64,000 nt of DNA, taken from the NCBI GenBank assembly GCA_963731655.1, contig CAVSWL010000019.1, positions 40,609 to 104,608 of the forward strand, given 5' to 3'. The DNA is from an uncultured Gammaproteobacteria bacterium (lineage in GTDB: Bacteria > Pseudomonadota > Gammaproteobacteria > JAAEPA01). The notes beneath the pieces were generated by a model. The model saw only the letters and a list, made by a program, of their open reading frames with translations, was not told the DNA's origin and ran no database searches. The position numbers were made by a program, and so were the translations under genes. This document shows positions 1 to 64,000 of the stretch, in pieces; position 1 is the stretch's first letter; every line of letters begins with the position of its first letter.

Positions 1-571
1 TGCCCTGCTGAAGGGTTATACCGCGGTGCTCGTGAGTCCAAAAGGGTGGGAACAGCAGGAGTTTGCCTTGCTCCGGCTTGATCTTGATTTGCTGAAATCG
101 AAATTCCGTTTCCCCGCCAGGACCTTCGACCGTATTGAGATACCACACGGCGACCAGTTGCCGCTGACTGAATTCATGGCTGCCACCGTCGATGTGCCAG
201 TGATAATACTCGCCCGGCTGGGTACGCTGTATTGCGTATCCCATGTCCTTAAAAGGACCTTTAAAATAAGGAAATTTTTCGCGTAACTCCTTCAGTGCCT
301 GTGCGAGCGATAGGAAGAGCACTCGGTCCACGTCCTTCCACTGCGGTTTTCCACTGATAACCAAGTCAGTGGATTTCTTGATGCTAAGGTCTTGATAGAC
401 CTGCTGACCAATACGCCCTAGATAATGTTCCTCTTTCGCGGCCTCAAATCGGTCGATCAATTGTTCGCACAGACGATTGGGTAGCGCATTGTATTGCTCA
501 AAAATAAAACTGTGGGGTTCTACTTCCTGAAGGTTCGGAAGCGTTATTCCACTGCTAGAACATAGTTCCAT
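1..571 (-). CDS. 2OG-Fe(II) oxygenase, prolyl-4-hydroxylase-like (3' end runs off the window)
   Basis: Absent from the ORF track because it has no stop in the window. Manual translation from ATG at 571: MELCSSGITLPNL...YYHWHIDGG...VWYLN...GGETEF...IKPEQGKLLLFPPFWTHEHRG, giving the HxD...H iron triad. Confidence 0.85.
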   Translation of the reverse strand, partial: MELCSSSGITLPNLQEVEPHSFIFEQYNALPNRLCEQLIDRFEAAKEEHYLGRIGQQVYQDLSIKKSTDLVISGKPQWKDVDRVLFLSLAQALKELREKFPYFKGPFKDMGYAIQRTQPGEYYHWHIDGGSHEFSQRQLVAVWYLNTVEGPGGETEFRFQQIKIKPEQGKLLLFPPFWTHEHRGITLQQG

Positions 572-583
572 AGCTTACAATGA

Positions 584-1630
584 TTAGAGTCGACTGGTTT
601 CCATCAATGCTTCTAAATAAGGGGGACAACGCGATTCGTATTGCTGATGTAAAGTCAACATTCGCTTCGCCACAGCCAGCCAGTGGGCTTGGCTCCTTTC
701 AAGCAACGGCTCCAATGCACGAAAATTCCCATGTTGTACAACGCGTTCGTAAGCCTCGATCAGAGAGGGAAAGAGTTCTTTGCGCATACCCGTCAGGTTC
801 GCCATATAAAAATGTAAGGAGGCCACATCTTCTTGAAACAGTAATTTGGGCAGCGTGGAAAGAGCATCGGCCAAGTGGTCGCGCACGGCCCGTGCCATAA
901 GTTCTGCTTTCGATCGGGGTAAACTAACCAACATTACGCCCCAATAGTCGTCGAGCGATTCCCCGGCCATGATTTCACCGATTTCATGGAGTACCGTGGC
1001 GTGAAGCTCGTGTTCGGTCAACTGCTCAAGGGCTGCGTCCGGGTCTCCATCGAAGTCATAAAATGACAACGCCCGAGCCATGGCGTTCTCCGGCTTATTC
1101 CATTGCCATTCCTGCACTTTTTCCCAGATCATACGCTGTAAGGACTCACGACGCAGGAAAATGGTTTTGTCGAGGGTCATCGCCGGTGGCGCGGTGAGAT
1201 CGCGAGCGCATTCGTCCGCGGCGATTAGCACCTTGAATCCCTGAGTATCGATTTGTTTTTGCAGTTGGCCGAGAAAGAAATGGGGAGTTGCTTGACGCCC
1301 CAATCCACCGCTGTAGACGTAGCCTTTTGGTACTAAACTGCGGTTAATCAGTTCCGTGTTGAACGGATCCACTAAACAACCATCAATCTCGATTGGTATA
1401 AAGGGCTCTTCCTCAAGGGTTTCCCATAACTGTTCGCGCTGTGTCAGCCAACTGCCAAGCTCTTCATTAGGCATTGGAGCGCTAAATGGATACCCCATTT
1501 CCCAGCGATAGAATTCGCGCATTTTCAATAAATAGACGCAGAGAGTGTAGTTAGAAGCGTGTCGGGCGTCTGAGATGTTGCAGTTCCTTTGAACTGTTCC
1601 GCATAGGGACCGAGGATTCGTAAGCGTCAT
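584..1630 (-). CDS. Sfum_1244-family conserved protein
   Basis: N-terminal QRNCNISDA...YTLCVYLLKMREFYRWE signature recalled for this family; HExxE segment (LHEIGE). Ends 12 bp before the oxygenase start. Confidence 0.7.
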   Translation of the reverse strand: MTLTNPRSLCGTVQRNCNISDARHASNYTLCVYLLKMREFYRWEMGYPFSAPMPNEELGSWLTQREQLWETLEEEPFIPIEIDGCLVDPFNTELINRSLVPKGYVYSGGLGRQATPHFFLGQLQKQIDTQGFKVLIAADECARDLTAPPAMTLDKTIFLRRESLQRMIWEKVQEWQWNKPENAMARALSFYDFDGDPDAALEQLTEHELHATVLHEIGEIMAGESLDDYWGVMLVSLPRSKAELMARAVRDHLADALSTLPKLLFQEDVASLHFYMANLTGMRKELFPSLIEAYERVVQHGNFRALEPLLERSQAHWLAVAKRMLTLHQQYESRCPPYLEALMETSRL

Positions 1631-1783
1631 GGATGGCTAGATCTACGAGTTTGGTTGGCTCGCCGCTCTGGATCCGTTGAGAATTGAGCGGGCCGATTGA
1701 GATATAAAACAGGCCGTTACGTTATGCTAGCATCCGATGCTCCGCTGATCCAGCGCCTTAGTATTTTATAGTTGCAGGAGTTT

Positions 1784-2396
1784 ATGATGGTACGACTTAG
1801 AACCCGTTGGAACCTCAAAGACCGTGAGCGTTCCCTTGAAGCGATAGCCAGTGCGGTCGGGGTTAATATCTGGAGAATTGCGGGAGAAGCGTTGCTTAGT
1901 CTCGAAAACGAGGGTTTTGAAACTATAGACGCATGCTCAACGCTTGGATGTGATAGGGGAATTTGTTGCCTTTCTTGTTCACATGGTTGATCGGATGGTC
2001 TATCAGTCTTTGGATCAGGATCAACGCCGCGAGTTGGTTACCGCAGTGGCCCATCATCTTTGCGATACCATGCAGGATAATCGAGTGGACGCCAGTGGTC
2101 AGGGACAGTATCGCGATGCTTTCGTATCGCTTTTAAATGCACGAATGAGCGATTACGCGGAATGCGGTTATTCCAAAGAGGAGGGGCCCAGCTTTAGCTT
2201 AAGACGAATTTTAGGGGACTATGTCAGACAACAAATGGGAGCGCGGGACAATAAATGGATTCCCGACTACGTGATGGATGTCGAGGTGCCCAAGGCAATG
2301 AAATCATTAGGCCGCATGCTCGACAGTCTAATCGGCTTCGATCAACCTTCGCGTGGACCCTCACTGCCGAAGGGAGGCGTTTGGGGAGAAGGTTGA
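1784..2396 (+). pseudogene. Conserved hypothetical gene split by a one-base frameshift near 1925-1928 (or a sequencing error)
   Basis: RBS CAGGAG before ATG 1784. ORF 1772-1990 reads protein-like up to ENEGFET, then the +1 frame continues THAQRLDVIGEFVAFL... to 2396. Span is 613 nt (3n+1). Confidence 0.7.
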
Positions 2397-2483
2397 ATCA
2401 GAGGGCTATTGAAATCCTACCGGCAGTTGATATTGGTAATTCCGATTCGTTCCCCGCTGGAATTTAACAGGGATACACGGTGG

Positions 2484-2512
2484 AAGAAAACGGGGTGAGA
2501 ACTTCTCACCCC
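2484..2512 (-). terminator. Intrinsic terminator downstream of the sulfur globule gene
   Basis: GGGGTGAGAA/TTCTCACCCC inverted repeat at 2492-2512, followed on the minus strand by GTTTTCTT. Confidence 0.7.
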
Positions 2513-2568
2513 TGGCAAGTTCCCTCAAAGACCTACTGAGGGTTGATTGGAGGTTATTATTCCCTCTC

Positions 2569-2928
2569 TTATTTAGCTTCTGATTTTGTTGGCGCCGTAG
2601 GCACTGTGTATCCTGGGTATCCACCCCAGCCGTATCCGGGATAACCGCCCCAGCTATAAGGTCCGCCCCAACCGTACGGACCACCCCAACCGTATCCGGG
2701 ATAACCGCCCCAGCCATAAGGTCCGCCCCAACCGTACGGACCACCCCAGCCGCCGTAATAGGGATAACCGCCCCATCCCCAGGGCCCGCCGCCCCAATCC
2801 CACGGGCCGCCCCACCAGGGACCTCCACCCCAGCCGTTTCCCCAGAAGGCGTCGGCATCTTGGGTTGGTGTCATCGCCGCTGAGCCAGCCAATACGGTGC
2901 TGATTAGAAGACTTGTAACCTTGTTCAT
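2569..2928 (-). CDS. Sulfur globule envelope protein (SgpA/SgpB-like)
   Basis: Sec signal peptide ending ADA|FW; mature part is G/W/P/Y repeats (GGPYGWGG, GGYPGYGW) typical of Sgp proteins. GGAG RBS favours the MNKVT start at 2928. Confidence 0.85.
   Translation of the reverse strand: MNKVTSLLISTVLAGSAAMTPTQDADAFWGNGWGGGPWWGGPWDWGGGPWGWGGYPYYGGWGGPYGWGGPYGWGGYPGYGWGGPYGWGGPYSWGGYPGYGWGGYPGYTVPTAPTKSEAK
2621..2752. repeat. Near-perfect 60-bp tandem repeat (about 2.2 copies) inside the sgp gene
   Basis: 2641-2700 and 2701-2752 are nearly identical (ataaccgccccagc.ataaggtccgccccaaccgtacggaccacccca.c); 2621-2640 matches 2681-2700. Confidence 0.9.
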
Positions 2929-2999
2929 TGTTCTACTCTCCACTAATCCAATGATTACTTCTAGATCTGTTTTGTTGTTGATGAATGGAGTACAGCTTG

Positions 3000-3054
3000 T
3001 TAAAGCAACGACTATTTTATTAAAGCAACGATTATTTTCACAACGATTATTTTC
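3000..3054. repeat. Triple direct repeat CAACGA(C/T)TATTTT upstream of sgp
   Basis: Copies at 3006-3018, 3026-3038 and 3041-3053; the first two are each preceded by TTAAAG (20-bp period). Confidence 0.85.
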
Positions 3055-3123
3055 GCGTTAAGTCCTTACAACCTTCAGCAGGACTCCTTGGTTCCAATAC
3101 TAAGAAAAAATCAAAGAGGCGAT

Positions 3124-3137
3124 TTGATCGAAATCAA
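3124..3137. promoter_or_regulatory. FNR/Anr-type binding site
   Basis: TTGAT-CGAA-ATCAA is an exact match to TTGAT-N4-ATCAA, in the divergent sgp/hypC intergenic region. Confidence 0.75.
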
Positions 3138-3242
3138 TAACTTTGTTTAAATTGAACTTCGTACTAAACTCTCTTTTCTCAAAATTAAATGCTTTCTAGT
3201 CGCTACTATGCGAACCGAAACGCGTGGAAAGGAATTGATATC

Positions 3243-3494
3243 ATGTGTCTTGCGATCCCTATGAAAATTGTAGAAATCGACGGCTTTCAGGCACGTTGTG
3301 AAGCCAAGGGCGTAGAACGGGATGTGAGTTTGTTTATGTTGCAGAACGAGCCGATGAAAGTGGGTGATTTCGTAATGGTTCATGTAGGTTACGCGATTCA
3401 GAAAGTATCACCTCAAGAAGCACTGTCTTCGTGGGAGCTCTTCGATGAAATATTGAAGGCCGATGATGGTGATCAAGACACAGCCCTTAATTGA
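3243..3494 (+). CDS. hypC: [NiFe]-hydrogenase maturation chaperone HypC
   Basis: MCLAIP N-terminus (ATG 3243) and VGDFVMVHVGYAI motif. Confidence 0.95.
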   Translation: MCLAIPMKIVEIDGFQARCEAKGVERDVSLFMLQNEPMKVGDFVMVHVGYAIQKVSPQEALSSWELFDEILKADDGDQDTALN

Positions 3495-3539
3495 GCGCAA
3501 TGCGCTTTGACGAGTAGCTACGGACGAAGGAGTCATGTG

Positions 3540-4364
3540 ATGTGTGATACCTGTGGATGCAGTATTACTCCCGAACACTTGATTAAGTTGGAAGACGAAA
3601 GCACGAAGATCGATCAAAGCCGCGAAGCGATTCATGTGTTGCAGTCGTTGTTGTCGGAAAATGATCACCAAGCCGCCCATAATCGCGAACACTTCGACCG
3701 ACACGGCGTGCTCGCCATTAATCTGATGTCTTCACCGGGGTCGGGGAAAACGGCTCTGCTTGAGGCCACTATTGAGGCTCTAAAAGGAGATTATTCTATT
3801 GCGGTCATCGAGGGCGACTTAGAAACGGAAAATGACGCGAAGCGAATCCGTGCTCGAGGTGTGGAGGCTGTGCAAATCACCACCGGAAACGCCTGCCATT
3901 TGGATGCCCACATGGTTCACCAGGCGCTCCACCAATTAAAATTGCCGGATATAGACCTACTGTTTATCGAGAATGTCGGTAACCTGGTATGCCCTGCCAG
4001 TTTCGATTTAGGACAGCACCGCAATGTGACGCTGCTGTCTGTCCCAGAAGGTGACGATAAGCCCGCCAAATATCCGGTGATGTTCCGGGCGGCAGATTTG
4101 GTGGTGTTGAGTAAAATGGATTTATTACCTCTGCTTGATGATTTCCAGCCACAACGCGCAGAGCAAGCGTTGCGTGCTTTGGCATCTCAAGCCCCTCTGA
4201 TTCGACTGTCAGCTGGAAAGCACCGGGATATCCAAACGTGGTTGGATTGGTTAGTCGAGGAAATCGCGGTTCATAAAGCGCGGGTGGGGCAGGGTGCGAC
4301 TCTACGCCCTGCTATCCAGCCGGAAGGAGCACAACTACATGCAGAGCAAACTGCCTTGTCCTAA
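3540..4364 (+). CDS. hypB: Hydrogenase nickel-insertion GTPase HypB
   Basis: MCDTCGC N-terminus, SSPGSGKT, ACHLDA, ENVGNLVCPA and EGDDKPAKYP motifs. Confidence 0.95.
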   Translation: MCDTCGCSITPEHLIKLEDESTKIDQSREAIHVLQSLLSENDHQAAHNREHFDRHGVLAINLMSSPGSGKTALLEATIEALKGDYSIAVIEGDLETENDAKRIRARGVEAVQITTGNACHLDAHMVHQALHQLKLPDIDLLFIENVGNLVCPASFDLGQHRNVTLLSVPEGDDKPAKYPVMFRAADLVVLSKMDLLPLLDDFQPQRAEQALRALASQAPLIRLSAGKHRDIQTWLDWLVEEIAVHKARVGQGATLRPAIQPEGAQLHAEQTALS

Positions 4365-4424
4365 GGTGCTGCGTGTTTTTTAGCTGAATGGATCTCGGGA
4401 ATTCTTAGATTAAGGTAGAGCAAC

Positions 4425-5534
4425 ATGCCGACAAGCGCAAAACAATGGGTGCATAAGATTGCTTCGCTGCCATTGCCGTCTAAAGTGAGGATCATGAATG
4501 TGTGCGGGGGGCATGAACGCACGCTTACTCTGGCAGGTGTTCGCGGTGTTTTGCCCACGAATGTCGAGCTGATCCCAGGGCCCGGGTGCCCGGTGTGCAT
4601 TTGCCCTGAAGAAGACGTTTATGAGGCCATTCAAGTAGCGTTGAACGAACCGGTTATCATGGTGGCTTTTGGCGATATGTTGCGGGTGCCAATAAATGGA
4701 CCCAAAAAAGATCCTCGTTCCATGGAGCAAGCCAAGGCGGCAGGTGCGGACATCCGGCCCATCGCTTCTCCCACAGAAGCCGTGAGAATCGCTAAAGCAA
4801 ATCCCGATACCGAGATTGTATTTTTCGCTGCGGGATTTGAAACAACCACAGCGCCAGTGGCGGCGATGTTAGCCGAGGGGGTCCCAGACAATTTGAGTGT
4901 GTTATTGTCGGGCCGCCGAACTTGGCCGGCCGTGGCCATGTTGCTTGAATCCGAACAGCCGGGCTTCGAGGCGTTGATCGCTCCGGGTCACGTCTCCACG
5001 GTGATGGGACCCGAGGAATGGGGAGGGGTGGTTGATCGCTACCAGATGCCGGTGGCGGTGGCGGGGTTTACCCCAGACTCTCTCTTGGCCGCTATATATT
5101 CAAACTTAAGGCAACTGTTGGAAGAGCATTATTTTTTAGATAACTGCTATCCGGCGGTGGTCAGGCCTGGAGGCAATAAAGCCGCGCAGCAACAACTCAC
5201 GCAGGTCATGGATGTGGTGGACGCCAAGTGGCGTGGCGTGGGAGAAATCCCAGCCTCCGGCTTCGCAATTCGAGAGAGTTATGGTGCGCATGATGCGCGC
5301 AAGCGCTTCCCAGGCTATGCGGATGAATCCCGAAAACGCGCCGGTGAAATGCCTCCTGGATGTGATTGCGCCCGTGTGGTGCTTGGCAAAATCTACCCCA
5401 ATGAATGCCGTCTTTATGGTGTGGCGTGCTCGCCGCGTAAACCCATCGGACCGTGCATGGTCTCGGACGAAGGGGCCTGCCGCATCTGGTGGGCGGGAGG
5501 TGTGCGCGAGGGAGCCGCACCCAGAGTGGCATGA
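4425..5534 (+). CDS. hypD: Hydrogenase formation protein HypD
   Basis: CGGH, GPGCPVC, GFETT, PGHVS and PIGPCMVSDEGAC motifs. Confidence 0.95.
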   Translation: MPTSAKQWVHKIASLPLPSKVRIMNVCGGHERTLTLAGVRGVLPTNVELIPGPGCPVCICPEEDVYEAIQVALNEPVIMVAFGDMLRVPINGPKKDPRSMEQAKAAGADIRPIASPTEAVRIAKANPDTEIVFFAAGFETTTAPVAAMLAEGVPDNLSVLLSGRRTWPAVAMLLESEQPGFEALIAPGHVSTVMGPEEWGGVVDRYQMPVAVAGFTPDSLLAAIYSNLRQLLEEHYFLDNCYPAVVRPGGNKAAQQQLTQVMDVVDAKWRGVGEIPASGFAIRESYGAHDARKRFPGYADESRKRAGEMPPGCDCARVVLGKIYPNECRLYGVACSPRKPIGPCMVSDEGACRIWWAGGVREGAAPRVA

Positions 5535-5623
5535 ATTGCAGCGTTTGATGTCAGCATCAATCAACGGGAAAACTCCGACTTCTAATCAACTGGCTTGCCA
5601 AGAAGCTTTTCTCGAAGCTTTAC

Positions 5624-7897
5624 ATGAAAACTAAGCGGTGGGTACTCGCCGGCCAGGTGCAAGGAGTCGGCTTTCGTCCCTTCGTTTATCGCTTGGCTCA
5701 CCGTCATGGTCTAATGGGGTGGGTCTGCAATCAACTGGGTCAAGTCGAAGTGATGGCTCAGGGCAATCCTCAGAGCCTTGCGGATTTTGGCGGTGAATTG
5801 ATTTCCTGCGCCCCGCCGATTGCGCAGCCGCGAATCGTATCCGTTGAAGAGGTGGAGTCCGGTGTGTTCGCCGATTTCGTCATCGTTGCCAGCCGGGAGG
5901 ATGACACGCCTAGAATTCATCTGCCGCCAGACTATTTTCTTTGCCAGGATTGCCTTACCGAGATGCGTGACCCCCTTAATCGGCGCTATCGTTATCCCTT
6001 TATTAACTGCACCCAGTGCGGTCCCCGTTACACGCTGATCAAGCGGTTACCTTATGACCGTCCCAATACCACCATGGCTCAATTCCCGCTTTGCAGGGAC
6101 TGTCGCAGTGAGTATGAAGATCCAAACAATCGGCGCTTTCATGCCGAGCCCAACGCCTGTTCCGTCTGTGGCCCCAGCCTTGTCCTTCACGATCCAAGTG
6201 GCCAGATTGTCCACGACACGCAAGCTGCGCTGCACGGAACTGTCGACTTGATAAAGAACGGTCATATTGTGGCGGTTAAGGGCATTGGTGGCTACCATCT
6301 CTTCTGCGACGCACGGAATGACGCAACCATCGTACGCCTGCGAGTGAAGAAACCCCGCCCGGACAAGCCATTGGCCGTTTTGTTTCCACAACGTGGAGAC
6401 GATGGCCTCGACGCCCTTCGTGAGCAGGTTTTGCTACATGCTGAAGAAAAAGAACTGCTGACCGGTAGCCGCCGGCCAATTGTATTGGCGCGTAAACACG
6501 CGCGGTGTTTACTATCCGACACGATTGCGCCTACGCTGCTGGAGATCGGTGTAATGTTACCCCACAGCCCACTGCATCACTTGCTCGTTGAGGATTTTGG
6601 GGGGCCCTTGGTCGCGACTTCAGCCAACATCAGTGGTGAACCCATGTTGACATCCAATAAGGACGTGGAAAAACGTCTGGGGAAAGTGGCGGAAGCCTAT
6701 CTGCATCATAACCGGCCTATCGAACGTCCGGCGGATGATTCGGTGTACCGTACGATTCGTGGAAAGCCACGTCCCCTGCGTCTGGGTCGCGGCTATGCTC
6801 CAGTGGAGCTTGATTTGCCTTTCTGCCTCGATAAGCCCGTGCTCGCGGTAGGTGGCCATATTAAAAATACGATTGCTCTGGGTTGGCAGTGGCGGGTGGT
6901 GGTGTCCCCCCATATCGGAGATCTTCAAGCTCCTCGCAGCCAGGAGGTATTTGAGCAGGTGATTGCCGATCTGCGGTCCTTATATAATGTGCAGCCCGAG
7001 ACTGTGGTGTGTGATGCCCACCCCGGTTACGCGAGTACTCGCTGGGCGCGGCAGTGTGGATTGCCCCTGGAAAAAGTTTATCATCACCACGCTCATGCTT
7101 CGGCCTTAGTGGGTGAGAACATGGGTGAAGAGCGCTGGATGGTGTTCACCTGGGATGGTACGGGCATGGGAGAAGACGGCTCGCTGTGGGGCGGGGAGGT
7201 GCTGACGGGGCGTCCAGGCGCCTGGAATAGGGCGGGTAGCTTCCGACCGTTCTACCTGCCGGGGGGAGAGCGCGCCAGCCGCGAACCTTGGCGTAGTGCC
7301 GTGGCCCTGTGTTGGGAAGCGGACACTGCGTGGCCAGCCTGTCCCGAGAATACTGAATTGCTCTATCAAGCTTGGCAGCGCCGGTTAAACGGTTCCTCAA
7401 CCAGTGCTGCGGGGCGATTATTCGATGCGGCGGCATCGCTCACGGGTCTGTTACATCGAGCGAGTTATGAAGGCCAAGGGCCTATGATGGTGGAAGCCGC
7501 CGCTCAGGATCGGGAAATGATTGAGACCATGAGACTTCCAATTGAGCAAGACGCGCAAGGCCTTTGGCGGATCGATTGGTATCCTTTATTATCCGGCTTA
7601 ATGGATGGTTCTCGCAGCATCCCCAAACGTGCCGCGGCTTTCCATGGCGCCATGGCCCGGGCGATATTCGATCTGGCTAAGCTACTCCGTGAGCAGCAAG
7701 CTATCGAATGGGTCGGGCTTTGTGGCGGTGTGTTTCAGAACCGGCTATTGTGTGAACACGCTGTTCGTCTACTGGAGAATGATGGATTTAAGGTGCGGCT
7801 CAGCGAAAAACTACCCTGCAATGACGGGGGCTTAAGTTTCGGTCAGATTGTCGAATACGGAGCAAGGACTCAAGAGCATCCATCATCTACTAAGTAA
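5624..7897 (+). CDS. hypF: Carbamoyltransferase HypF
   Basis: Acylphosphatase GQVQGVGFRPFVY, two CxxC...CxxC zinc fingers, KGIGGYH, HHHAH, DGTGMG and PCNDGGLSFGQ. Confidence 0.97.
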   Translation: MKTKRWVLAGQVQGVGFRPFVYRLAHRHGLMGWVCNQLGQVEVMAQGNPQSLADFGGELISCAPPIAQPRIVSVEEVESGVFADFVIVASREDDTPRIHLPPDYFLCQDCLTEMRDPLNRRYRYPFINCTQCGPRYTLIKRLPYDRPNTTMAQFPLCRDCRSEYEDPNNRRFHAEPNACSVCGPSLVLHDPSGQIVHDTQAALHGTVDLIKNGHIVAVKGIGGYHLFCDARNDATIVRLRVKKPRPDKPLAVLFPQRGDDGLDALREQVLLHAEEKELLTGSRRPIVLARKHARCLLSDTIAPTLLEIGVMLPHSPLHHLLVEDFGGPLVATSANISGEPMLTSNKDVEKRLGKVAEAYLHHNRPIERPADDSVYRTIRGKPRPLRLGRGYAPVELDLPFCLDKPVLAVGGHIKNTIALGWQWRVVVSPHIGDLQAPRSQEVFEQVIADLRSLYNVQPETVVCDAHPGYASTRWARQCGLPLEKVYHHHAHASALVGENMGEERWMVFTWDGTGMGEDGSLWGGEVLTGRPGAWNRAGSFRPFYLPGGERASREPWRSAVALCWEADTAWPACPENTELLYQAWQRRLNGSSTSAAGRLFDAAASLTGLLHRASYEGQGPMMVEAAAQDREMIETMRLPIEQDAQGLWRIDWYPLLSGLMDGSRSIPKRAAAFHGAMARAIFDLAKLLREQQAIEWVGLCGGVFQNRLLCEHAVRLLENDGFKVRLSEKLPCNDGGLSFGQIVEYGARTQEHPSSTK

Positions 7898-7933
7898 TCT
7901 CAGCTACACTACCCCATTCGAACGTTTGCGAGC

Positions 7934-8935
7934 ATGGAAGATAAATACATTACCTTAGCCCACGGCAATGGCGGACGGTTCATGCGCGAGCTGATCCAAG
8001 AAATCTTTGTGCGAAATCTGGCGAACCCGGAGCTGGATGTGCAGGCCGATGCGGTTCCGCTAAGCTTGCAGGGTGGGGAACTCATGATCACTACGGATGG
8101 GTTTTCGGTGCAGCCTCTGGAGTTTCCGGGAGGTGATATTGGCTCATTAGCCGTGCACGGCACTACGAATGATCTGGCTGTTGCTGGATCCATCCCGCGT
8201 TTTCTGAGCCTCAATGCGTTTATCGAGGAAGGCATGGAGGTAGCGCAATTGGAGCGTATCATTGCCAGTTTAGCCAAAGCGGCCGATGCGCTGGATGTCC
8301 GAGTCGTGGCAGGGGATACTAAGGTCGTTCCTCGAGGAACGGGGGGCGGGCTCTATCTAGCAACTACCGGAATCGGGGTGCGTCTTAGCACTCAACCCTT
8401 AGGCTTTGAACAAATCAGACACGGTGATGCCATTCTGGTGAGCGGGCCGGTGGGTGATCACGGTACGGCTGTATTGCTTGCTCGGGAGCAGTTCGGGCTC
8501 AAAGGCGATCTGCGATCGGACGCCGCCAGCGTGCTGCCGTTGACTCGAAGTCTATTAGCGTTTGAGGGTTTGCGGTTCATGCGTGATCCCACCCGTGGGG
8601 GGTTGGCCACAGTGCTCCATGAGCTTGCTCATATCACGAATTTTGGGGTGCGTTTGCAAGAAACCGCTGTTCCCGTGCGTCCGCAGGTACGCGCCGTGTG
8701 CGAAATACTGGGTTATGATCCCTATTTTCTGGCCTGCGAGGGTCGGGTTGTGGCTGTGATCGACCCGGCACATGTGGGATCAGCGATAGACGCTATGCGC
8801 CAGCATCCAAGCGGGAGGGACGCGGCGTGTATTGGTCAGATTACTGCCGGGCAGCGGGTCGTGCTGGAGACTGAACTGGGTGGTGAGCGGATTCTCGATG
8901 AACTCGAAGATGACCCGTTGCCGAGGATTTGCTAA
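7934..8935 (+). CDS. hypE: Carbamoyl dehydratase HypE
   Basis: HGNGG, FPGGDIGSLAVHGT, GDTKVV, MRDPTRGG and C-terminal LPRIC. Confidence 0.97.
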   Translation: MEDKYITLAHGNGGRFMRELIQEIFVRNLANPELDVQADAVPLSLQGGELMITTDGFSVQPLEFPGGDIGSLAVHGTTNDLAVAGSIPRFLSLNAFIEEGMEVAQLERIIASLAKAADALDVRVVAGDTKVVPRGTGGGLYLATTGIGVRLSTQPLGFEQIRHGDAILVSGPVGDHGTAVLLAREQFGLKGDLRSDAASVLPLTRSLLAFEGLRFMRDPTRGGLATVLHELAHITNFGVRLQETAVPVRPQVRAVCEILGYDPYFLACEGRVVAVIDPAHVGSAIDAMRQHPSGRDAACIGQITAGQRVVLETELGGERILDELEDDPLPRIC

Positions 8936-8999
8936 GCCGTGTCGCCCGCGTCTCGCAAGCGAGATGGCGAATAACTGATTTATAACGTAGTAAATTGCA

Positions 9000-10064
9000 A
9001 TGAATACAACGAACTTTAACCCTCATAATCAGCGACTGATTGGCGTGTGGTTGCTTATCTGCTGTGCATTGATTTATGCCATGGTGGTGTTGGGCGGCGT
9101 GACCCGCTTAACCGGATCTGGATTATCGATAGTTGAATGGGAACCGCTAGTGGGCGTTGTGCCACCGTTGACCGATGCCGACTGGCAGGAAACATTCACC
9201 CAATATCAGCAGTCGCCGGAATATCAAAAAATCAATGTAGGGATGGATTTGGAAGGATTCAAAAGCATTTTTTGGTTGGAATATCTCCACCGTCTACTCG
9301 GCCGCTTGATCGGCGCCGTATTTTTTCTGCCTTTGCTATTTTTCCTAATTACCCGCAGGCTACACGCCACGTTGATTCCCAAATTGGTAATCGCGTTTGT
9401 GCTTGGTGGCCTACAGGGACTGCTTGGATGGTACATGGTGAAAAGTGGCTTGATAGACAATCCACACGTTAGCCACTATCGACTGACGGCTCATTTGATG
9501 TTCGCTGTGCTGATTTATGGCTATTTACTGTGGGTGGCGCTGGGTCTGTTGTCATCTTCAGCCGGCTCTTCGATTCAGGATTCTTCTCGTACGCTGCGGC
9601 GCTTGACCTATGGTTTGGTCGGCTTAGTCTTGGTTACGCTGGCATCCGGTGGATTGGTCGCGGGGCTGAAGGCGGGTTTAGCCTACAACACGTTTCCGTT
9701 AATGGCGGGGCGTTGGATACCCGAGGGGCTCTTTAATCTGCGACCTTGGCCCATTAACCTGGTGAACAATGCAATGACCGTTCAGTTTGACCATCGCGTG
9801 CTTGCAACGCTGGTATTCGGTGTCATTGTGTGCCTATGGTTAATCGCGCGGCACTATCGATTTCCGAAGCGATTACGTTATGGCGTGCATGCCCTGCTGG
9901 CGGTTGGGGTGTTGCAGGTCAGCTTGGGTATTTCTACTCTCTTGTTTCATGTGCCAGTCTTTTTGGCCGCAAGCCATCAAGCAGGCGCTTTGTTGGTGTT
10001 CACCGCGGTTTTGTTCCTTGCGCACCAGCTACGCACCACGGGTATGCAGCGCGCGGCCGCCTAA
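9000..10064 (+). CDS. ctaA: Heme A synthase (COX15/CtaA)
   Basis: GGVTRLTGSGLSI, EYLHRLLGR, GWYMVKSGL, RLTAHL, QFDHR and HQAG motifs; multiple TM helices. Confidence 0.93.
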   Translation: MNTTNFNPHNQRLIGVWLLICCALIYAMVVLGGVTRLTGSGLSIVEWEPLVGVVPPLTDADWQETFTQYQQSPEYQKINVGMDLEGFKSIFWLEYLHRLLGRLIGAVFFLPLLFFLITRRLHATLIPKLVIAFVLGGLQGLLGWYMVKSGLIDNPHVSHYRLTAHLMFAVLIYGYLLWVALGLLSSSAGSSIQDSSRTLRRLTYGLVGLVLVTLASGGLVAGLKAGLAYNTFPLMAGRWIPEGLFNLRPWPINLVNNAMTVQFDHRVLATLVFGVIVCLWLIARHYRFPKRLRYGVHALLAVGVLQVSLGISTLLFHVPVFLAASHQAGALLVFTAVLFLAHQLRTTGMQRAAA

Positions 10065-10313
10065 TTCATCGGCTTAATGACGTGCTGCCAAACTTGAAGC
10101 GTTGCATTTAGCGCGATCTAAACACCTACCCCTCCTTCACTAAGCCCGCTGCTTGAAGCGGGAATCTGTAATCATAAGCTGCGTACGTCATTCTTCCCTC
10201 GGCAGCCTGCGTGGGCGGTTGCCCCTTACCGAAATTGGTCTTAAGCGGCGTAACTTGTCATGGCGATTGATTGCGATTCGATTCGTCGCTCGAACCGTCC
10301 GTTTCTCCGACAA

Positions 10314-10361
10314 ACCCAATATCTTGTGATTTATATCATGCTATAATACAATTTATTGAGT
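10314..10361 (+). promoter_or_regulatory. Tandem NrdR boxes with an extended -10 promoter for nrdD
   Basis: accCAATATCTTGtga (10314-10329) and ataCAATTTATTGagt (10346-10361), 32 bp apart, resemble acaCwAtATaTwGtgt. TGcTATAAT at 10339-10347. Confidence 0.75.
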
Positions 10362-10398
10362 TTATCGAGCCAACGATCTTGTCAGGGGGTACACCGCT

Positions 10399-12648
10399 AT
10401 GGCCAGTCCGATTTCTACTCAACCCGCCCACACGTGGATTTTACCCACCCAGGTCATTAAACGGGATGGCGCTGTTGCTAGGTTTGAGAAGACTAAAATC
10501 CGCACGGCAATACGTCGAGGGGGAGAGGCTACGGGTGAGTTTGGAGCTGATGAAGCGGAGCGATTGACGGCGGAGGTCATTAAGGTGATCAGCCATCGTT
10601 ACCATCAGGATTTACCACCAGAAATCGAAGCGATACAGGATATCGTGGAACAAGTGCTGATCAGTGCCAATCATTTGAACACGGCCAGAGCGTATATCGC
10701 CTATCGGGATCAGCATAAGCGCCTACGCCAGGATCGCAGCACCGCGGTGGATGTGATCTCTTCCGTGAACGAGTACTTGGAGCGCTTGGATTGGCGGGTT
10801 AATGCTAATGCTAACCAAGGCTATTCTCTAGGTGGACTGATACTCAATGTGTCCGGCAAAGTGATCGCCAACTACTGGCTAAACCATGTCTATGCGCCTG
10901 AAATTGGCGAGGCCCATCGGCAGGGGGATTTGCATATACACGATTTAGATATGCTGGCAGGGTATTGCGCGGGCTGGTCTCTTCGGACCCTGTTGACCGA
11001 GGGACTCAATGGGGTTCCCGGTAAAATCGAGGCGGGGCCACCGAAACATCTATCGAGTGCGGTGGGCCAAATCGTTAACTTTCTAGGGACTTTGCAAAAT
11101 GAGTGGGCAGGCGCACAGGCCTTCAGTTCCTTCGATACTTACATGGCGCCCTTCGTGCGCGTCGACCGGCTTTGCTATGCCCAGGTCAAGCAGTATATTC
11201 AAGAACTTATCTATAACCTAAATGTGCCTTCCCGTTGGGGCACGCAGACTCCCTTTACGAATTTAACCTTTGACTGGGTTTGCCCAGAAGATCTGCGAGA
11301 CCAGGTGCCTATTCTTGGAGGCGAGGAAATGCCTTTTAGTTATGGGGAGTTACAGGCCGAGATGGATATGATCAATCGTGCGTACATCGAGGTTATGACG
11401 GAAGGGGATACCAAGGGACGCATTTTTACCTTTCCGATTCCAACCTATAACATTACCGAGGACTTCCCTTGGGAGGCGCCCAATACCGAGCGCTTGTTCG
11501 CCATGACCGCGAAGTACGGTCTCCCTTATTTTCAGAATTTCACCAATTCTGATCTAAGACCTAATATGGTTCGTTCGATGTGCTGCCGCCTACAACTGGA
11601 CTTGAGAGAATTGCTCAAACGCGGCAATGGGCTGTTTGGTTCGGCCGAACAGACCGGCTCCATCGGCGTGGTAACGCTTAATTGCGCCCGCCTGGGATAT
11701 CGCCATAAAGGCGATGAGACGGGTTTGTTTAAGCGGTTGGATCAATTGATGGAGCTGGCGAGCTCCAGCTTGGAAATCAAGCGAAAGGTGATACAGCGGC
11801 ACATGGACAATGGATTGTTCCCCTATACCAAGCGTTATTTGGGCACACTGCGCAATCATTTCTCGACCATCGGCGTAAATGGCATCAACGAAATGATCCG
11901 TAATTTTACCAATGACCAAGAGAACATCACCACTACTTACGGTCATGAGTTTGCGGGACGATTCCTGGATCATATTCGTGCCCGCATGACGGTGTTTCAA
12001 GAAGAGACGGGGCATCTCTACAATCTCGAAGCCACGCCAGCAGAGGGTACCACGTATCGGTTCGCCAAGGAGGACAAGAAGCGCTATATGGGGATATTAC
12101 AAGCCGGAACAGCGGATGCCCCTTACTACACCAATTCTTCGCAGCTTCCCGTGGGATTTACCGATGATCCCTTCGAGGCGCTAGAGCGGCAAGAGAGTCT
12201 GCAGCAGAAGTATACCGGAGGGACGGTGATGCACCTCTACATGGGGGAGCGCATTTCCAGTCCCGAAACCTGCAAGCGGCTCGTGCGCCGGGCTGTAGAG
12301 GGTTTTCGGGTGCCTTATGTCACGGTGACCCCAACGTTTTCCGTTTGTCCTTCTCATGGTTACCTTGCTGGCGAGCATCCATTTTGCCCACGATGTGATG
12401 CAGAAATTCTGGCGCGCAAGGAACGCGATTCACGAGCTTCGGAGCAGAGTCTAGCGAATCTCCAGCCAGTATCGTCCACCCAAAATAACAATGCCAAGAG
12501 CGACGCCATCCGATTGACCGATGCTGAGCGTCAGGCCTGCGAGGTATGGACCCGGGTGATGGGTTACCACCGGCCTGTGTCTGAATATAATCCCGGTAAA
12601 AAAAGTGAACACGCCGAACGCACTTTATTTCGGGAATGTCGTTTGTAG
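10399..12648 (+). CDS. nrdD: Class III (anaerobic) ribonucleoside-triphosphate reductase with N-terminal ATP cone
   Basis: VIKRDG ATP cone, HIHDL, RSMCCRL, EATPAE, YYTNS, CPSH...CPRC zinc site and RVMGY glycyl-radical loop. Confidence 0.95.
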   Translation: MASPISTQPAHTWILPTQVIKRDGAVARFEKTKIRTAIRRGGEATGEFGADEAERLTAEVIKVISHRYHQDLPPEIEAIQDIVEQVLISANHLNTARAYIAYRDQHKRLRQDRSTAVDVISSVNEYLERLDWRVNANANQGYSLGGLILNVSGKVIANYWLNHVYAPEIGEAHRQGDLHIHDLDMLAGYCAGWSLRTLLTEGLNGVPGKIEAGPPKHLSSAVGQIVNFLGTLQNEWAGAQAFSSFDTYMAPFVRVDRLCYAQVKQYIQELIYNLNVPSRWGTQTPFTNLTFDWVCPEDLRDQVPILGGEEMPFSYGELQAEMDMINRAYIEVMTEGDTKGRIFTFPIPTYNITEDFPWEAPNTERLFAMTAKYGLPYFQNFTNSDLRPNMVRSMCCRLQLDLRELLKRGNGLFGSAEQTGSIGVVTLNCARLGYRHKGDETGLFKRLDQLMELASSSLEIKRKVIQRHMDNGLFPYTKRYLGTLRNHFSTIGVNGINEMIRNFTNDQENITTTYGHEFAGRFLDHIRARMTVFQEETGHLYNLEATPAEGTTYRFAKEDKKRYMGILQAGTADAPYYTNSSQLPVGFTDDPFEALERQESLQQKYTGGTVMHLYMGERISSPETCKRLVRRAVEGFRVPYVTVTPTFSVCPSHGYLAGEHPFCPRCDAEILARKERDSRASEQSLANLQPVSSTQNNNAKSDAIRLTDAERQACEVWTRVMGYHRPVSEYNPGKKSEHAERTLFRECRL

Positions 12649-12668
12649 GGAAGCGAAGTAGCGATCCG

Positions 12669-13349
12669 ATGAAGACTGAACTCCAGCTTGGCGGATGGTT
12701 GCCCTTGACCACCACCGACTATCCAGGCCAGTTGGCCACGGTGGCTTTCTGTCAAGGGTGTCCCTGGCGTTGCAGCTATTGCCATAATCCGGAGCTACAA
12801 TCGAGGAAGGGGAAAGCCAGATTGTCATGGGCGGAGTTCGTGGCTTTCTTGCATCGCCGGAGAGGTTTATTGGATGGGGTGGTCTTCAGTGGGGGTGAGC
12901 CCACGCTGCAGGCAGGCATGCTGGATGCCGTGCGAGTTGTCAAGGACATGGGGTACCGAGTCGGATTGCATACGGCGGGTCCTTACCCTAAACGGCTCAG
13001 GCGGCTGCTGCCCTGGCTTGATTGGGTGGCCATGGATATCAAGGCACCCTTTGAAACGTATCAATCGGTAACGGGGATTCCCGGCAGTGGCGCGAGTGCT
13101 TTGGAAAGCGCCACAGAAATATTGAGTCGAGGTATTCCCCATGAATTCCGCACCACAGCGGATCCTCACCTGCTTCACACCGATAGCTTGCGCTCTATGG
13201 CCCGTTCACTGGCCAAGCTCGGTGTGCGCAATTATGTTCTGCAAGCGTGTCGCACTCCCGCTGGTGAGAATTTAACGCAGGAAATACCACCAAATCTAAT
13301 CGCCGAGCTACACTCCATGTTTGAGTGTTTTAGCTTGCGCCATCACTAA
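12669..13349 (+). CDS. nrdG: Anaerobic RNR activating radical-SAM enzyme
   Basis: CPWRCSYC (CX3CX2C), SGGEPT and EFRTT motifs; directly after nrdD. Confidence 0.92.
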   Translation: MKTELQLGGWLPLTTTDYPGQLATVAFCQGCPWRCSYCHNPELQSRKGKARLSWAEFVAFLHRRRGLLDGVVFSGGEPTLQAGMLDAVRVVKDMGYRVGLHTAGPYPKRLRRLLPWLDWVAMDIKAPFETYQSVTGIPGSGASALESATEILSRGIPHEFRTTADPHLLHTDSLRSMARSLAKLGVRNYVLQACRTPAGENLTQEIPPNLIAELHSMFECFSLRHH

Positions 13350-13927
13350 TTCATGCTAATCATTTAGCGCTTACAAAAAACCTTTGCCCTGGGCGAATTC
13401 TTCTTACCGGCTCTGAGGCCTTCCTGTATTACTTGGGTGCGGGCTTTGCGTCTCTTTAAGCTCCGACAGATCGCTAGCAAATGATCCGTGGTCTTAAGGA
13501 ATCACCTCCTCCCTTTTAATCAACAAGACAATATCGGAGGATGTTCCTACTGTCTACTATGTCCCAAAGCTGTGGCTACCTGAACTATTCCATCGATTGC
13601 AATAGAAAATTTCGCCAGATCTCGCTGAACAGATGCAACCCATTGTGGAACGGAGTATGGTAGAGGCTGGAGCGCTGCAGGCCCCTGGGTTAGCTCTAGG
13701 GATCGGTATAAGAATTTGCCCTTCCTTGTAGATGTCAATCCAGGTCTGAACGCTATGAGATTGAGAAAGGTTCGCATGGCATCTTCCATCAGTTTGCGCT
13801 TCAAGAAGCTGAAATTTGGGAGAATCCTACCCAGCAAGCGAGGAAATCGTTAGAACGCTTGATGAGGTCAAGATAAACTCGTATCAGCTATGACCCAACT
13901 GATCAATTACTGATAAGGAGTGGACTG

Positions 13928-14332
13928 ATGTCTTGGGAACTGTTCAACGATCTCATAAGCAAACATCACGCTGATTTGATCGACACACTCGTCAACTCGG
14001 GTTTTAGTCTTGATCAAGCCAATCGGTTCTTGCCCGAGGCTGGTCAGGGTATTGTGGAAGCTTTTGGCGACGCCCGAGATTTGGTGGAATTGGTTAGAGT
14101 CGATACCGAGACGGCGGTCTCTTCAGTTCAGTCAAAGGTCGATACGCCCAGCATCGCTTCGAAAGCCGGTGTGGATGAGTCCATGGTCAATAGAGGGTAC
14201 GCCGTGCTAATACCCAAGGTATTGGAACTAGCGAAAGCCGAGAATGGCGGCGTGTTAGCGTTTCTTGCGGGAGAAGCGGGTGAAAATCTGTGGGGCGGCT
14301 TTAATGATATGATGAAAAAATTATGGAAATAA
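13928..14332 (+). CDS. Hypothetical helical protein (weak YidB/DUF937-like resemblance)
   Basis: TAAGGAG RBS, 134 aa. IASKAGVD...AVLIPKVL pattern is only suggestive of the family. Confidence 0.55.
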   Translation: MSWELFNDLISKHHADLIDTLVNSGFSLDQANRFLPEAGQGIVEAFGDARDLVELVRVDTETAVSSVQSKVDTPSIASKAGVDESMVNRGYAVLIPKVLELAKAENGGVLAFLAGEAGENLWGGFNDMMKKLWK

Positions 14333-14382
14333 CTGACCCCGTGCTTAGCGCAGGGTTGCGTAATCCGATAGATAATGAACGG

Positions 14383-14757
14383 TTATCGGTCTCTGGTTTC
14401 CGCAACAGAGACTGTTCGATCCGCCTCAGTCTCAAGTTCAGTGATCAGTCGATCTAGAGCGGAGCGGACACGGCATGTGAACGCGAAGTACGTCTCGCGA
14501 GGTATAGTGTCTAAACCGACAAGTAAAAGCTCTTCAAGTTTCGTGGCCTGCTGCGAAATGCTTTCAAATCCATAGCTCGCGGCTGATCCCGCCAAACGAT
14601 GCAGCTGTTGGCGTAAATTGTCGGCCGAAGCATGAGTCCAACCGTTGGATTCAGCCGTTTGCCATAACCCTCGGAGGGTGTCGCGCTTGAGTTTAAAAGA
14701 GGCTTGATAAGCCTGTCGCAATTGTTGATATTTTTTTAATCCCTGCTCAGAAATCAT
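14383..14757 (-). CDS. Hpt (histidine phosphotransfer) protein
   Basis: LHRLAGSAASYGF motif; start overlaps the kinase stop. Confidence 0.85.
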   Translation of the reverse strand: MISEQGLKKYQQLRQAYQASFKLKRDTLRGLWQTAESNGWTHASADNLRQQLHRLAGSAASYGFESISQQATKLEELLLVGLDTIPRETYFAFTCRVRSALDRLITELETEADRTVSVAETRDR

Positions 14758-16309
14758 GGGGATTCTTTCGTGCGAGTTGGTGGGTTAGCGCGACCAGATG
14801 CGGCATATCAATGGGTTTTAGCAAATAGCCATTACAACCGGCTTCCAAGGCGCGGATCCGGTCTTTCTCCGAAGGGGAAGCGGTCAATGCGACAATCGGA
14901 TTGGTGAAGTGAGATCGGCGAAGGCGTTCGGTAACAAGGAATCCATCGAAAAGGGGGAGATTAAGATCCATCAATACCAGATCGGGTTCATCGCGCAACG
15001 CGCTGTGCACGGCTTGTTCCCCATTTGAAGCAACGATCACCTCATACCCTGCGTCAGTTAAGAATAGCTCGACAAGTTGCACGATATCGTCATTATCTTC
15101 AGCGATCAGTACCCGCCCTTTGGGGAATGGGTGGTTTGGTGAGGTTGGGTTCGAGGGGAGATGCTTCTCTGATGCTGACGATACGGGCTGAATTGTGACC
15201 GCTGGCAAACGCAGGCAGAAGCGGCTTCCTATACCTGGTTTGGAATCGACACTTAAGCTTCCCCCCATCAACAGCGCGAGATGCTGACTGATATAAAGAC
15301 CTAATCCGGCGCCGGGATTTCTGTTATTAAGACTTTGAAAAGCTTGGAAAATACGTTCTATTCCGGTGTCCGGAATCCCTGGCCCGGTATCCACTACAGC
15401 CGCGATTAATTGATTCTCCCGCCAATCCATTTCAACGCTGATCTCACCATTTTCAGTGAATTTTAAAGCGTTATCGACTAAGTTAAATAGGATCTGCCGC
15501 ACTCTCACCCCATCGAGCTCTAGACATCTAGGGAGTTGATCGCCGACGCTCATATTGAAGTCTAAGTTCTTTTCAGACGCTAGGGGTTGAAATATCGCCA
15601 CAATGTCTTCAGTGATCGAGACAGGGTTCATCGGAGTAGGGTAAATCACCAGCTCTTCGGCATCTAATCTCGCTTGGTCCAGCACGTTATTTACTAGTGA
15701 GAGCAGATGCCTTGCGCTACGCTCGATTGAATTCAAATAATTCGGCAGCTGTTGGTGATGTTCTGGATGCTTCTTTAAGTAGTCGATATACCCCATAATC
15801 GCGGTGAGCGGTGTGCGGAATTCGTGAGACATCCCCGATATAAACCGACTCTTTGCCGCGCTGGCTTCTTCGGCTTGACGGCGTTTGATTGCTAAGTCAT
15901 CGCGAGCTTTCTTAAGCGCTCGCATCAGTTTGCTTTGTTGGTAGGCCTGCAGATTGAGTTCATTGGCCTTTTGTTGAAGTTCTTGTTGTCGTCGGCGAGG
16001 TTCCGTAGCATCAATAAACAAGATGTAGTAATGTCCATGATGCTTGAAAATATCGATATGCGCAGCACAGCCATTGTTCATGTCAACATAGGGGATCTTT
16101 AGAGTGTCTTTGATATTGAGGTCGATGAGAAATGGAAAGCGCTGGGTGCCATCGTCGCCTTTGTCTATGTCTTTGAATCCATAGAAGTATTCGTTTCCTG
16201 CCCAGCTCAAGATTTTCAGCTCATGATCGAGTTCAACCCAGAGGGGTTTGAGACGTTCCTCGGCTATGACGCGTAGCTTGCGGTTGACTCTGAAGGGCAG
16301 GGCGCTCAT
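14747..16309 (-). CDS. Cytoplasmic hybrid sensor histidine kinase/response regulator
   Basis: SHEFRTPL H-box, NLVDNALKFT, DTGPGI, GAGLGL; C-terminal REC domain (AEDND, LMDLNLP, KP). No obvious TM helix. Confidence 0.93.
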   Translation of the reverse strand: MSALPFRVNRKLRVIAEERLKPLWVELDHELKILSWAGNEYFYGFKDIDKGDDGTQRFPFLIDLNIKDTLKIPYVDMNNGCAAHIDIFKHHGHYYILFIDATEPRRRQQELQQKANELNLQAYQQSKLMRALKKARDDLAIKRRQAEEASAAKSRFISGMSHEFRTPLTAIMGYIDYLKKHPEHHQQLPNYLNSIERSARHLLSLVNNVLDQARLDAEELVIYPTPMNPVSITEDIVAIFQPLASEKNLDFNMSVGDQLPRCLELDGVRVRQILFNLVDNALKFTENGEISVEMDWRENQLIAAVVDTGPGIPDTGIERIFQAFQSLNNRNPGAGLGLYISQHLALLMGGSLSVDSKPGIGSRFCLRLPAVTIQPVSSASEKHLPSNPTSPNHPFPKGRVLIAEDNDDIVQLVELFLTDAGYEVIVASNGEQAVHSALRDEPDLVLMDLNLPLFDGFLVTERLRRSHFTNPIVALTASPSEKDRIRALEAGCNGYLLKPIDMPHLVALTHQLARKNPHDF

Positions 16310-16809
16310 CTCACTAGGCGATCTGCGAGCAGCTGGAAGGCTTGACTGACATTGGCGCCTTCTCTAGCACTGGTTTTAAATACAGGCCAATCCTTGTCCG
16401 TTAGATCCTGTATTTCCGCTGGTGTAATCTCCCACTGCGTTTGTAGGTCGTATTTATTGCAAAGTATGACGAAGGGCGGTGCGTCGAGCGCTTGGTCCAC
16501 CGATTGTTTAAGCTGAAGGGCGGTGTCCAGAGTGTAGCGGCGGGTGCCATCGATGACCAGTAAATAACCGGCGGCACCTCGTAGATAACTCGCATCTCGT
16601 GTTCTGAAACGGTCGGTTCCCGCGATATCCCACAAGATCAGCTTGATATTGCATTTATCGGGAAGTGTCACGACCTTAGTATCAATTTTAACTCCCAGTG
16701 TTGACAAATATTTGTCGGAAAACACGCGATGGACATAGCAGGATACCAAACTGGTCTTTCCCACTGCAAAATCCCCGATCATACAAACTTTTTTAGCTAA
16801 TAAACTCAT
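16306..16809 (-). CDS. Rab-like Ras-superfamily small GTPase (Rup type)
   Basis: G1 GDFAVGKT, G2 STLG, G3 WDIAG, G4 NKYD, G5 SAR; 167 aa, no C-terminal prenylation tail. Confidence 0.92.
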   Translation of the reverse strand: MSLLAKKVCMIGDFAVGKTSLVSCYVHRVFSDKYLSTLGVKIDTKVVTLPDKCNIKLILWDIAGTDRFRTRDASYLRGAAGYLLVIDGTRRYTLDTALQLKQSVDQALDAPPFVILCNKYDLQTQWEITPAEIQDLTDKDWPVFKTSAREGANVSQAFQLLADRLVR

Positions 16810-16814
16810 TTAAC

Positions 16815-18749
16815 CTATTTCGCAAACAGCCGGGTTAAATCGGTCGCATAGAGTTGCACGAAGAAGTTAACACGCCGCTGTTTCGGGTCCACTGGAGGGA
16901 AAGCGTACGGTTCGTCGCCTTGCCCGACGCTGAACAGCTTTGAGTCCAGGCCCTCTCGGAGCAAAATATCGAGTACTTCTTGAGCGCGTTGATTACGCAG
17001 TTGTTGGTTCAATTCGGGTACACCGATCGCATCGGTACCCCCCCGCAGCGTGATGTGCAAGCGCCAACCGATTTTGTCGGCCAGCTTTGCCATCAAACGC
17101 AACTCAGCAACTATCTTTTGCAATTTATCCCGGGAATTATCCAGCAGTTGCCGTCCAGATGAGAAGAAAAGTTCTTCGTTATCGATTTCTTGCTTGAGCG
17201 CTTGGAGTCGATTGGATTCCTCGCTGCCAAGCTGTTTAATATCCAAGCCCTTCAACCATTCAATCTTTGCAATTCTTCCGGGCAGCGAATGGATCCATGC
17301 CCAAGGGGCTACGCCGCTGATGTTAAGCTTGGCGTGATCGACGCTGAGTGTCACGCTTTCCGGCGGGCTCAAACTTTCGATGGCCTCACGTAGCAAGCTT
17401 TGATCATCCGCAGTTACTTGGCTAAGGTCAACTCGATTCACGCCCGCGATGTAACGCCCGTAGGTCTGGACTGCGTGTATCCAGGGATAGGGGGCGGTTC
17501 CTGACGCCTTCAGAGTGCCGTCGGCCAATTCCAGCCGGACCTTATCCGGTGTCTCAAACCATCGTTTTATACGTTGTATTACAAGGTCCGTTTCCATGGA
17601 GTGATAGGCTTGAAATTGGAATCCAACGCGGTCAATATTCAGTCCCAGTGACTGGGCAAGAGCAACGGGATCCGCAGCTAAAGGATCACGTAACCCTCTG
17701 AAGATGCGTTTCCCTTGATCAGTGTAGCTATCGGTGAGCACAATACCGGGCGTGGTGGCTAGGCTCGTTTGCAGGCTGGCAATCTGCTTGTTTTCCCGAT
17801 GCGTCGATATCAGCCAATAGCCCCCTACACTTATCAACATCCCGAAGAGAGCCAGCGATACGAGCAAACGCACACGATGAGGCCGGCGCGGTTGCGTCGC
17901 GCCTCCTTTTAATTGCACGTCCAGGCACTGCTGTAACAGGGGTTTCAGCTCTGGAAGCGTTTCGCGATCACCTTGGAAGTTAACTAATTTTTGATGGAAT
18001 CGTCGTTCGATGTCTTCCAATATGAGAACCAGTCGCTCGCGAAGTTGTAGCGGCGCGATGCCACGAATCACGCAAGCCAACATGATTGCCGGACCGTTAT
18101 AAATAAGCCAAGTGGTATGGCCGCCGATCTCAATGGTGTCTAGCCCGTCGGCGGAATCGGCATCAAACGAATCGGAAACGAAATCTCGGATCGCGGTGAA
18201 CATAGCTGAAACCGCATCACTATCCTTTATGGTAACGTCGGGGTGAGCCGCGTGTGCGATCAGTACTCCCGTCTTATGTTGAATCAAAAATACCTGTTCC
18301 ACCCGATAGACCAAGGTATGTTTGAGTACAATCTCATGAAAAGGCAGACCGGTACGGATAGCTTCGAGGCGCCATTTTAGGCCCTGAACGGAGAAAGACT
18401 GATCGATGGTTTGATTGATGCCCTGCACAAATGCGCGCAAGGTTTCTATAATCGAGCGGCGAATAGCCGGCATGATTGCGGGAAACAGGGCCTCAGCAAA
18501 GATTTGGGTTTGGTTGCGTGCCAAATCTTGAACGCATTCGGTGACGGGTGCTTGTAATGCTTGGGTTAAATCAGGTCCTTTTTCGGTACTTAAGGCGATG
18601 GATTCGGGTAAGCACTCGGCCATATCTCGCGCCCGTTGCTTCGGATCTACGACCCGTTCATCTAAAGCGTTAATGTGGCGGCGTTCATCTCCGAGAAGAA
18701 TTTGCTTGAGTTCATCGAACTCAGTCAATACGGTCTCATTCTGATTCAT
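16815..18749 (-). CDS. Single-pass membrane protein: cytoplasmic N-domain, BON-like repeats and C-terminal OmpA-like domain
   Basis: Likely start MNQNE at 18749; TM VRLLVSLALFGMLISVGGYWLI; two similar repeats (P..V.L......L..SG.AP..WIH); GTDAIGVPELNQQLRNQRA peptidoglycan-binding motif. Confidence 0.8.
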   Translation of the reverse strand: MNQNETVLTEFDELKQILLGDERRHINALDERVVDPKQRARDMAECLPESIALSTEKGPDLTQALQAPVTECVQDLARNQTQIFAEALFPAIMPAIRRSIIETLRAFVQGINQTIDQSFSVQGLKWRLEAIRTGLPFHEIVLKHTLVYRVEQVFLIQHKTGVLIAHAAHPDVTIKDSDAVSAMFTAIRDFVSDSFDADSADGLDTIEIGGHTTWLIYNGPAIMLACVIRGIAPLQLRERLVLILEDIERRFHQKLVNFQGDRETLPELKPLLQQCLDVQLKGGATQPRRPHRVRLLVSLALFGMLISVGGYWLISTHRENKQIASLQTSLATTPGIVLTDSYTDQGKRIFRGLRDPLAADPVALAQSLGLNIDRVGFQFQAYHSMETDLVIQRIKRWFETPDKVRLELADGTLKASGTAPYPWIHAVQTYGRYIAGVNRVDLSQVTADDQSLLREAIESLSPPESVTLSVDHAKLNISGVAPWAWIHSLPGRIAKIEWLKGLDIKQLGSEESNRLQALKQEIDNEELFFSSGRQLLDNSRDKLQKIVAELRLMAKLADKIGWRLHITLRGGTDAIGVPELNQQLRNQRAQEVLDILLREGLDSKLFSVGQGDEPYAFPPVDPKQRRVNFFVQLYATDLTRLFAK

Positions 18750-18847
18750 AGCAAGCAACGCGTTATGCAAATTTACTCGAGATGCGTAACAATGCGTTCC
18801 ATTAACACGATGCGTTAGAAAAATAGGTATGGGATATGGGGCCGACG

Positions 18848-19531
18848 CTATATCTGTTCTAGCCGGTAACCATGCTGATAAATTGAAATCAACTGCCAAC
18901 CATTCTCAGGTTTAATATCCAGTTTACGCCGCAACCGGCTGATATGCGTGTCTACGGTACGGGTTATGATATTTGGTTTTTTCCCCCACACATTCTCCAG
19001 AATGTAGCTACGTGATAGGGCACGCCCGGAGTTCCGAAACAATAATAGCGCCAAGTCGAACTCTTTTTCAGTGAGCACTATTTTTGTACCATTGCATTCC
19101 ACCTGCCGCCGTGTGCCGTTCAGCGTATAGGGCGGATATTCGATCACGCTTCCCGTGTGTTGCGGAGCTCTGCCGCGTCGCATGATCACCTGTATCCGTG
19201 CCAACATCTCCCGCCGTTTGATGGGTTTAGGCATATAGTCATCGGCTCCCCGTTCCAACGCGGTCACGACATCACTTTCCTTATCACGGCGGGTGATGAA
19301 GAGTACCGGCATAGGCCAATCGATGTGTTCGCGCACCCAATCGAGCACTTCAAGGCCATCCAGTCCGGGAACGATCCAATCTAAAATGAGCAGGTCGAAA
19401 CTCGCATGCAATAAGCCTCTAATAGCCTCGTGTCCGTTACTAAAACACACCGTTTTATGGCCAGCCTCCATTAACCAGAGTTCAAGCAACTCAGCCTGGT
19501 CTGGATCATCTTCCAATAACGCTATTTGCAT
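18848..19531 (-). CDS. OmpR-family DNA-binding response regulator
   Basis: LEDD, LDWIVPG, GADDYMPKP; winged-helix LTEKEF...RTVDTHISRLRRKL. Confidence 0.93.
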   Translation of the reverse strand: MQIALLEDDPDQAELLELWLMEAGHKTVCFSNGHEAIRGLLHASFDLLILDWIVPGLDGLEVLDWVREHIDWPMPVLFITRRDKESDVVTALERGADDYMPKPIKRREMLARIQVIMRRGRAPQHTGSVIEYPPYTLNGTRRQVECNGTKIVLTEKEFDLALLLFRNSGRALSRSYILENVWGKKPNIITRTVDTHISRLRRKLDIKPENGWQLISIYQHGYRLEQI

Positions 19532-20061
19532 GGTCCGCTATTTACTATAACTGCATAGCTCGACATATGAGTCAACACACTCCTTAGTTGACAGTATAGT
19601 CAATAATTCTCGAATCGCACGTCGCCTGCGTAGTGACATCCTCTGCTTCTACCTGCAGAGTGAGCCTTTGGTTTGGAGTGTTCTAGTCCAGCGATATACG
19701 CAGGCGTCGTTTTCCTTAAACTTACCTACAGCTATAAATCATATCACGATCCGCTTTTATGCGGCTAATATTCCCAGAAGACGGCGTCGATAACAGATTT
19801 TAAAATGGTTTATCCTTGAGATACATAACGGTCTATCCCGACGATGGGTGCTTAGCAATGTGTCGTTGTGTTTTAATTTTATGTTTATCTATTAGGGTAG
19901 GAGTTAACTGCGAGGCCATATTTTGTATAAGAACTCACTGATGAAAGTATACTCTGCTACACCCTCGCTATATTCAGCCGATCTACGCAGCCAAATAGGC
20001 TTAGCAACACCGTCTACATAAGGCGAAACGAAGAACTAATTTCCTTCGAAGCGGATAACTC

Positions 20062-21276
20062 ATGGCAAAAACGTTGGTTGTTGGTACAGGTGAAGATTCA
20101 CCTGTACCATTTCTCCGAGGAATTCTCACTCGTTCATTGCAGGATGCCGGATTATCCTTCAATAAAGCTTACAAGATTTCCTCAGTCGTACGTGATGACT
20201 TGAACGACACGGATAAAATAGCAACTTTTGAGCTGCGTAAACGGGTAGCGGAGCGTGTGCGACAGAGTTACGGGGAAGCGGCGGCGAGCCGTTATTTGCG
20301 TATCAGCCAAATTTCTGCGCCCGTCATGGTCCGCTATGAGGATGGTGAGGTAACGCCTTTTTCCAGCGGCTATCATCGGCATTATCTGGAGGCAATCAGC
20401 CTGCCATACGAAGAAGCACTGGTAGTGACCCAGAGGCTAAATGAGCAGCTAAAGAGGGACCAAGTGAGAGAAGTGAGTGCGCAGGCTCTGGAAAGGCTCA
20501 CTTACCGTTTGCTCAGCAATGACAAGGAATTTGGTCCAGCAGTGGCTCGCCGTTATTTGCTGTGGACTCAGTTTCTGCGTAGTGGACGGCCGCTGATCCT
20601 CTTGCTGGGTGGAACCGCAGGCTGTGGCAAGAGCACGTTGGCTACCGAACTTGCCAATCGTCTCGAAATCGTGCGTAGCCAGTCCACTGATGGCCTTCGA
20701 GAAGTGATGCGCATGATGTTGCCCGAGCGCCTTCTGCCGGTGCTACACACCTCTTCGTTTACCGCGTGGCAAGCGCTTCCCGAGTGGGGACGGGAAACCG
20801 ATCATGATATGCTTCTGGCAGCAGGATACCGAACCCAGGCGGAACTTCTGGCCGTGCCTTGTGAGGCTGTGATCCAACGTACATTGAAGGAACGGGTATC
20901 CATGATTTTGGAGGGGGTGCATGTTCATCCGCTGCTATTGGACAGGATTGAACGTAATACCGGTGCCATCGTTGTGCCGATCATGATTGCGGTATTAAAA
21001 CCCAATCAGCTGCGTTCGCGTATCCGGGGTCGAGGTAACCAGTTGCCACGACGGAGCTCCAAGCGCTATTTAAGGTATTTTGACGCGATATGGCGCTTGC
21101 AGTCCTATCTCTTGTCTGAGGCTGACCGAGCAAAAATCGTGATTATCCCGAATGACGACAAAGAAAAAGCCATTCAGGAAATTATGCGAACCATCATCAG
21201 TCACCTCGCTCGTGAATTCTCAGGGAATCCCAATGAAATTTTTTCCAATACTGCAGGCGATTCTGAAACCGTGTAG
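20062..21276 (+). CDS. 2-phosphoglycerate-kinase-like P-loop kinase with two ATP-cone-like N-terminal repeats
   Basis: VPFLRGILTRSL and TPFSSG repeats, GGTAGCGKST, STDGLREVMR, LHTSSF, ILEGVH. Confidence 0.75.
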   Translation: MAKTLVVGTGEDSPVPFLRGILTRSLQDAGLSFNKAYKISSVVRDDLNDTDKIATFELRKRVAERVRQSYGEAAASRYLRISQISAPVMVRYEDGEVTPFSSGYHRHYLEAISLPYEEALVVTQRLNEQLKRDQVREVSAQALERLTYRLLSNDKEFGPAVARRYLLWTQFLRSGRPLILLLGGTAGCGKSTLATELANRLEIVRSQSTDGLREVMRMMLPERLLPVLHTSSFTAWQALPEWGRETDHDMLLAAGYRTQAELLAVPCEAVIQRTLKERVSMILEGVHVHPLLLDRIERNTGAIVVPIMIAVLKPNQLRSRIRGRGNQLPRRSSKRYLRYFDAIWRLQSYLLSEADRAKIVIIPNDDKEKAIQEIMRTIISHLAREFSGNPNEIFSNTAGDSETV

Positions 21277-21316
21277 CTTTGATTTGTAAGATAAGTTTCC
21301 TAAGTCCGGTAGGCAT

Positions 21317-22672
21317 TTAGGATTGGTGGTCTGCCGCACGTTCTGAGTGCTGCAAGCGTACCCTCTGCGGAGGAAACTGGCAGCTAAAGCTCGATCCGCG
21401 GCCGACTTCGCTGCTGATTCGAAGTTCCCCGCTGTGCCGATCAAGCACCTGTTTTACGATCGCAAGCCCCAGGCCGGTGCCGCCGGATTTTCGAGAACGC
21501 GCACGGTCAACCCGGTAAAAACGTTCGGTGAGCCGCGGAATATGCCGTGCGGCGATGCCTTTGCCTGTATCAGTGACGGTGCAGTGTGCACCAGCCTCGT
21601 TGGTATCCCACTGAATGTGGACCTTGGCGTGCGCTGGTGTATGTTGAACGGCATTAATAATCAGATTGGAAAACGCGCTGCGCAGTTCGTCATGATTGCC
21701 TGCTAGCCAAAGTTGTGGGTTAGCCTCAAGCGTCAAGTTATGGGCGGAGCTGCCACTCAAAGCGCGGGCTTCCTGGGTAATCGAGGCGAGCAACTTAGGA
21801 ACCGGCACAGGTTCGTCTGAAGGTGGGGATTGTTTCATCTGCAAGCGGGATAAGGTCAATAGCTCATCGATGATCCGTTTCATGCGCTGGGCTTGGCTTT
21901 CCATTAGTTCTACGGAGCGTGCCCAGTTGTGCAGCTCAGCTCCAGCCGCTGTTGGCCGCAAGTTCTCCAGAAAACCCATAATTACCGTCAGAGGTGTACG
22001 TAATTCGTGAGAAACATTGGCCACGAAGTCCTGCTGAGCTTGGTTAAGGAGGTAAATTTGAGTGACATCCCTGGCGACCAACAAGTGATGGTGCGCCTTG
22101 CCGAAGGGAGTGATGCGCAACGACAGTATTTTACTTTTATCGCCGGGCGCTGTGATTTCAATGGGTTGGCTGTAATCGCCTTTATCAAGATATTCTTCGA
22201 GTACGGGATGGCGAATGAGCTGGACTAAATACTGTCCCCTGGCTTTGGGCCAGGGCAATCCAAGCATGCGCCTGGCCGCCGGATTACTCCATTCGATGAC
22301 CCCATATTCACCTAGGATAAGCACGGCATCTTCCAGGGCACTAGCGGCTTCACGGAAACGAGAAAATTTAACTTTGCGTCTTTTAGCCTGTTGTAATCGC
22401 TGGACCTCGATAAACAATGGCTCCCATAAACCGCCAGGAAATGGAGGGCGAAGCGCTTCGCCGGCGGCTAGGTGGTAGGTTAAACGGAAACCCACTGAAA
22501 GGTGCCATCCCAGATAGCCGAGCGCAACGCCGCCGAAACCGGCGATTAACCAGCGATTCTCCAGTAGAACGCCGCTGATGCCTATCAAGAAGATAGCTGA
22601 TATCCGCCAAGACTCGCTGATTAGAGCCGGAGTGAGTCGGGAGCGGCGATGTTTTTTGAATGGTTCTCCCAC
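21317..22672 (-). CDS. phoR: Phosphate regulon sensor kinase PhoR (start uncertain)
   Basis: N-terminal TM, PAS (WSNPAA...LIRHP), FVANVSHELRTPLTV, HIPRLTERFYRVD, GGTGLGLAIVK. Confidence 0.9.
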   Translation of the reverse strand: MGEPFKKHRRSRLTPALISESWRISAIFLIGISGVLLENRWLIAGFGGVALGYLGWHLSVGFRLTYHLAAGEALRPPFPGGLWEPLFIEVQRLQQAKRRKVKFSRFREAASALEDAVLILGEYGVIEWSNPAARRMLGLPWPKARGQYLVQLIRHPVLEEYLDKGDYSQPIEITAPGDKSKILSLRITPFGKAHHHLLVARDVTQIYLLNQAQQDFVANVSHELRTPLTVIMGFLENLRPTAAGAELHNWARSVELMESQAQRMKRIIDELLTLSRLQMKQSPPSDEPVPVPKLLASITQEARALSGSSAHNLTLEANPQLWLAGNHDELRSAFSNLIINAVQHTPAHAKVHIQWDTNEAGAHCTVTDTGKGIAARHIPRLTERFYRVDRARSRKSGGTGLGLAIVKQVLDRHSGELRISSEVGRGSSFSCQFPPQRVRLQHSERAADHQS

Positions 22673-22785
22673 CGAAAGCGAATAGTTTTTGTCTGTATGA
22701 ATTCAAGTCGAGTGACGAAAAGTTTGATCGATGGTAGCGGATTGGTTAAAAGTGATGCAAGGATTAGGGAGATCCCGGGTGGATT

Positions 22786-23469
22786 TCACTGGGAGGAAAG
22801 GCGATAGTCTACGCTGCGAACGGTTTGAATCAAGCGTTCCAGTCCGAAGGGTTCCAAGGCTTTGCGCAGATGGCGGACATGAACATCGATGGTACGTTCT
22901 TCTACGTGGATTGTTTTATCCCAGATCGATTGAATCAGGTGGGTGCGGCTGTGTACTGTTTCAGGGTGAGTCATGAGAAACTTCAGCAAGCGAAATTCCG
23001 TAGGTCCCAGGCCGATCAAATGGCCATAGACGCTGACCCGACGAGTGACCGAATCGAGGCGTAACACATTAATTTATATGGAATTTAAGGGCGGCTTGGT
23101 GTTCGCACGACGTAACAGCGCGGCGATGCGCGCCACCAGTTCGCGCGGTGAGAAAGACTTAGTCATCTAATCATCGGCCCCGGCATTCAAGCCAGACTCT
23201 TTACTGTTTTCCTCCGAACCTGCGGTTAACATGATGATGGGAATATCCTGAACGAGTGTATCTTCTCGCAGCGAGTGTGTGAACTCCAGGCCCGGACACC
23301 CGGGTAACATCCAGTCCAACAGAATTAAATCGGGACGTTCTTTTTTAATGAGGGCTTGAGCCGTGTCCGCCTCTGTGTGTGCATATCCTGCCTCTGCGAG
23401 CGTCATCCCGATCATTTTCCGAATGGCAGGCTCATCCTCGACGATGGGTATTCTGGTAGGCGCACTCAT
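22786..23469 (-). pseudogene. phoB: phoB pseudogene with two in-frame stops
   Basis: REC half (PDLILLDWMLPG) and wHTH half (LGPTEFRLL...HVEERTIDVHVR) lie in one frame. TAG at 23167-23169 replaces the Y of GADDY, and TAA sits at 23074-23076. Confidence 0.9.
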
Positions 23470-23561
23470 GAGCAGTAACGGTTTCTCGGAACCTAAAAAA
23501 TTAGGGCAAAGGTTCGTTGTTCATCTGCACAGCAGAGCGCGAGTGGCAGCCATAGTTCACG

Positions 23562-24365
23562 TCATCCAAACCGTCCCTCGATATAGTTGGCGGTGTCTTC
23601 ATGGGTGGGGGCGACGAACATCTCGTCGGTGGCGGCATGCTCGATAACTTTGCCCATCAGCATGAAGATACATTCTTGGCTGGCGCGGCGTGCCTGGGCC
23701 ATGTTATGGGTTACGATCAAAATGGTATAGCGGCCACATAACTCCCAGATCAATTCTTCCACGGCTTCGGTTCCTTTGGGGTCCAATGCCGAGCAGGGTT
23801 CATCCATCAATAGGATATTGGGTTTAACGGGTAGCAACCGGGCAATACACAGTTTCTGCTGCTCCTCTAGGGAAAGACTGGTGGCTTTGCGTTTGAGCCG
23901 GTCTTTAACTTTGTCCCACAGCAGCACTTGTCGTAGCGAATTTTCAATAATCTCGTCCTGTTCACTCCGCGAGGCGCGTTTGCCCTCGGTGTCGAGTTTA
24001 TATCCGAACAACATATTATCGCGGATCGATAGAGGTAGAGGATTGGGGCGCTGAAAGACCATGCCAATCTGCTTGCGAACTTGTAGGAGTTCCACGTCTG
24101 AATCATAGATATTCTTATCGAACACCTTGATTGTACCCTGGATACGCACGGAGTCGAGACGCTCATTGATGCGGTTGATACTGCGCAAGAAGGTCGATTT
24201 GCCGCAACCGGAAGGACCGATGATCGAGGTGATTTTGCCCTGTTTGATATTGAGATCGATGTCGTATAGCGCTTGGAAGGTGTCATACCATAGATTCAAC
24301 TTTTCGGTATGGATGGCGCAGGGTTCGGTGTTGAGGGGTGGACTTAAGGGATATTTGGCATTCAT
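23562..24365 (-). CDS. pstB: Phosphate ABC transporter ATPase PstB (degenerate signature motif)
   Basis: GPSGCGKST, GMVFQRPNP, MDEPCSALDP, VTHNMAQA, YIEGRFG; signature reads LSLEEQQK. Confidence 0.92.
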   Translation of the reverse strand: MNAKYPLSPPLNTEPCAIHTEKLNLWYDTFQALYDIDLNIKQGKITSIIGPSGCGKSTFLRSINRINERLDSVRIQGTIKVFDKNIYDSDVELLQVRKQIGMVFQRPNPLPLSIRDNMLFGYKLDTEGKRASRSEQDEIIENSLRQVLLWDKVKDRLKRKATSLSLEEQQKLCIARLLPVKPNILLMDEPCSALDPKGTEAVEELIWELCGRYTILIVTHNMAQARRASQECIFMLMGKVIEHAATDEMFVAPTHEDTANYIEGRFG

Positions 24366-24409
24366 TAGTTAGGCCTATTTAGCCTAGCGGGTAACGGTTT
24401 GTCAAAGTC

Positions 24410-25174
24410 TTATCCGAATCGACCTTCCACGTAGTCGCGGGTGCGCGGATCGACGATCTGGCCATCGAAGATGGCTTCAGTCGATCCGATCTCGATGCAG
24501 CGACCATCGAGAAAAAAAGCGATGCGATCCGCCAAACGGCGGGCCTGCTGTACAAGGTTGGTCACTAGAATAATGGTCATGTCGGCGCTAAGCACTTTGA
24601 GTACTTCTTCGATTCGCATGGTGGTTACGGGATCAACGGCGATGGAAAATTCGTCGAGCATCAACACCTCTGGATTTTGCGATAGAGCACGCGCAATGGT
24701 AAGCCGCTGTTGTTGCCCGCCGGATAGCAGACTCCCGAGCGTGTGAAGCCGGTCTTTTACTTCGTCCCATAACGCGGCGCGCTGCAAGCACATTTCGATG
24801 ATCTGGTCCAATGTGGCTTTGTCTTTAATTCCTGCCAGGCGGGGTGCCAGCGCCACATTATCGTAAATGGATAAAGGCAGCCCTACCGGTAATGGGAAGA
24901 CCACGCCGATTCGCCGGCGAAATCCATAGACATTACGCAGTTGATGGATATTTCGGCCATTAAAAAAGATCTTACCCTCTACTCGCATATTTCGGTCAAA
25001 CGCATCCATCCGGTTGATGGCTTTGAGGAAGGAAGTTTTACCGGAATTTGCCGGGCCGATGATTCCGAATATCTCGTTTTTATGTATTTCTAGATCGATT
25101 CCGCTCAAAGCCGGCGTGCCGCCGTAACGGATCGTCAAGTTCTGAAATTTTAATTGGGCGAGGGTATCTGACAT
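24410..25174 (-). CDS. pstB: Second PstB ATPase (degenerate Q-loop, D-loop and H-switch)
   Basis: GPANSGKTS, VFPLP, intact LSGGQQQRL, LDEFSIAVDP, VTN, YVEGRFG. Confidence 0.9.
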   Translation of the reverse strand: MSDTLAQLKFQNLTIRYGGTPALSGIDLEIHKNEIFGIIGPANSGKTSFLKAINRMDAFDRNMRVEGKIFFNGRNIHQLRNVYGFRRRIGVVFPLPVGLPLSIYDNVALAPRLAGIKDKATLDQIIEMCLQRAALWDEVKDRLHTLGSLLSGGQQQRLTIARALSQNPEVLMLDEFSIAVDPVTTMRIEEVLKVLSADMTIILVTNLVQQARRLADRIAFFLDGRCIEIGSTEAIFDGQIVDPRTRDYVEGRFG

Positions 25175-25207
25175 CGCGGTTTTGGCTAAATAGAGGCTTC
25201 TTTTGAA

Positions 25208-26137
25208 TCACCACTTCTTCTTGGTGCGCAGGTACATGCGGAATGCGATGGATGCGCTATTCATGAACAGTACCAGGGTAATGAGCACCAAAGCTACCCC
25301 GAATGGTAGATTCTCAGGTACGCCTGGAACCTGGGTGGATACCACGAACAGGTGCAATGACAGCGCCATGGTTTGATCGAATAAGCCCTGGGGTAAAAAG
25401 GGGCTGAAGAACACCGCACCCGTGAACATAATCGGTGCCGTCTCCCCGGCCGTTCTCGAAACCTCTAAGATGATTCCGGTCAGTATGCCGCTAACGGCAT
25501 TTGGCAGCACGACCTTGCGGATGGTTTGCCAACGGGTGGCTCCCATGGCCCAGCAAGCCTCACGGAAGGACTGCGGAACAGCCTGTAGCGCTTCCTTGCT
25601 GGCTACGATTACCACCGGCATGGTCATGATGGCCAGGGTTAGGCTGGCGGCGAGTATGCTCGTGCCCATTCCGGCGAAGATCACGAATGCGCCCACACCG
25701 TGCAACGCATGAACGATAGAAGGTACACCCGCCAGATTAATAATGGCGAGATTGATTAGCCGCGTAAGCCAGTTGTCCGGCGCGAATTCACTCAAATATA
25801 TTGCCGCGGCGACTCCCAGTGGCACGGATATCAGCAATGCCACGGTGACTAGCCATACCGTGCCCAGCATGGCGGGGAAGATTCCGCCAGCCGTCATTCC
25901 ATTGGTCGGTTCTGTAAACAGGAAATCGATGGAAATTACAGGACCACCTTTGATCACCAAGGTGATCAAAATGATCAACACGGGCGCGACCAGCAGCAAG
26001 GTCATCAGCAGGAAGAGGAGGCGAAATAGGGTTTGAATCCGTTTGTTGTGGAGATTTGTTTCAGAGGGGGCAAACAAGGGATTATTTATTAAGGCGGCAT
26101 TTTGTAATGCATTGCTTGATGTAGCGCTATCCATCAT
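25208..26137 (-). CDS. pstA: Phosphate ABC permease PstA
   Basis: NLAGVPSIV, EAA loop (REACWAMGATRWQ) and GETAP. Confidence 0.93.
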   Translation of the reverse strand: MMDSATSSNALQNAALINNPLFAPSETNLHNKRIQTLFRLLFLLMTLLLVAPVLIILITLVIKGGPVISIDFLFTEPTNGMTAGGIFPAMLGTVWLVTVALLISVPLGVAAAIYLSEFAPDNWLTRLINLAIINLAGVPSIVHALHGVGAFVIFAGMGTSILAASLTLAIMTMPVVIVASKEALQAVPQSFREACWAMGATRWQTIRKVVLPNAVSGILTGIILEVSRTAGETAPIMFTGAVFFSPFLPQGLFDQTMALSLHLFVVSTQVPGVPENLPFGVALVLITLVLFMNSASIAFRMYLRTKKKW

Positions 26138-26141
26138 AGAG

Positions 26142-27086
26142 TTACTCCCTACGGATACCCTTTACAATCAGGTCTGCGCATAGATTGATCAGGAAAGTAA
26201 TCATGAATAAAAAGATACCGATAGTGAATAACGCGCCATAATGGTCCGAACCCACGGCGGTTTCACCGAGCTCGGCGGCAATTGTGGCCGTTAGGGCACG
26301 CACTGAATCGAATATACTGCTGGGAATGTTTATCGAATGCCCGGTGGCCATCAGCACGGCCATCGTCTCACCAAATGCCCGCCCCACGCCCAACAAAATA
26401 CCGCCGAGCAAGCCATTCTTGGCCGCCGGAATGACTACTTTGAAAGTAACCTGCCAGCGGGTGGCCCCTAAGGCTTCGGCGGCTTCCCGAAAAGACTCAG
26501 GCACCGCTTTTAAGGAGTCTTCCGCGATGGAGACCATGATCGGCGCCGCCATAAGCCCAAGGATTATACCGGCATTGAGCACATTCAGACCGACCGGGAC
26601 ATCGAACCAATAGATGATCAAGGGATTCATGATCGTCAAACCGATAAATCCCCAAACTACTGAAGGAATCGCGGCGAGCAATTCGACCAGAATTTTTAAT
26701 GACTCCTTGATCTTTCCGGTAGCAAACTCGGAAATGTAGATCGCCGCACCGAGAGAAAAGGGAACGGCGACGGCCATGGCCAGGGTCGTGACGCTGGCTG
26801 TGCCGGCGATTAGCGCCAGTATGCCATAGGTGGGATGGTACTCAGACGTGGGACGCCAACGGGGCGAAAGAAAAAAATCGTGAATATCTAAGGTATTGAC
26901 GATGAAGGCCAAACCCTGTTCAAAGACGAAAAATACAATGCTGAGAATAAACAAAATCGCCGATATCCCAGCAAGAAATAATATGAACTGGATAATCTTG
27001 TCGACGTACCAATCTACGGTGCGTTTATCGAATTCGGCATCGGCCTGCGTTGTCGCACGGGTTGCTTGATTTAGAAATCGAGCCAT
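26142..27086 (-). CDS. pstC: Phosphate ABC permease PstC
   Basis: ELLAAIPSVVWG, REAAEALGATRWQ, GRAFGETMAV. Start 27086 chosen because it avoids overlap with phoU. Confidence 0.93.
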   Translation of the reverse strand: MARFLNQATRATTQADAEFDKRTVDWYVDKIIQFILFLAGISAILFILSIVFFVFEQGLAFIVNTLDIHDFFLSPRWRPTSEYHPTYGILALIAGTASVTTLAMAVAVPFSLGAAIYISEFATGKIKESLKILVELLAAIPSVVWGFIGLTIMNPLIIYWFDVPVGLNVLNAGIILGLMAAPIMVSIAEDSLKAVPESFREAAEALGATRWQVTFKVVIPAAKNGLLGGILLGVGRAFGETMAVLMATGHSINIPSSIFDSVRALTATIAAELGETAVGSDHYGALFTIGIFLFMITFLINLCADLIVKGIRRE

Positions 27087-27090
27087 CGTG

Positions 27091-28176
27091 TTAGTTACCT
27101 TCATCGCCACGAAGGGTATCCATCAAGTCGCGTACTTGAAGAGCAATTTCGCGATACATCTCTTCGAACCGTTGATTGAGTTCTTTGGGATCGAGGCTAT
27201 CGACTAAGCTTCCCACATCCCATTCGAGAGCCACGGTGTGGAACGGGATCGTTTTGATATAGGATTTTACGGGACCCTGGAGACTGACAATAACATGGAA
27301 AGCAGCTAGTTCTTCGGTCACGAAATCGAATTTCTTCGGGCGCTGCTCGGTTAGGCCCACGCCGTGCTTTTCTAAGAATGTTACGACACGAGGATCGATT
27401 TCCGAGGAGGGTTGGCGGCCAGCGCTGACGTACCGGCCTTGGCGAGGAAACATTTTGCGAACGATGGCTTCGGCCATCTGGCTTTGCCCGGCATTGTTCT
27501 CGTCAAGAAATAAAATATGATAGATCTTTGGAGGTTTAGTTTCACCGGTCACGGCGAATACCGTATCCTCACAAATGTTTCTGGCTTGGTCGGAGATCCT
27601 TCCCAAATAGCTGAAAATGACCAGCATCCCGAACAGATCTTTGATGTTCTCTTGACCATTCTTGGATAATAAATCCGCGTAGATGGTCTCGAAGGTGCGC
27701 TCGGTTTGAACCGTCAGAGATTTGGTCGCCTTCGCCTTTTCGGCGTTACCCTCGTGGAAGGCTTGCATGGCCAAGTCGAACACGTGGCGCGCTTCTTCGG
27801 CTATCAGGCTCACCTCCCGTACCAGTGAATCCTGGGGAGGATGGGAAAGCTGTACCGCTTGCCGGCACAAGGTTACTGCGTAATCTCCAATCCGTTCTAA
27901 AGCAATGTTGATCCGCATGACCGAGGAGATGAGGCGAAGCGGTCCGGCAGTGGGTAGATGGACGGCCAAAAAGGCGTTACATAGTTTCTCAGTTTGGCGT
28001 ACGTAACGGTTAATGGGCAAGTCGTGAAGAATTGTGCGATAAGCCAGCGTATGATTTCCGGTCACAAGGGCGTGCACCGCGTTTTCTACCGCATCCTGAA
28101 CGTCCTTGGCCAGTGCTTCTATGCGATCTTTAATGCGAGTAAGGTCCTGCTCCAGGCGTTTTTCGTAATGGCTCAT
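27091..28176 (-). CDS. phoU: PhoU fused to a C-terminal ArsC/LMW-PTP-like domain lacking the catalytic CX5R
   Basis: Two PhoU repeats (LERIGDYA; LGRISDQARNICE), then ILFLDENNAGQSQMAEA...SAG. Confidence 0.85.
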   Translation of the reverse strand: MSHYEKRLEQDLTRIKDRIEALAKDVQDAVENAVHALVTGNHTLAYRTILHDLPINRYVRQTEKLCNAFLAVHLPTAGPLRLISSVMRINIALERIGDYAVTLCRQAVQLSHPPQDSLVREVSLIAEEARHVFDLAMQAFHEGNAEKAKATKSLTVQTERTFETIYADLLSKNGQENIKDLFGMLVIFSYLGRISDQARNICEDTVFAVTGETKPPKIYHILFLDENNAGQSQMAEAIVRKMFPRQGRYVSAGRQPSSEIDPRVVTFLEKHGVGLTEQRPKKFDFVTEELAAFHVIVSLQGPVKSYIKTIPFHTVALEWDVGSLVDSLDPKELNQRFEEMYREIALQVRDLMDTLRGDEGN

Positions 28177-28465
28177 ATGCTTACTCCGTGGAGGTTGCCA
28201 ACCTAATCTGAATCCAAGCGTTTAGATTGTCGTAACTCTTTGCAAAGATTATGTTTTATAAGATCGCTCAAACGCTTTCGATAGGCAGCCTCCGTCGTTT
28301 AAGATAGAAAAACCGGGGACACCGCTGAACTGCGGTGCGAGGCTGAGAGGATAGCATCATCCGCGGCTGGCGCGGACGACACCCGTCCTTCTAAATAAGC
28401 AATGGGTGTTTGCTCCCCATTTATAAGCTGCTAAGTTCCTTAAGTTTTTTGTGCTTATCCGTTAT

Positions 28466-29341
28466 TCAGTGACAGCTAACCTTGTGCGCGGGAGCATAAC
28501 CTTTCTTGAGAATGATGCATTGACCTGTATCACTCAGGATCCATTCGAGGTATTTTTTGATTTCGCCGCTGGGTTTTCCGTTGGTGTACATAAATAGAGG
28601 GCGGGCGATCGGATAGCTGCGGTCGCTGGCAGTGGCCACGCTGGGGCTGATGCAGGGTTCGCCTGCTTTAAGAGAGATACAAGCCATTTTAACCCGATCG
28701 GTGGCATAGGCCAGTCCACTGTAACCGATGGCGCAGGGTGTTTTTTCGACCAAGTCAACTACGTCTTTGGACCCGTGCATGTCACGAGTACCTAGTTTGT
28801 AATCGCGTTGTTTACCCAGAATAGCTTCACGAAAATAAGCGTAAGTCCCCGAACTATTCTGCCGGCTTACCAAGACGATCTGCTGAGCTTTGCAGCCGGG
28901 CACCTGAACACCCAGATCCGACCATTTGGTAGTTTTTCCTTCTTCGCCATAGATTTCCGCCAACTGGGCAATGTCGAATGAATTTAAGGGGTTATTTTTA
29001 TTTACAAAGACGGCTAATGCATCGTAACCCACGATATATTTGACTGGATACTGTCCGCGTTGATTGGCGAGCGACAATTCCTTGGATTTCATTTCGCGAC
29101 TCGCATTGGCGATATCCACAGTGCCATTGATCAAGGCGGCGATCCCCGTGCCGGAACCACCTCCGGTTACGGAAACGGCTACATCGGGTTCAACCTTCCG
29201 GTACTCTTCGGCCCAGGCTTGGGCTACATTGACCAAGGTGTCGGAGCCCTTGTTCTGGATCAGAGTGCGTGCGTCGGCGGTTGTGTAAAGAAGGGCTAGC
29301 GTAGCGATCAAAAAGGATATTGTTCGATGTTGTAAATACAT
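28466..29341 (-). CDS. pstS: Phosphate-binding protein PstS
   Basis: Signal peptide, KGSDT, GGGSGTG, ANASR, SSGTY and YPIARPLFMY. Confidence 0.93.
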   Translation of the reverse strand: MYLQHRTISFLIATLALLYTTADARTLIQNKGSDTLVNVAQAWAEEYRKVEPDVAVSVTGGGSGTGIAALINGTVDIANASREMKSKELSLANQRGQYPVKYIVGYDALAVFVNKNNPLNSFDIAQLAEIYGEEGKTTKWSDLGVQVPGCKAQQIVLVSRQNSSGTYAYFREAILGKQRDYKLGTRDMHGSKDVVDLVEKTPCAIGYSGLAYATDRVKMACISLKAGEPCISPSVATASDRSYPIARPLFMYTNGKPSGEIKKYLEWILSDTGQCIILKKGYAPAHKVSCH

Positions 29342-29552
29342 GGTTATTCCTGTGCGTTTTCTCGACTAATGTAGTTATTTAGTGCTATTTGAGCGAAGAG
29401 TCTATTACGGCGAATAAAGTTGATGAATCAATTTAGATCGTCTTAAGACTAACCTTCCCTTGGAACCCTTAGGCTTGTGAGGGAGGGCTGTTGATAAATT
29501 CAATTTGACTTTATTGGGGGGCTATCCAACGACCCATCGAAAATCACTACTT

Positions 29553-29602
29553 ATTTCATAAATATTACTTTGAAATTACAAAAATATTAAGAATTTATTA
29601 AA
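29553..29602 (-). promoter_or_regulatory. Pho-box-like array of five 11-bp-spaced half sites upstream of pstS
   Basis: Minus-strand hexamers TTTAAT, CTTAAT, TGTAAT, AGTAAT, TGAAAT at exactly 11-bp spacing (plus-strand starts 29597, 29586, 29575, 29564, 29553), resembling TGTCAT. Confidence 0.6.
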
Positions 29603-29609
29603 CCCCCTT

Positions 29610-29637
29610 AAACGGGGTGAGCTCGAATCGCCCGTTT
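29610..29637 (-). terminator. Hairpin after the ParA gene
   Basis: AAACGGG...CCCGTTT inverted repeat just downstream of the ParA stop. Confidence 0.45.
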
Positions 29638-29655
29638 CAAGCGGCTTGAGCTAAT

Positions 29656-30408
29656 CTAAGGGGGTAATGTGCGATTTTTGATTTCAGTCCAGAGTGCTTC
29701 AAAGGCCTTGACGGCGGGACTACGGGCACTCGCGAACCTATGGATAACTTCGCGCTGGATACCCATGCGTTCCACTTCACTGGCATTGGGTATGATGGTT
29801 GTTAGAAATTCCGGTCGTTCTTTTGGCAACTGCTGAATAATCTCCCGATGCAGGGATTTGCGTTGGTCAACCATGGAGAAGAAAGGTAGCAATTTGAGCC
29901 CGCTCGGTTCATCTTTGCTGAGAAACTGATCCAGTTGAATTAATGTTCGCAATGAGAGCGTGGTAGGAATGATGGGCACTAATAGGGCATCGGTAGCATG
30001 AAACACATTTTCGGACAGCCAGGAGATGCTCGGTGGACAGTCTAAAAAGACATGCTCATAGTCGCTGCTAAGTGGCTTAATGAGTTTGTGTAGCCGGCGA
30101 TTGGGTTTTTTTGCGCTATCCAGGAACAGATCCATGTTACGGTATGAAAAGTCCGCAGGCAGTAAATCGAGATTGTCATAATCTGTCCCTTTGATTAAAT
30201 CATCAAGTGCTTGTTTGCCGCCTAGCAGTTTTTTGCTGCCCCCTTTGATTTTAGCTTTGATTCGAAAATAGAACGTTGACGCGCCTTGAGGGTCCAGATC
30301 CCATACCAAGGTGCGGTATCCATCGCGGGCTGACAGGTAAGCTAAATTGACTGCGGTAGCCGTCTTGCCGACGCCGCCTTTGATATTGTAAGTCGCGAAT
30401 ACTCTCAT
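29656..30408 (-). CDS. ParA/MinD-family ATPase
   Basis: KGGVGKT deviant Walker A, DLDPQG and LDCPP; overlaps the CHAD gene stop (ATGA). Confidence 0.88.
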   Translation of the reverse strand: MRVFATYNIKGGVGKTATAVNLAYLSARDGYRTLVWDLDPQGASTFYFRIKAKIKGGSKKLLGGKQALDDLIKGTDYDNLDLLPADFSYRNMDLFLDSAKKPNRRLHKLIKPLSSDYEHVFLDCPPSISWLSENVFHATDALLVPIIPTTLSLRTLIQLDQFLSKDEPSGLKLLPFFSMVDQRKSLHREIIQQLPKERPEFLTTIIPNASEVERMGIQREVIHRFASARSPAVKAFEALWTEIKNRTLPP

Positions 30409-31991
30409 GATTTTAGGGTTTGGAGCGACGCTTGGGGTTGGTCATAGAATAACGCCTTAAAGTGCTGCTGATGGTCTTGCGATCCGAATTCGTCAAAGCA
30501 ATTAGCGAAGCTCTCCCGCACCTGGCGCTGATGATTTGCTAGGTTTTCTATCAAAATTCCCATTGCCATGAGGGTGCCTGCTGGCGCCCGACCTTCCGCT
30601 AACATCTGCTCGCTGTAATATTTTAAAGTGGTTATCTGGACTTCGTAATCTTGAAATTCGCCAAGATTGTCTTGCAATGTCTTCAGCACTTTTATGAGTG
30701 CCCTAATCTCTGAGGGTGGGTAAAGGCTTTGGAAAAACTCCATAAGGTAACGCAGTTTTTTGCAAGTCTTTCGTAGTTCGTGCAAGGCTTCGGCAGGCGT
30801 TTGGGGTTTGATTGCACGTCCCTCTTTGAGGGCATGCCGGTAGACACGCCAAGTTCGTTCTTTAGCGACCGATAGTATGGGTCTGCTGGCGTTTGGCCGC
30901 GTGGAACGGGAAGGGATGGGAGCCTCAAGAAATTTCCGCCAAGCGTTAACCAATCGCTTGTAACGCGGTGAAGACAGCGCTTTCGCCAGCGCTTGTTGTT
31001 CTGCCTGCTGACGTTGTTGTAAAAAATCACGCAACGCATCCAGATCGTTCCGCATCGATTCCGGCAGGCTGTTCTGGTAGCCGTTGAATTTCAATAGATA
31101 TACGTCGAGATCGCGGGTCGGACCGGTGATTTGGCCCAGCCAGGCAAATTCCGTTTTAAAGCGCTTGAGGATCGCCTCTGGGAGGACATCCTTGATTTGG
31201 CTTAACGCAGACCGGGTACGGCGCACCGCAACCCGAAAATCGTGGAGAAATTCGCTATCAATCGCCTCTCGCGTGCCTTCCTCATTATCTTGCATTGTCG
31301 TTAACAAGCGCCTTAAGATGAGCCGGGTTGCCTCATCGGCACGCAGTTCTGGGCTGAGGTTCACATTCAACTTGGGGCTGTAGGTTCCGGGTTGACGTCC
31401 GCAAGCCTCCAGCGCCATGAGCAATAGACTTCCCTCGGCGGGAGCAAGCTCGAGCTCGGTCTCAATATCCTGTGCGATGCGCTCTGCTGATCTGTCGTAG
31501 CCTTTAATTGGCACCACTTTTATTATCTTACCCAAACGTGTCTTGAGTTCCGCATGCGCCACACTATTGTCCTCGATAATTATCCGAACTGTGGTTTTCT
31601 CGCGTTTATCCACACCTTTTAATGGGTGTGTCCGGGTGATTACGGTGGTTTGAGGAATCAAGGCGCGCATTTCGATCATGGGTTCCAAGAGTTTGCGTAA
31701 TCTGGTTGGTGGCAGATCCCAAGCGTATTGCGGAGTATGCCCAACACTCTGGCTGGCGTGTACTTCACCGGACTCCAGTTGGTTAAGATAAAGTAGTGAG
31801 TCTCCGTTTCTCGATTGTGCTTCCAGTGCCAGGTGTTTAGCATAGATTCGCCAATCAAAGGTGTCATAGTAGATGCGTGTTGCTGTTGTTGTCGGTTCCT
31901 CTTGTAGCTGGTTCGATTCTCGGAGCTTTGAGATCACGTGGTGAATACTCATGGAAGGAGGAATGATAAACTGGAAGTGATGAAATGGCAT
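30405..31991 (-). CDS. CHAD-domain polyphosphate-binding protein with CYTH-like N-terminus
   Basis: YYDTFDWR, LHDFRVAVRRTRS, RDLDV, LHELRKTCKKLRY and LQDNLG. Confidence 0.88.
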   Translation of the reverse strand: MPFHHFQFIIPPSMSIHHVISKLRESNQLQEEPTTTATRIYYDTFDWRIYAKHLALEAQSRNGDSLLYLNQLESGEVHASQSVGHTPQYAWDLPPTRLRKLLEPMIEMRALIPQTTVITRTHPLKGVDKREKTTVRIIIEDNSVAHAELKTRLGKIIKVVPIKGYDRSAERIAQDIETELELAPAEGSLLLMALEACGRQPGTYSPKLNVNLSPELRADEATRLILRRLLTTMQDNEEGTREAIDSEFLHDFRVAVRRTRSALSQIKDVLPEAILKRFKTEFAWLGQITGPTRDLDVYLLKFNGYQNSLPESMRNDLDALRDFLQQRQQAEQQALAKALSSPRYKRLVNAWRKFLEAPIPSRSTRPNASRPILSVAKERTWRVYRHALKEGRAIKPQTPAEALHELRKTCKKLRYLMEFFQSLYPPSEIRALIKVLKTLQDNLGEFQDYEVQITTLKYYSEQMLAEGRAPAGTLMAMGILIENLANHQRQVRESFANCFDEFGSQDHQQHFKALFYDQPQASLQTLKS

Positions 31992-32412
31992 GGTACTTTC
32001 CTCTGTAGAACGCCAGGTCGAGCTATTTTGTTTCTCTACGCATACCCAAGTTGGGTCATGAGTTAACAGCGCCTATTAACCGTTATTTTACCCAATAGAT
32101 TCCTTCAAACGAGATCTCCCTAGGGTGGTTGTGTGGCTCTGAAAGGGGATACAATACAAAATACAGATTAAGATGCGAAATATAAAAATATACAATATTT
32201 AAGTAAGCTTAAGTGAATATTAGGCGCCATCGATCCCGCACCAATACCCAGTTTTCCATCCAAAGCTGTGACTGTCCTGCTGTCCGCTGAACCCTACTCC
32301 TTGGCTGAGTACGCCTTGATCCATCCCCGTCCGATTTTTTGAACCGCATGACGAATCAGCTTGAATTCGCGCTACAGGCGTGTTTCGTAGAGCAGCCGTA
32401 ACAGGATTCCAG

Positions 32413-33657
32413 GTGAACCAACTGCTCATCTTATTTTTCTTATTGTGCCTTTCCGCTTTATTTTCTGGATCGGAAACCGCACTGATTACGCTTTCCATGG
32501 GACGAGTTCAAAGTCTCGTAAAGGAAGGCCGCCGTGGTGCCCAGGCGTTGTTACAGCTTAAGAGCGATCCTTCACGGATGCTTATTACACTTTTGATCGG
32601 CAACAATCTGGTCAATATTGCCGCCTCTGCGATGGCTACGGTACTTGCAACCGAATGGTTTGGCCACCTCGGACCGGGGATTGCGGTGGGGGTGCTGACG
32701 ATCGTTATTCTAATTTTTGGGGAAATTACTCCCAAGAGCTTGGCTACTCGTTACGCGGAGCGTATCTCGCTGTTCATCGCTTCACCTATGTACACATTGA
32801 TGCGTTTGATCTACCCGATCGTGTGGTTGTTTGGCCAACTGACGAATTGGATACAACGTATCACTCAGCTGGAGCGTGACCCCATAGTAACAGAGTCGGA
32901 ACTAATTAATCTCGCAGAACATGGTGTTGAGGAGGGTACGATTGAGTGCGATGAAAGGGAGATGATTGAGCGGGTATTCGCGTTTAACGATTTAGAGGCC
33001 AAGGACGTAATGACGCCGCGTAGCCAAGTTTTTGCACTGGATGGACGTTTATCTGTTAAGGCGGCGTTGCCAGATATAAAATCTTGGCGTTACTCACGTA
33101 TTCCAATTTTCGATAAGCATCCGCAGGAAATTCATAGAGTGGTCTATTTGCGGGATATCCTCGATACCTATACCAAGGGCAACACCGAGGTGTTGCTAAG
33201 CGAAATAGCGTACGAGCCTGATTTTGTCCCCGAAAATCAGCCAATCGATGAATTGTTCGCGAAACTGCGCAAAAAGAAACGTCGGCTGGTAATGGTTGTA
33301 GATGAATACGGCGTGATACAGGGGATCGTAACGCTCGAAGATTTACTGGAGGAATTGGTGGGTGAGATCTACGACGAGAGCGATAAGCCCCAAGGTGTTC
33401 AAATACTTTCCGATGAGAATATTGCCGTGGATGGCATTGTAGAACTCAGGGTAATCGAAGAGCACTTCAAAATTGATTTAGCCGGTAAACCCACCGATAC
33501 CGTTAACCTGTGGATACTCAACCATACGGAACGAATTCCGGAAATAGACGAGCACTTCCTCATTGATGGCCTGCAGGTAACGATAGCTAAGGCAACGCGG
33601 CGCCGAATCCGTCAGGTTATCATTACGCACACGCCCGCTGATAATGAGGGTGATTGA
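32413..33657 (+). CDS. CNNM/CorC/TlyC-family membrane protein (DUF21, CBS pair, CorC_HlyC)
   Basis: SALFSGSETA, LIGNNLVN, FGEITPK, VMTPR and VVDEYG...TLEDLLEELVGEI. GTG start after ACAGGA. Confidence 0.9.
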   Translation: MNQLLILFFLLCLSALFSGSETALITLSMGRVQSLVKEGRRGAQALLQLKSDPSRMLITLLIGNNLVNIAASAMATVLATEWFGHLGPGIAVGVLTIVILIFGEITPKSLATRYAERISLFIASPMYTLMRLIYPIVWLFGQLTNWIQRITQLERDPIVTESELINLAEHGVEEGTIECDEREMIERVFAFNDLEAKDVMTPRSQVFALDGRLSVKAALPDIKSWRYSRIPIFDKHPQEIHRVVYLRDILDTYTKGNTEVLLSEIAYEPDFVPENQPIDELFAKLRKKKRRLVMVVDEYGVIQGIVTLEDLLEELVGEIYDESDKPQGVQILSDENIAVDGIVELRVIEEHFKIDLAGKPTDTVNLWILNHTERIPEIDEHFLIDGLQVTIAKATRRRIRQVIITHTPADNEGD

Positions 33658-34181
33658 ACGTCTCGCCCTCAGCAGCTATTTTAAAACCCCTTAGCTAGCG
33701 ATACGGCGTTATAAAACGGTTCGAAAGCCTCATTTTACTCCCGTTTAAACTGCGCTTTATGCCGGGCCTCCTGTCCTCCGCCCCTTCGAGCCAGCAAACC
33801 TGCTAAAAATCGCTCTTGGCGACGCACTCACCGGAGTAGTTCTAGAACAGGTGCTTAGATTGAGCTTGCCCAGGCACCGTATTTTGGTTCCCCCCGATTT
33901 GTTTCCATACGTTGCATCCAAGCTTACTACAGGGTGGTCAATTTAGGCTGTTGACGGGATCCCGGTCGGGAACCGGTAAGAAGAAATTCGGGATTATTCG
34001 TCGTGAAGCGTTCGACACAACGCGTAATGGATTGATATTTTTGGAGCAAATACTTTACCACATTCTTTTGGATCGGATGACAAAGCTCTCTATCTAAGCT
34101 TCTTGCTGGGTGTACTCTCGAGGCTTGAGAGAGAGCAGATCCTCAATCCCCAATCTATCCGCACGATTTGAGTATATCGCA

Positions 34182-35714
34182 ATGTCAAATGAGCTCCAAA
34201 AACTATTGTCTTACGTTCCAAAAGTGTGGGGACACCGTTGGCTCGTGCTGGTAACCGCCATTGTAATTTGTGCGATCGGCTGGCCGATTGTATTGGTGCT
34301 TCCCGACCAATATGAAGTGAGCGCTAAGGTCTATCTTAATACCCAAACGGTGTTAAAGCCTCTGCTCCGAGGGATTGCGGTGGATAGTTCGACGACACAG
34401 CAAACGGCCATGGTCTTAAGGCGAACTTTATTGAGCCGTCCTAATATGGAAAAAGTCGCGCGTGCTACCGGAATGGACCTAAAAGCAGGCGCCCCTGAAC
34501 GCTATGAACGCCTATTAAAAGATCTAGCGAATGAAATTAAAATGGAAGGTGGTGGAACAGAACAGATCTACTCCATCTCCTATCGGAATAAAGATCCACG
34601 GCAAGCAAAGCATGTGGTGCAAGAAGTGTTAAGTCTATTCGTGGAGGGTGCTCTCGGTGAAACCCGGCAAGATAATACGAGCACCAAGCAGTTTTTAAAT
34701 GAGCAAATAGCGCGATACGAAGTTAAACTCGAGTCCGCTGAAAACAAGTTGAAGGAATTTAAGCGCAAGAATGTGGGATTAATGCCGGGAGAAGGGCAAA
34801 CTTATTTTACGCAGTTGTCCGCTTCCACGGATCAACTCAACAGTGCCCGATTAGAGTTGAGCGAAGCGATCAAACGGCGTGATGAGTTAAGCAAACAGAT
34901 TGCCGATATTAAGGATCCTTCTAAACTTCCGAGTAGTCCAAGGAGTAGCCCCTTACAGGCAAAGCTGAATGAATTGTTATTAAATTATACGGAAAATCAT
35001 CCAGATGTGATTGCCCTGAAGCGCCTCATCGCTCAGCAAGAAGGGCTACCGAAAAACGAATTGCCTGATGATTCGGAGACTGATCAGTCCGCTTCAAAGC
35101 TCCGGGGAAGTTTCGCCTATCAGGAATTGAAAGTTGCCCTTGGAAAGGCAGAAGCTGATGTGGCAGCACTTACCGTGCGCGTAAAGGAGCGGGAGGCTAT
35201 AGTCAATAAACTGCAAAAACTGATTGATACCATCCCCCAGGTCGAGGCTGAGCTGAAGAAAATGAATCGGGACTACAATATTATTAAGGATAATTACGAG
35301 GAAATGGTCAGGCGGCGTGAGCGTGCTAAGATTACTTATGAAGCTGAGAAAAGCACCGACGATGTCCAGTTCAAAATTATAGATCCTCCACGTGTCCCCT
35401 TATTACCGGTTGGCCCTAAGCGTCTGATTTTGTTAACTGCAGTGCTCGGTTTAGGGGCGGGTGGAGGCCTGGGCTTAGTCCTGTTATTGATTCAAATCAG
35501 ACCAACTTTCGATACGTGGCAGGATCTGCGAGAAGCCACCACATTTCCCGTGTTTGGCACCGTTTCGTTAATTCACACTTCCTATCGCCGCGCTAAAAAT
35601 CAGTTTCTGAGTGCTTCTTTCTGGTCGGTGTTGGGGCTGTGGATCATCAGCTTTATAGCACTTGCTAGCATGCAAGTGTTGCACATCAATCTTTCAGATC
35701 TAGTACAGCTATAA
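34182..35714 (+). CDS. Polysaccharide chain-length determinant (XrtA/PEP-CTERM-system type)
   Basis: Two TM segments, LLSRPNMEKV, YTENHPDV and IIDPPRVP; long coiled coils. Confidence 0.85.
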   Translation: MSNELQKLLSYVPKVWGHRWLVLVTAIVICAIGWPIVLVLPDQYEVSAKVYLNTQTVLKPLLRGIAVDSSTTQQTAMVLRRTLLSRPNMEKVARATGMDLKAGAPERYERLLKDLANEIKMEGGGTEQIYSISYRNKDPRQAKHVVQEVLSLFVEGALGETRQDNTSTKQFLNEQIARYEVKLESAENKLKEFKRKNVGLMPGEGQTYFTQLSASTDQLNSARLELSEAIKRRDELSKQIADIKDPSKLPSSPRSSPLQAKLNELLLNYTENHPDVIALKRLIAQQEGLPKNELPDDSETDQSASKLRGSFAYQELKVALGKAEADVAALTVRVKEREAIVNKLQKLIDTIPQVEAELKKMNRDYNIIKDNYEEMVRRRERAKITYEAEKSTDDVQFKIIDPPRVPLLPVGPKRLILLTAVLGLGAGGGLGLVLLLIQIRPTFDTWQDLREATTFPVFGTVSLIHTSYRRAKNQFLSASFWSVLGLWIISFIALASMQVLHINLSDLVQL

Positions 35715-35730
35715 CCGAGATTGGATCGTT

Positions 35731-36663
35731 ATGAGTAGTTTCGAAAGAGTGGGCAGCTTTGGAAAAGCAATGGATAAATACTTTAGGTCGGGAAATGGGG
35801 GTGGCCTACCTAACCCGTCTTCGAAATCACCGACCGCAACTGCTGAGTCGGGGGCTAGTCAAGCCTGCGAAGAACACGGCGTTGAAATGCTTTTAAGTGA
35901 AACGGAAGAAACAATCCACAAAAAAAAACTGACTCGGGTAACGCTTGATTTCGCACGCTTAAAATCACAAGGGATCGTAACCTCCGACTCCCTCCATCAT
36001 CAAACAATCGAAGAATATCGTGATATCAAACGGCCCTTATTGCAAAACGCATTTGGACAGGGAGGTATTTCAGTTAATAAGGGTAATTTAGTGATGGTTA
36101 CCAGCGCGGTTGCCGGCGAAGGTAAGACATTTACATCGGTAAACTTATCCCTCAGTATTGCTCGAGAATTAGATCGTACCGTATTGCTCATCGACGCCGA
36201 TGTAATTCGGCAAGGTGCAAGCCGAATGCTCGGTATCGATCATCACAGCGGATTAACCGATCTTCTATCCAATCCTACTCTAGGGGTCAATGATGTATTG
36301 GTCAGCTGCGACGTGCCAAAACTAAAGCTGCTACCAGCAGGTCAGGGCCATCCTAACGTCGCCGAGTTGATGGCTAGTGAAAACATGAGGCACCTTACGG
36401 AAGAGATGGCTAAGCGGTATGGTGATCGTTTGATCTTGTTCGATGCGCCTCCACTATTAGCGGCCAGTGAGGCGCGTGTGCTAGCAGGATTGGTGGGGCA
36501 AATACTTTTAGTAGTGGAGGCGGAAAGTACCACGCAGTTTATGGTGCAGGAAGCTGTATCTAAACTCGACAAATCGAAGGCGATTGGGTTGGTGTTGAAT
36601 AAGAGCCGGCAAAGAACCAGTAGTAATTATTTCTATGGTCCCCATCAATCCGTCGTCGAATAG
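35731..36663 (+). CDS. EPS-associated tyrosine autokinase (BY-kinase)
   Basis: EEYRDIKRPLL, VTSAVAGEGKT, LLIDAD and FDAPP; short Tyr-containing tail. Confidence 0.88.
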   Translation: MSSFERVGSFGKAMDKYFRSGNGGGLPNPSSKSPTATAESGASQACEEHGVEMLLSETEETIHKKKLTRVTLDFARLKSQGIVTSDSLHHQTIEEYRDIKRPLLQNAFGQGGISVNKGNLVMVTSAVAGEGKTFTSVNLSLSIARELDRTVLLIDADVIRQGASRMLGIDHHSGLTDLLSNPTLGVNDVLVSCDVPKLKLLPAGQGHPNVAELMASENMRHLTEEMAKRYGDRLILFDAPPLLAASEARVLAGLVGQILLVVEAESTTQFMVQEAVSKLDKSKAIGLVLNKSRQRTSSNYFYGPHQSVVE

Positions 36664-37267
36664 ACAACCGTCGGATAAGCTCAGAAGCTTGTTAAGGTGC
36701 ATCGGTTTGGACAGCATTCTCCCACATAGGGCATCTGTCCTTACAATCGATGACTTCAAGTATCTAGATTCAACTCCGAAGTACAACTCTGACTAAGCAG
36801 TCAAAGATAGTGAGATACGGTCACATCTGCGCTGTTCTCATTCCGCCAAGCTAGCTACACTTCGCCCACGAAAAACTTTACCCGATTTGCGCCTTGAAGA
36901 AAGCTGGAATTTAACAAAATAAACTCGTGGCCTTACTTAGGCGCAGTCCCTTGACGATCAGCCGCAACTCGCCATAACATCAAATAGGCGTTAGCTCCCG
37001 TTATCGGGTTGTCGCCGATACCAGGGGATTTATTGGTATCCGGTACTCATGATAATCACTAGGACGACTCCTTTGGCCGCCAGTTGGAACGAGATAAAAC
37101 CAGTGAATTTGAGGCGCTATGAACGGTTGACATCATCCCTTATCCATCTGGTAGCCTGGCGGTAATTTAATCAGTTCCAAGACTCTTATTATTCACACTT
37201 CAATTATTCGAAGTCAAAGCCGGTTTGTTTCTGATGGACCCAGAAAACGGACGTCTACTACTCTAAT

Positions 37268-38164
37268 ATGTCTAAGATGAAAAAAACTCCAGAACAGCCT
37301 TCACTGCAAGGAAGAATCTGTATGGTGACGGGAGGCACATCAGGCATTGGGCTGGCTACAGCCACAGCCCTAGCCTTCCAGGGTGCCAAGCTGATCGTGG
37401 TCAGTAGAGATCCCGCGCGTATCGATCATACCGTAGCGCAAATCCGAAATGATACGGGTAACGAAGCGGTGAGCGGCATACCGGTTGATTTATCCTCCCA
37501 TACCCAGATTGTCCAACTGGCGGCTGATTTTCAACAGCGCTTTGAGGGGCTTGACGTTCTGATCAATAATGCAGGGGGACTATTCTGTGAGCGGCGATTG
37601 AGCACGGACGGCATCGAAATGACTTTTGCACTCAATCACCTCGGTTATTTTTTATTGACACACGTCCTTTTGGATAGCTTAAAGGCTGGTGTCAAAGCGA
37701 GGATTGTCAACGTTGCCTCCAATGCCCATCGGAACGGACAGATTGAGTTTAGCAATCTACAAGGGGAGCTGCGTTACAATGGGTGGAAGGCTTACTGTCA
37801 TTCGAAACTAGCCAATATTCTCTTTACTTACCAACTCGCTGAGCGGCTCTTCGGAACAGGAATAACGGTAAACGCTTTACACCCTGGATTTGTTGCTACG
37901 CGCTTTGGTCGGGAAAATCGGGGTCTATTTGCGCTGATGCTAAAGTTGGGCATGCGCATGGCTGCGATCAGTCCAACAAAAGGGGCTGAAACCGCAGTTT
38001 ATCTTGCGAGTTCATCTGAAGTTGAAGCCGTAACAGGGAAGTATTGGTTCGAAAGGCGGCCCGTTCATTCTTCTTCCCTGTCTTACAATAAGGGAATAGC
38101 ACGGCGCTTGTGGCAGACCAGTATTGAGATGACTGGGATTGCCGCCGATAGGGCCTTTGTTTAG
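37268..38164 (+). CDS. Short-chain dehydrogenase/reductase (retinol-dehydrogenase-like)
   Basis: TGGTSGIG, NNAG, YCHSK and HPGFVAT. Confidence 0.9.
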   Translation: MSKMKKTPEQPSLQGRICMVTGGTSGIGLATATALAFQGAKLIVVSRDPARIDHTVAQIRNDTGNEAVSGIPVDLSSHTQIVQLAADFQQRFEGLDVLINNAGGLFCERRLSTDGIEMTFALNHLGYFLLTHVLLDSLKAGVKARIVNVASNAHRNGQIEFSNLQGELRYNGWKAYCHSKLANILFTYQLAERLFGTGITVNALHPGFVATRFGRENRGLFALMLKLGMRMAAISPTKGAETAVYLASSSEVEAVTGKYWFERRPVHSSSLSYNKGIARRLWQTSIEMTGIAADRAFV

Positions 38165-38228
38165 AAGTGGTTTCAAAACCTCTAATGCGATGCCAAACGT
38201 TCCGGAAGGGGTAAATCGTTCGCGTTTT

Positions 38229-38795
38229 TTATAGCATGGGAATGAATTCGTCAAGACTGTGCAGCCGTTGTAACTTGTCATCTTCGCGATTCCATGGGCG
38301 ATCTAGTATGTAAACTTGATGGACTTCCGGGAGCTGTATTGCTGGATATAAATGCCCCAGATAATCATCTACGAAATGCTTCACTGTGCCTAATTTTCGC
38401 AAGATCGCGGCTTTATCGCCAAATACTGGAACAATATAGAGTTCATCAATCTCCAATTGGTGACGCATCAGCCAATCCGCTGTCAATGATTCGCCTTGGG
38501 GATGCCATGCCCGTGCGGTTACAACAGCCACGCGATAGTTCGCGGCCTTTGCCGCATTCACAGCTTCGATGGCTCCTGGTTCTACGGTTGCGGCTTCAAA
38601 AATTTCATCCTCATGTACCCATTGCATTATTTTTTTACCAGTAATCCCGTAGAGTCCCTCTATTTTATATTCGTGCCATTGATGCCAGTGAATATCTTTC
38701 CCCGTCCGTTTTTTTAACATCTGCATCAAGTGTTCACGCAGATTTGCAAGGACGTCATCTAGATCAAATACGACATAAGGTTCGGATGTATTCAT
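38229..38795 (-). CDS. HAD-superfamily 5'-nucleotidase (NT5C-like)
   Basis: FDLDDVL motif I, VTAR, K, FVDD and RPWN. Confidence 0.75.
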   Translation of the reverse strand: MNTSEPYVVFDLDDVLANLREHLMQMLKKRTGKDIHWHQWHEYKIEGLYGITGKKIMQWVHEDEIFEAATVEPGAIEAVNAAKAANYRVAVVTARAWHPQGESLTADWLMRHQLEIDELYIVPVFGDKAAILRKLGTVKHFVDDYLGHLYPAIQLPEVHQVYILDRPWNREDDKLQRLHSLDEFIPML

Positions 38796-39216
38796 TTTTT
38801 AAGTTGTTGTAACTGAGTTCAATTTCCTTAGCCCAATCCAGGGTGGAAAGCTCTAATCGATTACTCAATAGATCAAACATGCCATGATTTAAATACCGGA
38901 GCTAAGTCTGGGAATAGAGAACAACCACTTAGCTGTGGGAGTGATATAAACTTAAGGCGGTCAGTATAAGATTTACCCTAAGTCATTTAACTCATTAGTT
39001 TTAGAGCGGCTGGCAAACGGTGCCCATTAACCGGTTTATGGTAGGATCGACTATGCATGAACAGTGTATCCTCAACGGGGCGCAGAAGCGATCAATACGT
39101 TAAACAATTTCATTCATTTGCCGTTAACCATGGATATTCTTCAATCGATTGGTGTGTCAACCTATTCCAATCAGCCATGTGGTTATCTGTGATGGTTCTT
39201 TGTAGTCACCTGATAA

Positions 39217-40419
39217 ATGAATAATATTTTTATAGCGCGGCAACCCATTTATAATCGCGGCCTTGAAATCTATGGTTATGAACTCTTATTTCGCGACCTT
39301 AATCCGGACTTTGCCGAAATCACGGACGGTGACAAGGCTTCCTCTCAAGTTATTGTTAATACGTTTATAAATATAGGTATAGAAAACATCGTTGGTGAGA
39401 ATTATGCCTTTATCAACTTAACACGAAATTTTATTGTATCCGAACATTTATTACCAATGTCCCCTAAACAGGTGGTATTGGAAGTGCTAGAAGATATTTA
39501 TCCAGACGAAGAGGTCGTCGCAGGTTTATCAAGATTATCAAATAAAAATTATACAATTGCATTGGACGATTTTGTGTATCAGTCCTATCTAGACCCATTA
39601 CTCCACATAGCAAACATAGTAAAGATTGATTTATTTAAAAGTAAAGAACACCTAGAACAACAGGTAGAAATTCTGAGAAAATTTAATGTGAGGCTTCTCG
39701 CTGAGAAAATAGAAACACAAGATGAATATGACTTTTGTAAAAAACTCGGGTTCGATTATTTTCAAGGCTACTATTTTAGCCGTCCTAATATCATAAACCG
39801 TAAGGATACACTATCGAATAAGTTGGTGGTATTGAGTCTTATAAACAAGCTACAAGACCCAAATGTCTCGATGGAAGAGCTGGAAAATATTATTATTCAG
39901 GATGTGGCGTTATCCTATAAGTTACTTCGTTATATTAATTCTGCGACCTATGCATTGCGAAAGGAAGTCGAATCAATAAAGCAAGCTTTAGTACTGCTAG
40001 GCACACAAACGGTTAAAAATTGGGTAACGCTAATTGTTATGTCAACTCTTAATAGCAATAAACCTAACGAGCTTATGACCATAGCTCTGATAAGAGCGAA
40101 GATGGGTGAACTGTTATCAGAAAATCATGGGACAAAAATTAAACAACAAATGTTTACTGTGGGCTTATTCTCGATACTGGATTCATTACTGGATGTATCA
40201 ATGGTGGAATTACTTGATACCGTTTCTTTAAGTAAATCCATTAAATCCGCATTATTGGATTACTCAGGAGAAATGGGAGAAATATTAAATCAGGTATTAC
40301 TCTATGAACAGGGTAAATGGAATAAACTTGATATCCAAAGTACTGGTGCTCTTAGATTATCCGGAGCCTATTTGGAAGCGGTTAAGTGGGCTGACAAATC
40401 TATAAGTGCACTGTATTAA
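39217..40419 (+). CDS. EAL and HDOD domain protein
   Basis: ARQPI...GYELLFR, ALDDF, LAEKIE, FQGYYF; HDOD segment DVALSYKLLRYINS. Confidence 0.9.
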   Translation: MNNIFIARQPIYNRGLEIYGYELLFRDLNPDFAEITDGDKASSQVIVNTFINIGIENIVGENYAFINLTRNFIVSEHLLPMSPKQVVLEVLEDIYPDEEVVAGLSRLSNKNYTIALDDFVYQSYLDPLLHIANIVKIDLFKSKEHLEQQVEILRKFNVRLLAEKIETQDEYDFCKKLGFDYFQGYYFSRPNIINRKDTLSNKLVVLSLINKLQDPNVSMEELENIIIQDVALSYKLLRYINSATYALRKEVESIKQALVLLGTQTVKNWVTLIVMSTLNSNKPNELMTIALIRAKMGELLSENHGTKIKQQMFTVGLFSILDSLLDVSMVELLDTVSLSKSIKSALLDYSGEMGEILNQVLLYEQGKWNKLDIQSTGALRLSGAYLEAVKWADKSISALY

Positions 40420-40940
40420 CGTTAGCGATATTATCTTGACAGTGCCTAACGTTTAAGTTATTCAACCGAATTCAGCTATTCACTCCGTAGTCCTTTCAAT
40501 AGTAAAGAGCTTGAGCCTAGTCATTTATATGTTCCCGTCTCCCTTATCAGGATTCCGATAATAGGGTTATGAGTCATTGAATTGGGTTACCAGAGACCTG
40601 TTTGGACTCCACGGATTAGAGTCGCAATGATTCTCGCTATTGACGTCGCCTACTTTACCCAGTTGTAAGCGGACTAGGTATGTGAGATCCTCAGTAACGT
40701 ACTGCGCGTCCTGTCCCGCAGTTGTACATTTGCCCGTTCACACCGCGTTGCACTCTCGCCTGATCAGGCGTTAGCCCAGGCAACTAAAAAGAAGCATTAT
40801 GGCTGGTATAGGCGGTTGCATGCGTGTATTAAAACCAGGATCGGGTGATCTTTTATCGAGTACCTTTTGCCTTTGCCGTTCTCCTAGTTGATTTGGCGAA
40901 AGGATCGTTGATGTCTGCTAAAATAATGTGCGAAAAAGCC

Positions 40941-41711
40941 ATGCTTGCAAAACTAAGCTACTGTCGAGAAAAGACAAATTTCAAACCGGCGCAGTTAATT
41001 TTAATTCTTCTCGTTGTCCTATTATTTACTAGCTGTGCCACAACTTCGCCTGTGGAGGATAAAGACGTCGATCCCTATGAAAACGTCAACCGGAAGATTT
41101 ACCGGTTTAATCTCATCGTTGATAAAAATATTCTGAAGCCCATCGCTGACGGTTATGTGAAGATTACTCCTCAACCCATACAGAATAGGGTTACGAATTT
41201 TTTTGGCAACTTGGCTTATATCAATGTATTTATCAATGATTTTCTACAAGGAAAACTCGATCAGGGTTTGTTGGATACCGCGCGCTTTGTATTCAACTCA
41301 ACATTTGGAGGTTTTGGGCTGTTTGACGTGGCATCAGGAATGGGATTAAAGCCTCACGAAGAAGATCTAGGTCAAACACTGGCGAAGTGGGGTGTTGCCC
41401 AAGGACCCTATTTGGTACTACCCTTCTTTGGCCCTTATACTTTGCGTGGCACACCGAACTTAGTGGCGGGCGTGGTGGCTAATCCACTATTTTATGTTGA
41501 TGATCTGAAGGTTACCGTTCCTCTGAACGTATTGAATGTTATCGATTTGCGAGCTAGGGTAGAAGGTGCGCTTCAGTTTGTGAATGAGGCGGCAGTGGAC
41601 CCTTACAGCTTTATGCGCGAAGCCTATTTGCAGAGACGGAAATACCTCATCTACGACGGGGAGCCTCCCGAAGAGGATTTGTTTGATGAACTAGAGGAAT
41701 GGCCCGAATAG
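40941..41711 (+). CDS. mlaA: MlaA/VacJ lipoprotein (start uncertain)
   Basis: Lipobox FTSC, DPYENVNR, EDLGQTL, GPYLVLPFFGP and DPYSFMREAYLQRR. Confidence 0.9.
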   Translation: MLAKLSYCREKTNFKPAQLILILLVVLLFTSCATTSPVEDKDVDPYENVNRKIYRFNLIVDKNILKPIADGYVKITPQPIQNRVTNFFGNLAYINVFINDFLQGKLDQGLLDTARFVFNSTFGGFGLFDVASGMGLKPHEEDLGQTLAKWGVAQGPYLVLPFFGPYTLRGTPNLVAGVVANPLFYVDDLKVTVPLNVLNVIDLRARVEGALQFVNEAAVDPYSFMREAYLQRRKYLIYDGEPPEEDLFDELEEWPE

Positions 41712-42023
41712 CCGGTGTTTGGTTCGTCTGGAGACCCTTGAGTTCCATTGGTGGTTAACCTTATCGTGGGAGATTCACTTAATTTTGCCGGTCTGCCACT
41801 TTTCGAGACTGGGATTTTAGCAGGTGTCCATAAGGGTCGTCCCTTTCAGAATTTTTCGAATTTTGAATCTCGTCCGTCAATCAGCCAGAAATGGATTCGT
41901 ACGAACATACACCGCTCGATGCAGGCAGATCCGGTATGATGAGGGTGCAATGGGTCAACTACGCGACCTTAGACCAAGTTCCCATTGTCACGTCACCGAC
42001 GTTCCACAGGCTCCGTCAAAAGT

Positions 42024-43859
42024 TCAGTACATCTCTGAATCTTGAGTTTGGGTAGTACCGCCGGTATATCGGTTAGGAATGTATTCTCCAGTGATCATTT
42101 CGGCATAGGACATTCCAGGACCTACCATGGGGTACACGCCTGCATCGGCGTCAATAATAACTTCTAGAAATGCCGGACCGTCGTAAGCAATAAACTCTCC
42201 AATAACCCTCGGGAGATCTTCCTTTTTATCGAGACGAACAGCGTACTCGAAACCGTCGGCTTCAGCGGCTTTAACAAAATTCTTTTTATGCAATGACTTA
42301 TCGCTAGCCGAAAGGCGTCCCTTAAAAAACAGCTTTTGCCACTGTTTAACCATACCATCACCGAAGTTATTCATTACCACGATCTTAATGGGCAAATTGT
42401 AGGTGGTAACGGTTTCTAGTTCACCCAAATTCATTCGAATGCTCGCGTCACCGTCGATGTCAATCACCATCCTATTTTTTACGGCGAACTGGGCTCCAAT
42501 AGCGGCAGGTAAACCAAATCCCATGGTTCCCATACTGCCGGACGTCAACCACAATCTTGGCGATTTGAAATCGAAATACTGTGCTGCCCACATTTGATGC
42601 TGCCCTACACCGGTGGCGATAATGGCGTTTCCCTGGGTGTGCTTGTTGATCTCTTCGATTACCGCATAAGGCTGAATTAATGGACTTTCCCGGTTGTAAT
42701 TCATGGCATGGGTCTGCTTAAGTTCGGCGATGTGCCGATGCCACTTCGAATAGTCCGGCTTGAACTTAAGTTGTTGGCCATAATTCAATAAAGACCGCAG
42801 GCTGAGCGAGAGTAAGCCCACATGGGACCAATCCGCTGTTTTTACCTTTCCAATCTCAGAAGAATCGATATCAATATGGGCGATATGCCGGGCATTTTTT
42901 GCGAAAATTTCCGGCACACCGGCCACTCTGTCATCGAAACGCGCCCCCAACGCGATTAAAAAATCGCAGTCATCCACACTGTAGTTGGCAAATGCCGTAC
43001 CGTGCATTCCCAACATATGCAAGGCAAGTGGATCCGTAGTGTCGAAAACGCCGATGCCCATAAGGGTGGTGACGACAGGAATTTCAAAGGTTTGAACAAA
43101 TGCTCGCAGCTCATCAGTTGCATCTCCATTGATCACGCCGCCACCGGCATAGATTAGAGGTCGTTCGCTCTGCTCGAGCATTCGGAAGAAATCTTTGCAG
43201 TGCTGATCGCTCAGTGTGTTTTTGTTCACAGCATGCATGCGCTGACGATAGCCACGTACTAACAATTGGCCAGCTCCCCTGAACACCCCGCTCCAATTCT
43301 GCACGTCCTTGGGGATATCGACAACGACGGGGCCGGGACGACCGGTGCGCGCAATTTCGAAGGCTGTACGCATGGTAGCTTCCAATTTGTGGGGATCAGT
43401 AATCAGAAAAACATGCTTAGCAGCGGAGCCCATAATGGTAGTTACCGGTGCTTCCTGAAAGCCATCAGTGCCGATATTGGCGGTAGGCACTTGTCCACAG
43501 ATCACCACGATGGGGGTGGAATCGGCGGCACAATCGCGGACTGGTGTCACCGTATTCGTGGCACCTGGACCGGAGGTGACCAGGGCTACCCCCACTTTGC
43601 CACTTGCCCTTGCATAGCCCGCTGCCATGAAGGCTGCCCCTTGTTCGTTGGCGGGTACAATCAACGGTATAGCGTTATTGTGTTCCGAGTTGTAGCGAAA
43701 TACAGCGTCATATGTGGGCAATATAGCGCCTCCACTGTAACCGAATATGGTATCTACGCCCTCATCGGCTAGCACTTGGACAATTATTTCGGCGCCGCTC
43801 ATGATAGTTCCGGCAAGAGGGTGGTCGATTTCCCCTGTGGGATTGTGAAATTCATTCAT
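42024..43859 (-). CDS. ilvB: Acetolactate synthase large subunit
   Basis: FGYSGGAILP, TSGPGATN, RFDDRV, GQHQMW, GTMGFGLPAA and IDGDAS...NN ThDP motif. Confidence 0.93.
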   Translation of the reverse strand: MNEFHNPTGEIDHPLAGTIMSGAEIIVQVLADEGVDTIFGYSGGAILPTYDAVFRYNSEHNNAIPLIVPANEQGAAFMAAGYARASGKVGVALVTSGPGATNTVTPVRDCAADSTPIVVICGQVPTANIGTDGFQEAPVTTIMGSAAKHVFLITDPHKLEATMRTAFEIARTGRPGPVVVDIPKDVQNWSGVFRGAGQLLVRGYRQRMHAVNKNTLSDQHCKDFFRMLEQSERPLIYAGGGVINGDATDELRAFVQTFEIPVVTTLMGIGVFDTTDPLALHMLGMHGTAFANYSVDDCDFLIALGARFDDRVAGVPEIFAKNARHIAHIDIDSSEIGKVKTADWSHVGLLSLSLRSLLNYGQQLKFKPDYSKWHRHIAELKQTHAMNYNRESPLIQPYAVIEEINKHTQGNAIIATGVGQHQMWAAQYFDFKSPRLWLTSGSMGTMGFGLPAAIGAQFAVKNRMVIDIDGDASIRMNLGELETVTTYNLPIKIVVMNNFGDGMVKQWQKLFFKGRLSASDKSLHKKNFVKAAEADGFEYAVRLDKKEDLPRVIGEFIAYDGPAFLEVIIDADAGVYPMVGPGMSYAEMITGEYIPNRYTGGTTQTQDSEMY

Positions 43860-44389
43860 TGCAGAAGTCCTAACGCTGATGTCTAGCCCAAATCAAGGCA
43901 GACAGCTCGAATGCTGTAGGTGTTGCAGTCAAGCGGATTACTTTGTATTAATAATCTACTATTTTTATTGTACTCTAACTCATGTAGAGTTGCCCTCTAT
44001 GATCGTTTGCTTTCGTACATTTGATAAACCGTTTGCACGGGATGGAATCCGTGCCGAGTTTGCCCTGTGGATCACGCTATGGCACTAGTCTGGATCAGTG
44101 AGCCAAAACCAAGCAGTTGGAAATAAGCCATTATTGTATTATATGTCCTACTAGGGCAGCTAGAGTAGGTGGCTTCGAAACAATGAGCGTATATGAAACG
44201 TATTCTTCAAACTATAGGGGTGGCTTAAAAATGCCTCAGGAGAACGAGACACTCGGTAGAATAGCGATAACACGCAATTTACTCCGACGTACAAGAATAT
44301 TTTTAACCAACTAATAGCGTCGGATTAGGTTGGTTGAGGATTTTCAAAATCGCATCTAGAAATAATTTCTAAGCTGATGGTGTGAATAT

Positions 44390-44884
44390 ATGAAAGCACT
44401 CACCTTAGTTCGGCACGCTAAATCCAGTTGGAAACAAACGCAGCTAGCTGATTTTGATCGACCTTTGAATAGACGCGGAGAACTCGATGCGCCTGAGATG
44501 GGAAAGCGATTAAAAAAACAGATGCCGTGCCCCGAATTGATCATCAGTAGCCCAGCGACAAGAGCATTAACAACGGCAAAAGTGCTGGCGCAAGAGATGG
44601 GATACCCGCTGAATAATCTGTTGACTGAGCAGCGAGTCTATATGGCGAGTGTTCGCGCGCTGTTGGAACTGATAAACAGAGTAGATAACGCCTATCAAGA
44701 CGTGATGCTTGTAGGCCATAATCCCAGTTTAACTGATTTAGCGAATAATCTAACTGGCGGCGTCGCCGATAATCTACCTACCTGTGGCGTAGTTCGTATG
44801 ACATATGAGGTCGACGACTGGAAAGAAGTCGGCCAATCACAGGCTAAACTGATACTCTTTGACTATCCCAAGAACACCCCGTAA
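44390..44884 (+). CDS. SixA-like histidine phosphatase
   Basis: RHAKS, DRPLN, SSPATRA and VGHNP. Confidence 0.88.
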   Translation: MKALTLVRHAKSSWKQTQLADFDRPLNRRGELDAPEMGKRLKKQMPCPELIISSPATRALTTAKVLAQEMGYPLNNLLTEQRVYMASVRALLELINRVDNAYQDVMLVGHNPSLTDLANNLTGGVADNLPTCGVVRMTYEVDDWKEVGQSQAKLILFDYPKNTP

Positions 44885-44959
44885 GTGCTTGAATCTTCTG
44901 TTTCCGTGTAAGTAAACCAGCGATAGTACCGTGCTGATGATTCCATGTCTGGAGGTATA

Positions 44960-47143
44960 CTATGTGGGGGCGGCAGAATTTGCCAGTGTGGTATCACTAC
45001 GTTGGGTAAGATTCGGCACCGTTAGTCTCATTCCAGGCTGCACCGTGTAGAGATCGTAATCTGGGTTGTACTGGTGCAGTAACCACACCGGCAGGTTGTA
45101 TTTGCGATGGGTGAGTGTCCATAAGGATTCCCCCTGCCTGACGATGTGAATCTGGGTGTCGGTGATTTGGTAGCGTTCAAAAAAAGTGGCTTGCTGCTGC
45201 CGGTGGTAGTTGGTACGCCGCTTTACGAAGGATGCAGGAGACACTTTGGAAAACTTTAACTTCAATCGTTTCCCCATGAGCAAAGGTTTGCCGAATGGCA
45301 ACTTGTTTATATTTCGTAATGTTTGTGTGGCTAGTTGCAGCCAATCAGCATAATGCCCCAGCGTCTCTGCAGCTTGTACCTCGATAGTACCATCCTTGGC
45401 TACGGAATAATCGCTCGGATCAGCAGAAAGCTCCGGATGACGTTCGGATGGAAGAGTAGGGCCTAATGGAGCCGTATCGTCGTCGGCTACAGATTGATTT
45501 AATGCGATACTAAGCTGATCCGCAGCTTGGGTGTTCGTGGTGTCAGTTGTCGACTCGAGTTTGACAGGCAACTTTCTCGTTGTGGAAATTGTCGATTCCA
45601 CAATCTGCAAGTTTTGACCCGCATAGATACGGTGTTTACTGCTGAGCTTGTTGGTTGCTGCTAAAAAATTCTCGCTTATCCCGAAGTGTTCTGCGATCTG
45701 GGAGAGGGTATCCCCCGCTTGAACTGAGTAAAGCCCGTTATTTGTCGAGTCCAAGCGACCCGAATGCGTCGTTGTGCTTGAATTATGCGCGGTCATCAAC
45801 ATCGGCTTTGGCGCCGGGGAATAGGGTAATCGTAGAGATTGACCGATTCGGATGTGATTCGGGTTGCGTAGAAAATTGATTTCGGCGAGTTCCTTAACAT
45901 TCAGGTGATATCGCACAGCAATTTCATCCAGGCGATCTCCTCGACGGACCTTGTAATAACGGTCAGGAATTTGTTTGTCAAATCCTTCAGTTCCCGCGAT
46001 TTTTTGGAGTTTGGCGGCGATTGACCCGCAGTGTAGTCGGCAGGGTACGCGAAGCGTATAGCCCTTGGGTATCAACTTTTGCCCTTTCCAAATCGAGGAA
46101 CGTAATCCTGCATTGTGCGTTTTAAGTGTAACTAGGTTGATGCCTAAAGCCTTTCGGATATCGTATGCGGCGAGGTAGGCCGGCATGTCGATGGCAATAG
46201 TTTTAACAGCAGGCTGGCGTTTCATTTTCCCAAAATATTTTATGGCATCGTTGTCGACCTCCAGTGCAGCAAGAAAGGCGACATAAAAATTACGTGAGGC
46301 AAATCCAAAGGTAGGACTTTTGTAACGTCGTAGTATAGTCACTATATCCTTGGTCCGCAGTTTCTGCACTGCCTGGCGCATACCGGCTGCACCGTGGTTA
46401 TAGGCGGTAATCGCCAAAGGCCAACTACCCAACAAATCGAAGTTGGTTTTTAGTAATCTTACCGCTGCTTCGCTCGAGGCGTACGGATCCATGCGATCGT
46501 CAACAATATGATCTACGCGCATATACCGGCGTCCGGTTGCCCGGGTAAACTGCCATAAACCGGCTGCGCCTATATGTGAATAAGCTTCAGGATTAAATGA
46601 GGACTCCACATGGGGTAGAGAAGCGAGTCCCTTCGGTAGCCCATATTTCTGCAATAGCGCTGAGATATGAGATTGCCAGGCACCCGCTCGTATCCAGCCG
46701 GCTTTAAACTTATCGGCTTGACCCAACTGAAATCGAAGCCGGGAAGCTGCCCTTTTAAGATCGTTTCGGGAGATGCTCTTCGGCCATAGTTTTAGCACCC
46801 TCGCTTCCTCTGGGGCTAGCCGATTTCGGTTGTTTTTGGCAAGCTTGAGGAGGATGCTTTTGTAACGCGCTTTAATACGATTGACGATTTGATTGCGTGC
46901 GCGTCGGCTCAATTCCTTCGGAACAGATACTATTTCATAAATTACGTTAAGATACTGATCATCGTGAATCAAACCGTGGTGGGTATCCACTTCGGTAAAG
47001 ACTAGCTTCCAAAATTGGATGTCGGAATGCAGTTCTTGAGGGCGAGTGAACGCAGGATCGGTTACATTCGCTCGTAGCGACTTCGATAAACCAATATCAA
47101 AAGCGGTGAGCAAAAAAATAAAGATGAAGCATGTTCGCCTCAT
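44960..47143 (-). CDS. Lytic murein transglycosylase (SLT domain plus LysM repeats, MltD-like)
   Basis: PHVESSF, AAGLWQF and AYNHG; several LysM repeats (YKVRRGD, YSVQAGDTL, HIVRQGESL). Confidence 0.9.
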   Translation of the reverse strand: MRRTCFIFIFLLTAFDIGLSKSLRANVTDPAFTRPQELHSDIQFWKLVFTEVDTHHGLIHDDQYLNVIYEIVSVPKELSRRARNQIVNRIKARYKSILLKLAKNNRNRLAPEEARVLKLWPKSISRNDLKRAASRLRFQLGQADKFKAGWIRAGAWQSHISALLQKYGLPKGLASLPHVESSFNPEAYSHIGAAGLWQFTRATGRRYMRVDHIVDDRMDPYASSEAAVRLLKTNFDLLGSWPLAITAYNHGAAGMRQAVQKLRTKDIVTILRRYKSPTFGFASRNFYVAFLAALEVDNDAIKYFGKMKRQPAVKTIAIDMPAYLAAYDIRKALGINLVTLKTHNAGLRSSIWKGQKLIPKGYTLRVPCRLHCGSIAAKLQKIAGTEGFDKQIPDRYYKVRRGDRLDEIAVRYHLNVKELAEINFLRNPNHIRIGQSLRLPYSPAPKPMLMTAHNSSTTTHSGRLDSTNNGLYSVQAGDTLSQIAEHFGISENFLAATNKLSSKHRIYAGQNLQIVESTISTTRKLPVKLESTTDTTNTQAADQLSIALNQSVADDDTAPLGPTLPSERHPELSADPSDYSVAKDGTIEVQAAETLGHYADWLQLATQTLRNINKLPFGKPLLMGKRLKLKFSKVSPASFVKRRTNYHRQQQATFFERYQITDTQIHIVRQGESLWTLTHRKYNLPVWLLHQYNPDYDLYTVQPGMRLTVPNLTQRSDTTLANSAAPT

Positions 47144-47479
47144 TGCTTCTTACCTGTACATTTATTAAGAAAACTAATTATTTTGGTTAGACCCTTAAGG
47201 ATTGTACATGAGCGAGATGCGCTAGCGGGCTAAACTTAAGATTGTATGGCAGCAGCTGACTGATCTCCACTCAGATTCGCCGTAAATTGTGACAAGATGA
47301 TGCACCTTTTTATAGTAGGCGCGAAAGTGGAAAGACGAACCCGAATCTGGGGTAATCCTGGCGAAGATATGCAATGCCACTATTGGAAGAATTAGGTATG
47401 AGCGAGGATGAATCCCTGTCTACAGCGGCCTAGGTGGTACTTAACGGATTGATGAAATAGCTAAGAAGTTTCATCTGAG

Positions 47480-49088
47480 GTAACTGCCCAGGTAACTGGA
47501 GGAAAAAGGACTTGACATTGGATGAGGCTTTGGGTTTAAAAGCGTTCCATGAATGTGGTCCGAGGTACCCTTGATGATCCTCTCGCGGAGGGGTCTGCCA
47601 GCCCAGCAGCGAAGCTGATTGCACGTTTACAAACTGAAAACGCGGCACTGCAAGAGACCTTGGCCGCCTCGCAAGAGGCCCTGACGACTTTGCACGAGAC
47701 CATTGCCCAGTTGCGGGCGCGCATCGCGGACCTGGAGCGCCGAGTGGGGCTGAACAGTGGGAACAGTGGAAAGCCGCCTTCCAGCGATGGCCTGAAAAAA
47801 CCACCCCGGACGCTGAGCGTGCGGGAACCCTCCGGCAAGAAACCGGGTGGTCAACCCGGTCATCCAGGCGAGACCCTGCGCCAAGTGGCCGAACCGACCG
47901 TCACCATTGATCATTACCCGGACCGCTGCGAATACTGCGGTTCGCCCTTGACCCAGGACATGGTCACGGATTACCACGCTCGGCAGGTCTTTGACCTGCC
48001 CGAGCCCCAACCGCTCGTCGTCACCGAGCATCGTGCCCACCGGTGCCGCTGTGGGCAGTGTGGGACCTCCACCCGGGCAGCATTTCCGGAGGGTGTCACC
48101 GCGCCTGTGCAATACGGTACTCGGATCGCCGCCTTCGTGGTGTATCTGCTCCAGTATCAGTTCCTCCCCGAGGATCGGCTGGTCGAGCTGATGGCCGACC
48201 TGTTCGGGATCAAGCTGGCCGCCGCCACCATCGCGCGCATGAGCACCCGGTGTGCCCAGCGGTTCCAAGGGGTTGTGACCGTCATATGCCAGGCCATCAA
48301 GACCGCCGCCGTCAAACATCTGGACGAGACCGGCTTCCGAATAGGTGGTAAGACCCAATGGCTACACGTCGCCGTGACCGAGGGGCTCAGCTTCTATCGG
48401 GTCTCCCCCAAGCGGGGCAGCCTACTGGATGGTCTGATCGGCATTGTCGTGCATGACCACTGGAAACCTTATTACACCCTCAAAGAGGTGATCCATGCCC
48501 TGTGCAATGCCCACCATCTGCGAGAACTCAAGGCCCTGATCGAGATCGAGCAGGAACGCTGGGCGGCTCGACTGTACCGCCTGCTACGCCGTGCCTGTCA
48601 CGCGACCAACCTAGCCCGGGCGCGTGGCGAGCCGCTGAAACCGAGCCTTGTGGAGCGCTTCCAGCGGCGGTATGACGCCCTCGTGGCCGAGGGGCTGGCG
48701 TTTCATGAGGCCCAACCACCGCTGCCGGCCAAGACGACGGGCTCGGGTAAACGCCGCGGTCGTCAGAGACGTCGGACTGGCCATAACCTTTTGCTGCGCT
48801 TGCAGACCCGCCGGGATGACGTATTGCGGTTCTTGACCGATCCTCGTGTGCCGTTCACCAATAATTTGGCCGAGCAGGCGGCCCGTATGATGAAGCTCAG
48901 ACAGAAGATCTCTGGTGGGTTTCGTTCCGAGCAGGGCGCCAACGACTTTACCATGATCCGGTCTCTGATCGCGACCGCCAAGAAGCAGGGTTGGAATGTG
49001 CTCGAAACCCTCACTCAATCTCCTGACAGGCTCCTTGCGAAACTCCGGGTTGCGTGATGACTGTGTCTGGTTGTAGCTGGGCAGTTAC
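47480..49088 (+). mobile_element. Complete IS66-family element (single-ORF, ISBst12-like), 1609 bp
   Basis: 12-bp perfect terminal IRs GTAACTGCCCAG / CTGGGCAGTTAC; 8-bp target duplication CATCTGAG at 47472-47479 and 49089-49096; visibly GC-richer than the flanks. Confidence 0.95.
47549..49057 (+). CDS. IS66-family DDE transposase
   Basis: Coiled coil, NSGKPPSSD, CxxC zinc finger, HLDETG, HDH, CNAHHLREL and TNNLAEQ. Confidence 0.95.
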   Translation: MNVVRGTLDDPLAEGSASPAAKLIARLQTENAALQETLAASQEALTTLHETIAQLRARIADLERRVGLNSGNSGKPPSSDGLKKPPRTLSVREPSGKKPGGQPGHPGETLRQVAEPTVTIDHYPDRCEYCGSPLTQDMVTDYHARQVFDLPEPQPLVVTEHRAHRCRCGQCGTSTRAAFPEGVTAPVQYGTRIAAFVVYLLQYQFLPEDRLVELMADLFGIKLAAATIARMSTRCAQRFQGVVTVICQAIKTAAVKHLDETGFRIGGKTQWLHVAVTEGLSFYRVSPKRGSLLDGLIGIVVHDHWKPYYTLKEVIHALCNAHHLRELKALIEIEQERWAARLYRLLRRACHATNLARARGEPLKPSLVERFQRRYDALVAEGLAFHEAQPPLPAKTTGSGKRRGRQRRRTGHNLLLRLQTRRDDVLRFLTDPRVPFTNNLAEQAARMMKLRQKISGGFRSEQGANDFTMIRSLIATAKKQGWNVLETLTQSPDRLLAKLRVA

Positions 49089-49138
49089 CATCTGAGTTCT
49101 AAATGAAAGGAAGAGTAATCTATCATCGTTCATTAACT

Positions 49139-49174
49139 ATAATGGGGGCGAATTCCAGAATTCGCCCCCATTAT
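49139..49174. terminator. 17-bp perfect inverted repeat, probable (bidirectional) terminator
   Basis: ATAATGGGGGCGAATTC-CA-GAATTCGCCCCCATTAT. Confidence 0.7.
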
Positions 49175-49319
49175 TCAGGTTGACCACTCTGTACCATACC
49201 CTTCCATAGAAAGTCGTTCATTCTTTTATCCCACATCGCATTAGATCCACGCCTTATTCTAAGTGCTAAACGGTCTTGACGTTTTCTGGAAAGCAATGTA
49301 ACTACTGATAAAAGTAGTC

Positions 49320-51026
49320 GTAACCGTTCAGACCCCGCCTCAAATCAGATTGGACATTAGCCGAGGAGTGTGAGAATTTAATGGGGAATAAGAGGAAATC
49401 TCGTCGGACCCCGCTAAATGCCCCGATCCGTATGCAGCTTAAGAATCACAGTTTAGGCCAAATCGATGAGCCCTATATCCGATCGCTGAGCCATGAGGAT
49501 CTGATCAGGCTCTCGACGAAGCTATTGAACGACCTAAAAGAAGCCCGGGAGCGGCTGAACCAGGGGCCGAGCAACAGCTCGCGGCCACCGAGTAGTCAGG
49601 CGCCGTGGGAAAGTAGTGAGGAACGCAAGGAGGAGGGTGAGCCGAGCACGGAGGATCCGGGGAGTGGCGAGGACGAGCCGGAAGTGGCTTCGGGCCAGGC
49701 GGAGAACGCGGTGGCGGCGCCGGACACCCAAGAGGGGGCACCGAAACGCCGCAAGGCGGGTAAGCCGAAGGGATCGCCGGGCTATGGGCGTACCCAGCGA
49801 GTAGCGCTCACTCACACGGTGGATCACCGCGTCGAACGGTGTGAGATCTGTGAACATGAAGCCCTTGAGTGTGCTGAGCAAAGGCCTTGGACGGCTTACA
49901 CTAGCCTGGATATCGAGGTGGGTGAGGGCGACGCACTCGGGCTGCGGGTTACCCATACCCAGCACCTCTTTTACGAGATGAGCTGTGGCTGCGGTCATAC
50001 GACCCGCCAGTATCCGCACCGCGGCGAAGCCGATGAGCGATGGGAAGGGATTGGGTTAAGCGAGTGGCGACTCGTCGGTCCGATGCTGTGTGCGCTCATT
50101 ATCGCCTTAACCTATCGGGCACGGATGTCGCGGGCCCGGGTTCAAGAGTTTCTGCGGGAGTGGTTAGGTTTGGAGCTGAGCGTCGGCACGCTGCAGCGCT
50201 GTATCGAGGAGTCCGCGCGCTCGGCCGCCCCGGTCGAGGAGCAGCTCGTTGCCGCGGTATTGAACAGTGAGTTGCTCCACGCCGATGAGACGCCGCACAA
50301 GGAGCACGGTCAGGCGCGCTGGTTGTGGGTGTTCGTCAACGCCACCACCGTGTTGTTTTATGTCGGGTATCGCACCAAAGAGATCATTGACACGCTGCTG
50401 GGCGAGGCCTATGGCGGTTGGTTGATGAGCGATGGTTACGTCGTCTATCGGGCGATGGCCAAGCGGCTGCGTTGCTGGGCTCACCTGCGCCGCAAGGCCA
50501 AGGGGCTAGAAGAAAGTTTGAACCTGGAGGGCCGCCAGTTTGGCCAACAAACCACTGCCTTTCTTAAGACGCTGATGAAGGCGATCTATCAGGCTCGGGA
50601 AGGGCCTGGAGAGGACCTCACTCCCCTTTTCCAAGACCAGCTCGATCAGTTCCGCGCGGCGTGTGAACGGGCGCGGGGCTCCTCACACGAGAAAACTCAC
50701 GCCTTGGCGGTGGAATTTCTCAATGACTGGGAGGCGATCTTTCGCGTGCTGGCCCATCCGCACCTGCCCCTGACCAACAACGAGGCCGAGCGGGCATTGC
50801 GCCATTGGGTCATCCTGCGCCGGATCAGCTATGGGACGCGCACCCCACAGGGTAGCCGGGCCTTTGCACTGCTGGCGAGCATCATCGATACCTGTCGCAG
50901 ACGCAACGCTTCACCGTGGTGCTATCTAGCCGAAGTGATTGATAGGGCACGACGCGGAGAACAAGTACCCATGCTTCCTACTGCGGGTTGATTTCTCCTA
51001 AATTTATAGGGGATCTGAAGGGTTAC
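49320..51026 (+). mobile_element. Second complete IS66-family element (single ORF), 1707 bp
   Basis: IRs GTAACCGTTCAGACCCC and (reverse complement) GTAACCCTTCAGATCCCC; 8-bp target duplication AAGTAGTC at 49312-49319 and 51027-51034. Confidence 0.95.
49381..50991 (+). CDS. IS66-family DDE transposase
   Basis: NSSRPPSS, HADET, SDGY, RCWAHL and TNNEAERALR. Confidence 0.95.
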   Translation: MGNKRKSRRTPLNAPIRMQLKNHSLGQIDEPYIRSLSHEDLIRLSTKLLNDLKEARERLNQGPSNSSRPPSSQAPWESSEERKEEGEPSTEDPGSGEDEPEVASGQAENAVAAPDTQEGAPKRRKAGKPKGSPGYGRTQRVALTHTVDHRVERCEICEHEALECAEQRPWTAYTSLDIEVGEGDALGLRVTHTQHLFYEMSCGCGHTTRQYPHRGEADERWEGIGLSEWRLVGPMLCALIIALTYRARMSRARVQEFLREWLGLELSVGTLQRCIEESARSAAPVEEQLVAAVLNSELLHADETPHKEHGQARWLWVFVNATTVLFYVGYRTKEIIDTLLGEAYGGWLMSDGYVVYRAMAKRLRCWAHLRRKAKGLEESLNLEGRQFGQQTTAFLKTLMKAIYQAREGPGEDLTPLFQDQLDQFRAACERARGSSHEKTHALAVEFLNDWEAIFRVLAHPHLPLTNNEAERALRHWVILRRISYGTRTPQGSRAFALLASIIDTCRRRNASPWCYLAEVIDRARRGEQVPMLPTAG

Positions 51027-51128
51027 AAGTAGTCTATTAGTCTTGTTTTAAATCATCGAAGCTATTTTTATCTACGCCTCTTATAAACAAATGACTTCTC
51101 AACCTATTTGCTGTGTAAGTTTTATTGT

Positions 51129-52415
51129 CTATCGATCGGTGATTGCGACGTAATCTCGCACAGGTATACCCGTGTAGACCTGCCGTGGGCGGGCAATCTT
51201 TTGCTCTTCGTCGCTAATCATTTCGCGCCACTGAGCGAGCCAGCCTGCGGCCCGGGGAATTGCGAACAGCACTGGGAACATTTCCGTGGGAAAGCGCATA
51301 GCCTGCATAATAATCCCACTATAGAAGTCCACGTTGGGATAGAGGTTGCGTGCGATAAAAAAATCATCTTGCAATGCAATTTGTTCCAATTCTAGCGCGA
51401 TGTCAATTAGAGCATTATTGCCGGTTACTTCAAATACATCTCTGGCGACCTGTTTGATGATGCTCGCACGGGGGTCATAGCTCGTATAGACTCGATGCCC
51501 GAAGCCCATGAGTCGCATTTCGCCTTTTTTAACCCGTTCTACATATTTCGGAATCGCAGATATGGACCCAATTTCGTTTAGCATGCGCAGTACCGCTTCG
51601 TTAGCTCCACCATGCAAAGGCCCATAGAGTGCAGCAGCCGCGGCGGACATGGCACAATAGGGGTCAACTTTACTGGATCCCACTGCGCGCATCGTGGCGG
51701 TGGAACAATTTTGCTCATGATCGGCGTGCAATACAAATAACACATCGAGGGCGCGGGCTAGAGTGGGGTGAACTTCATAGTTACGCTCGTTCATATAATC
51801 CAGCATATACAGGAAATTAGCTGTATAACCTAATGTGGCATCTGGATAGTTGACAGGCCTGCCAATGGCTTCACGGTAAGCGAATGAAGCCAGCGTGGGG
51901 AGTTTGCCCAGGATTCGCCAGATTTGTTTGGCTTGAACATCGGGATCATGAAAATTCTTGGCTTCTGGATGAAGTGTGGACATCGCCGCGATTGAGCTGA
52001 TCAGCATGCCCATGGGGTGCGCATCATAACGAAAAGCCTCAATCAAATGCGCCAAATTTTCGTGAATATAGGTATGGCGCATGATGCGTCCAATCCAGTA
52101 GTCGAGTTGTTCCTGGGAAGGCAACTCACCGTAAATCAATAGATAAGCTACTTCCAGGAAAGAGCTTTTCTCCGCGAGTTGCTCTATCGGGTATCCGCGA
52201 TAGCGCAATATGCTTCTTTCACCATCAATGAACGTAATACTGCTTTTACAGGCAGCGGTATTCATAAATGCCGGGTCGTAGCTCATGAGTCCAAAATCAT
52301 CAGCATTAACCTTAATCTGGCGTAGATTCATTGCACAAATCGAATTATTTTCGATGGGAATTTCATAAACCTGGCCAGTCCGGTTGTCCGTGACTGTTAA
52401 TGTATTCTGGTTCAT
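51129..52415 (-). CDS. gltA: Citrate synthase
   Basis: LRYRGYPI, HADHEQNCST, GPLHGGANE, MGFGHRVY and YPNVDFYSG. Confidence 0.96.
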   Translation of the reverse strand: MNQNTLTVTDNRTGQVYEIPIENNSICAMNLRQIKVNADDFGLMSYDPAFMNTAACKSSITFIDGERSILRYRGYPIEQLAEKSSFLEVAYLLIYGELPSQEQLDYWIGRIMRHTYIHENLAHLIEAFRYDAHPMGMLISSIAAMSTLHPEAKNFHDPDVQAKQIWRILGKLPTLASFAYREAIGRPVNYPDATLGYTANFLYMLDYMNERNYEVHPTLARALDVLFVLHADHEQNCSTATMRAVGSSKVDPYCAMSAAAAALYGPLHGGANEAVLRMLNEIGSISAIPKYVERVKKGEMRLMGFGHRVYTSYDPRASIIKQVARDVFEVTGNNALIDIALELEQIALQDDFFIARNLYPNVDFYSGIIMQAMRFPTEMFPVLFAIPRAAGWLAQWREMISDEEQKIARPRQVYTGIPVRDYVAITDR

Positions 52416-52888
52416 CGAGTTACCTCACTCCTGATATCTAAGCATTTAATACCCCGGCAATATTGTCTTGACGGAATACTTACATTCAATTTAGGGTATT
52501 CTTTAGGTTTGGTCAGCATTGGACCCGTTCCTATTTCCGCAACCGTGCATCGGCCTGGAAGTGCCCTTATCTTGGGTTGCTATGAAAATTTAGTGAATGC
52601 TACCGGAAAGTAGGGTGGATCGTAATCCATGCTATGAAACTAAAGTGATTAGGTTTGGTGGTATTTGTCTTTTATATGTTTTTTTATTTATGCTTATTAG
52701 CCAAATAGCATTCTCCAGCGAGCAGAGTGGCTCGGCAAATCTTTGAATATGTGGAGCCGATCTATAGGATATATAAGTTCGTGGGATGCCGACTTCGTGC
52801 CGACAACCCAAAAAAACTAGTATAAAGTAAAGTATTAAAAATTCAATCTGTGGCTCCGATCGCATAATCCTTAGGCCACATCGATTGC

Positions 52889-54355
52889 TTACGTTTTGAG
52901 CAATGCATCGAAGCCGCTAGAAGTTCGAATAACACCGTTTCCGGTGTAGGCTTCATGATTCTTTTCGATACTACCGGATCTATACAAATAATTGATCATC
53001 ATCCCTGCGGATTGGCGCATGCCTTTCGGTGAAGTGTCGCCCCGCCAGTTGATACGCTCCATGCGAGCACCATTTGAAAGATGGAAATGAGCGACGCGAT
53101 CGTGGGCACATTTTCCCCGTTTTGCCTGGGTTAGATAAGTCGCGCAGCATCGCAATAGAGGTTCGCGAATAAGTTCTTCGACTTCGGGTTGTTTCTGCCA
53201 AACCTGAGGATCGTGCAGTGCATTCAGTATCATAGACTCCTCCGGTAGCACAGCCGAAAGATTGCGTTGCTCATGTGGTAGTAGCAATTGGATACCTTTC
53301 TCCTTGAATTGTTGGTCGAACCATTCGCAAAATCCGGGGATCGGCGACAAGGTGGCAAAGTTCTTTAAGTTCTTGAAATCTCCGGCAAGTGCCTCAACCA
53401 CCCGCTTAATTAGGAAACTGCCAAAACTGACTCCCGAAAGGCCGCCCTGGGCATTGGATATTGAATAAAATATCGCAGTATCCGCTTCGTCAGGGTTCCC
53501 AGTAGGTGCTCTGATGTCCAATAGGGTTTGAACGTTATCCGCGATGCCTCGGACTAGAGCGACCCAAACATAGATTAGAGGTTCATCTGGCATTAAAGGG
53601 TGTATGAAAGCATAGCAGCGCCGATCGGATGCCAGACGATTCTTGATGTCCACCCATGATTTTACCGGGTGGACGGCTTCATATCGAGCTAACTTCTCCA
53701 AGAGCGAAGCCGGTGCATCCCACGTAATACATTGCAGATCCAAAAAGCCAACATCAAACCACGAGGCCAATAATCCCTTCAGGTCGTCGCTCAATTCTTT
53801 TAAGGATGGATCTTCGCGAGCCAAATGAATCAGCTCAGCGCGCATGTCGACCAAAAACTTTATTCCTTGTGGTAAGGCATTGAATTGTGCCAGCAGCCGT
53901 ACGCGTGGTGGAATTAAGCTGTCACGCAGGGACACCAAGGCGATCCGCTTCAGCTCACTATTGTTGGCTTTCCCATGGCTTGTAAGGCGGCGTAAATCTG
54001 TCCATTTAGCGGCAGCCCGTTCAATGGCGGTTTCATTTACACCAAAGTCATTCACCAACAGTTTCAAAAAACGCATGCGGCCGTCTTCGTTCAGGCTCAG
54101 ATAGGTCCTTCCTAGGTCGGCGGCTCGAGCCCTGGCGGAAACCTCGCCGCCACGACCTTCGAGGCAGGTTTCAATCTGACGTTTGAGCTGGTAACAATCG
54201 TCTTCGGGCAGGTCAGGTCTCACGGTGCCCGTGAGTTTAACTCGAGCGGCACTGGTAAGATCTTTCCAAACTCGCCGAAGATTGCTTAAGGTCTTGTCAA
54301 TTAGTTTTGGTGCTTCGGTCTGTTCCATGGGTTGGGTTCCCCTAAATGGGTTCAT
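52889..54355 (-). CDS. Malonyl-CoA decarboxylase
   Basis: YEAVH, DRRCYAF, FYSISN, LIKRVV, TLSPIPGF, VAHFHLSNGA and GMMINYLY. Confidence 0.92.
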   Translation of the reverse strand: MNPFRGTQPMEQTEAPKLIDKTLSNLRRVWKDLTSAARVKLTGTVRPDLPEDDCYQLKRQIETCLEGRGGEVSARARAADLGRTYLSLNEDGRMRFLKLLVNDFGVNETAIERAAAKWTDLRRLTSHGKANNSELKRIALVSLRDSLIPPRVRLLAQFNALPQGIKFLVDMRAELIHLAREDPSLKELSDDLKGLLASWFDVGFLDLQCITWDAPASLLEKLARYEAVHPVKSWVDIKNRLASDRRCYAFIHPLMPDEPLIYVWVALVRGIADNVQTLLDIRAPTGNPDEADTAIFYSISNAQGGLSGVSFGSFLIKRVVEALAGDFKNLKNFATLSPIPGFCEWFDQQFKEKGIQLLLPHEQRNLSAVLPEESMILNALHDPQVWQKQPEVEELIREPLLRCCATYLTQAKRGKCAHDRVAHFHLSNGARMERINWRGDTSPKGMRQSAGMMINYLYRSGSIEKNHEAYTGNGVIRTSSGFDALLKT

Positions 54356-54565
54356 TCAGATGGAGGTTTTGATGGGAGTCTTTAAAGAAATTTCTATAAA
54401 AGTATAGAGAACTGAACGTTAAATTTCAGATTTCGATCTTACTGATCTTCCGAGCTGATGGTCACGAATGTTGCGAGTCCACGCACGCCCAGGGAAAGGG
54501 TAGATGGCTATTAAACGATCTTGTGTATAAGCAACACCAATGAGCGTGCACTGAGCGGGTATGAG

Positions 54566-54774
54566 TCACCACATTGCAGCGTGCCAGACCTGATCCGTAT
54601 TCTCAGTGAGTGGAACGCGAACGATTTCTTTGATTCCTTGAGTGTCGAATAAACAGACATCTACTTTTTCTGCATTCTCGGAAAAAACGCAAAATTTACC
54701 CCATGACCATCCCAGGTCGCTCCGAGCGGATACGGTTTCCCATGCCAAACGGCATCGTGTTGGGTCGCGATCAT
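54566..54774 (-). pseudogene. glgX: Truncated, frameshifted 5' remnant of glycogen debranching enzyme
   Basis: One frame gives VWHGKPYPLGATWDGHGVNFA; after a slip in a T run the next frame gives FSENAEKVDVCLFD...PLTENTDQVWH, then a stop. This matches the GlgX N-terminal domain only. Confidence 0.85.
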
Positions 54775-55027
54775 TGCAACTTCAGTCTTTATTGGAGTCG
54801 TGCTGTATTGACATGATGGTATTCCTTCCGTTTAAGTCGAGGCAATTGAGCGAGTAACCTCAGTCAGAACGAAAGAGGACAAAACTGACTAGGTTAAGTT
54901 ATTATACTTAGAAGGCTTGTGAGGCCTGAACCCTCTAAGTTGATGATATGGCTATCCTAATCCTAAGCCGTATATTTTAAAGATAAAATGAAAATATTAG
55001 GACAATGGCGGCATACGGAGGAAAGTT

Positions 55028-55426
55028 ATGAGTGAACGGTATACAGTCCTTTTTCCTGGCGGCAAACGCGTTGATATTCAAACTGGCGGATTCAGGATTT
55101 CGACGGATCAGTCCTTAAAAGCGGGTGGCGAGGCGTCTGCTCCTGAACCCTTTACGTTGTTTCTATCTTCAATCGCCGGCTGCGCTGGTATCTATGCTCT
55201 GAATTTCTGCCAATCGCGAAATCTTTCCACGGAAGGTTTAGAACTTAGTATGAATTGGGAACGTGATGGGCAACAACCGATGCAGGCGAAGATCCGATTC
55301 GAGCTCAAGCTGCCGCGTGATTTCCCCGACAAATACCGGCAGGGTATTGTTAAAGCAATGGATTTATGTGCGGTAAAGAAGCATATACAAAATCCTCCGC
55401 TGTTCTCTACTGAGATTGTGGACTAA
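55028..55426 (+). CDS. OsmC-family protein
   Basis: TDQS...GGEASAPEPFTLFLSSIAGC and a second Cys in DLCAVKKH. Confidence 0.85.
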   Translation: MSERYTVLFPGGKRVDIQTGGFRISTDQSLKAGGEASAPEPFTLFLSSIAGCAGIYALNFCQSRNLSTEGLELSMNWERDGQQPMQAKIRFELKLPRDFPDKYRQGIVKAMDLCAVKKHIQNPPLFSTEIVD

Positions 55427-55790
55427 CTCTTTAAGGAGTAATTCGCTGATCCTTGTTGACTTTCAGCGTCTCCGTTATGATTCCTCTGCCTGCAGCGAAT
55501 AATTCGACACCTGCGGTTAAATATCATATCCTTCGTTTGGAAAAGGTATCAAACTCAGTGCGCTGGCTTCCTACCCGGAATGTTCGCAAGGGGCTTGGAC
55601 CTTGCGTGCAGCGATGCCGAAGTCACTCAATAGCTGGGTTGGGTGGGCATTCTAATGGGTATGATCGAGTCCCTTTGAGTTGCTTCTACTAAAGAACTGT
55701 GAGTCATATCCATTCTGCACTGGTGGAGAAACAATGCCTAGAAAAAGTATTACTTTCTATTGAACCCGTAAACCCCAAGAGGAGAAACAT

Positions 55791-56768
55791 ATGAAGCCAC
55801 CGGTACGTGTAGCCGTGACAGGAGCAGCTGGACAAATCGCCTATTCCCTGCTGTTCCGTATCGCATCCGGAGAGATGTTAGGACAAGATCAGCCCATTAT
55901 TCTGCAGCTATTGGAAATCACGCCCGCGCTGAAAGCTCTGGAAGGTGTCGTGATGGAAGTTAATGATTGCGCCTACCCGCTCGTTCACGACATTGTCCAA
56001 ACCGATGATGTGAATACTGCCTTTAGAGATGTCAGTTATGCTCTGCTGGTTGGCGCAAAACCACGGGGTCCCGGGATGGAACGCGCCGATCTTCTTACCG
56101 ATAATGGCAGGATTTTTGGGCCTCAAGGGCGTGCGCTCAATGATCATGCGAATCGAGATGTCAGGGTGATCGTCATCGGTAACCCTGCTAACACGAATGC
56201 CCTGATTGCCCAACGTAATGCCCCGGATCTGGATCCCCGGCAATTTACGGGCATGATGCGTCTTGACCATAACAGAGCCGTGGCTCAGTTAGCGGAAAAG
56301 ACGGGTGCGCGCGTAAGCGATGTGAAAAACGTGGCGGTATGGGGAAATCACTCGCCCACCCAATACCCGGATATCCACCATGCTACCGTTGCGGGTAAGC
56401 CCGCAATAGAGCAAGTGGATCAAACCTGGTATCGGGAACAATACATTCCCCGAGTGGCGAAGCGAGGTGCGGAAATTATCCAGGCTCGAGGAAGTTCTAG
56501 CGCTGCTTCAGCTGGTTTTGCTGGATTGCAACACATGCGGGACTGGGCATTGGGCTCTGCCGAGGGCGATTGGGTTAGCATGGCCGTCCCATCTGATGGT
56601 AGTTATGGTATTTCTGAAGGCTTAATTTATGGCTTTCCGGTAACGTGCAAAGATGGTAACTACGAGATCGTTCAAGGGCTAGATCTTGACGAGTTTAGCC
56701 GTAGCAAGATGGCAGCGACCGAGCAGGAGCTTAAAGAAGAGCGTGATGCTGTAAAGGCACTCATCTAA
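55791..56768 (+). CDS. mdh: Malate dehydrogenase
   Basis: [34 protein letters not shown] and WGNHS. Confidence 0.96.
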
Positions 56769-56781
56769 AATCGTATGAGAA

Positions 56782-56811
56782 AACACATCAGGTGTCGATC
56801 GCCTGATGTGT
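56782..56811 (+). terminator. Hairpin after mdh
   Basis: ACACATCAGG...CCTGATGTGT inverted repeat. Confidence 0.6.
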
Positions 56812-56940
56812 GCAGTTACTCTTCTACAATGGTGCCAGCGGATTAGGCAATGCGAAAGGTAGCTTGAAGTAGCTGAAATGGATTTTACCGGCCAGATCTA
56901 CGTATATTCCATGGCCTTTACTGACATCACTGGGATTAAG

Positions 56941-56978
56941 CAAAATGCGGGAGAGCACCGATGGTGCGTTCCCGCACT
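56941..56978 (-). terminator. Terminator after the Hsp20 pair
   Basis: TGCGGGA..GCACC...GGTGC..TCCCGCA stem followed by TTTT on the minus strand. Confidence 0.6.
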
Positions 56979-56984
56979 CCAAGT

Positions 56985-57383
56985 TTAGTTGACCTCAACT
57001 TTCCGCGGTGTAGCCTCTTTAGCTTTAGGCAGACGCAAGGTTAGCACGCCATCAGCGATTTTTGCATCAATATTAGGTTTGTCGATTTCGCTGGAAACCG
57101 TAAAGCTTCGGCTGAAGTGCCCCACGTTATATTCGGTATAAGCCGGTTTATAGTTTTGGTAACGCTCGAAGTCGATGTGTCCTTCTACCGAAAGCTGGTT
57201 TTTTTCGAGTTTAATTTCAATATTTTGTTTCTCAACACCAGGCATTTCCATCAAGACGACTAAAGCGTCCGCTGTTTCGTAGATATCCGTATACGGTAAG
57301 TAGTACTTTCCGGGAATCGTTTTCTCTTCTTTTCCTTCGAGCTCTTTTTTCTCTTTCACTTGTAATGCCGTTTCGTCAGTCAT
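56985..57383 (-). CDS. Hsp20/alpha-crystallin small heat-shock protein
   Basis: PYTDIYET, EMPGV, FSRSF, DGVLTLRLPK and VEV tail. Confidence 0.92.
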   Translation of the reverse strand: MTDETALQVKEKKELEGKEEKTIPGKYYLPYTDIYETADALVVLMEMPGVEKQNIEIKLEKNQLSVEGHIDFERYQNYKPAYTEYNVGHFSRSFTVSSEIDKPNIDAKIADGVLTLRLPKAKEATPRKVEVN

Positions 57384-57453
57384 AGCAACCTCCTTATGAT
57401 CTGATCATTAAAGAATAATTGAGTGAGCAATTTCGTTTCTTACTCTAGCCCCG

Positions 57454-57882
57454 CTATCCGATACTGACCGTGCGAGGTTTTTCATGCTCGGCACGGGGAA
57501 TAAGTAGCGCTAGAATTCCGTCTCGGTATTCGGCTTTCACGCCTTCTGCATCCACATCGAAAGGGATTGAAATAGTTCTGTCGAATCGACCAGAGTCACG
57601 TTCGGAGCGATGAATACTGACGTTTTCGCCGTAATCTACCACTTTCTTGCCCGATAAACGCACATGATTTTTTTGAATTTGGATATCGAGATCCTCACGT
57701 TTTGCACCCGGTATCTCAGTAATAATGACGTAGTTATCGTTGTCCTGGAATACATTCACTGGAGGAAAAGCTCCCCGGCTGGTTGTGGCTGCAGGGCCAA
57801 ACCAATCCGCTGCTTTCGCTTCTTCTAAAGCTTTTTGTATCCCAAGTAACGCTTGTAACGGAGTGGAAAACCTAGTGATCAT
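57454..57882 (-). CDS. Hsp20/alpha-crystallin small heat-shock protein
   Basis: FPPVNV, EIPG, ERDSGRFDR and AEYRDGIL; GGAGG RBS before MITRF. Confidence 0.92.
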   Translation of the reverse strand: MITRFSTPLQALLGIQKALEEAKAADWFGPAATTSRGAFPPVNVFQDNDNYVIITEIPGAKREDLDIQIQKNHVRLSGKKVVDYGENVSIHRSERDSGRFDRTISIPFDVDAEGVKAEYRDGILALLIPRAEHEKPRTVSIG

Positions 57883-58037
57883 AACGCGGCCTCCTAAGTT
57901 GTTGAGGGTTTCATGCATCGCAGCTTGTTGCTTTCAAACGAGGCGCTGTAATTAACTCAATTAATTTTCGAGAATTGGTGCCTACACCGCTTCGGTTTAC
58001 AGCGCTGCAACGTGTTACGTCCTTACGTATATCAGGA

Positions 58038-58066
58038 AGTATTGGGACGATCTAAACGTTTTCAAG
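58038..58066 (-). promoter_or_regulatory. Sigma32 (RpoH)-type promoter for the Hsp20 pair
   Basis: Minus strand CTTGAAA-N13-CCCAATACT, compared with consensus CTTGAAA-N13-15-CCCCATnT. Confidence 0.7.
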
Positions 58067-58116
58067 CAGCTCTAGGGTTTGGGCATGCGTATTTCTTGCA
58101 AAAACGCCGTTTGTGG

Positions 58117-58173
58117 GTAACCGTTCAGATCCACTGCAAATAGGGGGCGGGGTAAGCCGATTCCTGAACTGAC
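58117..58173. mobile_element. Solo IS66 terminal inverted repeat (remnant)
   Basis: GTAACCGTTCAGATCC at 58117-58132 nearly matches both ends of the 49320-51026 element; no transposase adjacent. Confidence 0.6.
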
Positions 58174-58466
58174 CTTCGATACGCAATCGCTGAATTTACA
58201 CTTCCGGTCCTCGGAGGATACGGACTTCGTTATCTCACGCTAACTCGAACATCGAGTTACAGGGACGTATCATGGATACTGCTCACTCTCTTCTCACTAA
58301 AAACTGACGATATCCTTCCGGATTGATGCTAAAGATATAGTGCTTGAATCTCACCCGACATTCAGAGATACTCGTGGCTCATATTTTCTAAAAGCTGGGC
58401 TAGATGACGAGCTTTAGATCAGAAAGACGACATCGTAGGATGTTGCCATACGCTTAAATGTTCAAT

Positions 58467-58578
<112 letters not shown>

Positions 58579-59023
58579 GCCATTTTAGGTGCGGACTGGC
58601 TTAAAAGATTGTTTGGCGAGCAAACTCTTCTGCGTAGATAAGACCTCAAACCGATATACTTATAACATATCAAGCTAACTTGGCTGTTTTCGCCGTAGGC
58701 TTCTTCTCTATGCGTGTCAAGTAGTGGGCCTCATCCTCAGGCGAGGTACCGGTCAATAGCAGAGAAACCGGATCTGGACCACCACGCTCTCACTCACAAT
58801 TTTATTTAACGAGATCCAACCTGATGTGGCTATCAAACGATCGTTAAACTCGCTGGGAACAGGTTTGATCGCCGCTTTGCCGTGACGAAGGCCGAGATTT
58901 CCGATGGCATATCTGGCTTTGAACCGCCTTCATTCGCAAAGTCCGAGAGCGCTAAGGTTCTGAGGCTGCAAAGCCCAATATCATGCACCTGAGCATCACC
59001 TCTTGTGCGAGAGTTTGGAAATT

Positions 59024-60679
59024 ATGAGTTATCAGGTTTTAGCTAGAAAATGGCGGCCACGAAATTTCGAACAACTGGTCGGGCAAGAGCACGTCGTTCG
59101 CGCGCTAGTTAATGGATTAAACCAGGGTCGTTTGCATCATGCCTACCTGTTCTCCGGTACGCGAGGCGTAGGTAAGACCACCATCGCGCGCATTCTGGCT
59201 AAATGTATGAACTGTGAGCAAGGCGTATCTGGAAAACCTTGTGGCGTATGCAGTGCCTGCACAGAAATCGATGAAGGCCGGTTTGTTGATCTGATCGAAG
59301 TAGACGCGGCATCGCGTACCAAGGTGGAGGACACCCGGGAGCTACTCGAAAACGTTCAGTATACTCCCACACGCGGGCGTCATAAGATTTATCTTATCGA
59401 TGAGGTTCATATGCTCTCGGGGCATAGTTTCAATGCCCTATTGAAAACTCTGGAAGAACCGCCCCCCCATGTAAAGTTCTTGCTGGCGACGACTGATCCG
59501 CAGAAGCTTCCGGTGACTATTCTGTCTCGTTGCCTCCAGTTCAACTTAAAATGTATGCCGCGGCGGATGATCATGAACCAGCTTCGGCATATCCTCGACC
59601 AAGAAGGAGTTCGGGCAGAAGAAGCCGCACTCGATGAACTCGCTCGTGCAGCGGACGGCAGTATGCGTGATGGCCTTAGTCTCTTAGATCAAGCGATTGC
59701 CTATGGCAACGGGGAGGTGCGTGAGAGCGAAGTTAATAGCATGCTCGGATGCGTACCCAAGCATCATTTTCAATCTCTGGTGCACGCGTTGATCAATCAG
59801 GATATCAATCAATTAATGGATTCAGCAACAAGGCTTGCGGAACAATCTGCAGATTTTGCCGATGTTCTGGTAAATCTGCTTTCGGTGTTTCATCTTGCTG
59901 CTCTGATCCAACAGGTTCCCCAGACCTTAGAAGAGGACGCCCCACATGCCAAACAGGTGCTAGCGATCGCTGAGGCGTTGGCACCCGAGACCATCCAGTT
60001 GTTTTATCAGATTGCCTTGGTGGGGCGGCGGGATCTGGCGTTGGCGCCAGATCCAAAGTCGGGATTTGAGATGGTGCTGTTGCGAATGATGAGCTTTCGT
60101 CCTTTAGAGTCAGCTTGGGCTCAGGAATCCGATACTGCTCGGCAAAATTACTACCGTGACGTTCCAGCGGTTAGTCCGCGCCAAGCTGTAGACAGTAATG
60201 CGGCTACTCAAGCCGGTGGAATCTCTGACGATTCGGGTACGGTAAGTACTGTTCATTCACCTTCTTGTTCGGCTGAGCGTCAGCCAATTTTTCCAGACTG
60301 GTCGACCTTGCTGCCACAATTGCGTCTGCAGGGCGTTGCTTTCGCATTAGCCAGTAATTGCAGTTATGGTGCACGGGAGGGGAATGAGATCCGCCTGATA
60401 CTCGAACCGCAGCACGCGGAAATTCGAACAAAAAACGCAGAAGAACGCTTGCGCAAAGCATTGAGCGAATATTTCGCAGAGGAGATACAGCTGCGTATAG
60501 ATATTGCGGAACACATCCATGAGACTCCGGCTCAGGTGAACAATCGCATCCAAGCGGAACAGCGGCGCGCCGCAGAATTAGCCATTGATAAAGACTCTAT
60601 AGTTCAGGGTTTAAAGGAACACTTCGGAGCAAAGGTTGTGCCCGGTTCGATCAAGCCATTGTCCGGCATTGAAAAATGA
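59024..60679 (+). CDS. dnaX: DNA polymerase III subunit gamma/tau
   Basis: MSYQVLARKWRP, GTRGVGKT, DEVHML and SRC. Confidence 0.97.
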   Translation: MSYQVLARKWRPRNFEQLVGQEHVVRALVNGLNQGRLHHAYLFSGTRGVGKTTIARILAKCMNCEQGVSGKPCGVCSACTEIDEGRFVDLIEVDAASRTKVEDTRELLENVQYTPTRGRHKIYLIDEVHMLSGHSFNALLKTLEEPPPHVKFLLATTDPQKLPVTILSRCLQFNLKCMPRRMIMNQLRHILDQEGVRAEEAALDELARAADGSMRDGLSLLDQAIAYGNGEVRESEVNSMLGCVPKHHFQSLVHALINQDINQLMDSATRLAEQSADFADVLVNLLSVFHLAALIQQVPQTLEEDAPHAKQVLAIAEALAPETIQLFYQIALVGRRDLALAPDPKSGFEMVLLRMMSFRPLESAWAQESDTARQNYYRDVPAVSPRQAVDSNAATQAGGISDDSGTVSTVHSPSCSAERQPIFPDWSTLLPQLRLQGVAFALASNCSYGAREGNEIRLILEPQHAEIRTKNAEERLRKALSEYFAEEIQLRIDIAEHIHETPAQVNNRIQAEQRRAAELAIDKDSIVQGLKEHFGAKVVPGSIKPLSGIEK

Positions 60680-60795
60680 ATGCATAGGATCGTTCCAAAG
60701 CGAGCATGCAGTGGATGGAAAAAAGTATAATGGCAGAACTGCGAAACATTTCCCAATAATTATCGTAGGTGAATTGCGATCAATCGGAGGTGCAA

Positions 60796-61122
60796 ATGAT
60801 GAAAGGTGGATTGGGTGGTCTGATGAAACAGGCTCAGAAACTGCAAGCGGATATGGTTAAGGCTCAAGAGGAATTGGCCAATATGGAGGTGTGCGGGCAA
60901 TCGGGAGGAGGCTTGGTTAGTGTCGTGATGAATGGCAAGCACGAGGTTAAGCAGGTATCAGTGGACGACAGCTTACTCGCGGAGGATAAAGAGATGCTTG
61001 AGGATTTAGTGGCCGCAGCGCTTAATGATGCGGTCCATCGGGTGGAACGCACCACCAAAGACAAGCTTTCAGGATTGACGGCTGGTATGGGACTGCCGCC
61101 TGGAGTAAAACTGCCTTTCTGA
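60796..61122 (+). CDS. ybaB: YbaB/EbfC nucleoid-associated protein
   Basis: [16 protein letters not shown] and [10 protein letters not shown]; lies between dnaX and recR. Confidence 0.95.
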
Positions 61123-61162
61123 TTTTCTATGCTAGCAGTCCCGTCGGAGTGTTCCATACGAG

Positions 61163-61759
61163 ATGACAGAAACCTCGCTGTTGCAACAATTAATCGAGGC
61201 GTTGAAAATATTGCCAGGCGTGGGCAATAAGACGGCTCAGCGTATGGCATTCCAGCTTTTGGAGCGGGACCGGCAAGGGGCCCGATTACTCGCGGACCGG
61301 TTGCGGGCGGCTGTCGATAACATTGGACATTGCGTGCAATGCCGCACCCTAACAGAGCATCAAGTCTGCCGTATTTGTGCCAATACATCGCGTAATCGGG
61401 AGCTACTTTGCGTCGTGGAAAGTCCGGTGGACGTAATGGCCATTGAGGCTAATACAGACTACCGGGGGGTGTATTATGTGCTGATGGGACGTCTTTCCCC
61501 CCTTGATGGAGTCGGGCCGGAAGAACTTGGCCTGAACCAACTTGAAAAGCGGCTCGATCAGGCGGAAATTAAGGAGCTCATTCTGGCGACCAACACCACG
61601 GTGGAGGGCGAGGTTACGGCCCATGTGCTGGCGGAGATGGCGCATAGAAGAGGGATTGTAACCACGCGCATTGCCCAAGGCGTGCCTATTGGGGGGGAAT
61701 TGGAGTACATGGATGGCACTACTTTAGCCCATGCCTTGACAGGTCGGCGCGAGTATTGA
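61163..61759 (+). CDS. recR: Recombination mediator RecR
   Basis: LPGVGNKTAQR, C4 zinc finger, TOPRIM domain and GVPIGGELEY. Confidence 0.97.
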   Translation: MTETSLLQQLIEALKILPGVGNKTAQRMAFQLLERDRQGARLLADRLRAAVDNIGHCVQCRTLTEHQVCRICANTSRNRELLCVVESPVDVMAIEANTDYRGVYYVLMGRLSPLDGVGPEELGLNQLEKRLDQAEIKELILATNTTVEGEVTAHVLAEMAHRRGIVTTRIAQGVPIGGELEYMDGTTLAHALTGRREY

Positions 61760-61850
61760 ATTACAATGCGCTTGATTTAAGATGAGTTAACCTCATCACC
61801 CCGGTTTCAAGGATGGCCCTTGCGAGTTAAGCGTAAAACAGAAGTAATGG

Positions 61851-62159
61851 CTATTGCTGGGGAAACTGGTAGTAGGTTTTGTTTAGATAATGTACCACGT
61901 CGTTGATATCATCATCTAACCATTTAAGTTCCAGATTCGATTCACATCGACGTACCCGCTGCTGAAGTGCCTTCAGCGAAGTGACTCGCCGGTTGTCACG
62001 CATATAGAGCAAGCTACCGTCGCCTCCAGTCATCTCAATATGACACGATCGGCACTGTGAGTTGTGCAATTGCTCCCCATTCTTTAGGTCTGCGGCCATA
62101 CCGATAGGGCTTAATAGCATCACAGAGATCAAGAGTAATTTTTGACTGGGAATAGGCAT
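61851..62159 (-). CDS. Small monoheme c-type cytochrome
   Basis: Signal peptide, CRSCH heme-binding motif and DVVHYL C-terminal helix. Confidence 0.85.
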   Translation of the reverse strand: MPIPSQKLLLISVMLLSPIGMAADLKNGEQLHNSQCRSCHIEMTGGDGSLLYMRDNRRVTSLKALQQRVRRCESNLELKWLDDDINDVVHYLNKTYYQFPQQ

Positions 62160-62521
62160 GGTATCGACTCCGGGTTGGCTACAGATTGAAGGAATGATTT
62201 ATTCTGCAATTCAGTAAGCGGTTGCAATTGTTCGTCACTGAGACGATTGGGCGAGGTCACATTATAAACACTGCTGAGGTGCTTTAGGAAAAATGGAGAA
62301 TGAGTGAACTTGTTTAGCCTCAGTTTTCCGTTTTGAGAAGTCAAACAGAATAACAAGACTATTTTAATTTCCTAGAGGAGTTAGTCCTGTGTGTTGTGTA
62401 GGAGAGGCGTGTCGTCGGTGGGAGGGCAAAAGGAGCGGGCAGCGCGCTATACTCAAATGCACACTTCATTGCAGACTTTTACTTGTAGCAAACGAATAAT
62501 GTTGATAACACAGAAAATAAA

Positions 62522-63067
62522 ATGACTATAGATCCCGAAAACCTCATATGGATCGACTTGGAAATGACCGGGTTGGATAGCCGGAGTGACAAAATTCTGG
62601 AAATCGCTACACTGGTTACCGATAAGCAACTTAATATATTAGCGGAGGGTCCAGAGCTTGCAGTGTATCAAAGTGGGGAGGTTTTAGGACGCATGGATGA
62701 TTGGAACAAGCGCCAGCATGGTAAATCTGGTTTGTTGGAGCGGGTCAGGAACAGCCCCATCCACGTACAAGACGCCCAACATCAGACATTGGAGTTTCTG
62801 AAGAAGCATACCGCCCCGCAGTCGTCGCCTATGTGTGGCAATAGTATTTGTCAAGATCGCCGATTCTTAGTGGAAAGCATGCCTGAACTTGAAGCTTTCT
62901 TTCATTACCGCAATCTAGATGTCAGCACGATAAAGGAACTTGCTCGGCGTTGGGCTCCAGAAGTCATGACGAGCTTCAAGAAGGAATCTCTACATCTCGC
63001 AATGGACGATATACGTGAGTCCATTGCAGAATTAAAGCACTATCGCCAGTATTTTTTTAGATGTTGA
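62522..63067 (+). CDS. orn: Oligoribonuclease
   Basis: [28 protein letters not shown] and HLAMDDI. Confidence 0.97.
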
Positions 63068-63164
63068 CCCGGCCGCTCTCAATGAATGTTTTTAGTATGG
63101 CGAATCGGCAGGTGGCAATGCTAACACCGCTCTATTGCGACAAGCATTTTGAATGCGCTATTCG

Positions 63165-64000
63165 TTAGATTACACGCCCGGCTAAATTCACAGGTTCGAG
63201 AATAGTGTTGACCTGTGTTAGCACGGGATTCATTTGTGGATAGTCGAGTGTGTAATGAAGTCCGCGGCTTTCCTTGCGAGACATAGCTGAGCGAATGATA
63301 AGATCAGCCACTAGCGTTAGGTTACGCAATTCAATGAGGTCATTAGTAACTCGGAAATGGCTGTAGTACTCCTCAATCTCTTTTAACAGCAATGCGGTAC
63401 GGCGCTGGGCGCGTTGCAAGCGTTTTGAGGTGCGCACAATTCCCACGTAGTCCCACATGAAACGACGCAACTCGTCCCAGTTATGCGCAACCACGACCTC
63501 CTCATCAGAGTTGGTTACTTGACTTTCGTCCCAGGCTGGAATATCGAGTTCAACCGGGGATTGATCAAGTTGGGTAATAATATGTTTGCTGGCGGCCTGG
63601 GCGAACACTAAGCACTCCAATAGTGAATTGCTTGCCATACGGTTGGCTCCATGCAACCCTGTGAACGAAACCTCGCCGATTGCATACAGGTTACGGATGT
63701 CCGTACAGCCATTCCTGTTCGTCATAACTCCGCCACAGGTATAGTGCGCGGCTGGAACTACTGGGATCGGCTCTCGCGTAATGTCGATACCCAATTGTTT
63801 ACAGCGCTGGTGGACATTGGGGAATAGTGAAGTGATAAGTTCTGCGGGTTTACCGCTGATATCGAGATATACGCACTCAATACCTAAGCGTTTCATCTGG
63901 TGGTCTATGGCTCTGGCAACGATATCTCGTGGGGCTAGTTCTCCCCTGGAATCGTAGCGATGCATGAACTCGGTTCCATCGGGTAATAGTAACTTAGCGC
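63165..64000 (-). CDS. nadB: L-aspartate oxidase (5' part outside the window)
   Basis: [37 protein letters not shown] and RKESRGLHY; the frame stays open to the window edge. Confidence 0.95.

What the first reader, a model, noticed from the sequence alone, without database searches (positions are those of the whole stretch)
17985..18320. Longin/roadblock-like domain inside the OmpA protein: candidate membrane-anchored GAP/GEF
Seen: ahead of the TM helix the protein reads VEQVFLIQHKTGVLIAH...DSDAVSAMFTAIRDFVSDSF...LDTIEIGGHTTWLIYNGPAIMLACVIRG...LRERLVLILEDIERRF, a beta-beta-alpha-beta-beta-beta-alpha pattern. Known: longin/roadblock folds (MglB, Mon1-Ccz1, TRAPP, Ragulator) regulate small GTPases. 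Inference: this segment regulates the adjacent GTPase, which lacks the catalytic Gln and may need a partner, making the protein a receptor-like GTPase regulator.
Basis: inference. Interest (0 to 1): 0.75.

Follow-up and report, generated by a model that had tools for sequence, protein, structure and literature searches.

The report
Longin-like domain beside bacterial Ras-like GTPase
The flagged stretch is predicted to fold like the longin/Roadblock domains that control small GTPases in eukaryotes, and it sits on the inner face of a cell-wall-anchored membrane protein whose gene is always followed by a Ras/Rab-like GTPase gene; the gene cluster was catalogued in 2014, but its working has never been tested.

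Summary
Window 17985-18320 (-) encodes residues 144-255 of a 644-aa protein (16815-18749, -). AlphaFold2 models residues 146-281 as beta-beta-alpha-beta-beta-beta-alpha(-alpha). Three fold searches return only longin/Roadblock-class structures: VAMP7, Sec22b, TRAPP Trs23, Fuzzy and Mon1-Ccz1 at Z 11-12.8, MglB and LAMTOR at Z about 10. A TM helix follows about 13 residues later, then an OmpA-like domain.

The gene is the 'unknown domain-TM-OmpA' component of the Group 1 Rup small-GTPase module described computationally by Wuichet and Sogaard-Andersen 2014 (PMC4316618). A Ras-like GTPase gene follows it in 75 of 79 related loci; the other four run off their contig. That GTPase has no Gln at the Ras-Q61 position in 0 of 70 relatives. 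Next come a PAS-like hybrid histidine kinase and an Hpt gene.

The function is inferred only. My best reading is a membrane-proximal GTPase-docking and regulating platform; GEF versus GAP is open. The complex predictor was unavailable. Sequence-level membership in Roadblock or longin families was not shown.

This scan reached the same fold reading on at least seven other genomes. I found no paper stating it. It is a new member of a known kind, of moderate interest.

The parts
18848..19531 (-). OmpR/PhoB-type response regulator (receiver + winged-helix), first gene of the cluster
   Evidence: Pfam Response_reg 6.4e-23 and Trans_reg_C 9.5e-21. A homologue (E<1e-30) lies upstream of the membrane-protein gene in 51 of 79 related loci.
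16815..18749 (-). 644-aa membrane protein (P0002): cytoplasmic helical region, longin/Roadblock-like domain, one TM helix, periplasmic repeats, OmpA-like domain. This is the 'unknown domain-TM-OmpA' component of the Group 1 Rup module.
   Evidence: ORF (the longest form starts at TTG 18899); translation. At least 1949 homologues. Single copy in its own genome. Component described in PMC4316618 section 18.
18351..18749 (-). N-terminal helical region (residues 1-133) with a very conserved stretch FAEALFPAIMPAIRRSI (residues 84-104; P90, P94 and R97 invariant)
   Evidence: Model helices 3-34, 36-57, 60-79, 81-115, 121-133. Invariant columns. Coordinates. Its fold was not tested on its own.
17907..18314 (-). 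Longin/Roadblock-fold domain (residues 146-281; core 146-256 = 17982-18314). The finding's 17985-18320 lies inside it.
   Evidence: AF2 secondary structure. Foldseek top hits are Ragulator, MglB, Sec22b, TRAPP and Mon1-Ccz1. VIA Z up to 12.8 and 12.5. Invariant R149, G161, D176, M183, F190, G209 in 80 sequences.
17808..17867 (-). Single transmembrane helix (residues 295-314), preceded by RRPHRVR (N-terminus inside)
   Evidence: Highest Kyte-Doolittle 19-residue windows start at residues 292-297. The model shows a helix at 292-309. Topology by the positive-inside rule is inference.
17292..17546 (-). Two similar periplasmic segments (residues 402-424 and 464-486, pattern ..V.L......L..SG.AP..WI)
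   Evidence: Seen in the translation and the family consensus; coordinates. Some relatives carry a Pfam BON domain in this region. Not analysed further.
16884..17153 (-). OmpA-like (peptidoglycan-associating) C-terminal domain
   Evidence: Pfam OmpA E 9.1e-6 at 26.4 bits, just under the 27.2-bit cut-off. Weak matches to Tpn50, MotB and OmpA chains and to NCBIfam OmpA-like anchors. PF00691 is precomputed for this cluster and for many homologues.
16306..16809 (-). 167-aa Ras/Rab-like small GTPase (Group 1 Rup type), starting 5 nt after the membrane protein's stop codon
   Evidence: Pfam Ras 1.6e-30. G1 GDFAVGKT, G3 WDIAGT, G4 NKYD, G5 SAR. Gln at the Ras-Q61 position in 0 of 70; Phe at the Ras-G12 position in 70 of 70. 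Junction sequence.
14747..16309 (-). Soluble hybrid histidine kinase: PAS-like N-terminal domain (residues 1-101, 16007-16309), long helix carrying invariant Gln112 (codon 15974-15976), HisKA, HATPase_c, receiver. Its start overlaps the GTPase stop (ATGA).
   Evidence: Pfam. Alignment A3: G38 and Q112 invariant in 60 sequences. AF2 pLDDT 94. Foldseek hits phytochrome, FixL and FlrB PAS domains. Junction.
14383..14757 (-). Hpt phosphotransfer protein, overlapping the kinase's end by 11 nt
   Evidence: Pfam Hpt 3.3e-8; junction.

Best explanation
The segment is the core of a cytoplasmic longin/Roadblock-fold domain of about 135 residues. It sits directly under the inner membrane, about 13 residues before the single TM helix, in a protein whose periplasmic end carries an OmpA-like, probably peptidoglycan-associating, domain.

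The protein is the membrane component of a Group 1 Rup module. The cluster reads: OmpR-type regulator, this protein, Rab-like GTPase Rup, PAS-like hybrid histidine kinase, Hpt.

Most likely mechanism (inferred):
1. The longin-like domain, probably as a dimer, is the docking platform for the co-translated Rup GTPase.
2. It couples a change on the periplasmic or cell-wall side to Rup's nucleotide state or availability.
3. Rup then acts on the kinase's PAS-like/coiled-coil input, and the signal passes by phosphorelay (kinase, Hpt, response regulator) to transcription.

Within this reading I favour an exchange-factor or state-specific tether role, a receptor-like GEF as in the eukaryotic longin Rab-GEFs, over an MglB-type GAP. 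My rough odds are: GEF or tether 0.35, GAP 0.15, binds Rup without changing its nucleotide state 0.1.

Shown: the sequence, the predicted fold, the gene order and its conservation, and the GTPase motifs. Inferred: binding, direction of signalling, and GEF versus GAP.
For: Fold:
- The AF2 model has mean pLDDT 82, with most of 146-280 above 75.
- Foldseek's top hits are all Roadblock or longin proteins, probability 1.00, E about 1e-3.
- VIA-align gives longin domains Z 11-12.8 with 117-133 aligned residues at rmsd 2.7-3.7, and MglB/LAMTOR Z 10-10.7 with 101-109 aligned.
- The Foldseek-independent search of 48,161 chains lists 50 entries, all of this class, Z 12.5 to 7.7.
- In the ESM Atlas the three nearest named clusters shown are Asgard ones: a 'hypothetical protein' cluster (0.87), a 'Roadblock/LAMTOR2' cluster with Fuz_longin_1 on 22% of members (0.85) and an adaptor small-chain cluster (0.84). 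These are leads only.

Linkage to the GTPase:
- In 75 of 79 related genome loci a Rup homologue follows the gene. The other 4 loci end within 64 nt of it.
- In 43 of 69 measured junctions the stop and start codons overlap by 4 nt. In the window the gap is 5 nt, and the GTPase and kinase genes overlap as ATGA.

Same compartment: there is no signal peptide, and the domain precedes the only TM helix, which has an Arg-rich N-side.

The GTPase probably needs a partner: Gln at the Q61 position in 0 of 70, and an invariant Phe at the G12 position.

The most conserved part of the domain is the cap and first helix, DSDAVSAM..I.DF, with D176, M183 and F190 invariant. From recall, this is the helix that forms GTPase-contacting surfaces in MglB and longin GEF complexes.

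The module was described, with the 2014 authors' hypothesis of a conservon-like signalling complex, in PMC4316618 section 18.
Against: - There is no direct evidence of binding; the complex predictor was unavailable.
- No Pfam Roadblock or longin model matches at E<=0.1. A PF03259 scan of the whole genome finds nothing, this gene included.
- A profile of the domain finds no Roadblock or longin chain among PDB sequences.
- hhalign against 29 bacterial Robl_LC7 proteins gives only E 0.011 and probability 3.9%, although the strands and the helix align in register.
- The first helix, the supposed interface, has the lowest confidence in the domain (pLDDT 68-82 by block).
- The N-terminal helical region is at least as conserved (P90, P94, R97 invariant) and could be the real GTPase-binding part.
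- The 2014 paper's candidate for the trans-acting catalytic residue is the kinase's invariant Gln, which I confirm (Q112), not this protein.
- Longin folds also occur in proteins that do not regulate GTPases (SNAREs, adaptor sigma/mu chains), and these are among the best matches.
- The coiled-coil partner gene found in 75 of 79 related loci is missing here.
Confidence: 0.55

Rival explanations
1. MglB-like GAP or co-GAP. The domain is a Roadblock homologue that, as a dimer, stimulates GTP hydrolysis by Rup. It does so alone, supplying a conserved Arg such as R149 or R229, or together with the kinase's Gln112.
For: MglB and other Roadblock chains match at Z 9.8-10.7. hhalign aligns the domain in register with bacterial Robl_LC7 proteins: G161 falls on their invariant Gly, and DSDAVSAM on their ExDAxAAM. 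Rup lacks the Q61 Gln, so a trans-acting catalytic residue is plausible (PMC4316618 section 17, passages seen). R149 is invariant and R229 nearly so.
Against: From recall of Miertzschke 2011, as cited in PMC4316618: MglB supplies no catalytic residue and only positions MglA's own Arg and Gln, which Rup lacks. The invariant Phe at the G12 position would hinder a classical arginine finger (inference from Ras G12 mutants, recalled). Longin matches score 1-2 Z units higher than Roadblock matches and cover 20-25 more residues. No Pfam PF03259 match.
Confidence: 0.15
2. Scaffold only. The longin-like domain dimerises the membrane protein or binds the coiled-coil partner or the kinase, and does not touch the GTPase. 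Rup is handled by the conserved N-terminal helices or by the kinase's PAS/coiled-coil region.
For: From recall, Roadblock and longin domains are dimerisation modules, as in Ragulator and the adaptor cores listed. The N-terminal region carries invariant P90, P94 and R97. The kinase N-terminus has an invariant Gln and was the 2014 authors' candidate. A coiled-coil protein gene lies next to the membrane-protein gene in 75 of 79 loci and shares an N-terminal motif with it.
Against: Some family members begin with the domain and lack the N-terminal helices (domain at residues 12-158, 30-174 and 18-161 in P0125, P0196 and P0231). Two of them, P0196 and P0231, still carry an OmpA match above Pfam's cut-off, while P0125's is below it (22.1 bits). 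So the domain, not the helices, is the constant core. Whether those genes sit beside a Rup gene was not checked.
Confidence: 0.2
3. Small-molecule sensor. The alpha/beta sandwich is a PAS-, GAF- or profilin-like ligand-binding domain that senses a cytoplasmic metabolite.
For: These folds share a similar beta-sheet-plus-helices layout (recalled). No sequence family assigns the domain.
Against: None of the 50 entries listed by the search of 48,161 chains is a PAS, GAF or profilin structure, and none appears in the rows listed. By contrast, the kinase's N-terminal domain does return PAS structures with the same tools.
Confidence: 0.05

Closest known systems
Group 1 Rup GTPase system (Wuichet and Sogaard-Andersen 2014, Genome Biol Evol 7:57, PMC4316618; sections 16-18 read or searched)
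   Same: Rup GTPase with Ras-like G motifs but no G3 Gln. A neighbour with a conserved unknown domain, a TM helix and OmpA. A histidine-kinase output whose N-terminal region has an invariant Gln. All three are present here.
   Different: The coiled-coil fourth component is absent from this window; it lies directly upstream in 75 of 79 related loci. This gammaproteobacterial subtype adds an OmpR-type regulator and an Hpt gene. The paper left the membrane protein's domain as 'unknown function'; here it models as longin/Roadblock. The paper's supplementary table S2 was not consulted.
MglA/MglB (Myxococcus, Thermus): small GTPase with a Roadblock-dimer GAP
   Same: A bacterial Ras-superfamily GTPase paired with a Roadblock-class fold. 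MglB chains match at Z about 10 over 101-109 residues.
   Different: MglB is a small soluble protein that matches Pfam PF03259; this domain does not and is fused to a TM helix and an OmpA-like domain. Rup keeps the Ras-type DxxG motif but lacks the Gln. MglA's own Arg and Gln are recalled from PMC4316618 passages. Sequence relation is weak only.
Actinobacterial conservon (CvnA-D, Mfp): histidine kinase + Roadblock protein + DUF742 + MglA-like GTPase
   Same: A small GTPase, a Roadblock-class protein and a histidine kinase are encoded together. The 2014 authors drew the same analogy.
   Different: In the conservon the kinase is the membrane component and the Roadblock protein is soluble. Here the Roadblock/longin-like domain is the membrane-anchored part and the kinase is soluble with a PAS-like input. 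The GTPase families also differ (MglA group 2 versus Rup).
Eukaryotic longin-domain Rab GEFs (TRAPP Trs23/Bet5, Mon1-Ccz1, CPLANE Fuzzy-Inturned) and longin SNAREs
   Same: These are the best structural matches: 2j3t_D Z 12.8, 9rs9_A Fuzzy 12.6, Sec22b 12.4, Mon1-Ccz1 11.0-11.1, covering residues 145-282 including the C-terminal helices. The partner GTPase is Rab-like by its best Pfam match and motifs.
   Different: Sequence identity is 9-14% in those rows. No longin Pfam model matches. This is a single domain in a bacterial envelope-spanning protein rather than a soluble multi-longin complex. GEF activity is untested.
MotB/Pal/TssL-type OmpA-like peptidoglycan anchors
   Same: An N-in single TM helix followed by a periplasmic linker and a C-terminal OmpA-like domain. 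Weak matches to MotB, Tpn50, Pal and TssL models.
   Different: Those proteins have short cytoplasmic tails. This one has a conserved cytoplasmic region of about 290 residues with the longin-like domain. Its OmpA score is just below Pfam's cut-off.

Membership tests
Group 1 Rup module (PMC4316618) | Ras-superfamily GTPase with eukaryote-like G1-G5 motifs but no Gln in G3 | tested here: met
   Pfam Ras 1.6e-30. G3 reads WDIAGT. Gln at that column in 0 of 70 (S 22, T 20, A 8, K 6, E 5, N 4, G 2, D 2, R 1).
Group 1 Rup module (PMC4316618) | Neighbouring gene for a protein with a conserved unknown domain, an inner-membrane helix and a C-terminal OmpA domain | tested here: met
   The GTPase gene follows it in 75 of 79 related loci, and the other 4 are cut by contig ends.
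Group 1 Rup module (PMC4316618) | Output protein (histidine kinase or GGDEF/EAL) whose N-terminal region has an invariant Gln | tested here: met
   Hybrid kinase at 14747-16309. Q112 is invariant in 60 of 60 aligned N-termini. It lies on the long helix after the PAS-like domain.
Group 1 Rup module (PMC4316618) | Coiled-coil cytoplasmic protein encoded in the same neighbourhood | tested here: not met
   No match to a profile of this protein anywhere in the 64-kb window. It lies directly upstream in 75 of 79 related loci. One distant homologue lies elsewhere in the genome (E 6.1e-15). The paper says the neighbourhood is 'composed of' these genes, so this is a variant and not an exclusion.
Group 1 Rup module (PMC4316618) | Placement of the GTPase inside the Group 1 clade of the Rup tree | not tested
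   No tree was built with the paper's reference sequences.
Roadblock/LC7 (Pfam PF03259; MglB, LAMTOR2) | Alpha-beta-beta-alpha-beta-beta-beta fold | tested here: met
   At fold level only. MglB 3t1s Z 10.6 (rmsd 2.6, 107 aligned), Asgard Roadblock 9jue Z 10.7, LAMTOR 6ehp_B Z 10.3. Streptomyces Roadblock/LC7 3kye Z 9.8. The alignments start after the Roadblock N-terminal helix (chain residues about 25-27).
Roadblock/LC7 (Pfam PF03259; MglB, LAMTOR2) | Match to the family's sequence model above its cut-off | tested here: not met
   No PF03259 row for the protein at E<=0.1. A genome-wide six-frame search with PF03259 gave 0 matches at E<=0.01, this gene included.
Roadblock/LC7 (Pfam PF03259; MglB, LAMTOR2) | Detectable profile-profile homology | tested here: inconclusive
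   hhalign of the domain alignment (80 sequences) against 29 Robl_LC7 proteins from 21 genomes: E 0.011, probability 3.9%, 73 columns, strands and helix in register.
Roadblock/LC7 (Pfam PF03259; MglB, LAMTOR2) | Dimer that binds and regulates a small GTPase | not testable with these tools
   The complex predictor was unavailable.
Longin domain (SNARE-like superfamily; TRAPP, Mon1-Ccz1, Fuzzy, VAMP7) | Beta-beta-alpha-beta-beta-beta-alpha-alpha order with the C-terminal helices packed on the sheet | tested here: met
   Secondary-structure order. Z 12.8 (2j3t_D, 127 aligned, rmsd 2.9), 12.7 (4afi_A), 12.4 (1ifq_A) over residues 146-281. Z 12.5 in the Foldseek-independent search. This rests on a prediction, not a solved structure.
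Longin domain (SNARE-like superfamily; TRAPP, Mon1-Ccz1, Fuzzy, VAMP7) | Match to a longin sequence model | tested here: not met
   The Pfam scan at E<=0.1 lists only OmpA and a sub-threshold TarS_linker. The profile against PDB sequences finds no longin chain. The ESM Atlas gives a 0.85 lead to an Asgard cluster in which 22% of members carry Fuz_longin_1.
OmpA-like peptidoglycan-associating domain (PF00691) | Match to the Pfam model above its cut-off | tested here: inconclusive
   26.4 bits against a cut-off of 27.2, E 9.1e-6. PF00691 is precomputed for this cluster. Weak matches to OmpA-like chains and NCBIfam models.

The most novel reading that the evidence does not exclude
The domain is a true longin-type exchange factor (or GAP) for a Rab-like bacterial GTPase, switched from the periplasmic side through a peptidoglycan-bound OmpA-like domain. 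That would be a one-pass 'receptor-GEF', with the PAS-kinase acting as effector and Gln-donating GAP. It would show that the longin-Rab regulatory pairing, thought typical of eukaryotic and Asgard membrane traffic, also exists in thousands of bacterial lineages. It would also bear on the 2014 proposal that Rab/Ras/Rho-type GTPases came from a Group 1 Rup-like bacterial gene.
Probability: 0.3. Interest if true: 0.75.

Novelty: new member of a known kind. Interest (0 to 1): 0.42.

Why it matters
Group 1 Rup modules are widespread: the domain profile finds 5434 cluster representatives. They are the bacterial small GTPases most like eukaryotic Rab/Ras, yet none has been studied experimentally in any paper I could find.

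Naming the 'unknown' domain of the membrane partner as a longin/Roadblock fold turns a vague cluster into a concrete, testable scheme: envelope-anchored platform, GTPase, PAS-kinase, phosphorelay. It also names specific residues to mutate: R149, D176 and R229 in the domain, F14 and T65 in Rup, and Q112 in the kinase.

If the domain proves to regulate Rup, it would extend the longin/Roadblock-GTPase partnership to a transmembrane bacterial receptor. For this window alone the gain is small, because it is one more copy of a catalogued module and the same fold reading was already reached by this scan on other genomes.

Tried and rejected
- Sequence-level links gave nothing clear: phmmer of the whole protein against PDB sequences gave only weak OmpA/MotB matches; the domain profile against PDB sequences gave only spurious helical hits; NCBIfam gave only OmpA-like anchors; hhalign against Robl_LC7 was weak.
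- I searched the window for the coiled-coil partner and found none.
- I considered that the N-terminal helices of this protein are a fused copy of the coiled-coil partner. hhalign aligns only a 33-column N-terminal motif at E 0.012, so fusion is not supported; a shared short motif is possible.
- I considered a PAS/GAF sensor fold for the domain and rejected it.
- The representative search lists only the best 150 of 5434 hits. I therefore could not see whether annotated Roadblock proteins appear in the weak tail.
- Residue-level superposition on MglA-MglB or Mon1-Ccz1-Ypt7 interfaces was not possible, because the tools return no coordinates.
Full report
**What is there.** The finding's coordinates translate exactly to the quoted peptide. 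They lie in a minus-strand ORF, 16815..18899. Homologues align from the ATG at 18749, so I take the protein as 644 aa (P0002). The flagged stretch is residues 144-255.

Pfam assigns only a C-terminal OmpA-like domain, at 26.4 bits against a 27.2-bit cut-off, and nothing to the first 500 residues. NCBIfam and a sequence search of the PDB also see only OmpA/MotB-like similarity at the C-terminus. The single hydrophobic helix is residues 295-314, preceded by RRPHRVR. The first 290 residues should therefore be cytoplasmic and the OmpA-like end periplasmic; this topology is inferred.

**Fold.** I aligned 89 homologues to residues 1-310 and ran AlphaFold2 on that alignment. The model has mean pLDDT 82.
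- Residues 3-133 are long helices.
- Residues 146-281 form E146-157, E163-168, H177-194 (+H197-204), E205-208, E211-217, E222-230, H234-256, H268-273, E278-280.

Foldseek against the PDB lists Ragulator subunits, Asgard Roadblock, MglB, Sec22b, TRAPP Bet5/Trs23, Mon1-Ccz1, Fuzzy and adaptor small chains. Probability is 1.00 and E is about 1e-3.

VIA-align on Foldseek's candidates gives these scores:

| Match | Z |
|---|---|
| Trs23 (2j3t_D; 127 aligned, rmsd 2.9) | 12.8 |
| VAMP7 longin | 12.7 |
| Fuzzy | 12.6 |
| Sec22b | 12.4 |
| Mon1-Ccz1 | 11.0-11.1 |
| MglB, Asgard Roadblock, LAMTOR (over residues 147-257) | 10.1-10.7 |

A search that does not depend on Foldseek, over 48,161 representative chains, lists 50 entries, all of the longin/Roadblock class, with Z from 12.5 to 7.7. 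No PAS, GAF or profilin structure appears among them. Longin matches score 1-2 Z units higher than Roadblock matches and cover the two C-terminal elements as well. The topology is therefore closer to longin, but the two folds are closely related.

At sequence level the link is weak:
- No PF03259 or longin Pfam match.
- Nothing from a domain profile against PDB sequences.
- hhalign against 29 bacterial Robl_LC7 proteins gives E 0.011 and probability 3.9%, although the strands and the conserved helix cap (DSDAVSAM against ExDAxAAM) align in register.
- The ESM Atlas points, below its reliable range, to Asgard clusters: 'hypothetical protein' (0.87), 'Roadblock/LAMTOR2' with Fuz_longin_1 on 22% of members (0.85) and an adaptor small-chain cluster (0.84).

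**Context.** The cluster on the minus strand is:
1. OmpR-type response regulator (18848-19531).
2. This membrane protein (16815-18749).
3. A 167-aa Ras-like GTPase (16306-16809; Pfam Ras 1.6e-30).
4. A soluble hybrid histidine kinase (14747-16309).
5. An Hpt protein (14383-14757).

The GTPase starts 5 nt after the membrane protein's stop. The kinase start overlaps the GTPase stop (ATGA), and Hpt overlaps the kinase end by 11 nt.

I examined 79 related loci from other genomes, mostly Gammaproteobacteria such as Woeseiaceae, Chromatiales, Methylococcaceae and Beggiatoa relatives, plus Acidobacteriota.
- A GTPase homologue follows the membrane-protein gene in 75. The other four loci end within 64 nt of it.
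- In 43 of 69 measured junctions the two genes overlap by 4 nt.
- A kinase follows the GTPase in 68 of 79, and in 55 its N-terminus matches the window's.

The GTPase family has invariant G1, G4 and G5 motifs. It has no Gln at the Ras-Q61 position in any of 70 sequences, and an invariant Phe at the Ras-G12 position.

The kinase's N-terminal 155 residues model with pLDDT 94 as a PAS-like domain followed by a long helix. Foldseek returns phytochrome, FixL and FlrB PAS domains. The one invariant polar residue is Q112, on that helix.

**What is known.** This is the Group 1 Rup system of Wuichet and Sogaard-Andersen 2014 (PMC4316618). I read section 18 in full and passages of sections 3 and 15-19. 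They describe:
- a Rup GTPase lacking the G3 Gln;
- a coiled-coil protein;
- a kinase or GGDEF/EAL output with an invariant N-terminal Gln, which they suggest may act in trans as the missing catalytic residue.

They state that no Rup protein had been characterised.

In the held library I found no later paper on Group 1 Rup. The phrase occurs only in that paper. No paper links Rup to a longin or Roadblock partner. The one other paper with 'Rup' and 'MglB' only cites the classification (one passage). The library lacks most subscription journals, so this is not proof of absence.

This scan's earlier notes reach the same reading on at least seven other genomes. I saw them after forming my own reading and tested the same claims here independently.

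**How this copy differs.** A profile of the coiled-coil partner, which has the N-terminal motif NVDKIRDILFGGQMR, finds it directly upstream of the membrane-protein gene in 75 of 79 loci. One further locus has it under a mis-set start. It finds nothing in the 64-kb window. The gap between the regulator and the membrane-protein gene is only about 100 nt. One distant homologue lies on another contig of the same genome, beside a GGDEF gene. The membrane protein is single-copy in the genome.

**Mechanism.**
- Shown: the fold prediction, the compartment, the invariant gene order, tight translational coupling, and a GTPase that lacks the usual catalytic Gln.
- Inferred: the longin-like domain, held against the membrane and linked through one TM helix to a cell-wall-associated domain, docks Rup and sets its nucleotide state or availability. 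Rup then acts on the PAS/coiled-coil input of the kinase, and the phosphorelay ends at the OmpR-type regulator.

I lean towards an exchange-factor or state-specific tether role, for three reasons. The best structural matches include the longin domains of Rab GEFs. Rup is Rab-like. The kinase's invariant Gln offers a separate candidate for the GAP role.

This preference is weak. MglB-like co-GAP activity, or a pure scaffold role, cannot be excluded. The equally conserved N-terminal helices (P90, P94, R97 invariant) may be the true GTPase site. The domain's most conserved element is the cap and first helix (D176, M183, F190 invariant), which is also the least confident part of the model.

**Verdict.** The locus is one more member, lacking the coiled-coil gene, of a module catalogued in 2014. 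The fold assignment of its 'unknown' domain seems not to be in print, but this scan has made it repeatedly.

Noticed in passing
window 18750-18847, and own genome L080:1453-2199: The coiled-coil partner gene, found directly upstream of the membrane-protein gene in 75 of 79 related loci, is absent from the window. Only about 100 nt separate the response regulator and the membrane-protein gene. A distant homologue (248 aa, E 6.1e-15) lies on another contig, next to a GGDEF gene and glutamine synthetase.
   Followed up: partly
window 18651-18722 (residues 10-33 of the membrane protein); L003:1406-1957 and other coiled-coil partner genes: The N-terminus of the membrane protein (EFDELKQILLGDERRHINALDERV) resembles the invariant N-terminal motif of the coiled-coil partner (NVDKIRDILFGGQMREYERRF..LE). 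hhalign aligns 33 columns at E 0.012. This may be a shared short binding or pairing motif.
   Followed up: partly
window 16306-16809 (GTPase residue 14): The P-loop reads GDFAVGKT. The residue at the Ras Gly12 position is Phe in 70 of 70 relatives. Together with the missing Gln61, this suggests very low intrinsic and arginine-finger-type GTPase activity.
   Followed up: partly
window 15974-15976 (kinase Gln112) and 16007-16309 (PAS-like domain): The invariant Gln that the 2014 paper proposed as a trans-acting catalytic residue lies on the long helix that links the PAS-like domain to the HisKA domain (motif QQ.ANEL), not in the PAS core.
   Followed up: partly
L049 (Candidatus Parabeggiatoa record) 2532-12362: This locus has two tandem copies of the membrane-protein gene (2532-4901 and 5618-8851), and a free-standing ORF matching only the kinase's PAS-like N-terminus (9282-9728), ahead of the GTPase and kinase genes.
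   Followed up: no
P0122 (2171 aa) and P0203 (1664 aa) from the representative search: These giant proteins carry two or three stretches matching the longin-like domain, together with CARDB, TPR and DUF5915 matches and no OmpA. They show an unusual architecture for the family, or are mis-joined gene calls.
   Followed up: no
window 17292-17546: Two similar periplasmic segments of about 23 residues (DKVRLELADGTLKASGTAPYPWI and ESVTLSVDHAKLNISGVAPWAWI) lie between the TM helix and the OmpA-like domain. Some relatives carry a Pfam BON domain in this region.
   Followed up: no
window 22786-23469 (-): A PhoB-like response regulator appears as two separate ORFs: a receiver half at 23167-23469 and a DNA-binding half at 22786-23067. 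They lie between a PhoR-like kinase gene (21317-22672) and a PstB-like gene (23562-24365). This may be a frameshift or a sequencing error.
   Followed up: no
window 20062-21276 (+): A divergently placed gene encodes an ATP-cone domain fused to a P-loop kinase-like (AAA_18) domain. Its function was not examined.
   Followed up: no

Follow-up and report, generated by a model that had tools for sequence, protein, structure and literature searches.

A conserved pair of reciprocally degenerate PstB paralogues as the putative asymmetric motor of a Pst-type phosphate importer

The window analyzed here, a 64,000-nucleotide stretch from an uncultured gammaproteobacterium, carries a pst operon on the minus strand in the order pstS, phoU fusion gene, pstC, pstA, B2, B1, phoB, and phoR, where B1 and B2 are two PstB paralogues (Table 1). 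The same gene order was repeated at related loci. PstS, PstC, PstA, and PhoR all exceeded the cut-offs of their families (NCBIfam), and the operon shares its subunit families and operon logic with E. coli PstSCAB2 (PstS, PstC, PstA, PstB-type ATPases, and a PhoU-type protein). The best PDB match was E. coli PstSCAB2 (9k3s, 9k3x, and 9k3y) for both B1 (E value, 2.4e-69) and B2 (E value, 1.9e-58). These entries are cryo-EM structures described in PMC12976172, the available text of which places the E. coli Pi-coordinating pairs, PstA R220/E224 and PstC R237/E241, in TM5. When aligned with 9k3x_A/9k3s_B, the PstA segment SRTAGET fell on R220/E224 and the PstC segment GRAFGET on R237/E241, with the Pi-coordinating Arg and Glu kept in both permeases. 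Membership in the Pst phosphate-specific ABC importers was thus indicated both by the presence of PstS, PstC, and PstA and by the retained Arg/Glu pairs. We treat the B1/B2 operon as encoding a Pst-type phosphate importer with putative uptake activity.

Table 1. Genes of the B1/B2 pst operon in the window and motifs of the two ATPase paralogues
Feature	Positions	Strand	Details
phoR sensor kinase, open frame	21317..22672	-	TIGR02966, 409.5 bits (cut-off, 334.2)
phoB pseudogene, directly downstream of B1	22786..23469	-	In-frame TAG at 23167-23169 and TAA at 23074-23076
B1, PstB paralogue, 267 aa	23562..24365	-	TIGR00972, 322.2 bits; catalytic half consensus; signature LSLEEQQ
B1 switch His220 (VTH)	23706-23708	-	Reread from DNA
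B1 Walker B and D-loop ILLMDEPCSALD	23781-23816	-	Reread from DNA
B1 degenerate ABC signature LSLEEQQ	23856..23876	-	Leu166 and Glu167 invariant in 21 orthologues
B1 Q-loop Gln105 (VFQ)	24051-24053	-	Reread from DNA
B1 Walker A GPSGCGKST	24192-24218	-	Reread from DNA
B2, PstB paralogue, 254 aa	24410..25174	-	TIGR00972, 279.6 bits; LSGGQQQ; Q-loop, switch, and D-loop altered
B2 Asn206 replacing switch His (VTN)	24557-24559	-	119/120 listed homologues; invariant
B2 VLMLDEFSIAVD (DEP to DEF; D-loop SALD to IAVD)	24632-24667	-	Reread from DNA
B2 signature LSGGQQQ	24707-24727	-	Reread from DNA
B2 Pro94 replacing Q-loop Gln (VFP)	24893-24895	-	120/120 listed homologues; invariant
B2 Walker A GPANSGKTS	25031-25057	-	Reread from DNA
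PstA permease	25208..26137	-	TIGR00974, 260 bits (cut-off, 193.45)
PstC permease	26142..27110	-	TIGR02138, 281.1 bits (cut-off, 196.45)
PhoU + ArsC/LMW-PTP-fold fusion	27091..28176	-	Pfam domains; P-loop LDENNAGQS at 27481-27507
PstS-family periplasmic phosphate-binding protein	28466..29341	-	TIGR02136, 240.8 bits (cut-off, 206.6)

The phoB gene beside B1 is a pseudogene in the window's lineage. Compared with a related strain (run X2), phoB carried 11 nonsynonymous and 5 synonymous differences as well as a 4-base deletion; B1 had 1 nonsynonymous and 2 synonymous differences, and B2 had one difference. The window genome also contains a second pst operon (contig C41), with a canonical PstB that scored 375.4 bits with TIGR00972. 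Because of the phoB pseudogene and this canonical operon, use of the B1/B2 operon in the window organism is only putative. Within a metatranscriptome available as contigs only (X11), short contigs with 0 to 2 mismatches lay on pstS, the phoU fusion gene, pstC, and pstA; a single 91%-identical contig, from a relative, lay over B2, and nothing usable lay over B1, a coverage compatible with either expression or silence of the operon. The Pho box pattern CTGTCATNNNNCTGTCAT, with up to 3 mismatches, had 3 matches in the window, against a chance expectation of 4.5, and no match lay upstream of pstS, the pattern being of the E. coli type and the host distant from E. coli.

Between pstS and pstC lies the gene for a PhoU protein (two PF01895 stretches, 82.7 bits) that, in contrast to its E. 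coli counterpart, carries a fused ArsC/LMW-PTP-fold domain (PF01451, 46 bits). It has the two repeats and six-helix bundle of PhoU and scored 123.4 bits with TIGR02135, just below the cut-off of 130.25. An AlphaFold model of the fusion (pLDDT, 88.8; pTM, 0.79) resembled P. aeruginosa PhoU in its N-terminal part (4q25; TM, 0.93) and the pI258-type ArsC/LMW-PTP fold in its C-terminal part (1jf8; TM, 0.86). At the position of the nucleophile Cys in the C-X5-R-(S/T) P-loop, 13 of 14 orthologues have Asp and the remaining one has Ser. The window fusion lacks the P-loop Arg as well, and beyond Asp225 the P-loop varies among the 14 orthologues. Since the nucleophile Cys is replaced and the rest of the P-loop is variable, the fused domain does not qualify as a cysteine phosphatase or reductase. 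Phosphate sensing by this P-loop was considered and dropped on account of the same variability.

The initial annotation of the window had described B1 as a PstB with canonical motifs but a broken signature and B2 as the reverse. Both reading frames lie on the minus strand at precisely the coordinates given there. We reread all of the quoted motifs directly from the DNA, and the description was correct in every motif. The PstB equivalog family TIGR00972 was the best family for both proteins, and both scored under its 343.2-bit cut-off; with the ABC transporter ATPase family PF00005 (cut-off, 25), B1 scored 97.5 bits and B2 scored 80.2 bits. All of the canonical ABC motifs occurred together in a single polypeptide in 68/68 canonical reference rows but in neither B1, which has no LSGGQ, nor B2, which has neither the Q-loop Gln nor the switch His.

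We mapped these departures onto 107 alignment columns that are conserved across 68 canonical PstBs. B1 departs from 19 of the 107 columns, and the changes cluster in or just before the signature (GGQ to LE[EQ], R to K, and A to P). B2 departs from 25 of them, with clusters at Walker A (S to A, G to N, and ST to TS), the Q-loop (Q to P, N to V, and P to G), the position after Walker B (P to F), the D-loop (S to I), and the H-loop (HNM to NLV), and it reads DEFSIAVD across the end of Walker B and the D-loop. The Walker A motif of B2, which had been called altered, is so relative to the PstB form GPSGCGKST, yet it remains within the general P-loop consensus GxxxxGK[ST]; among 22 orthologues, Lys46 never varies and Thr47 is kept in at least 90%. 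Tyr17 of the A-loop, Lys46, Asp174, and Glu175 of B2 are all invariant across 22 sequences. One position of B1 is peculiar to the window: beside the A-loop Tyr it has Asp28, where at least 90% of orthologues, and the related strain (run X2), have Gly.

A search of a protein collection was used to gather B2 homologues. Among the best 120 of the 8,000 scored (73 to 100% identity), VFP, IAVD, and LSGGQ were each found in 120/120 and VTN in 119/120, the remaining row having been missed by the regular expression. We then surveyed loci in one genome per species and kept 80. A B2 orthologue (55 to 75% identity) was found in 19 of the 80 kept loci (L005 to L023), and at all 19 a B1 orthologue (56 to 77% identity) lay immediately downstream on the same strand. 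These loci span Pseudomonadota (including a Chromatiaceae and an Accumulibacter MAG), Planctomycetota, Myxococcota, Acidobacteriota, Poribacteria, Verrucomicrobiota, and Binatota, and L019 belongs to a cultured Limisphaera isolate. In all 19 B2 copies, the Q-loop has Pro and the switch has Asn, and the copies also keep DEF, IAVD or IAID, and LSGGQQQ. All 18 complete B1 copies have every catalytic-half motif together with the signature L-[SQAL]-L-E-[EQAK]-Q-Q, and the nineteenth is truncated by a contig end. The remaining 61 loci and the second pstB of the window genome are canonical, including both copies of the Bacillus-type tandem PstB pairs (L035, L036, L050, and L078), which agrees with the available text of two published accounts of such pairs (PMC12096839 and PMC11466899). 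The substitutions are thus not private to this genome, and the conservation and co-occurrence of LSLEEQ with VTN and VFP, for which an alignment of tandem pairs had been proposed as the check, held at 19/19 loci in seven phyla. The recurrence of these motif changes is far beyond chance.

Of 31 relatives, 3 had a B2 orthologue (E value of ≤1e-85), namely, the window genome and two others of its family; none of the 28 other families of the class had one. In a sample of the window's phylum, B2 was found in 29/401 genomes and 12/212 genera; these figures are lower bounds because 6 candidates per genome were scored. The 28 foreign carriers in the phylum sample all lay outside the window's class, which suggests that the B2/B1 pair was transferred into the window's lineage.

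Phylogenetic analysis (LG+G4 and a site-mixture model) placed B1 (19 rows) and B2 (20 rows) each on one side of a branch with an SH-aLRT support of 100, and the stems of the two clades were long (0.91 and 1.09). Branching order inside the B1 clade mirrored that inside the B2 clade, and across 21 loci the pairwise-identity matrices of B1 and B2 were correlated (r = 0.89; Mantel, 0 of 1,000), with a mean identity of 67% for each protein. These matching matrices indicate that the pair was inherited, and transferred, as a unit. B1 and B2 are only 34 to 39% identical, whether to each other or, for the window proteins, to orthologues of the opposite paralogue, which is below the identity of either to canonical PstB (43 to 54% for the window proteins) and unlike the situation in the E. 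coli homodimer. The free trees put B1 and B2 apart with weak support, and an AU test did not reject a single B1+B2 clade (p-AU, 0.71), the constrained tree being 14.85 log-likelihood units better in the presence of long branches. With both B1 and B2 on long branches, an origin by a single duplication is possible. The tandem PstBs of Firmicutes fell outside both clades. Taken as a whole, the B1/B2 design is ancient and strongly conserved.

We estimated dN/dS (Nei-Gojobori) from 8 locus pairs. These came from related loci rather than from the window, whose closest relatives at the DNA level share only 73% protein identity with it; closer pairs were available among the related loci. Values were 0.067 to 0.33 for B2 and 0.070 to 0.23 for B1, compared with 0.03 to 0.31 for PstA and 0.04 to 0.35 for PstC at the same loci. 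The earlier proposal that the two genes are under selection rather than in random decay is therefore borne out, since their values (0.07 to 0.33) are like those of PstA and PstC.

We also asked which PstB is available in five pair-carrying genomes of good quality (95 to 100% completeness; G039, G078, G082, G086, and G118). None of the five had a PstB above the TIGR00972 cut-off, and the only strong matches were the adjacent B1 and B2; as a control, 13 of 14 model genomes had a PstB above the cut-off. Because no canonical PstB was found in 5/5 of these genomes, the B1/B2 pair must drive transport there.

How two such proteins might work together follows from the architecture of ABC dimers. Each site is composed of Walker motifs A and B together with the A-, Q-, and H-loops of one nucleotide-binding domain (NBD) and the signature of the other, and the D-loops lie centrally in the dimer interface, belonging to neither site alone (available text of PMC7756269). 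Given this head-to-tail composition, only a B1·B2 heterodimer would yield one complete site, and either homodimer would have two defective sites. We consider it very probable that B1 and B2 are the two unlike ATPase subunits of an ancient Pst variant with one consensus site. That site would be formed by the B1 loops and the LSGGQ of B2, and the degenerate site by the B2 loops, in which Pro stands in for the Q-loop Gln and Asn replaces the switch His, together with the LSLEEQ of B1. The full transporter would then consist of PstS, PstC, PstA, B2, and B1. ATP bound at the degenerate site would hold the dimer together, with slow or no hydrolysis there, and hydrolysis at the lone consensus site would drive transport, with roughly one ATP spent in each cycle, the way heterodimeric ABC exporters work. 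From the sequences we infer that B1 and B2 form a heterodimer, that the degenerate site binds ATP without hydrolyzing it, and that this stoichiometry applies.

The obligate heterodimer put forward in the initial annotation is supported, at the level of sequence comparison, by the reciprocal motifs at 19/19 loci, the clade support of 100, the dN/dS values, and the finding of the pair as sole PstB in 5/5 genomes. Its further claim that all defects fall in one site applies to the Q-loop, the H-switch, Walker A, and the signature; it does not apply to IAVD, since the D-loop lies at the center of the interface, and this change in B2 may affect the consensus site too. Leaving the D-loop aside, the pair resembles degenerate-site transporters in having two unlike NBDs with their deviations in the same composite site. 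Degenerate sites typically, though not universally, have the Walker B Glu replaced; here it is kept, and Glu175 of B2 is invariant. This catalytic Glu is the residue most often lost from degenerate exporter sites (PMC7756269, available text), and its retention makes residual hydrolysis possible at the degenerate site. As the initial annotation suggested, the degenerate site may be regulatory. It is probably nucleotide binding rather than empty, and slow or nonhydrolyzing, because B2 also keeps the A-loop Tyr, the Walker A Lys and Thr, and the Walker B Asp-Glu.

The same retained residues bear on an alternative in which both composite sites are active, the second one being retuned (slower, sequential, or differently regulated) and two ATP being used per cycle. 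Such a scheme could draw on the invariance of Asp174-Glu175, Lys46, and Tyr17 in B2, and it would also account for the invariance of Pro94 and Asn206 in B2 and of Leu166 and Glu167 in B1, which fits a specific new chemistry better than a loss. However, the Q-loop Gln, the switch His, and two signature glycines, all needed for hydrolysis by ABC ATPases according to the available text of PMC7756269, are lost together from one and the same site in all orthologues, and we regard two active sites as quite improbable. It is very unlikely, moreover, that B1 homodimers, or the canonical PstB of C41, power the transporter and that B2 is a nontransport accessory or regulatory ATP-binding protein. A B1 homodimer would have the degenerate signature at both sites, LSGGQ is supplied by B2 alone where a canonical PstB is absent (0/5 over the cut-off), and the two genes are adjacent in 19/19 loci and co-inherited (r = 0.89); these observations weigh against the two that favor such a role, the fully canonical PstB in the second pst operon of the window genome and the nonoverlapping functions of the adjacent PstB genes of E. 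faecalis (PMC12096839, in its available text). Finally, it is scarcely credible that one gene, or both, is a duplicate decaying under relaxed selection, for although both score under the PstB equivalog cut-off and the neighboring phoB in the window genome is truly decaying, both proteins retain 67% mean identity over seven phyla, their dN/dS of 0.07 to 0.33 equals that of the permeases, the altered residues are invariant, and B1 differs from the run X2 strain by a nonsynonymous-to-synonymous ratio of only 1:2, compared with 11:5 and a 4-base deletion for phoB.

The putative one-consensus-site pair can be set against several known systems. In E. coli, PstB pairs with itself to give two identical consensus sites, whereas the two paralogues here allow only one consensus site between them. 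Heterodimeric type I ABC exporters (TM287/288, TmrAB, TAP1/TAP2 [ABCB2/B3], and CFTR) have two unlike NBDs, as here, and in these the consensus site performs hydrolysis (available text of PMC7756269). The NBDs of degenerate-site exporters, however, are fused to transmembrane domains, whereas the type I importer described here has a binding protein and NBDs that are separate subunits, and its degenerate site differs from those of heterodimeric exporters in keeping the Walker B Glu and losing the Q-loop Gln. Among importers, the tandem PstBs of Firmicutes (B. subtilis PstBA/PstBB and E. faecalis PstB1/PstB2) are likewise adjacent at the end of the pst operon and presumably form a heterodimer; both E. 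faecalis PstBs have motifs identical to those of E. coli (available text of PMC12096839). The fused-NBD importer ATPases RbsA and NupO (B. subtilis) have one of their two ATP sites degenerate, as described in the accessible part of PMC11466899. They are thus, like B1/B2, importers with one degenerate ATP site, but they are single polypeptides of a different importer class in which the Walker A lysine is lost, whereas B1 and B2 are two genes with Walker A intact.

The PhoU fusion travels with the pair. It was found in full length at 13 of 19 related loci, and two of the six loci without it are truncated upstream. Within the phylum sample it occurred in 28/401 genomes, comprising 27 of the 29 B2 carriers and 1 of the 372 noncarriers (an 84%-complete genome), with all counts being lower bounds, and it was on the same contig as B2 in every carrier compared. 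A complex prediction with the chains B2, B1, and PhoU fusion gave the fusion as partner a score of 0.00 (mark, 0.32), which does not bear on binding either way. Tentatively, and with the view that it is unlikely to hold in full, we outline a joint reading in which the asymmetric motor and the PhoU::pseudo-ArsC fusion make up a self-regulating, low-cost phosphate importer. ATP at the degenerate site would be a permanent latch, so that one ATP would be spent per cycle; the invariant Leu-Glu of B1 would be active in the degenerate site, for instance, by blocking or sensing the gamma-phosphate; and the PhoU fusion would read the state of that site and throttle uptake directly, partly independently of PhoBR. 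The loss of phoB beside the operon in the window's lineage would fit this independence from PhoBR.

Textbooks present Pst as the high-affinity phosphate importer, and drawings of it always show two equivalent ATP sites in a PstB homodimer. A literature search, thin on subscription journals, found neither a PstB pair with reciprocal degeneration nor the PhoU fusion described. What would be new is that a type I phosphate importer runs on an asymmetric motor with a single consensus site, degenerate sites themselves being known from exporters. The pair would represent a second Pst design spread over at least seven phyla, including Accumulibacter, a polyphosphate-accumulating genus used in wastewater phosphorus removal. 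To our knowledge, the purpose of degenerate ATP sites has so far been addressed almost only in exporters. Because its NBDs are free and can be expressed separately, this naturally occurring type I importer would permit a direct test of whether that purpose is energy saving, directionality, or regulation, and its operon links a putative degenerate ATP site with an undescribed PhoU fusion protein.

The phoB gene directly downstream of B1, one of the two reciprocally degenerate PstB paralogues (B1 and B2) of the pst operon, is a true, lineage-specific pseudogene. Its single continuous frame is broken by two stops: one, a TAG, falls on the conserved 'GADDY' tyrosine (23167-23169), and the other, a TAA, lies at 23074-23076. 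No protein of the window's genome passed the PhoB family cut-off, and the top PhoB match was this interrupted gene itself. In a contig from a related strain, recovered in a metagenome run of another study (X2), the TAG was kept, GAA stood at the position of the second stop, and there was a 4-base deletion at 23425. Between the window and X2, phoB had 11 nonsynonymous and 5 synonymous differences; the phoU fusion gene had 0 nonsynonymous and 8 synonymous differences. Both sister-genus genomes carry an intact phoB at the same place. In one of them (G001, locus L088), the phoR alignment (1700-3020) fell into two abutting pieces with a frame change near 1990, a break that could reflect a frameshift or faulty assembly.

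That phoU gene encodes a PhoU domain fused to one of the ArsC/LMW-PTP fold, in which the catalytic Cys is absent and replaced by Asp. Among 401 genomes of the phylum, the fusion was found alongside the B2/B1 pair in 27 of the 29 genomes with B2 and in 1 of the 372 without it; the number of genomes with B2 is a lower bound, as six candidates were scored per genome. We found no description of this fusion in the literature searched. The 2-phosphoglycerate-kinase-like protein neighboring the operon also adjoins it in 4 of 19 related loci with a B2 orthologue (L005, L007, L013, and L014).

Features identified in the window and in the compared loci
Feature	Location	Strand	Remarks
PhoU-ArsC/LMW-PTP fusion	27091-28176	-	
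phoB, interrupted	22786-23469	-	
2-Phosphoglycerate-kinase-like P-loop protein with ATP-cone domain	20062-21276	+	beside pst operon
Canonical pst cluster (pstC, pstA, pstB, pstS)	contig C41 of the window's genome (locus L002), 381-3772		
Third PstB-like ATPase, Poribacteria MAG	L018, 8480-9277		downstream of B2/B1 pair
Second PstB, Nostoc MAG	L026, 7416-8240		adjoins canonical PstB

Within B1, codon 28 (24282-24284), which adjoins the A-loop Tyr, encodes Asp; this residue is Gly in at least 90% of orthologues and in B1 of the X2 strain. Asp28 is a private change, and it is located in the consensus site. Besides this operon, the window's genome carries a canonical pst cluster on contig C41, the single PstB of which scored 375.4 bits and has every consensus motif.

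Deviating PstB-like ATPases were also present elsewhere. The third ATPase of the Poribacteria MAG, which is followed by a short PhoU, carries distinct deviations of its own (GPTNSGKST, VFR, LSIGQQQ, FDEPCGELD, and ATN) and formed a long branch in the tree. In the second PstB of the Nostoc MAG, Pro occupies the position of the Q-loop Gln (MVFPKPNL), and LSGGQ and the switch His are retained. This protein clustered with cyanobacterial PstBs, outside B2, and its Q-loop Pro looks like a partial and independent parallel to B2.
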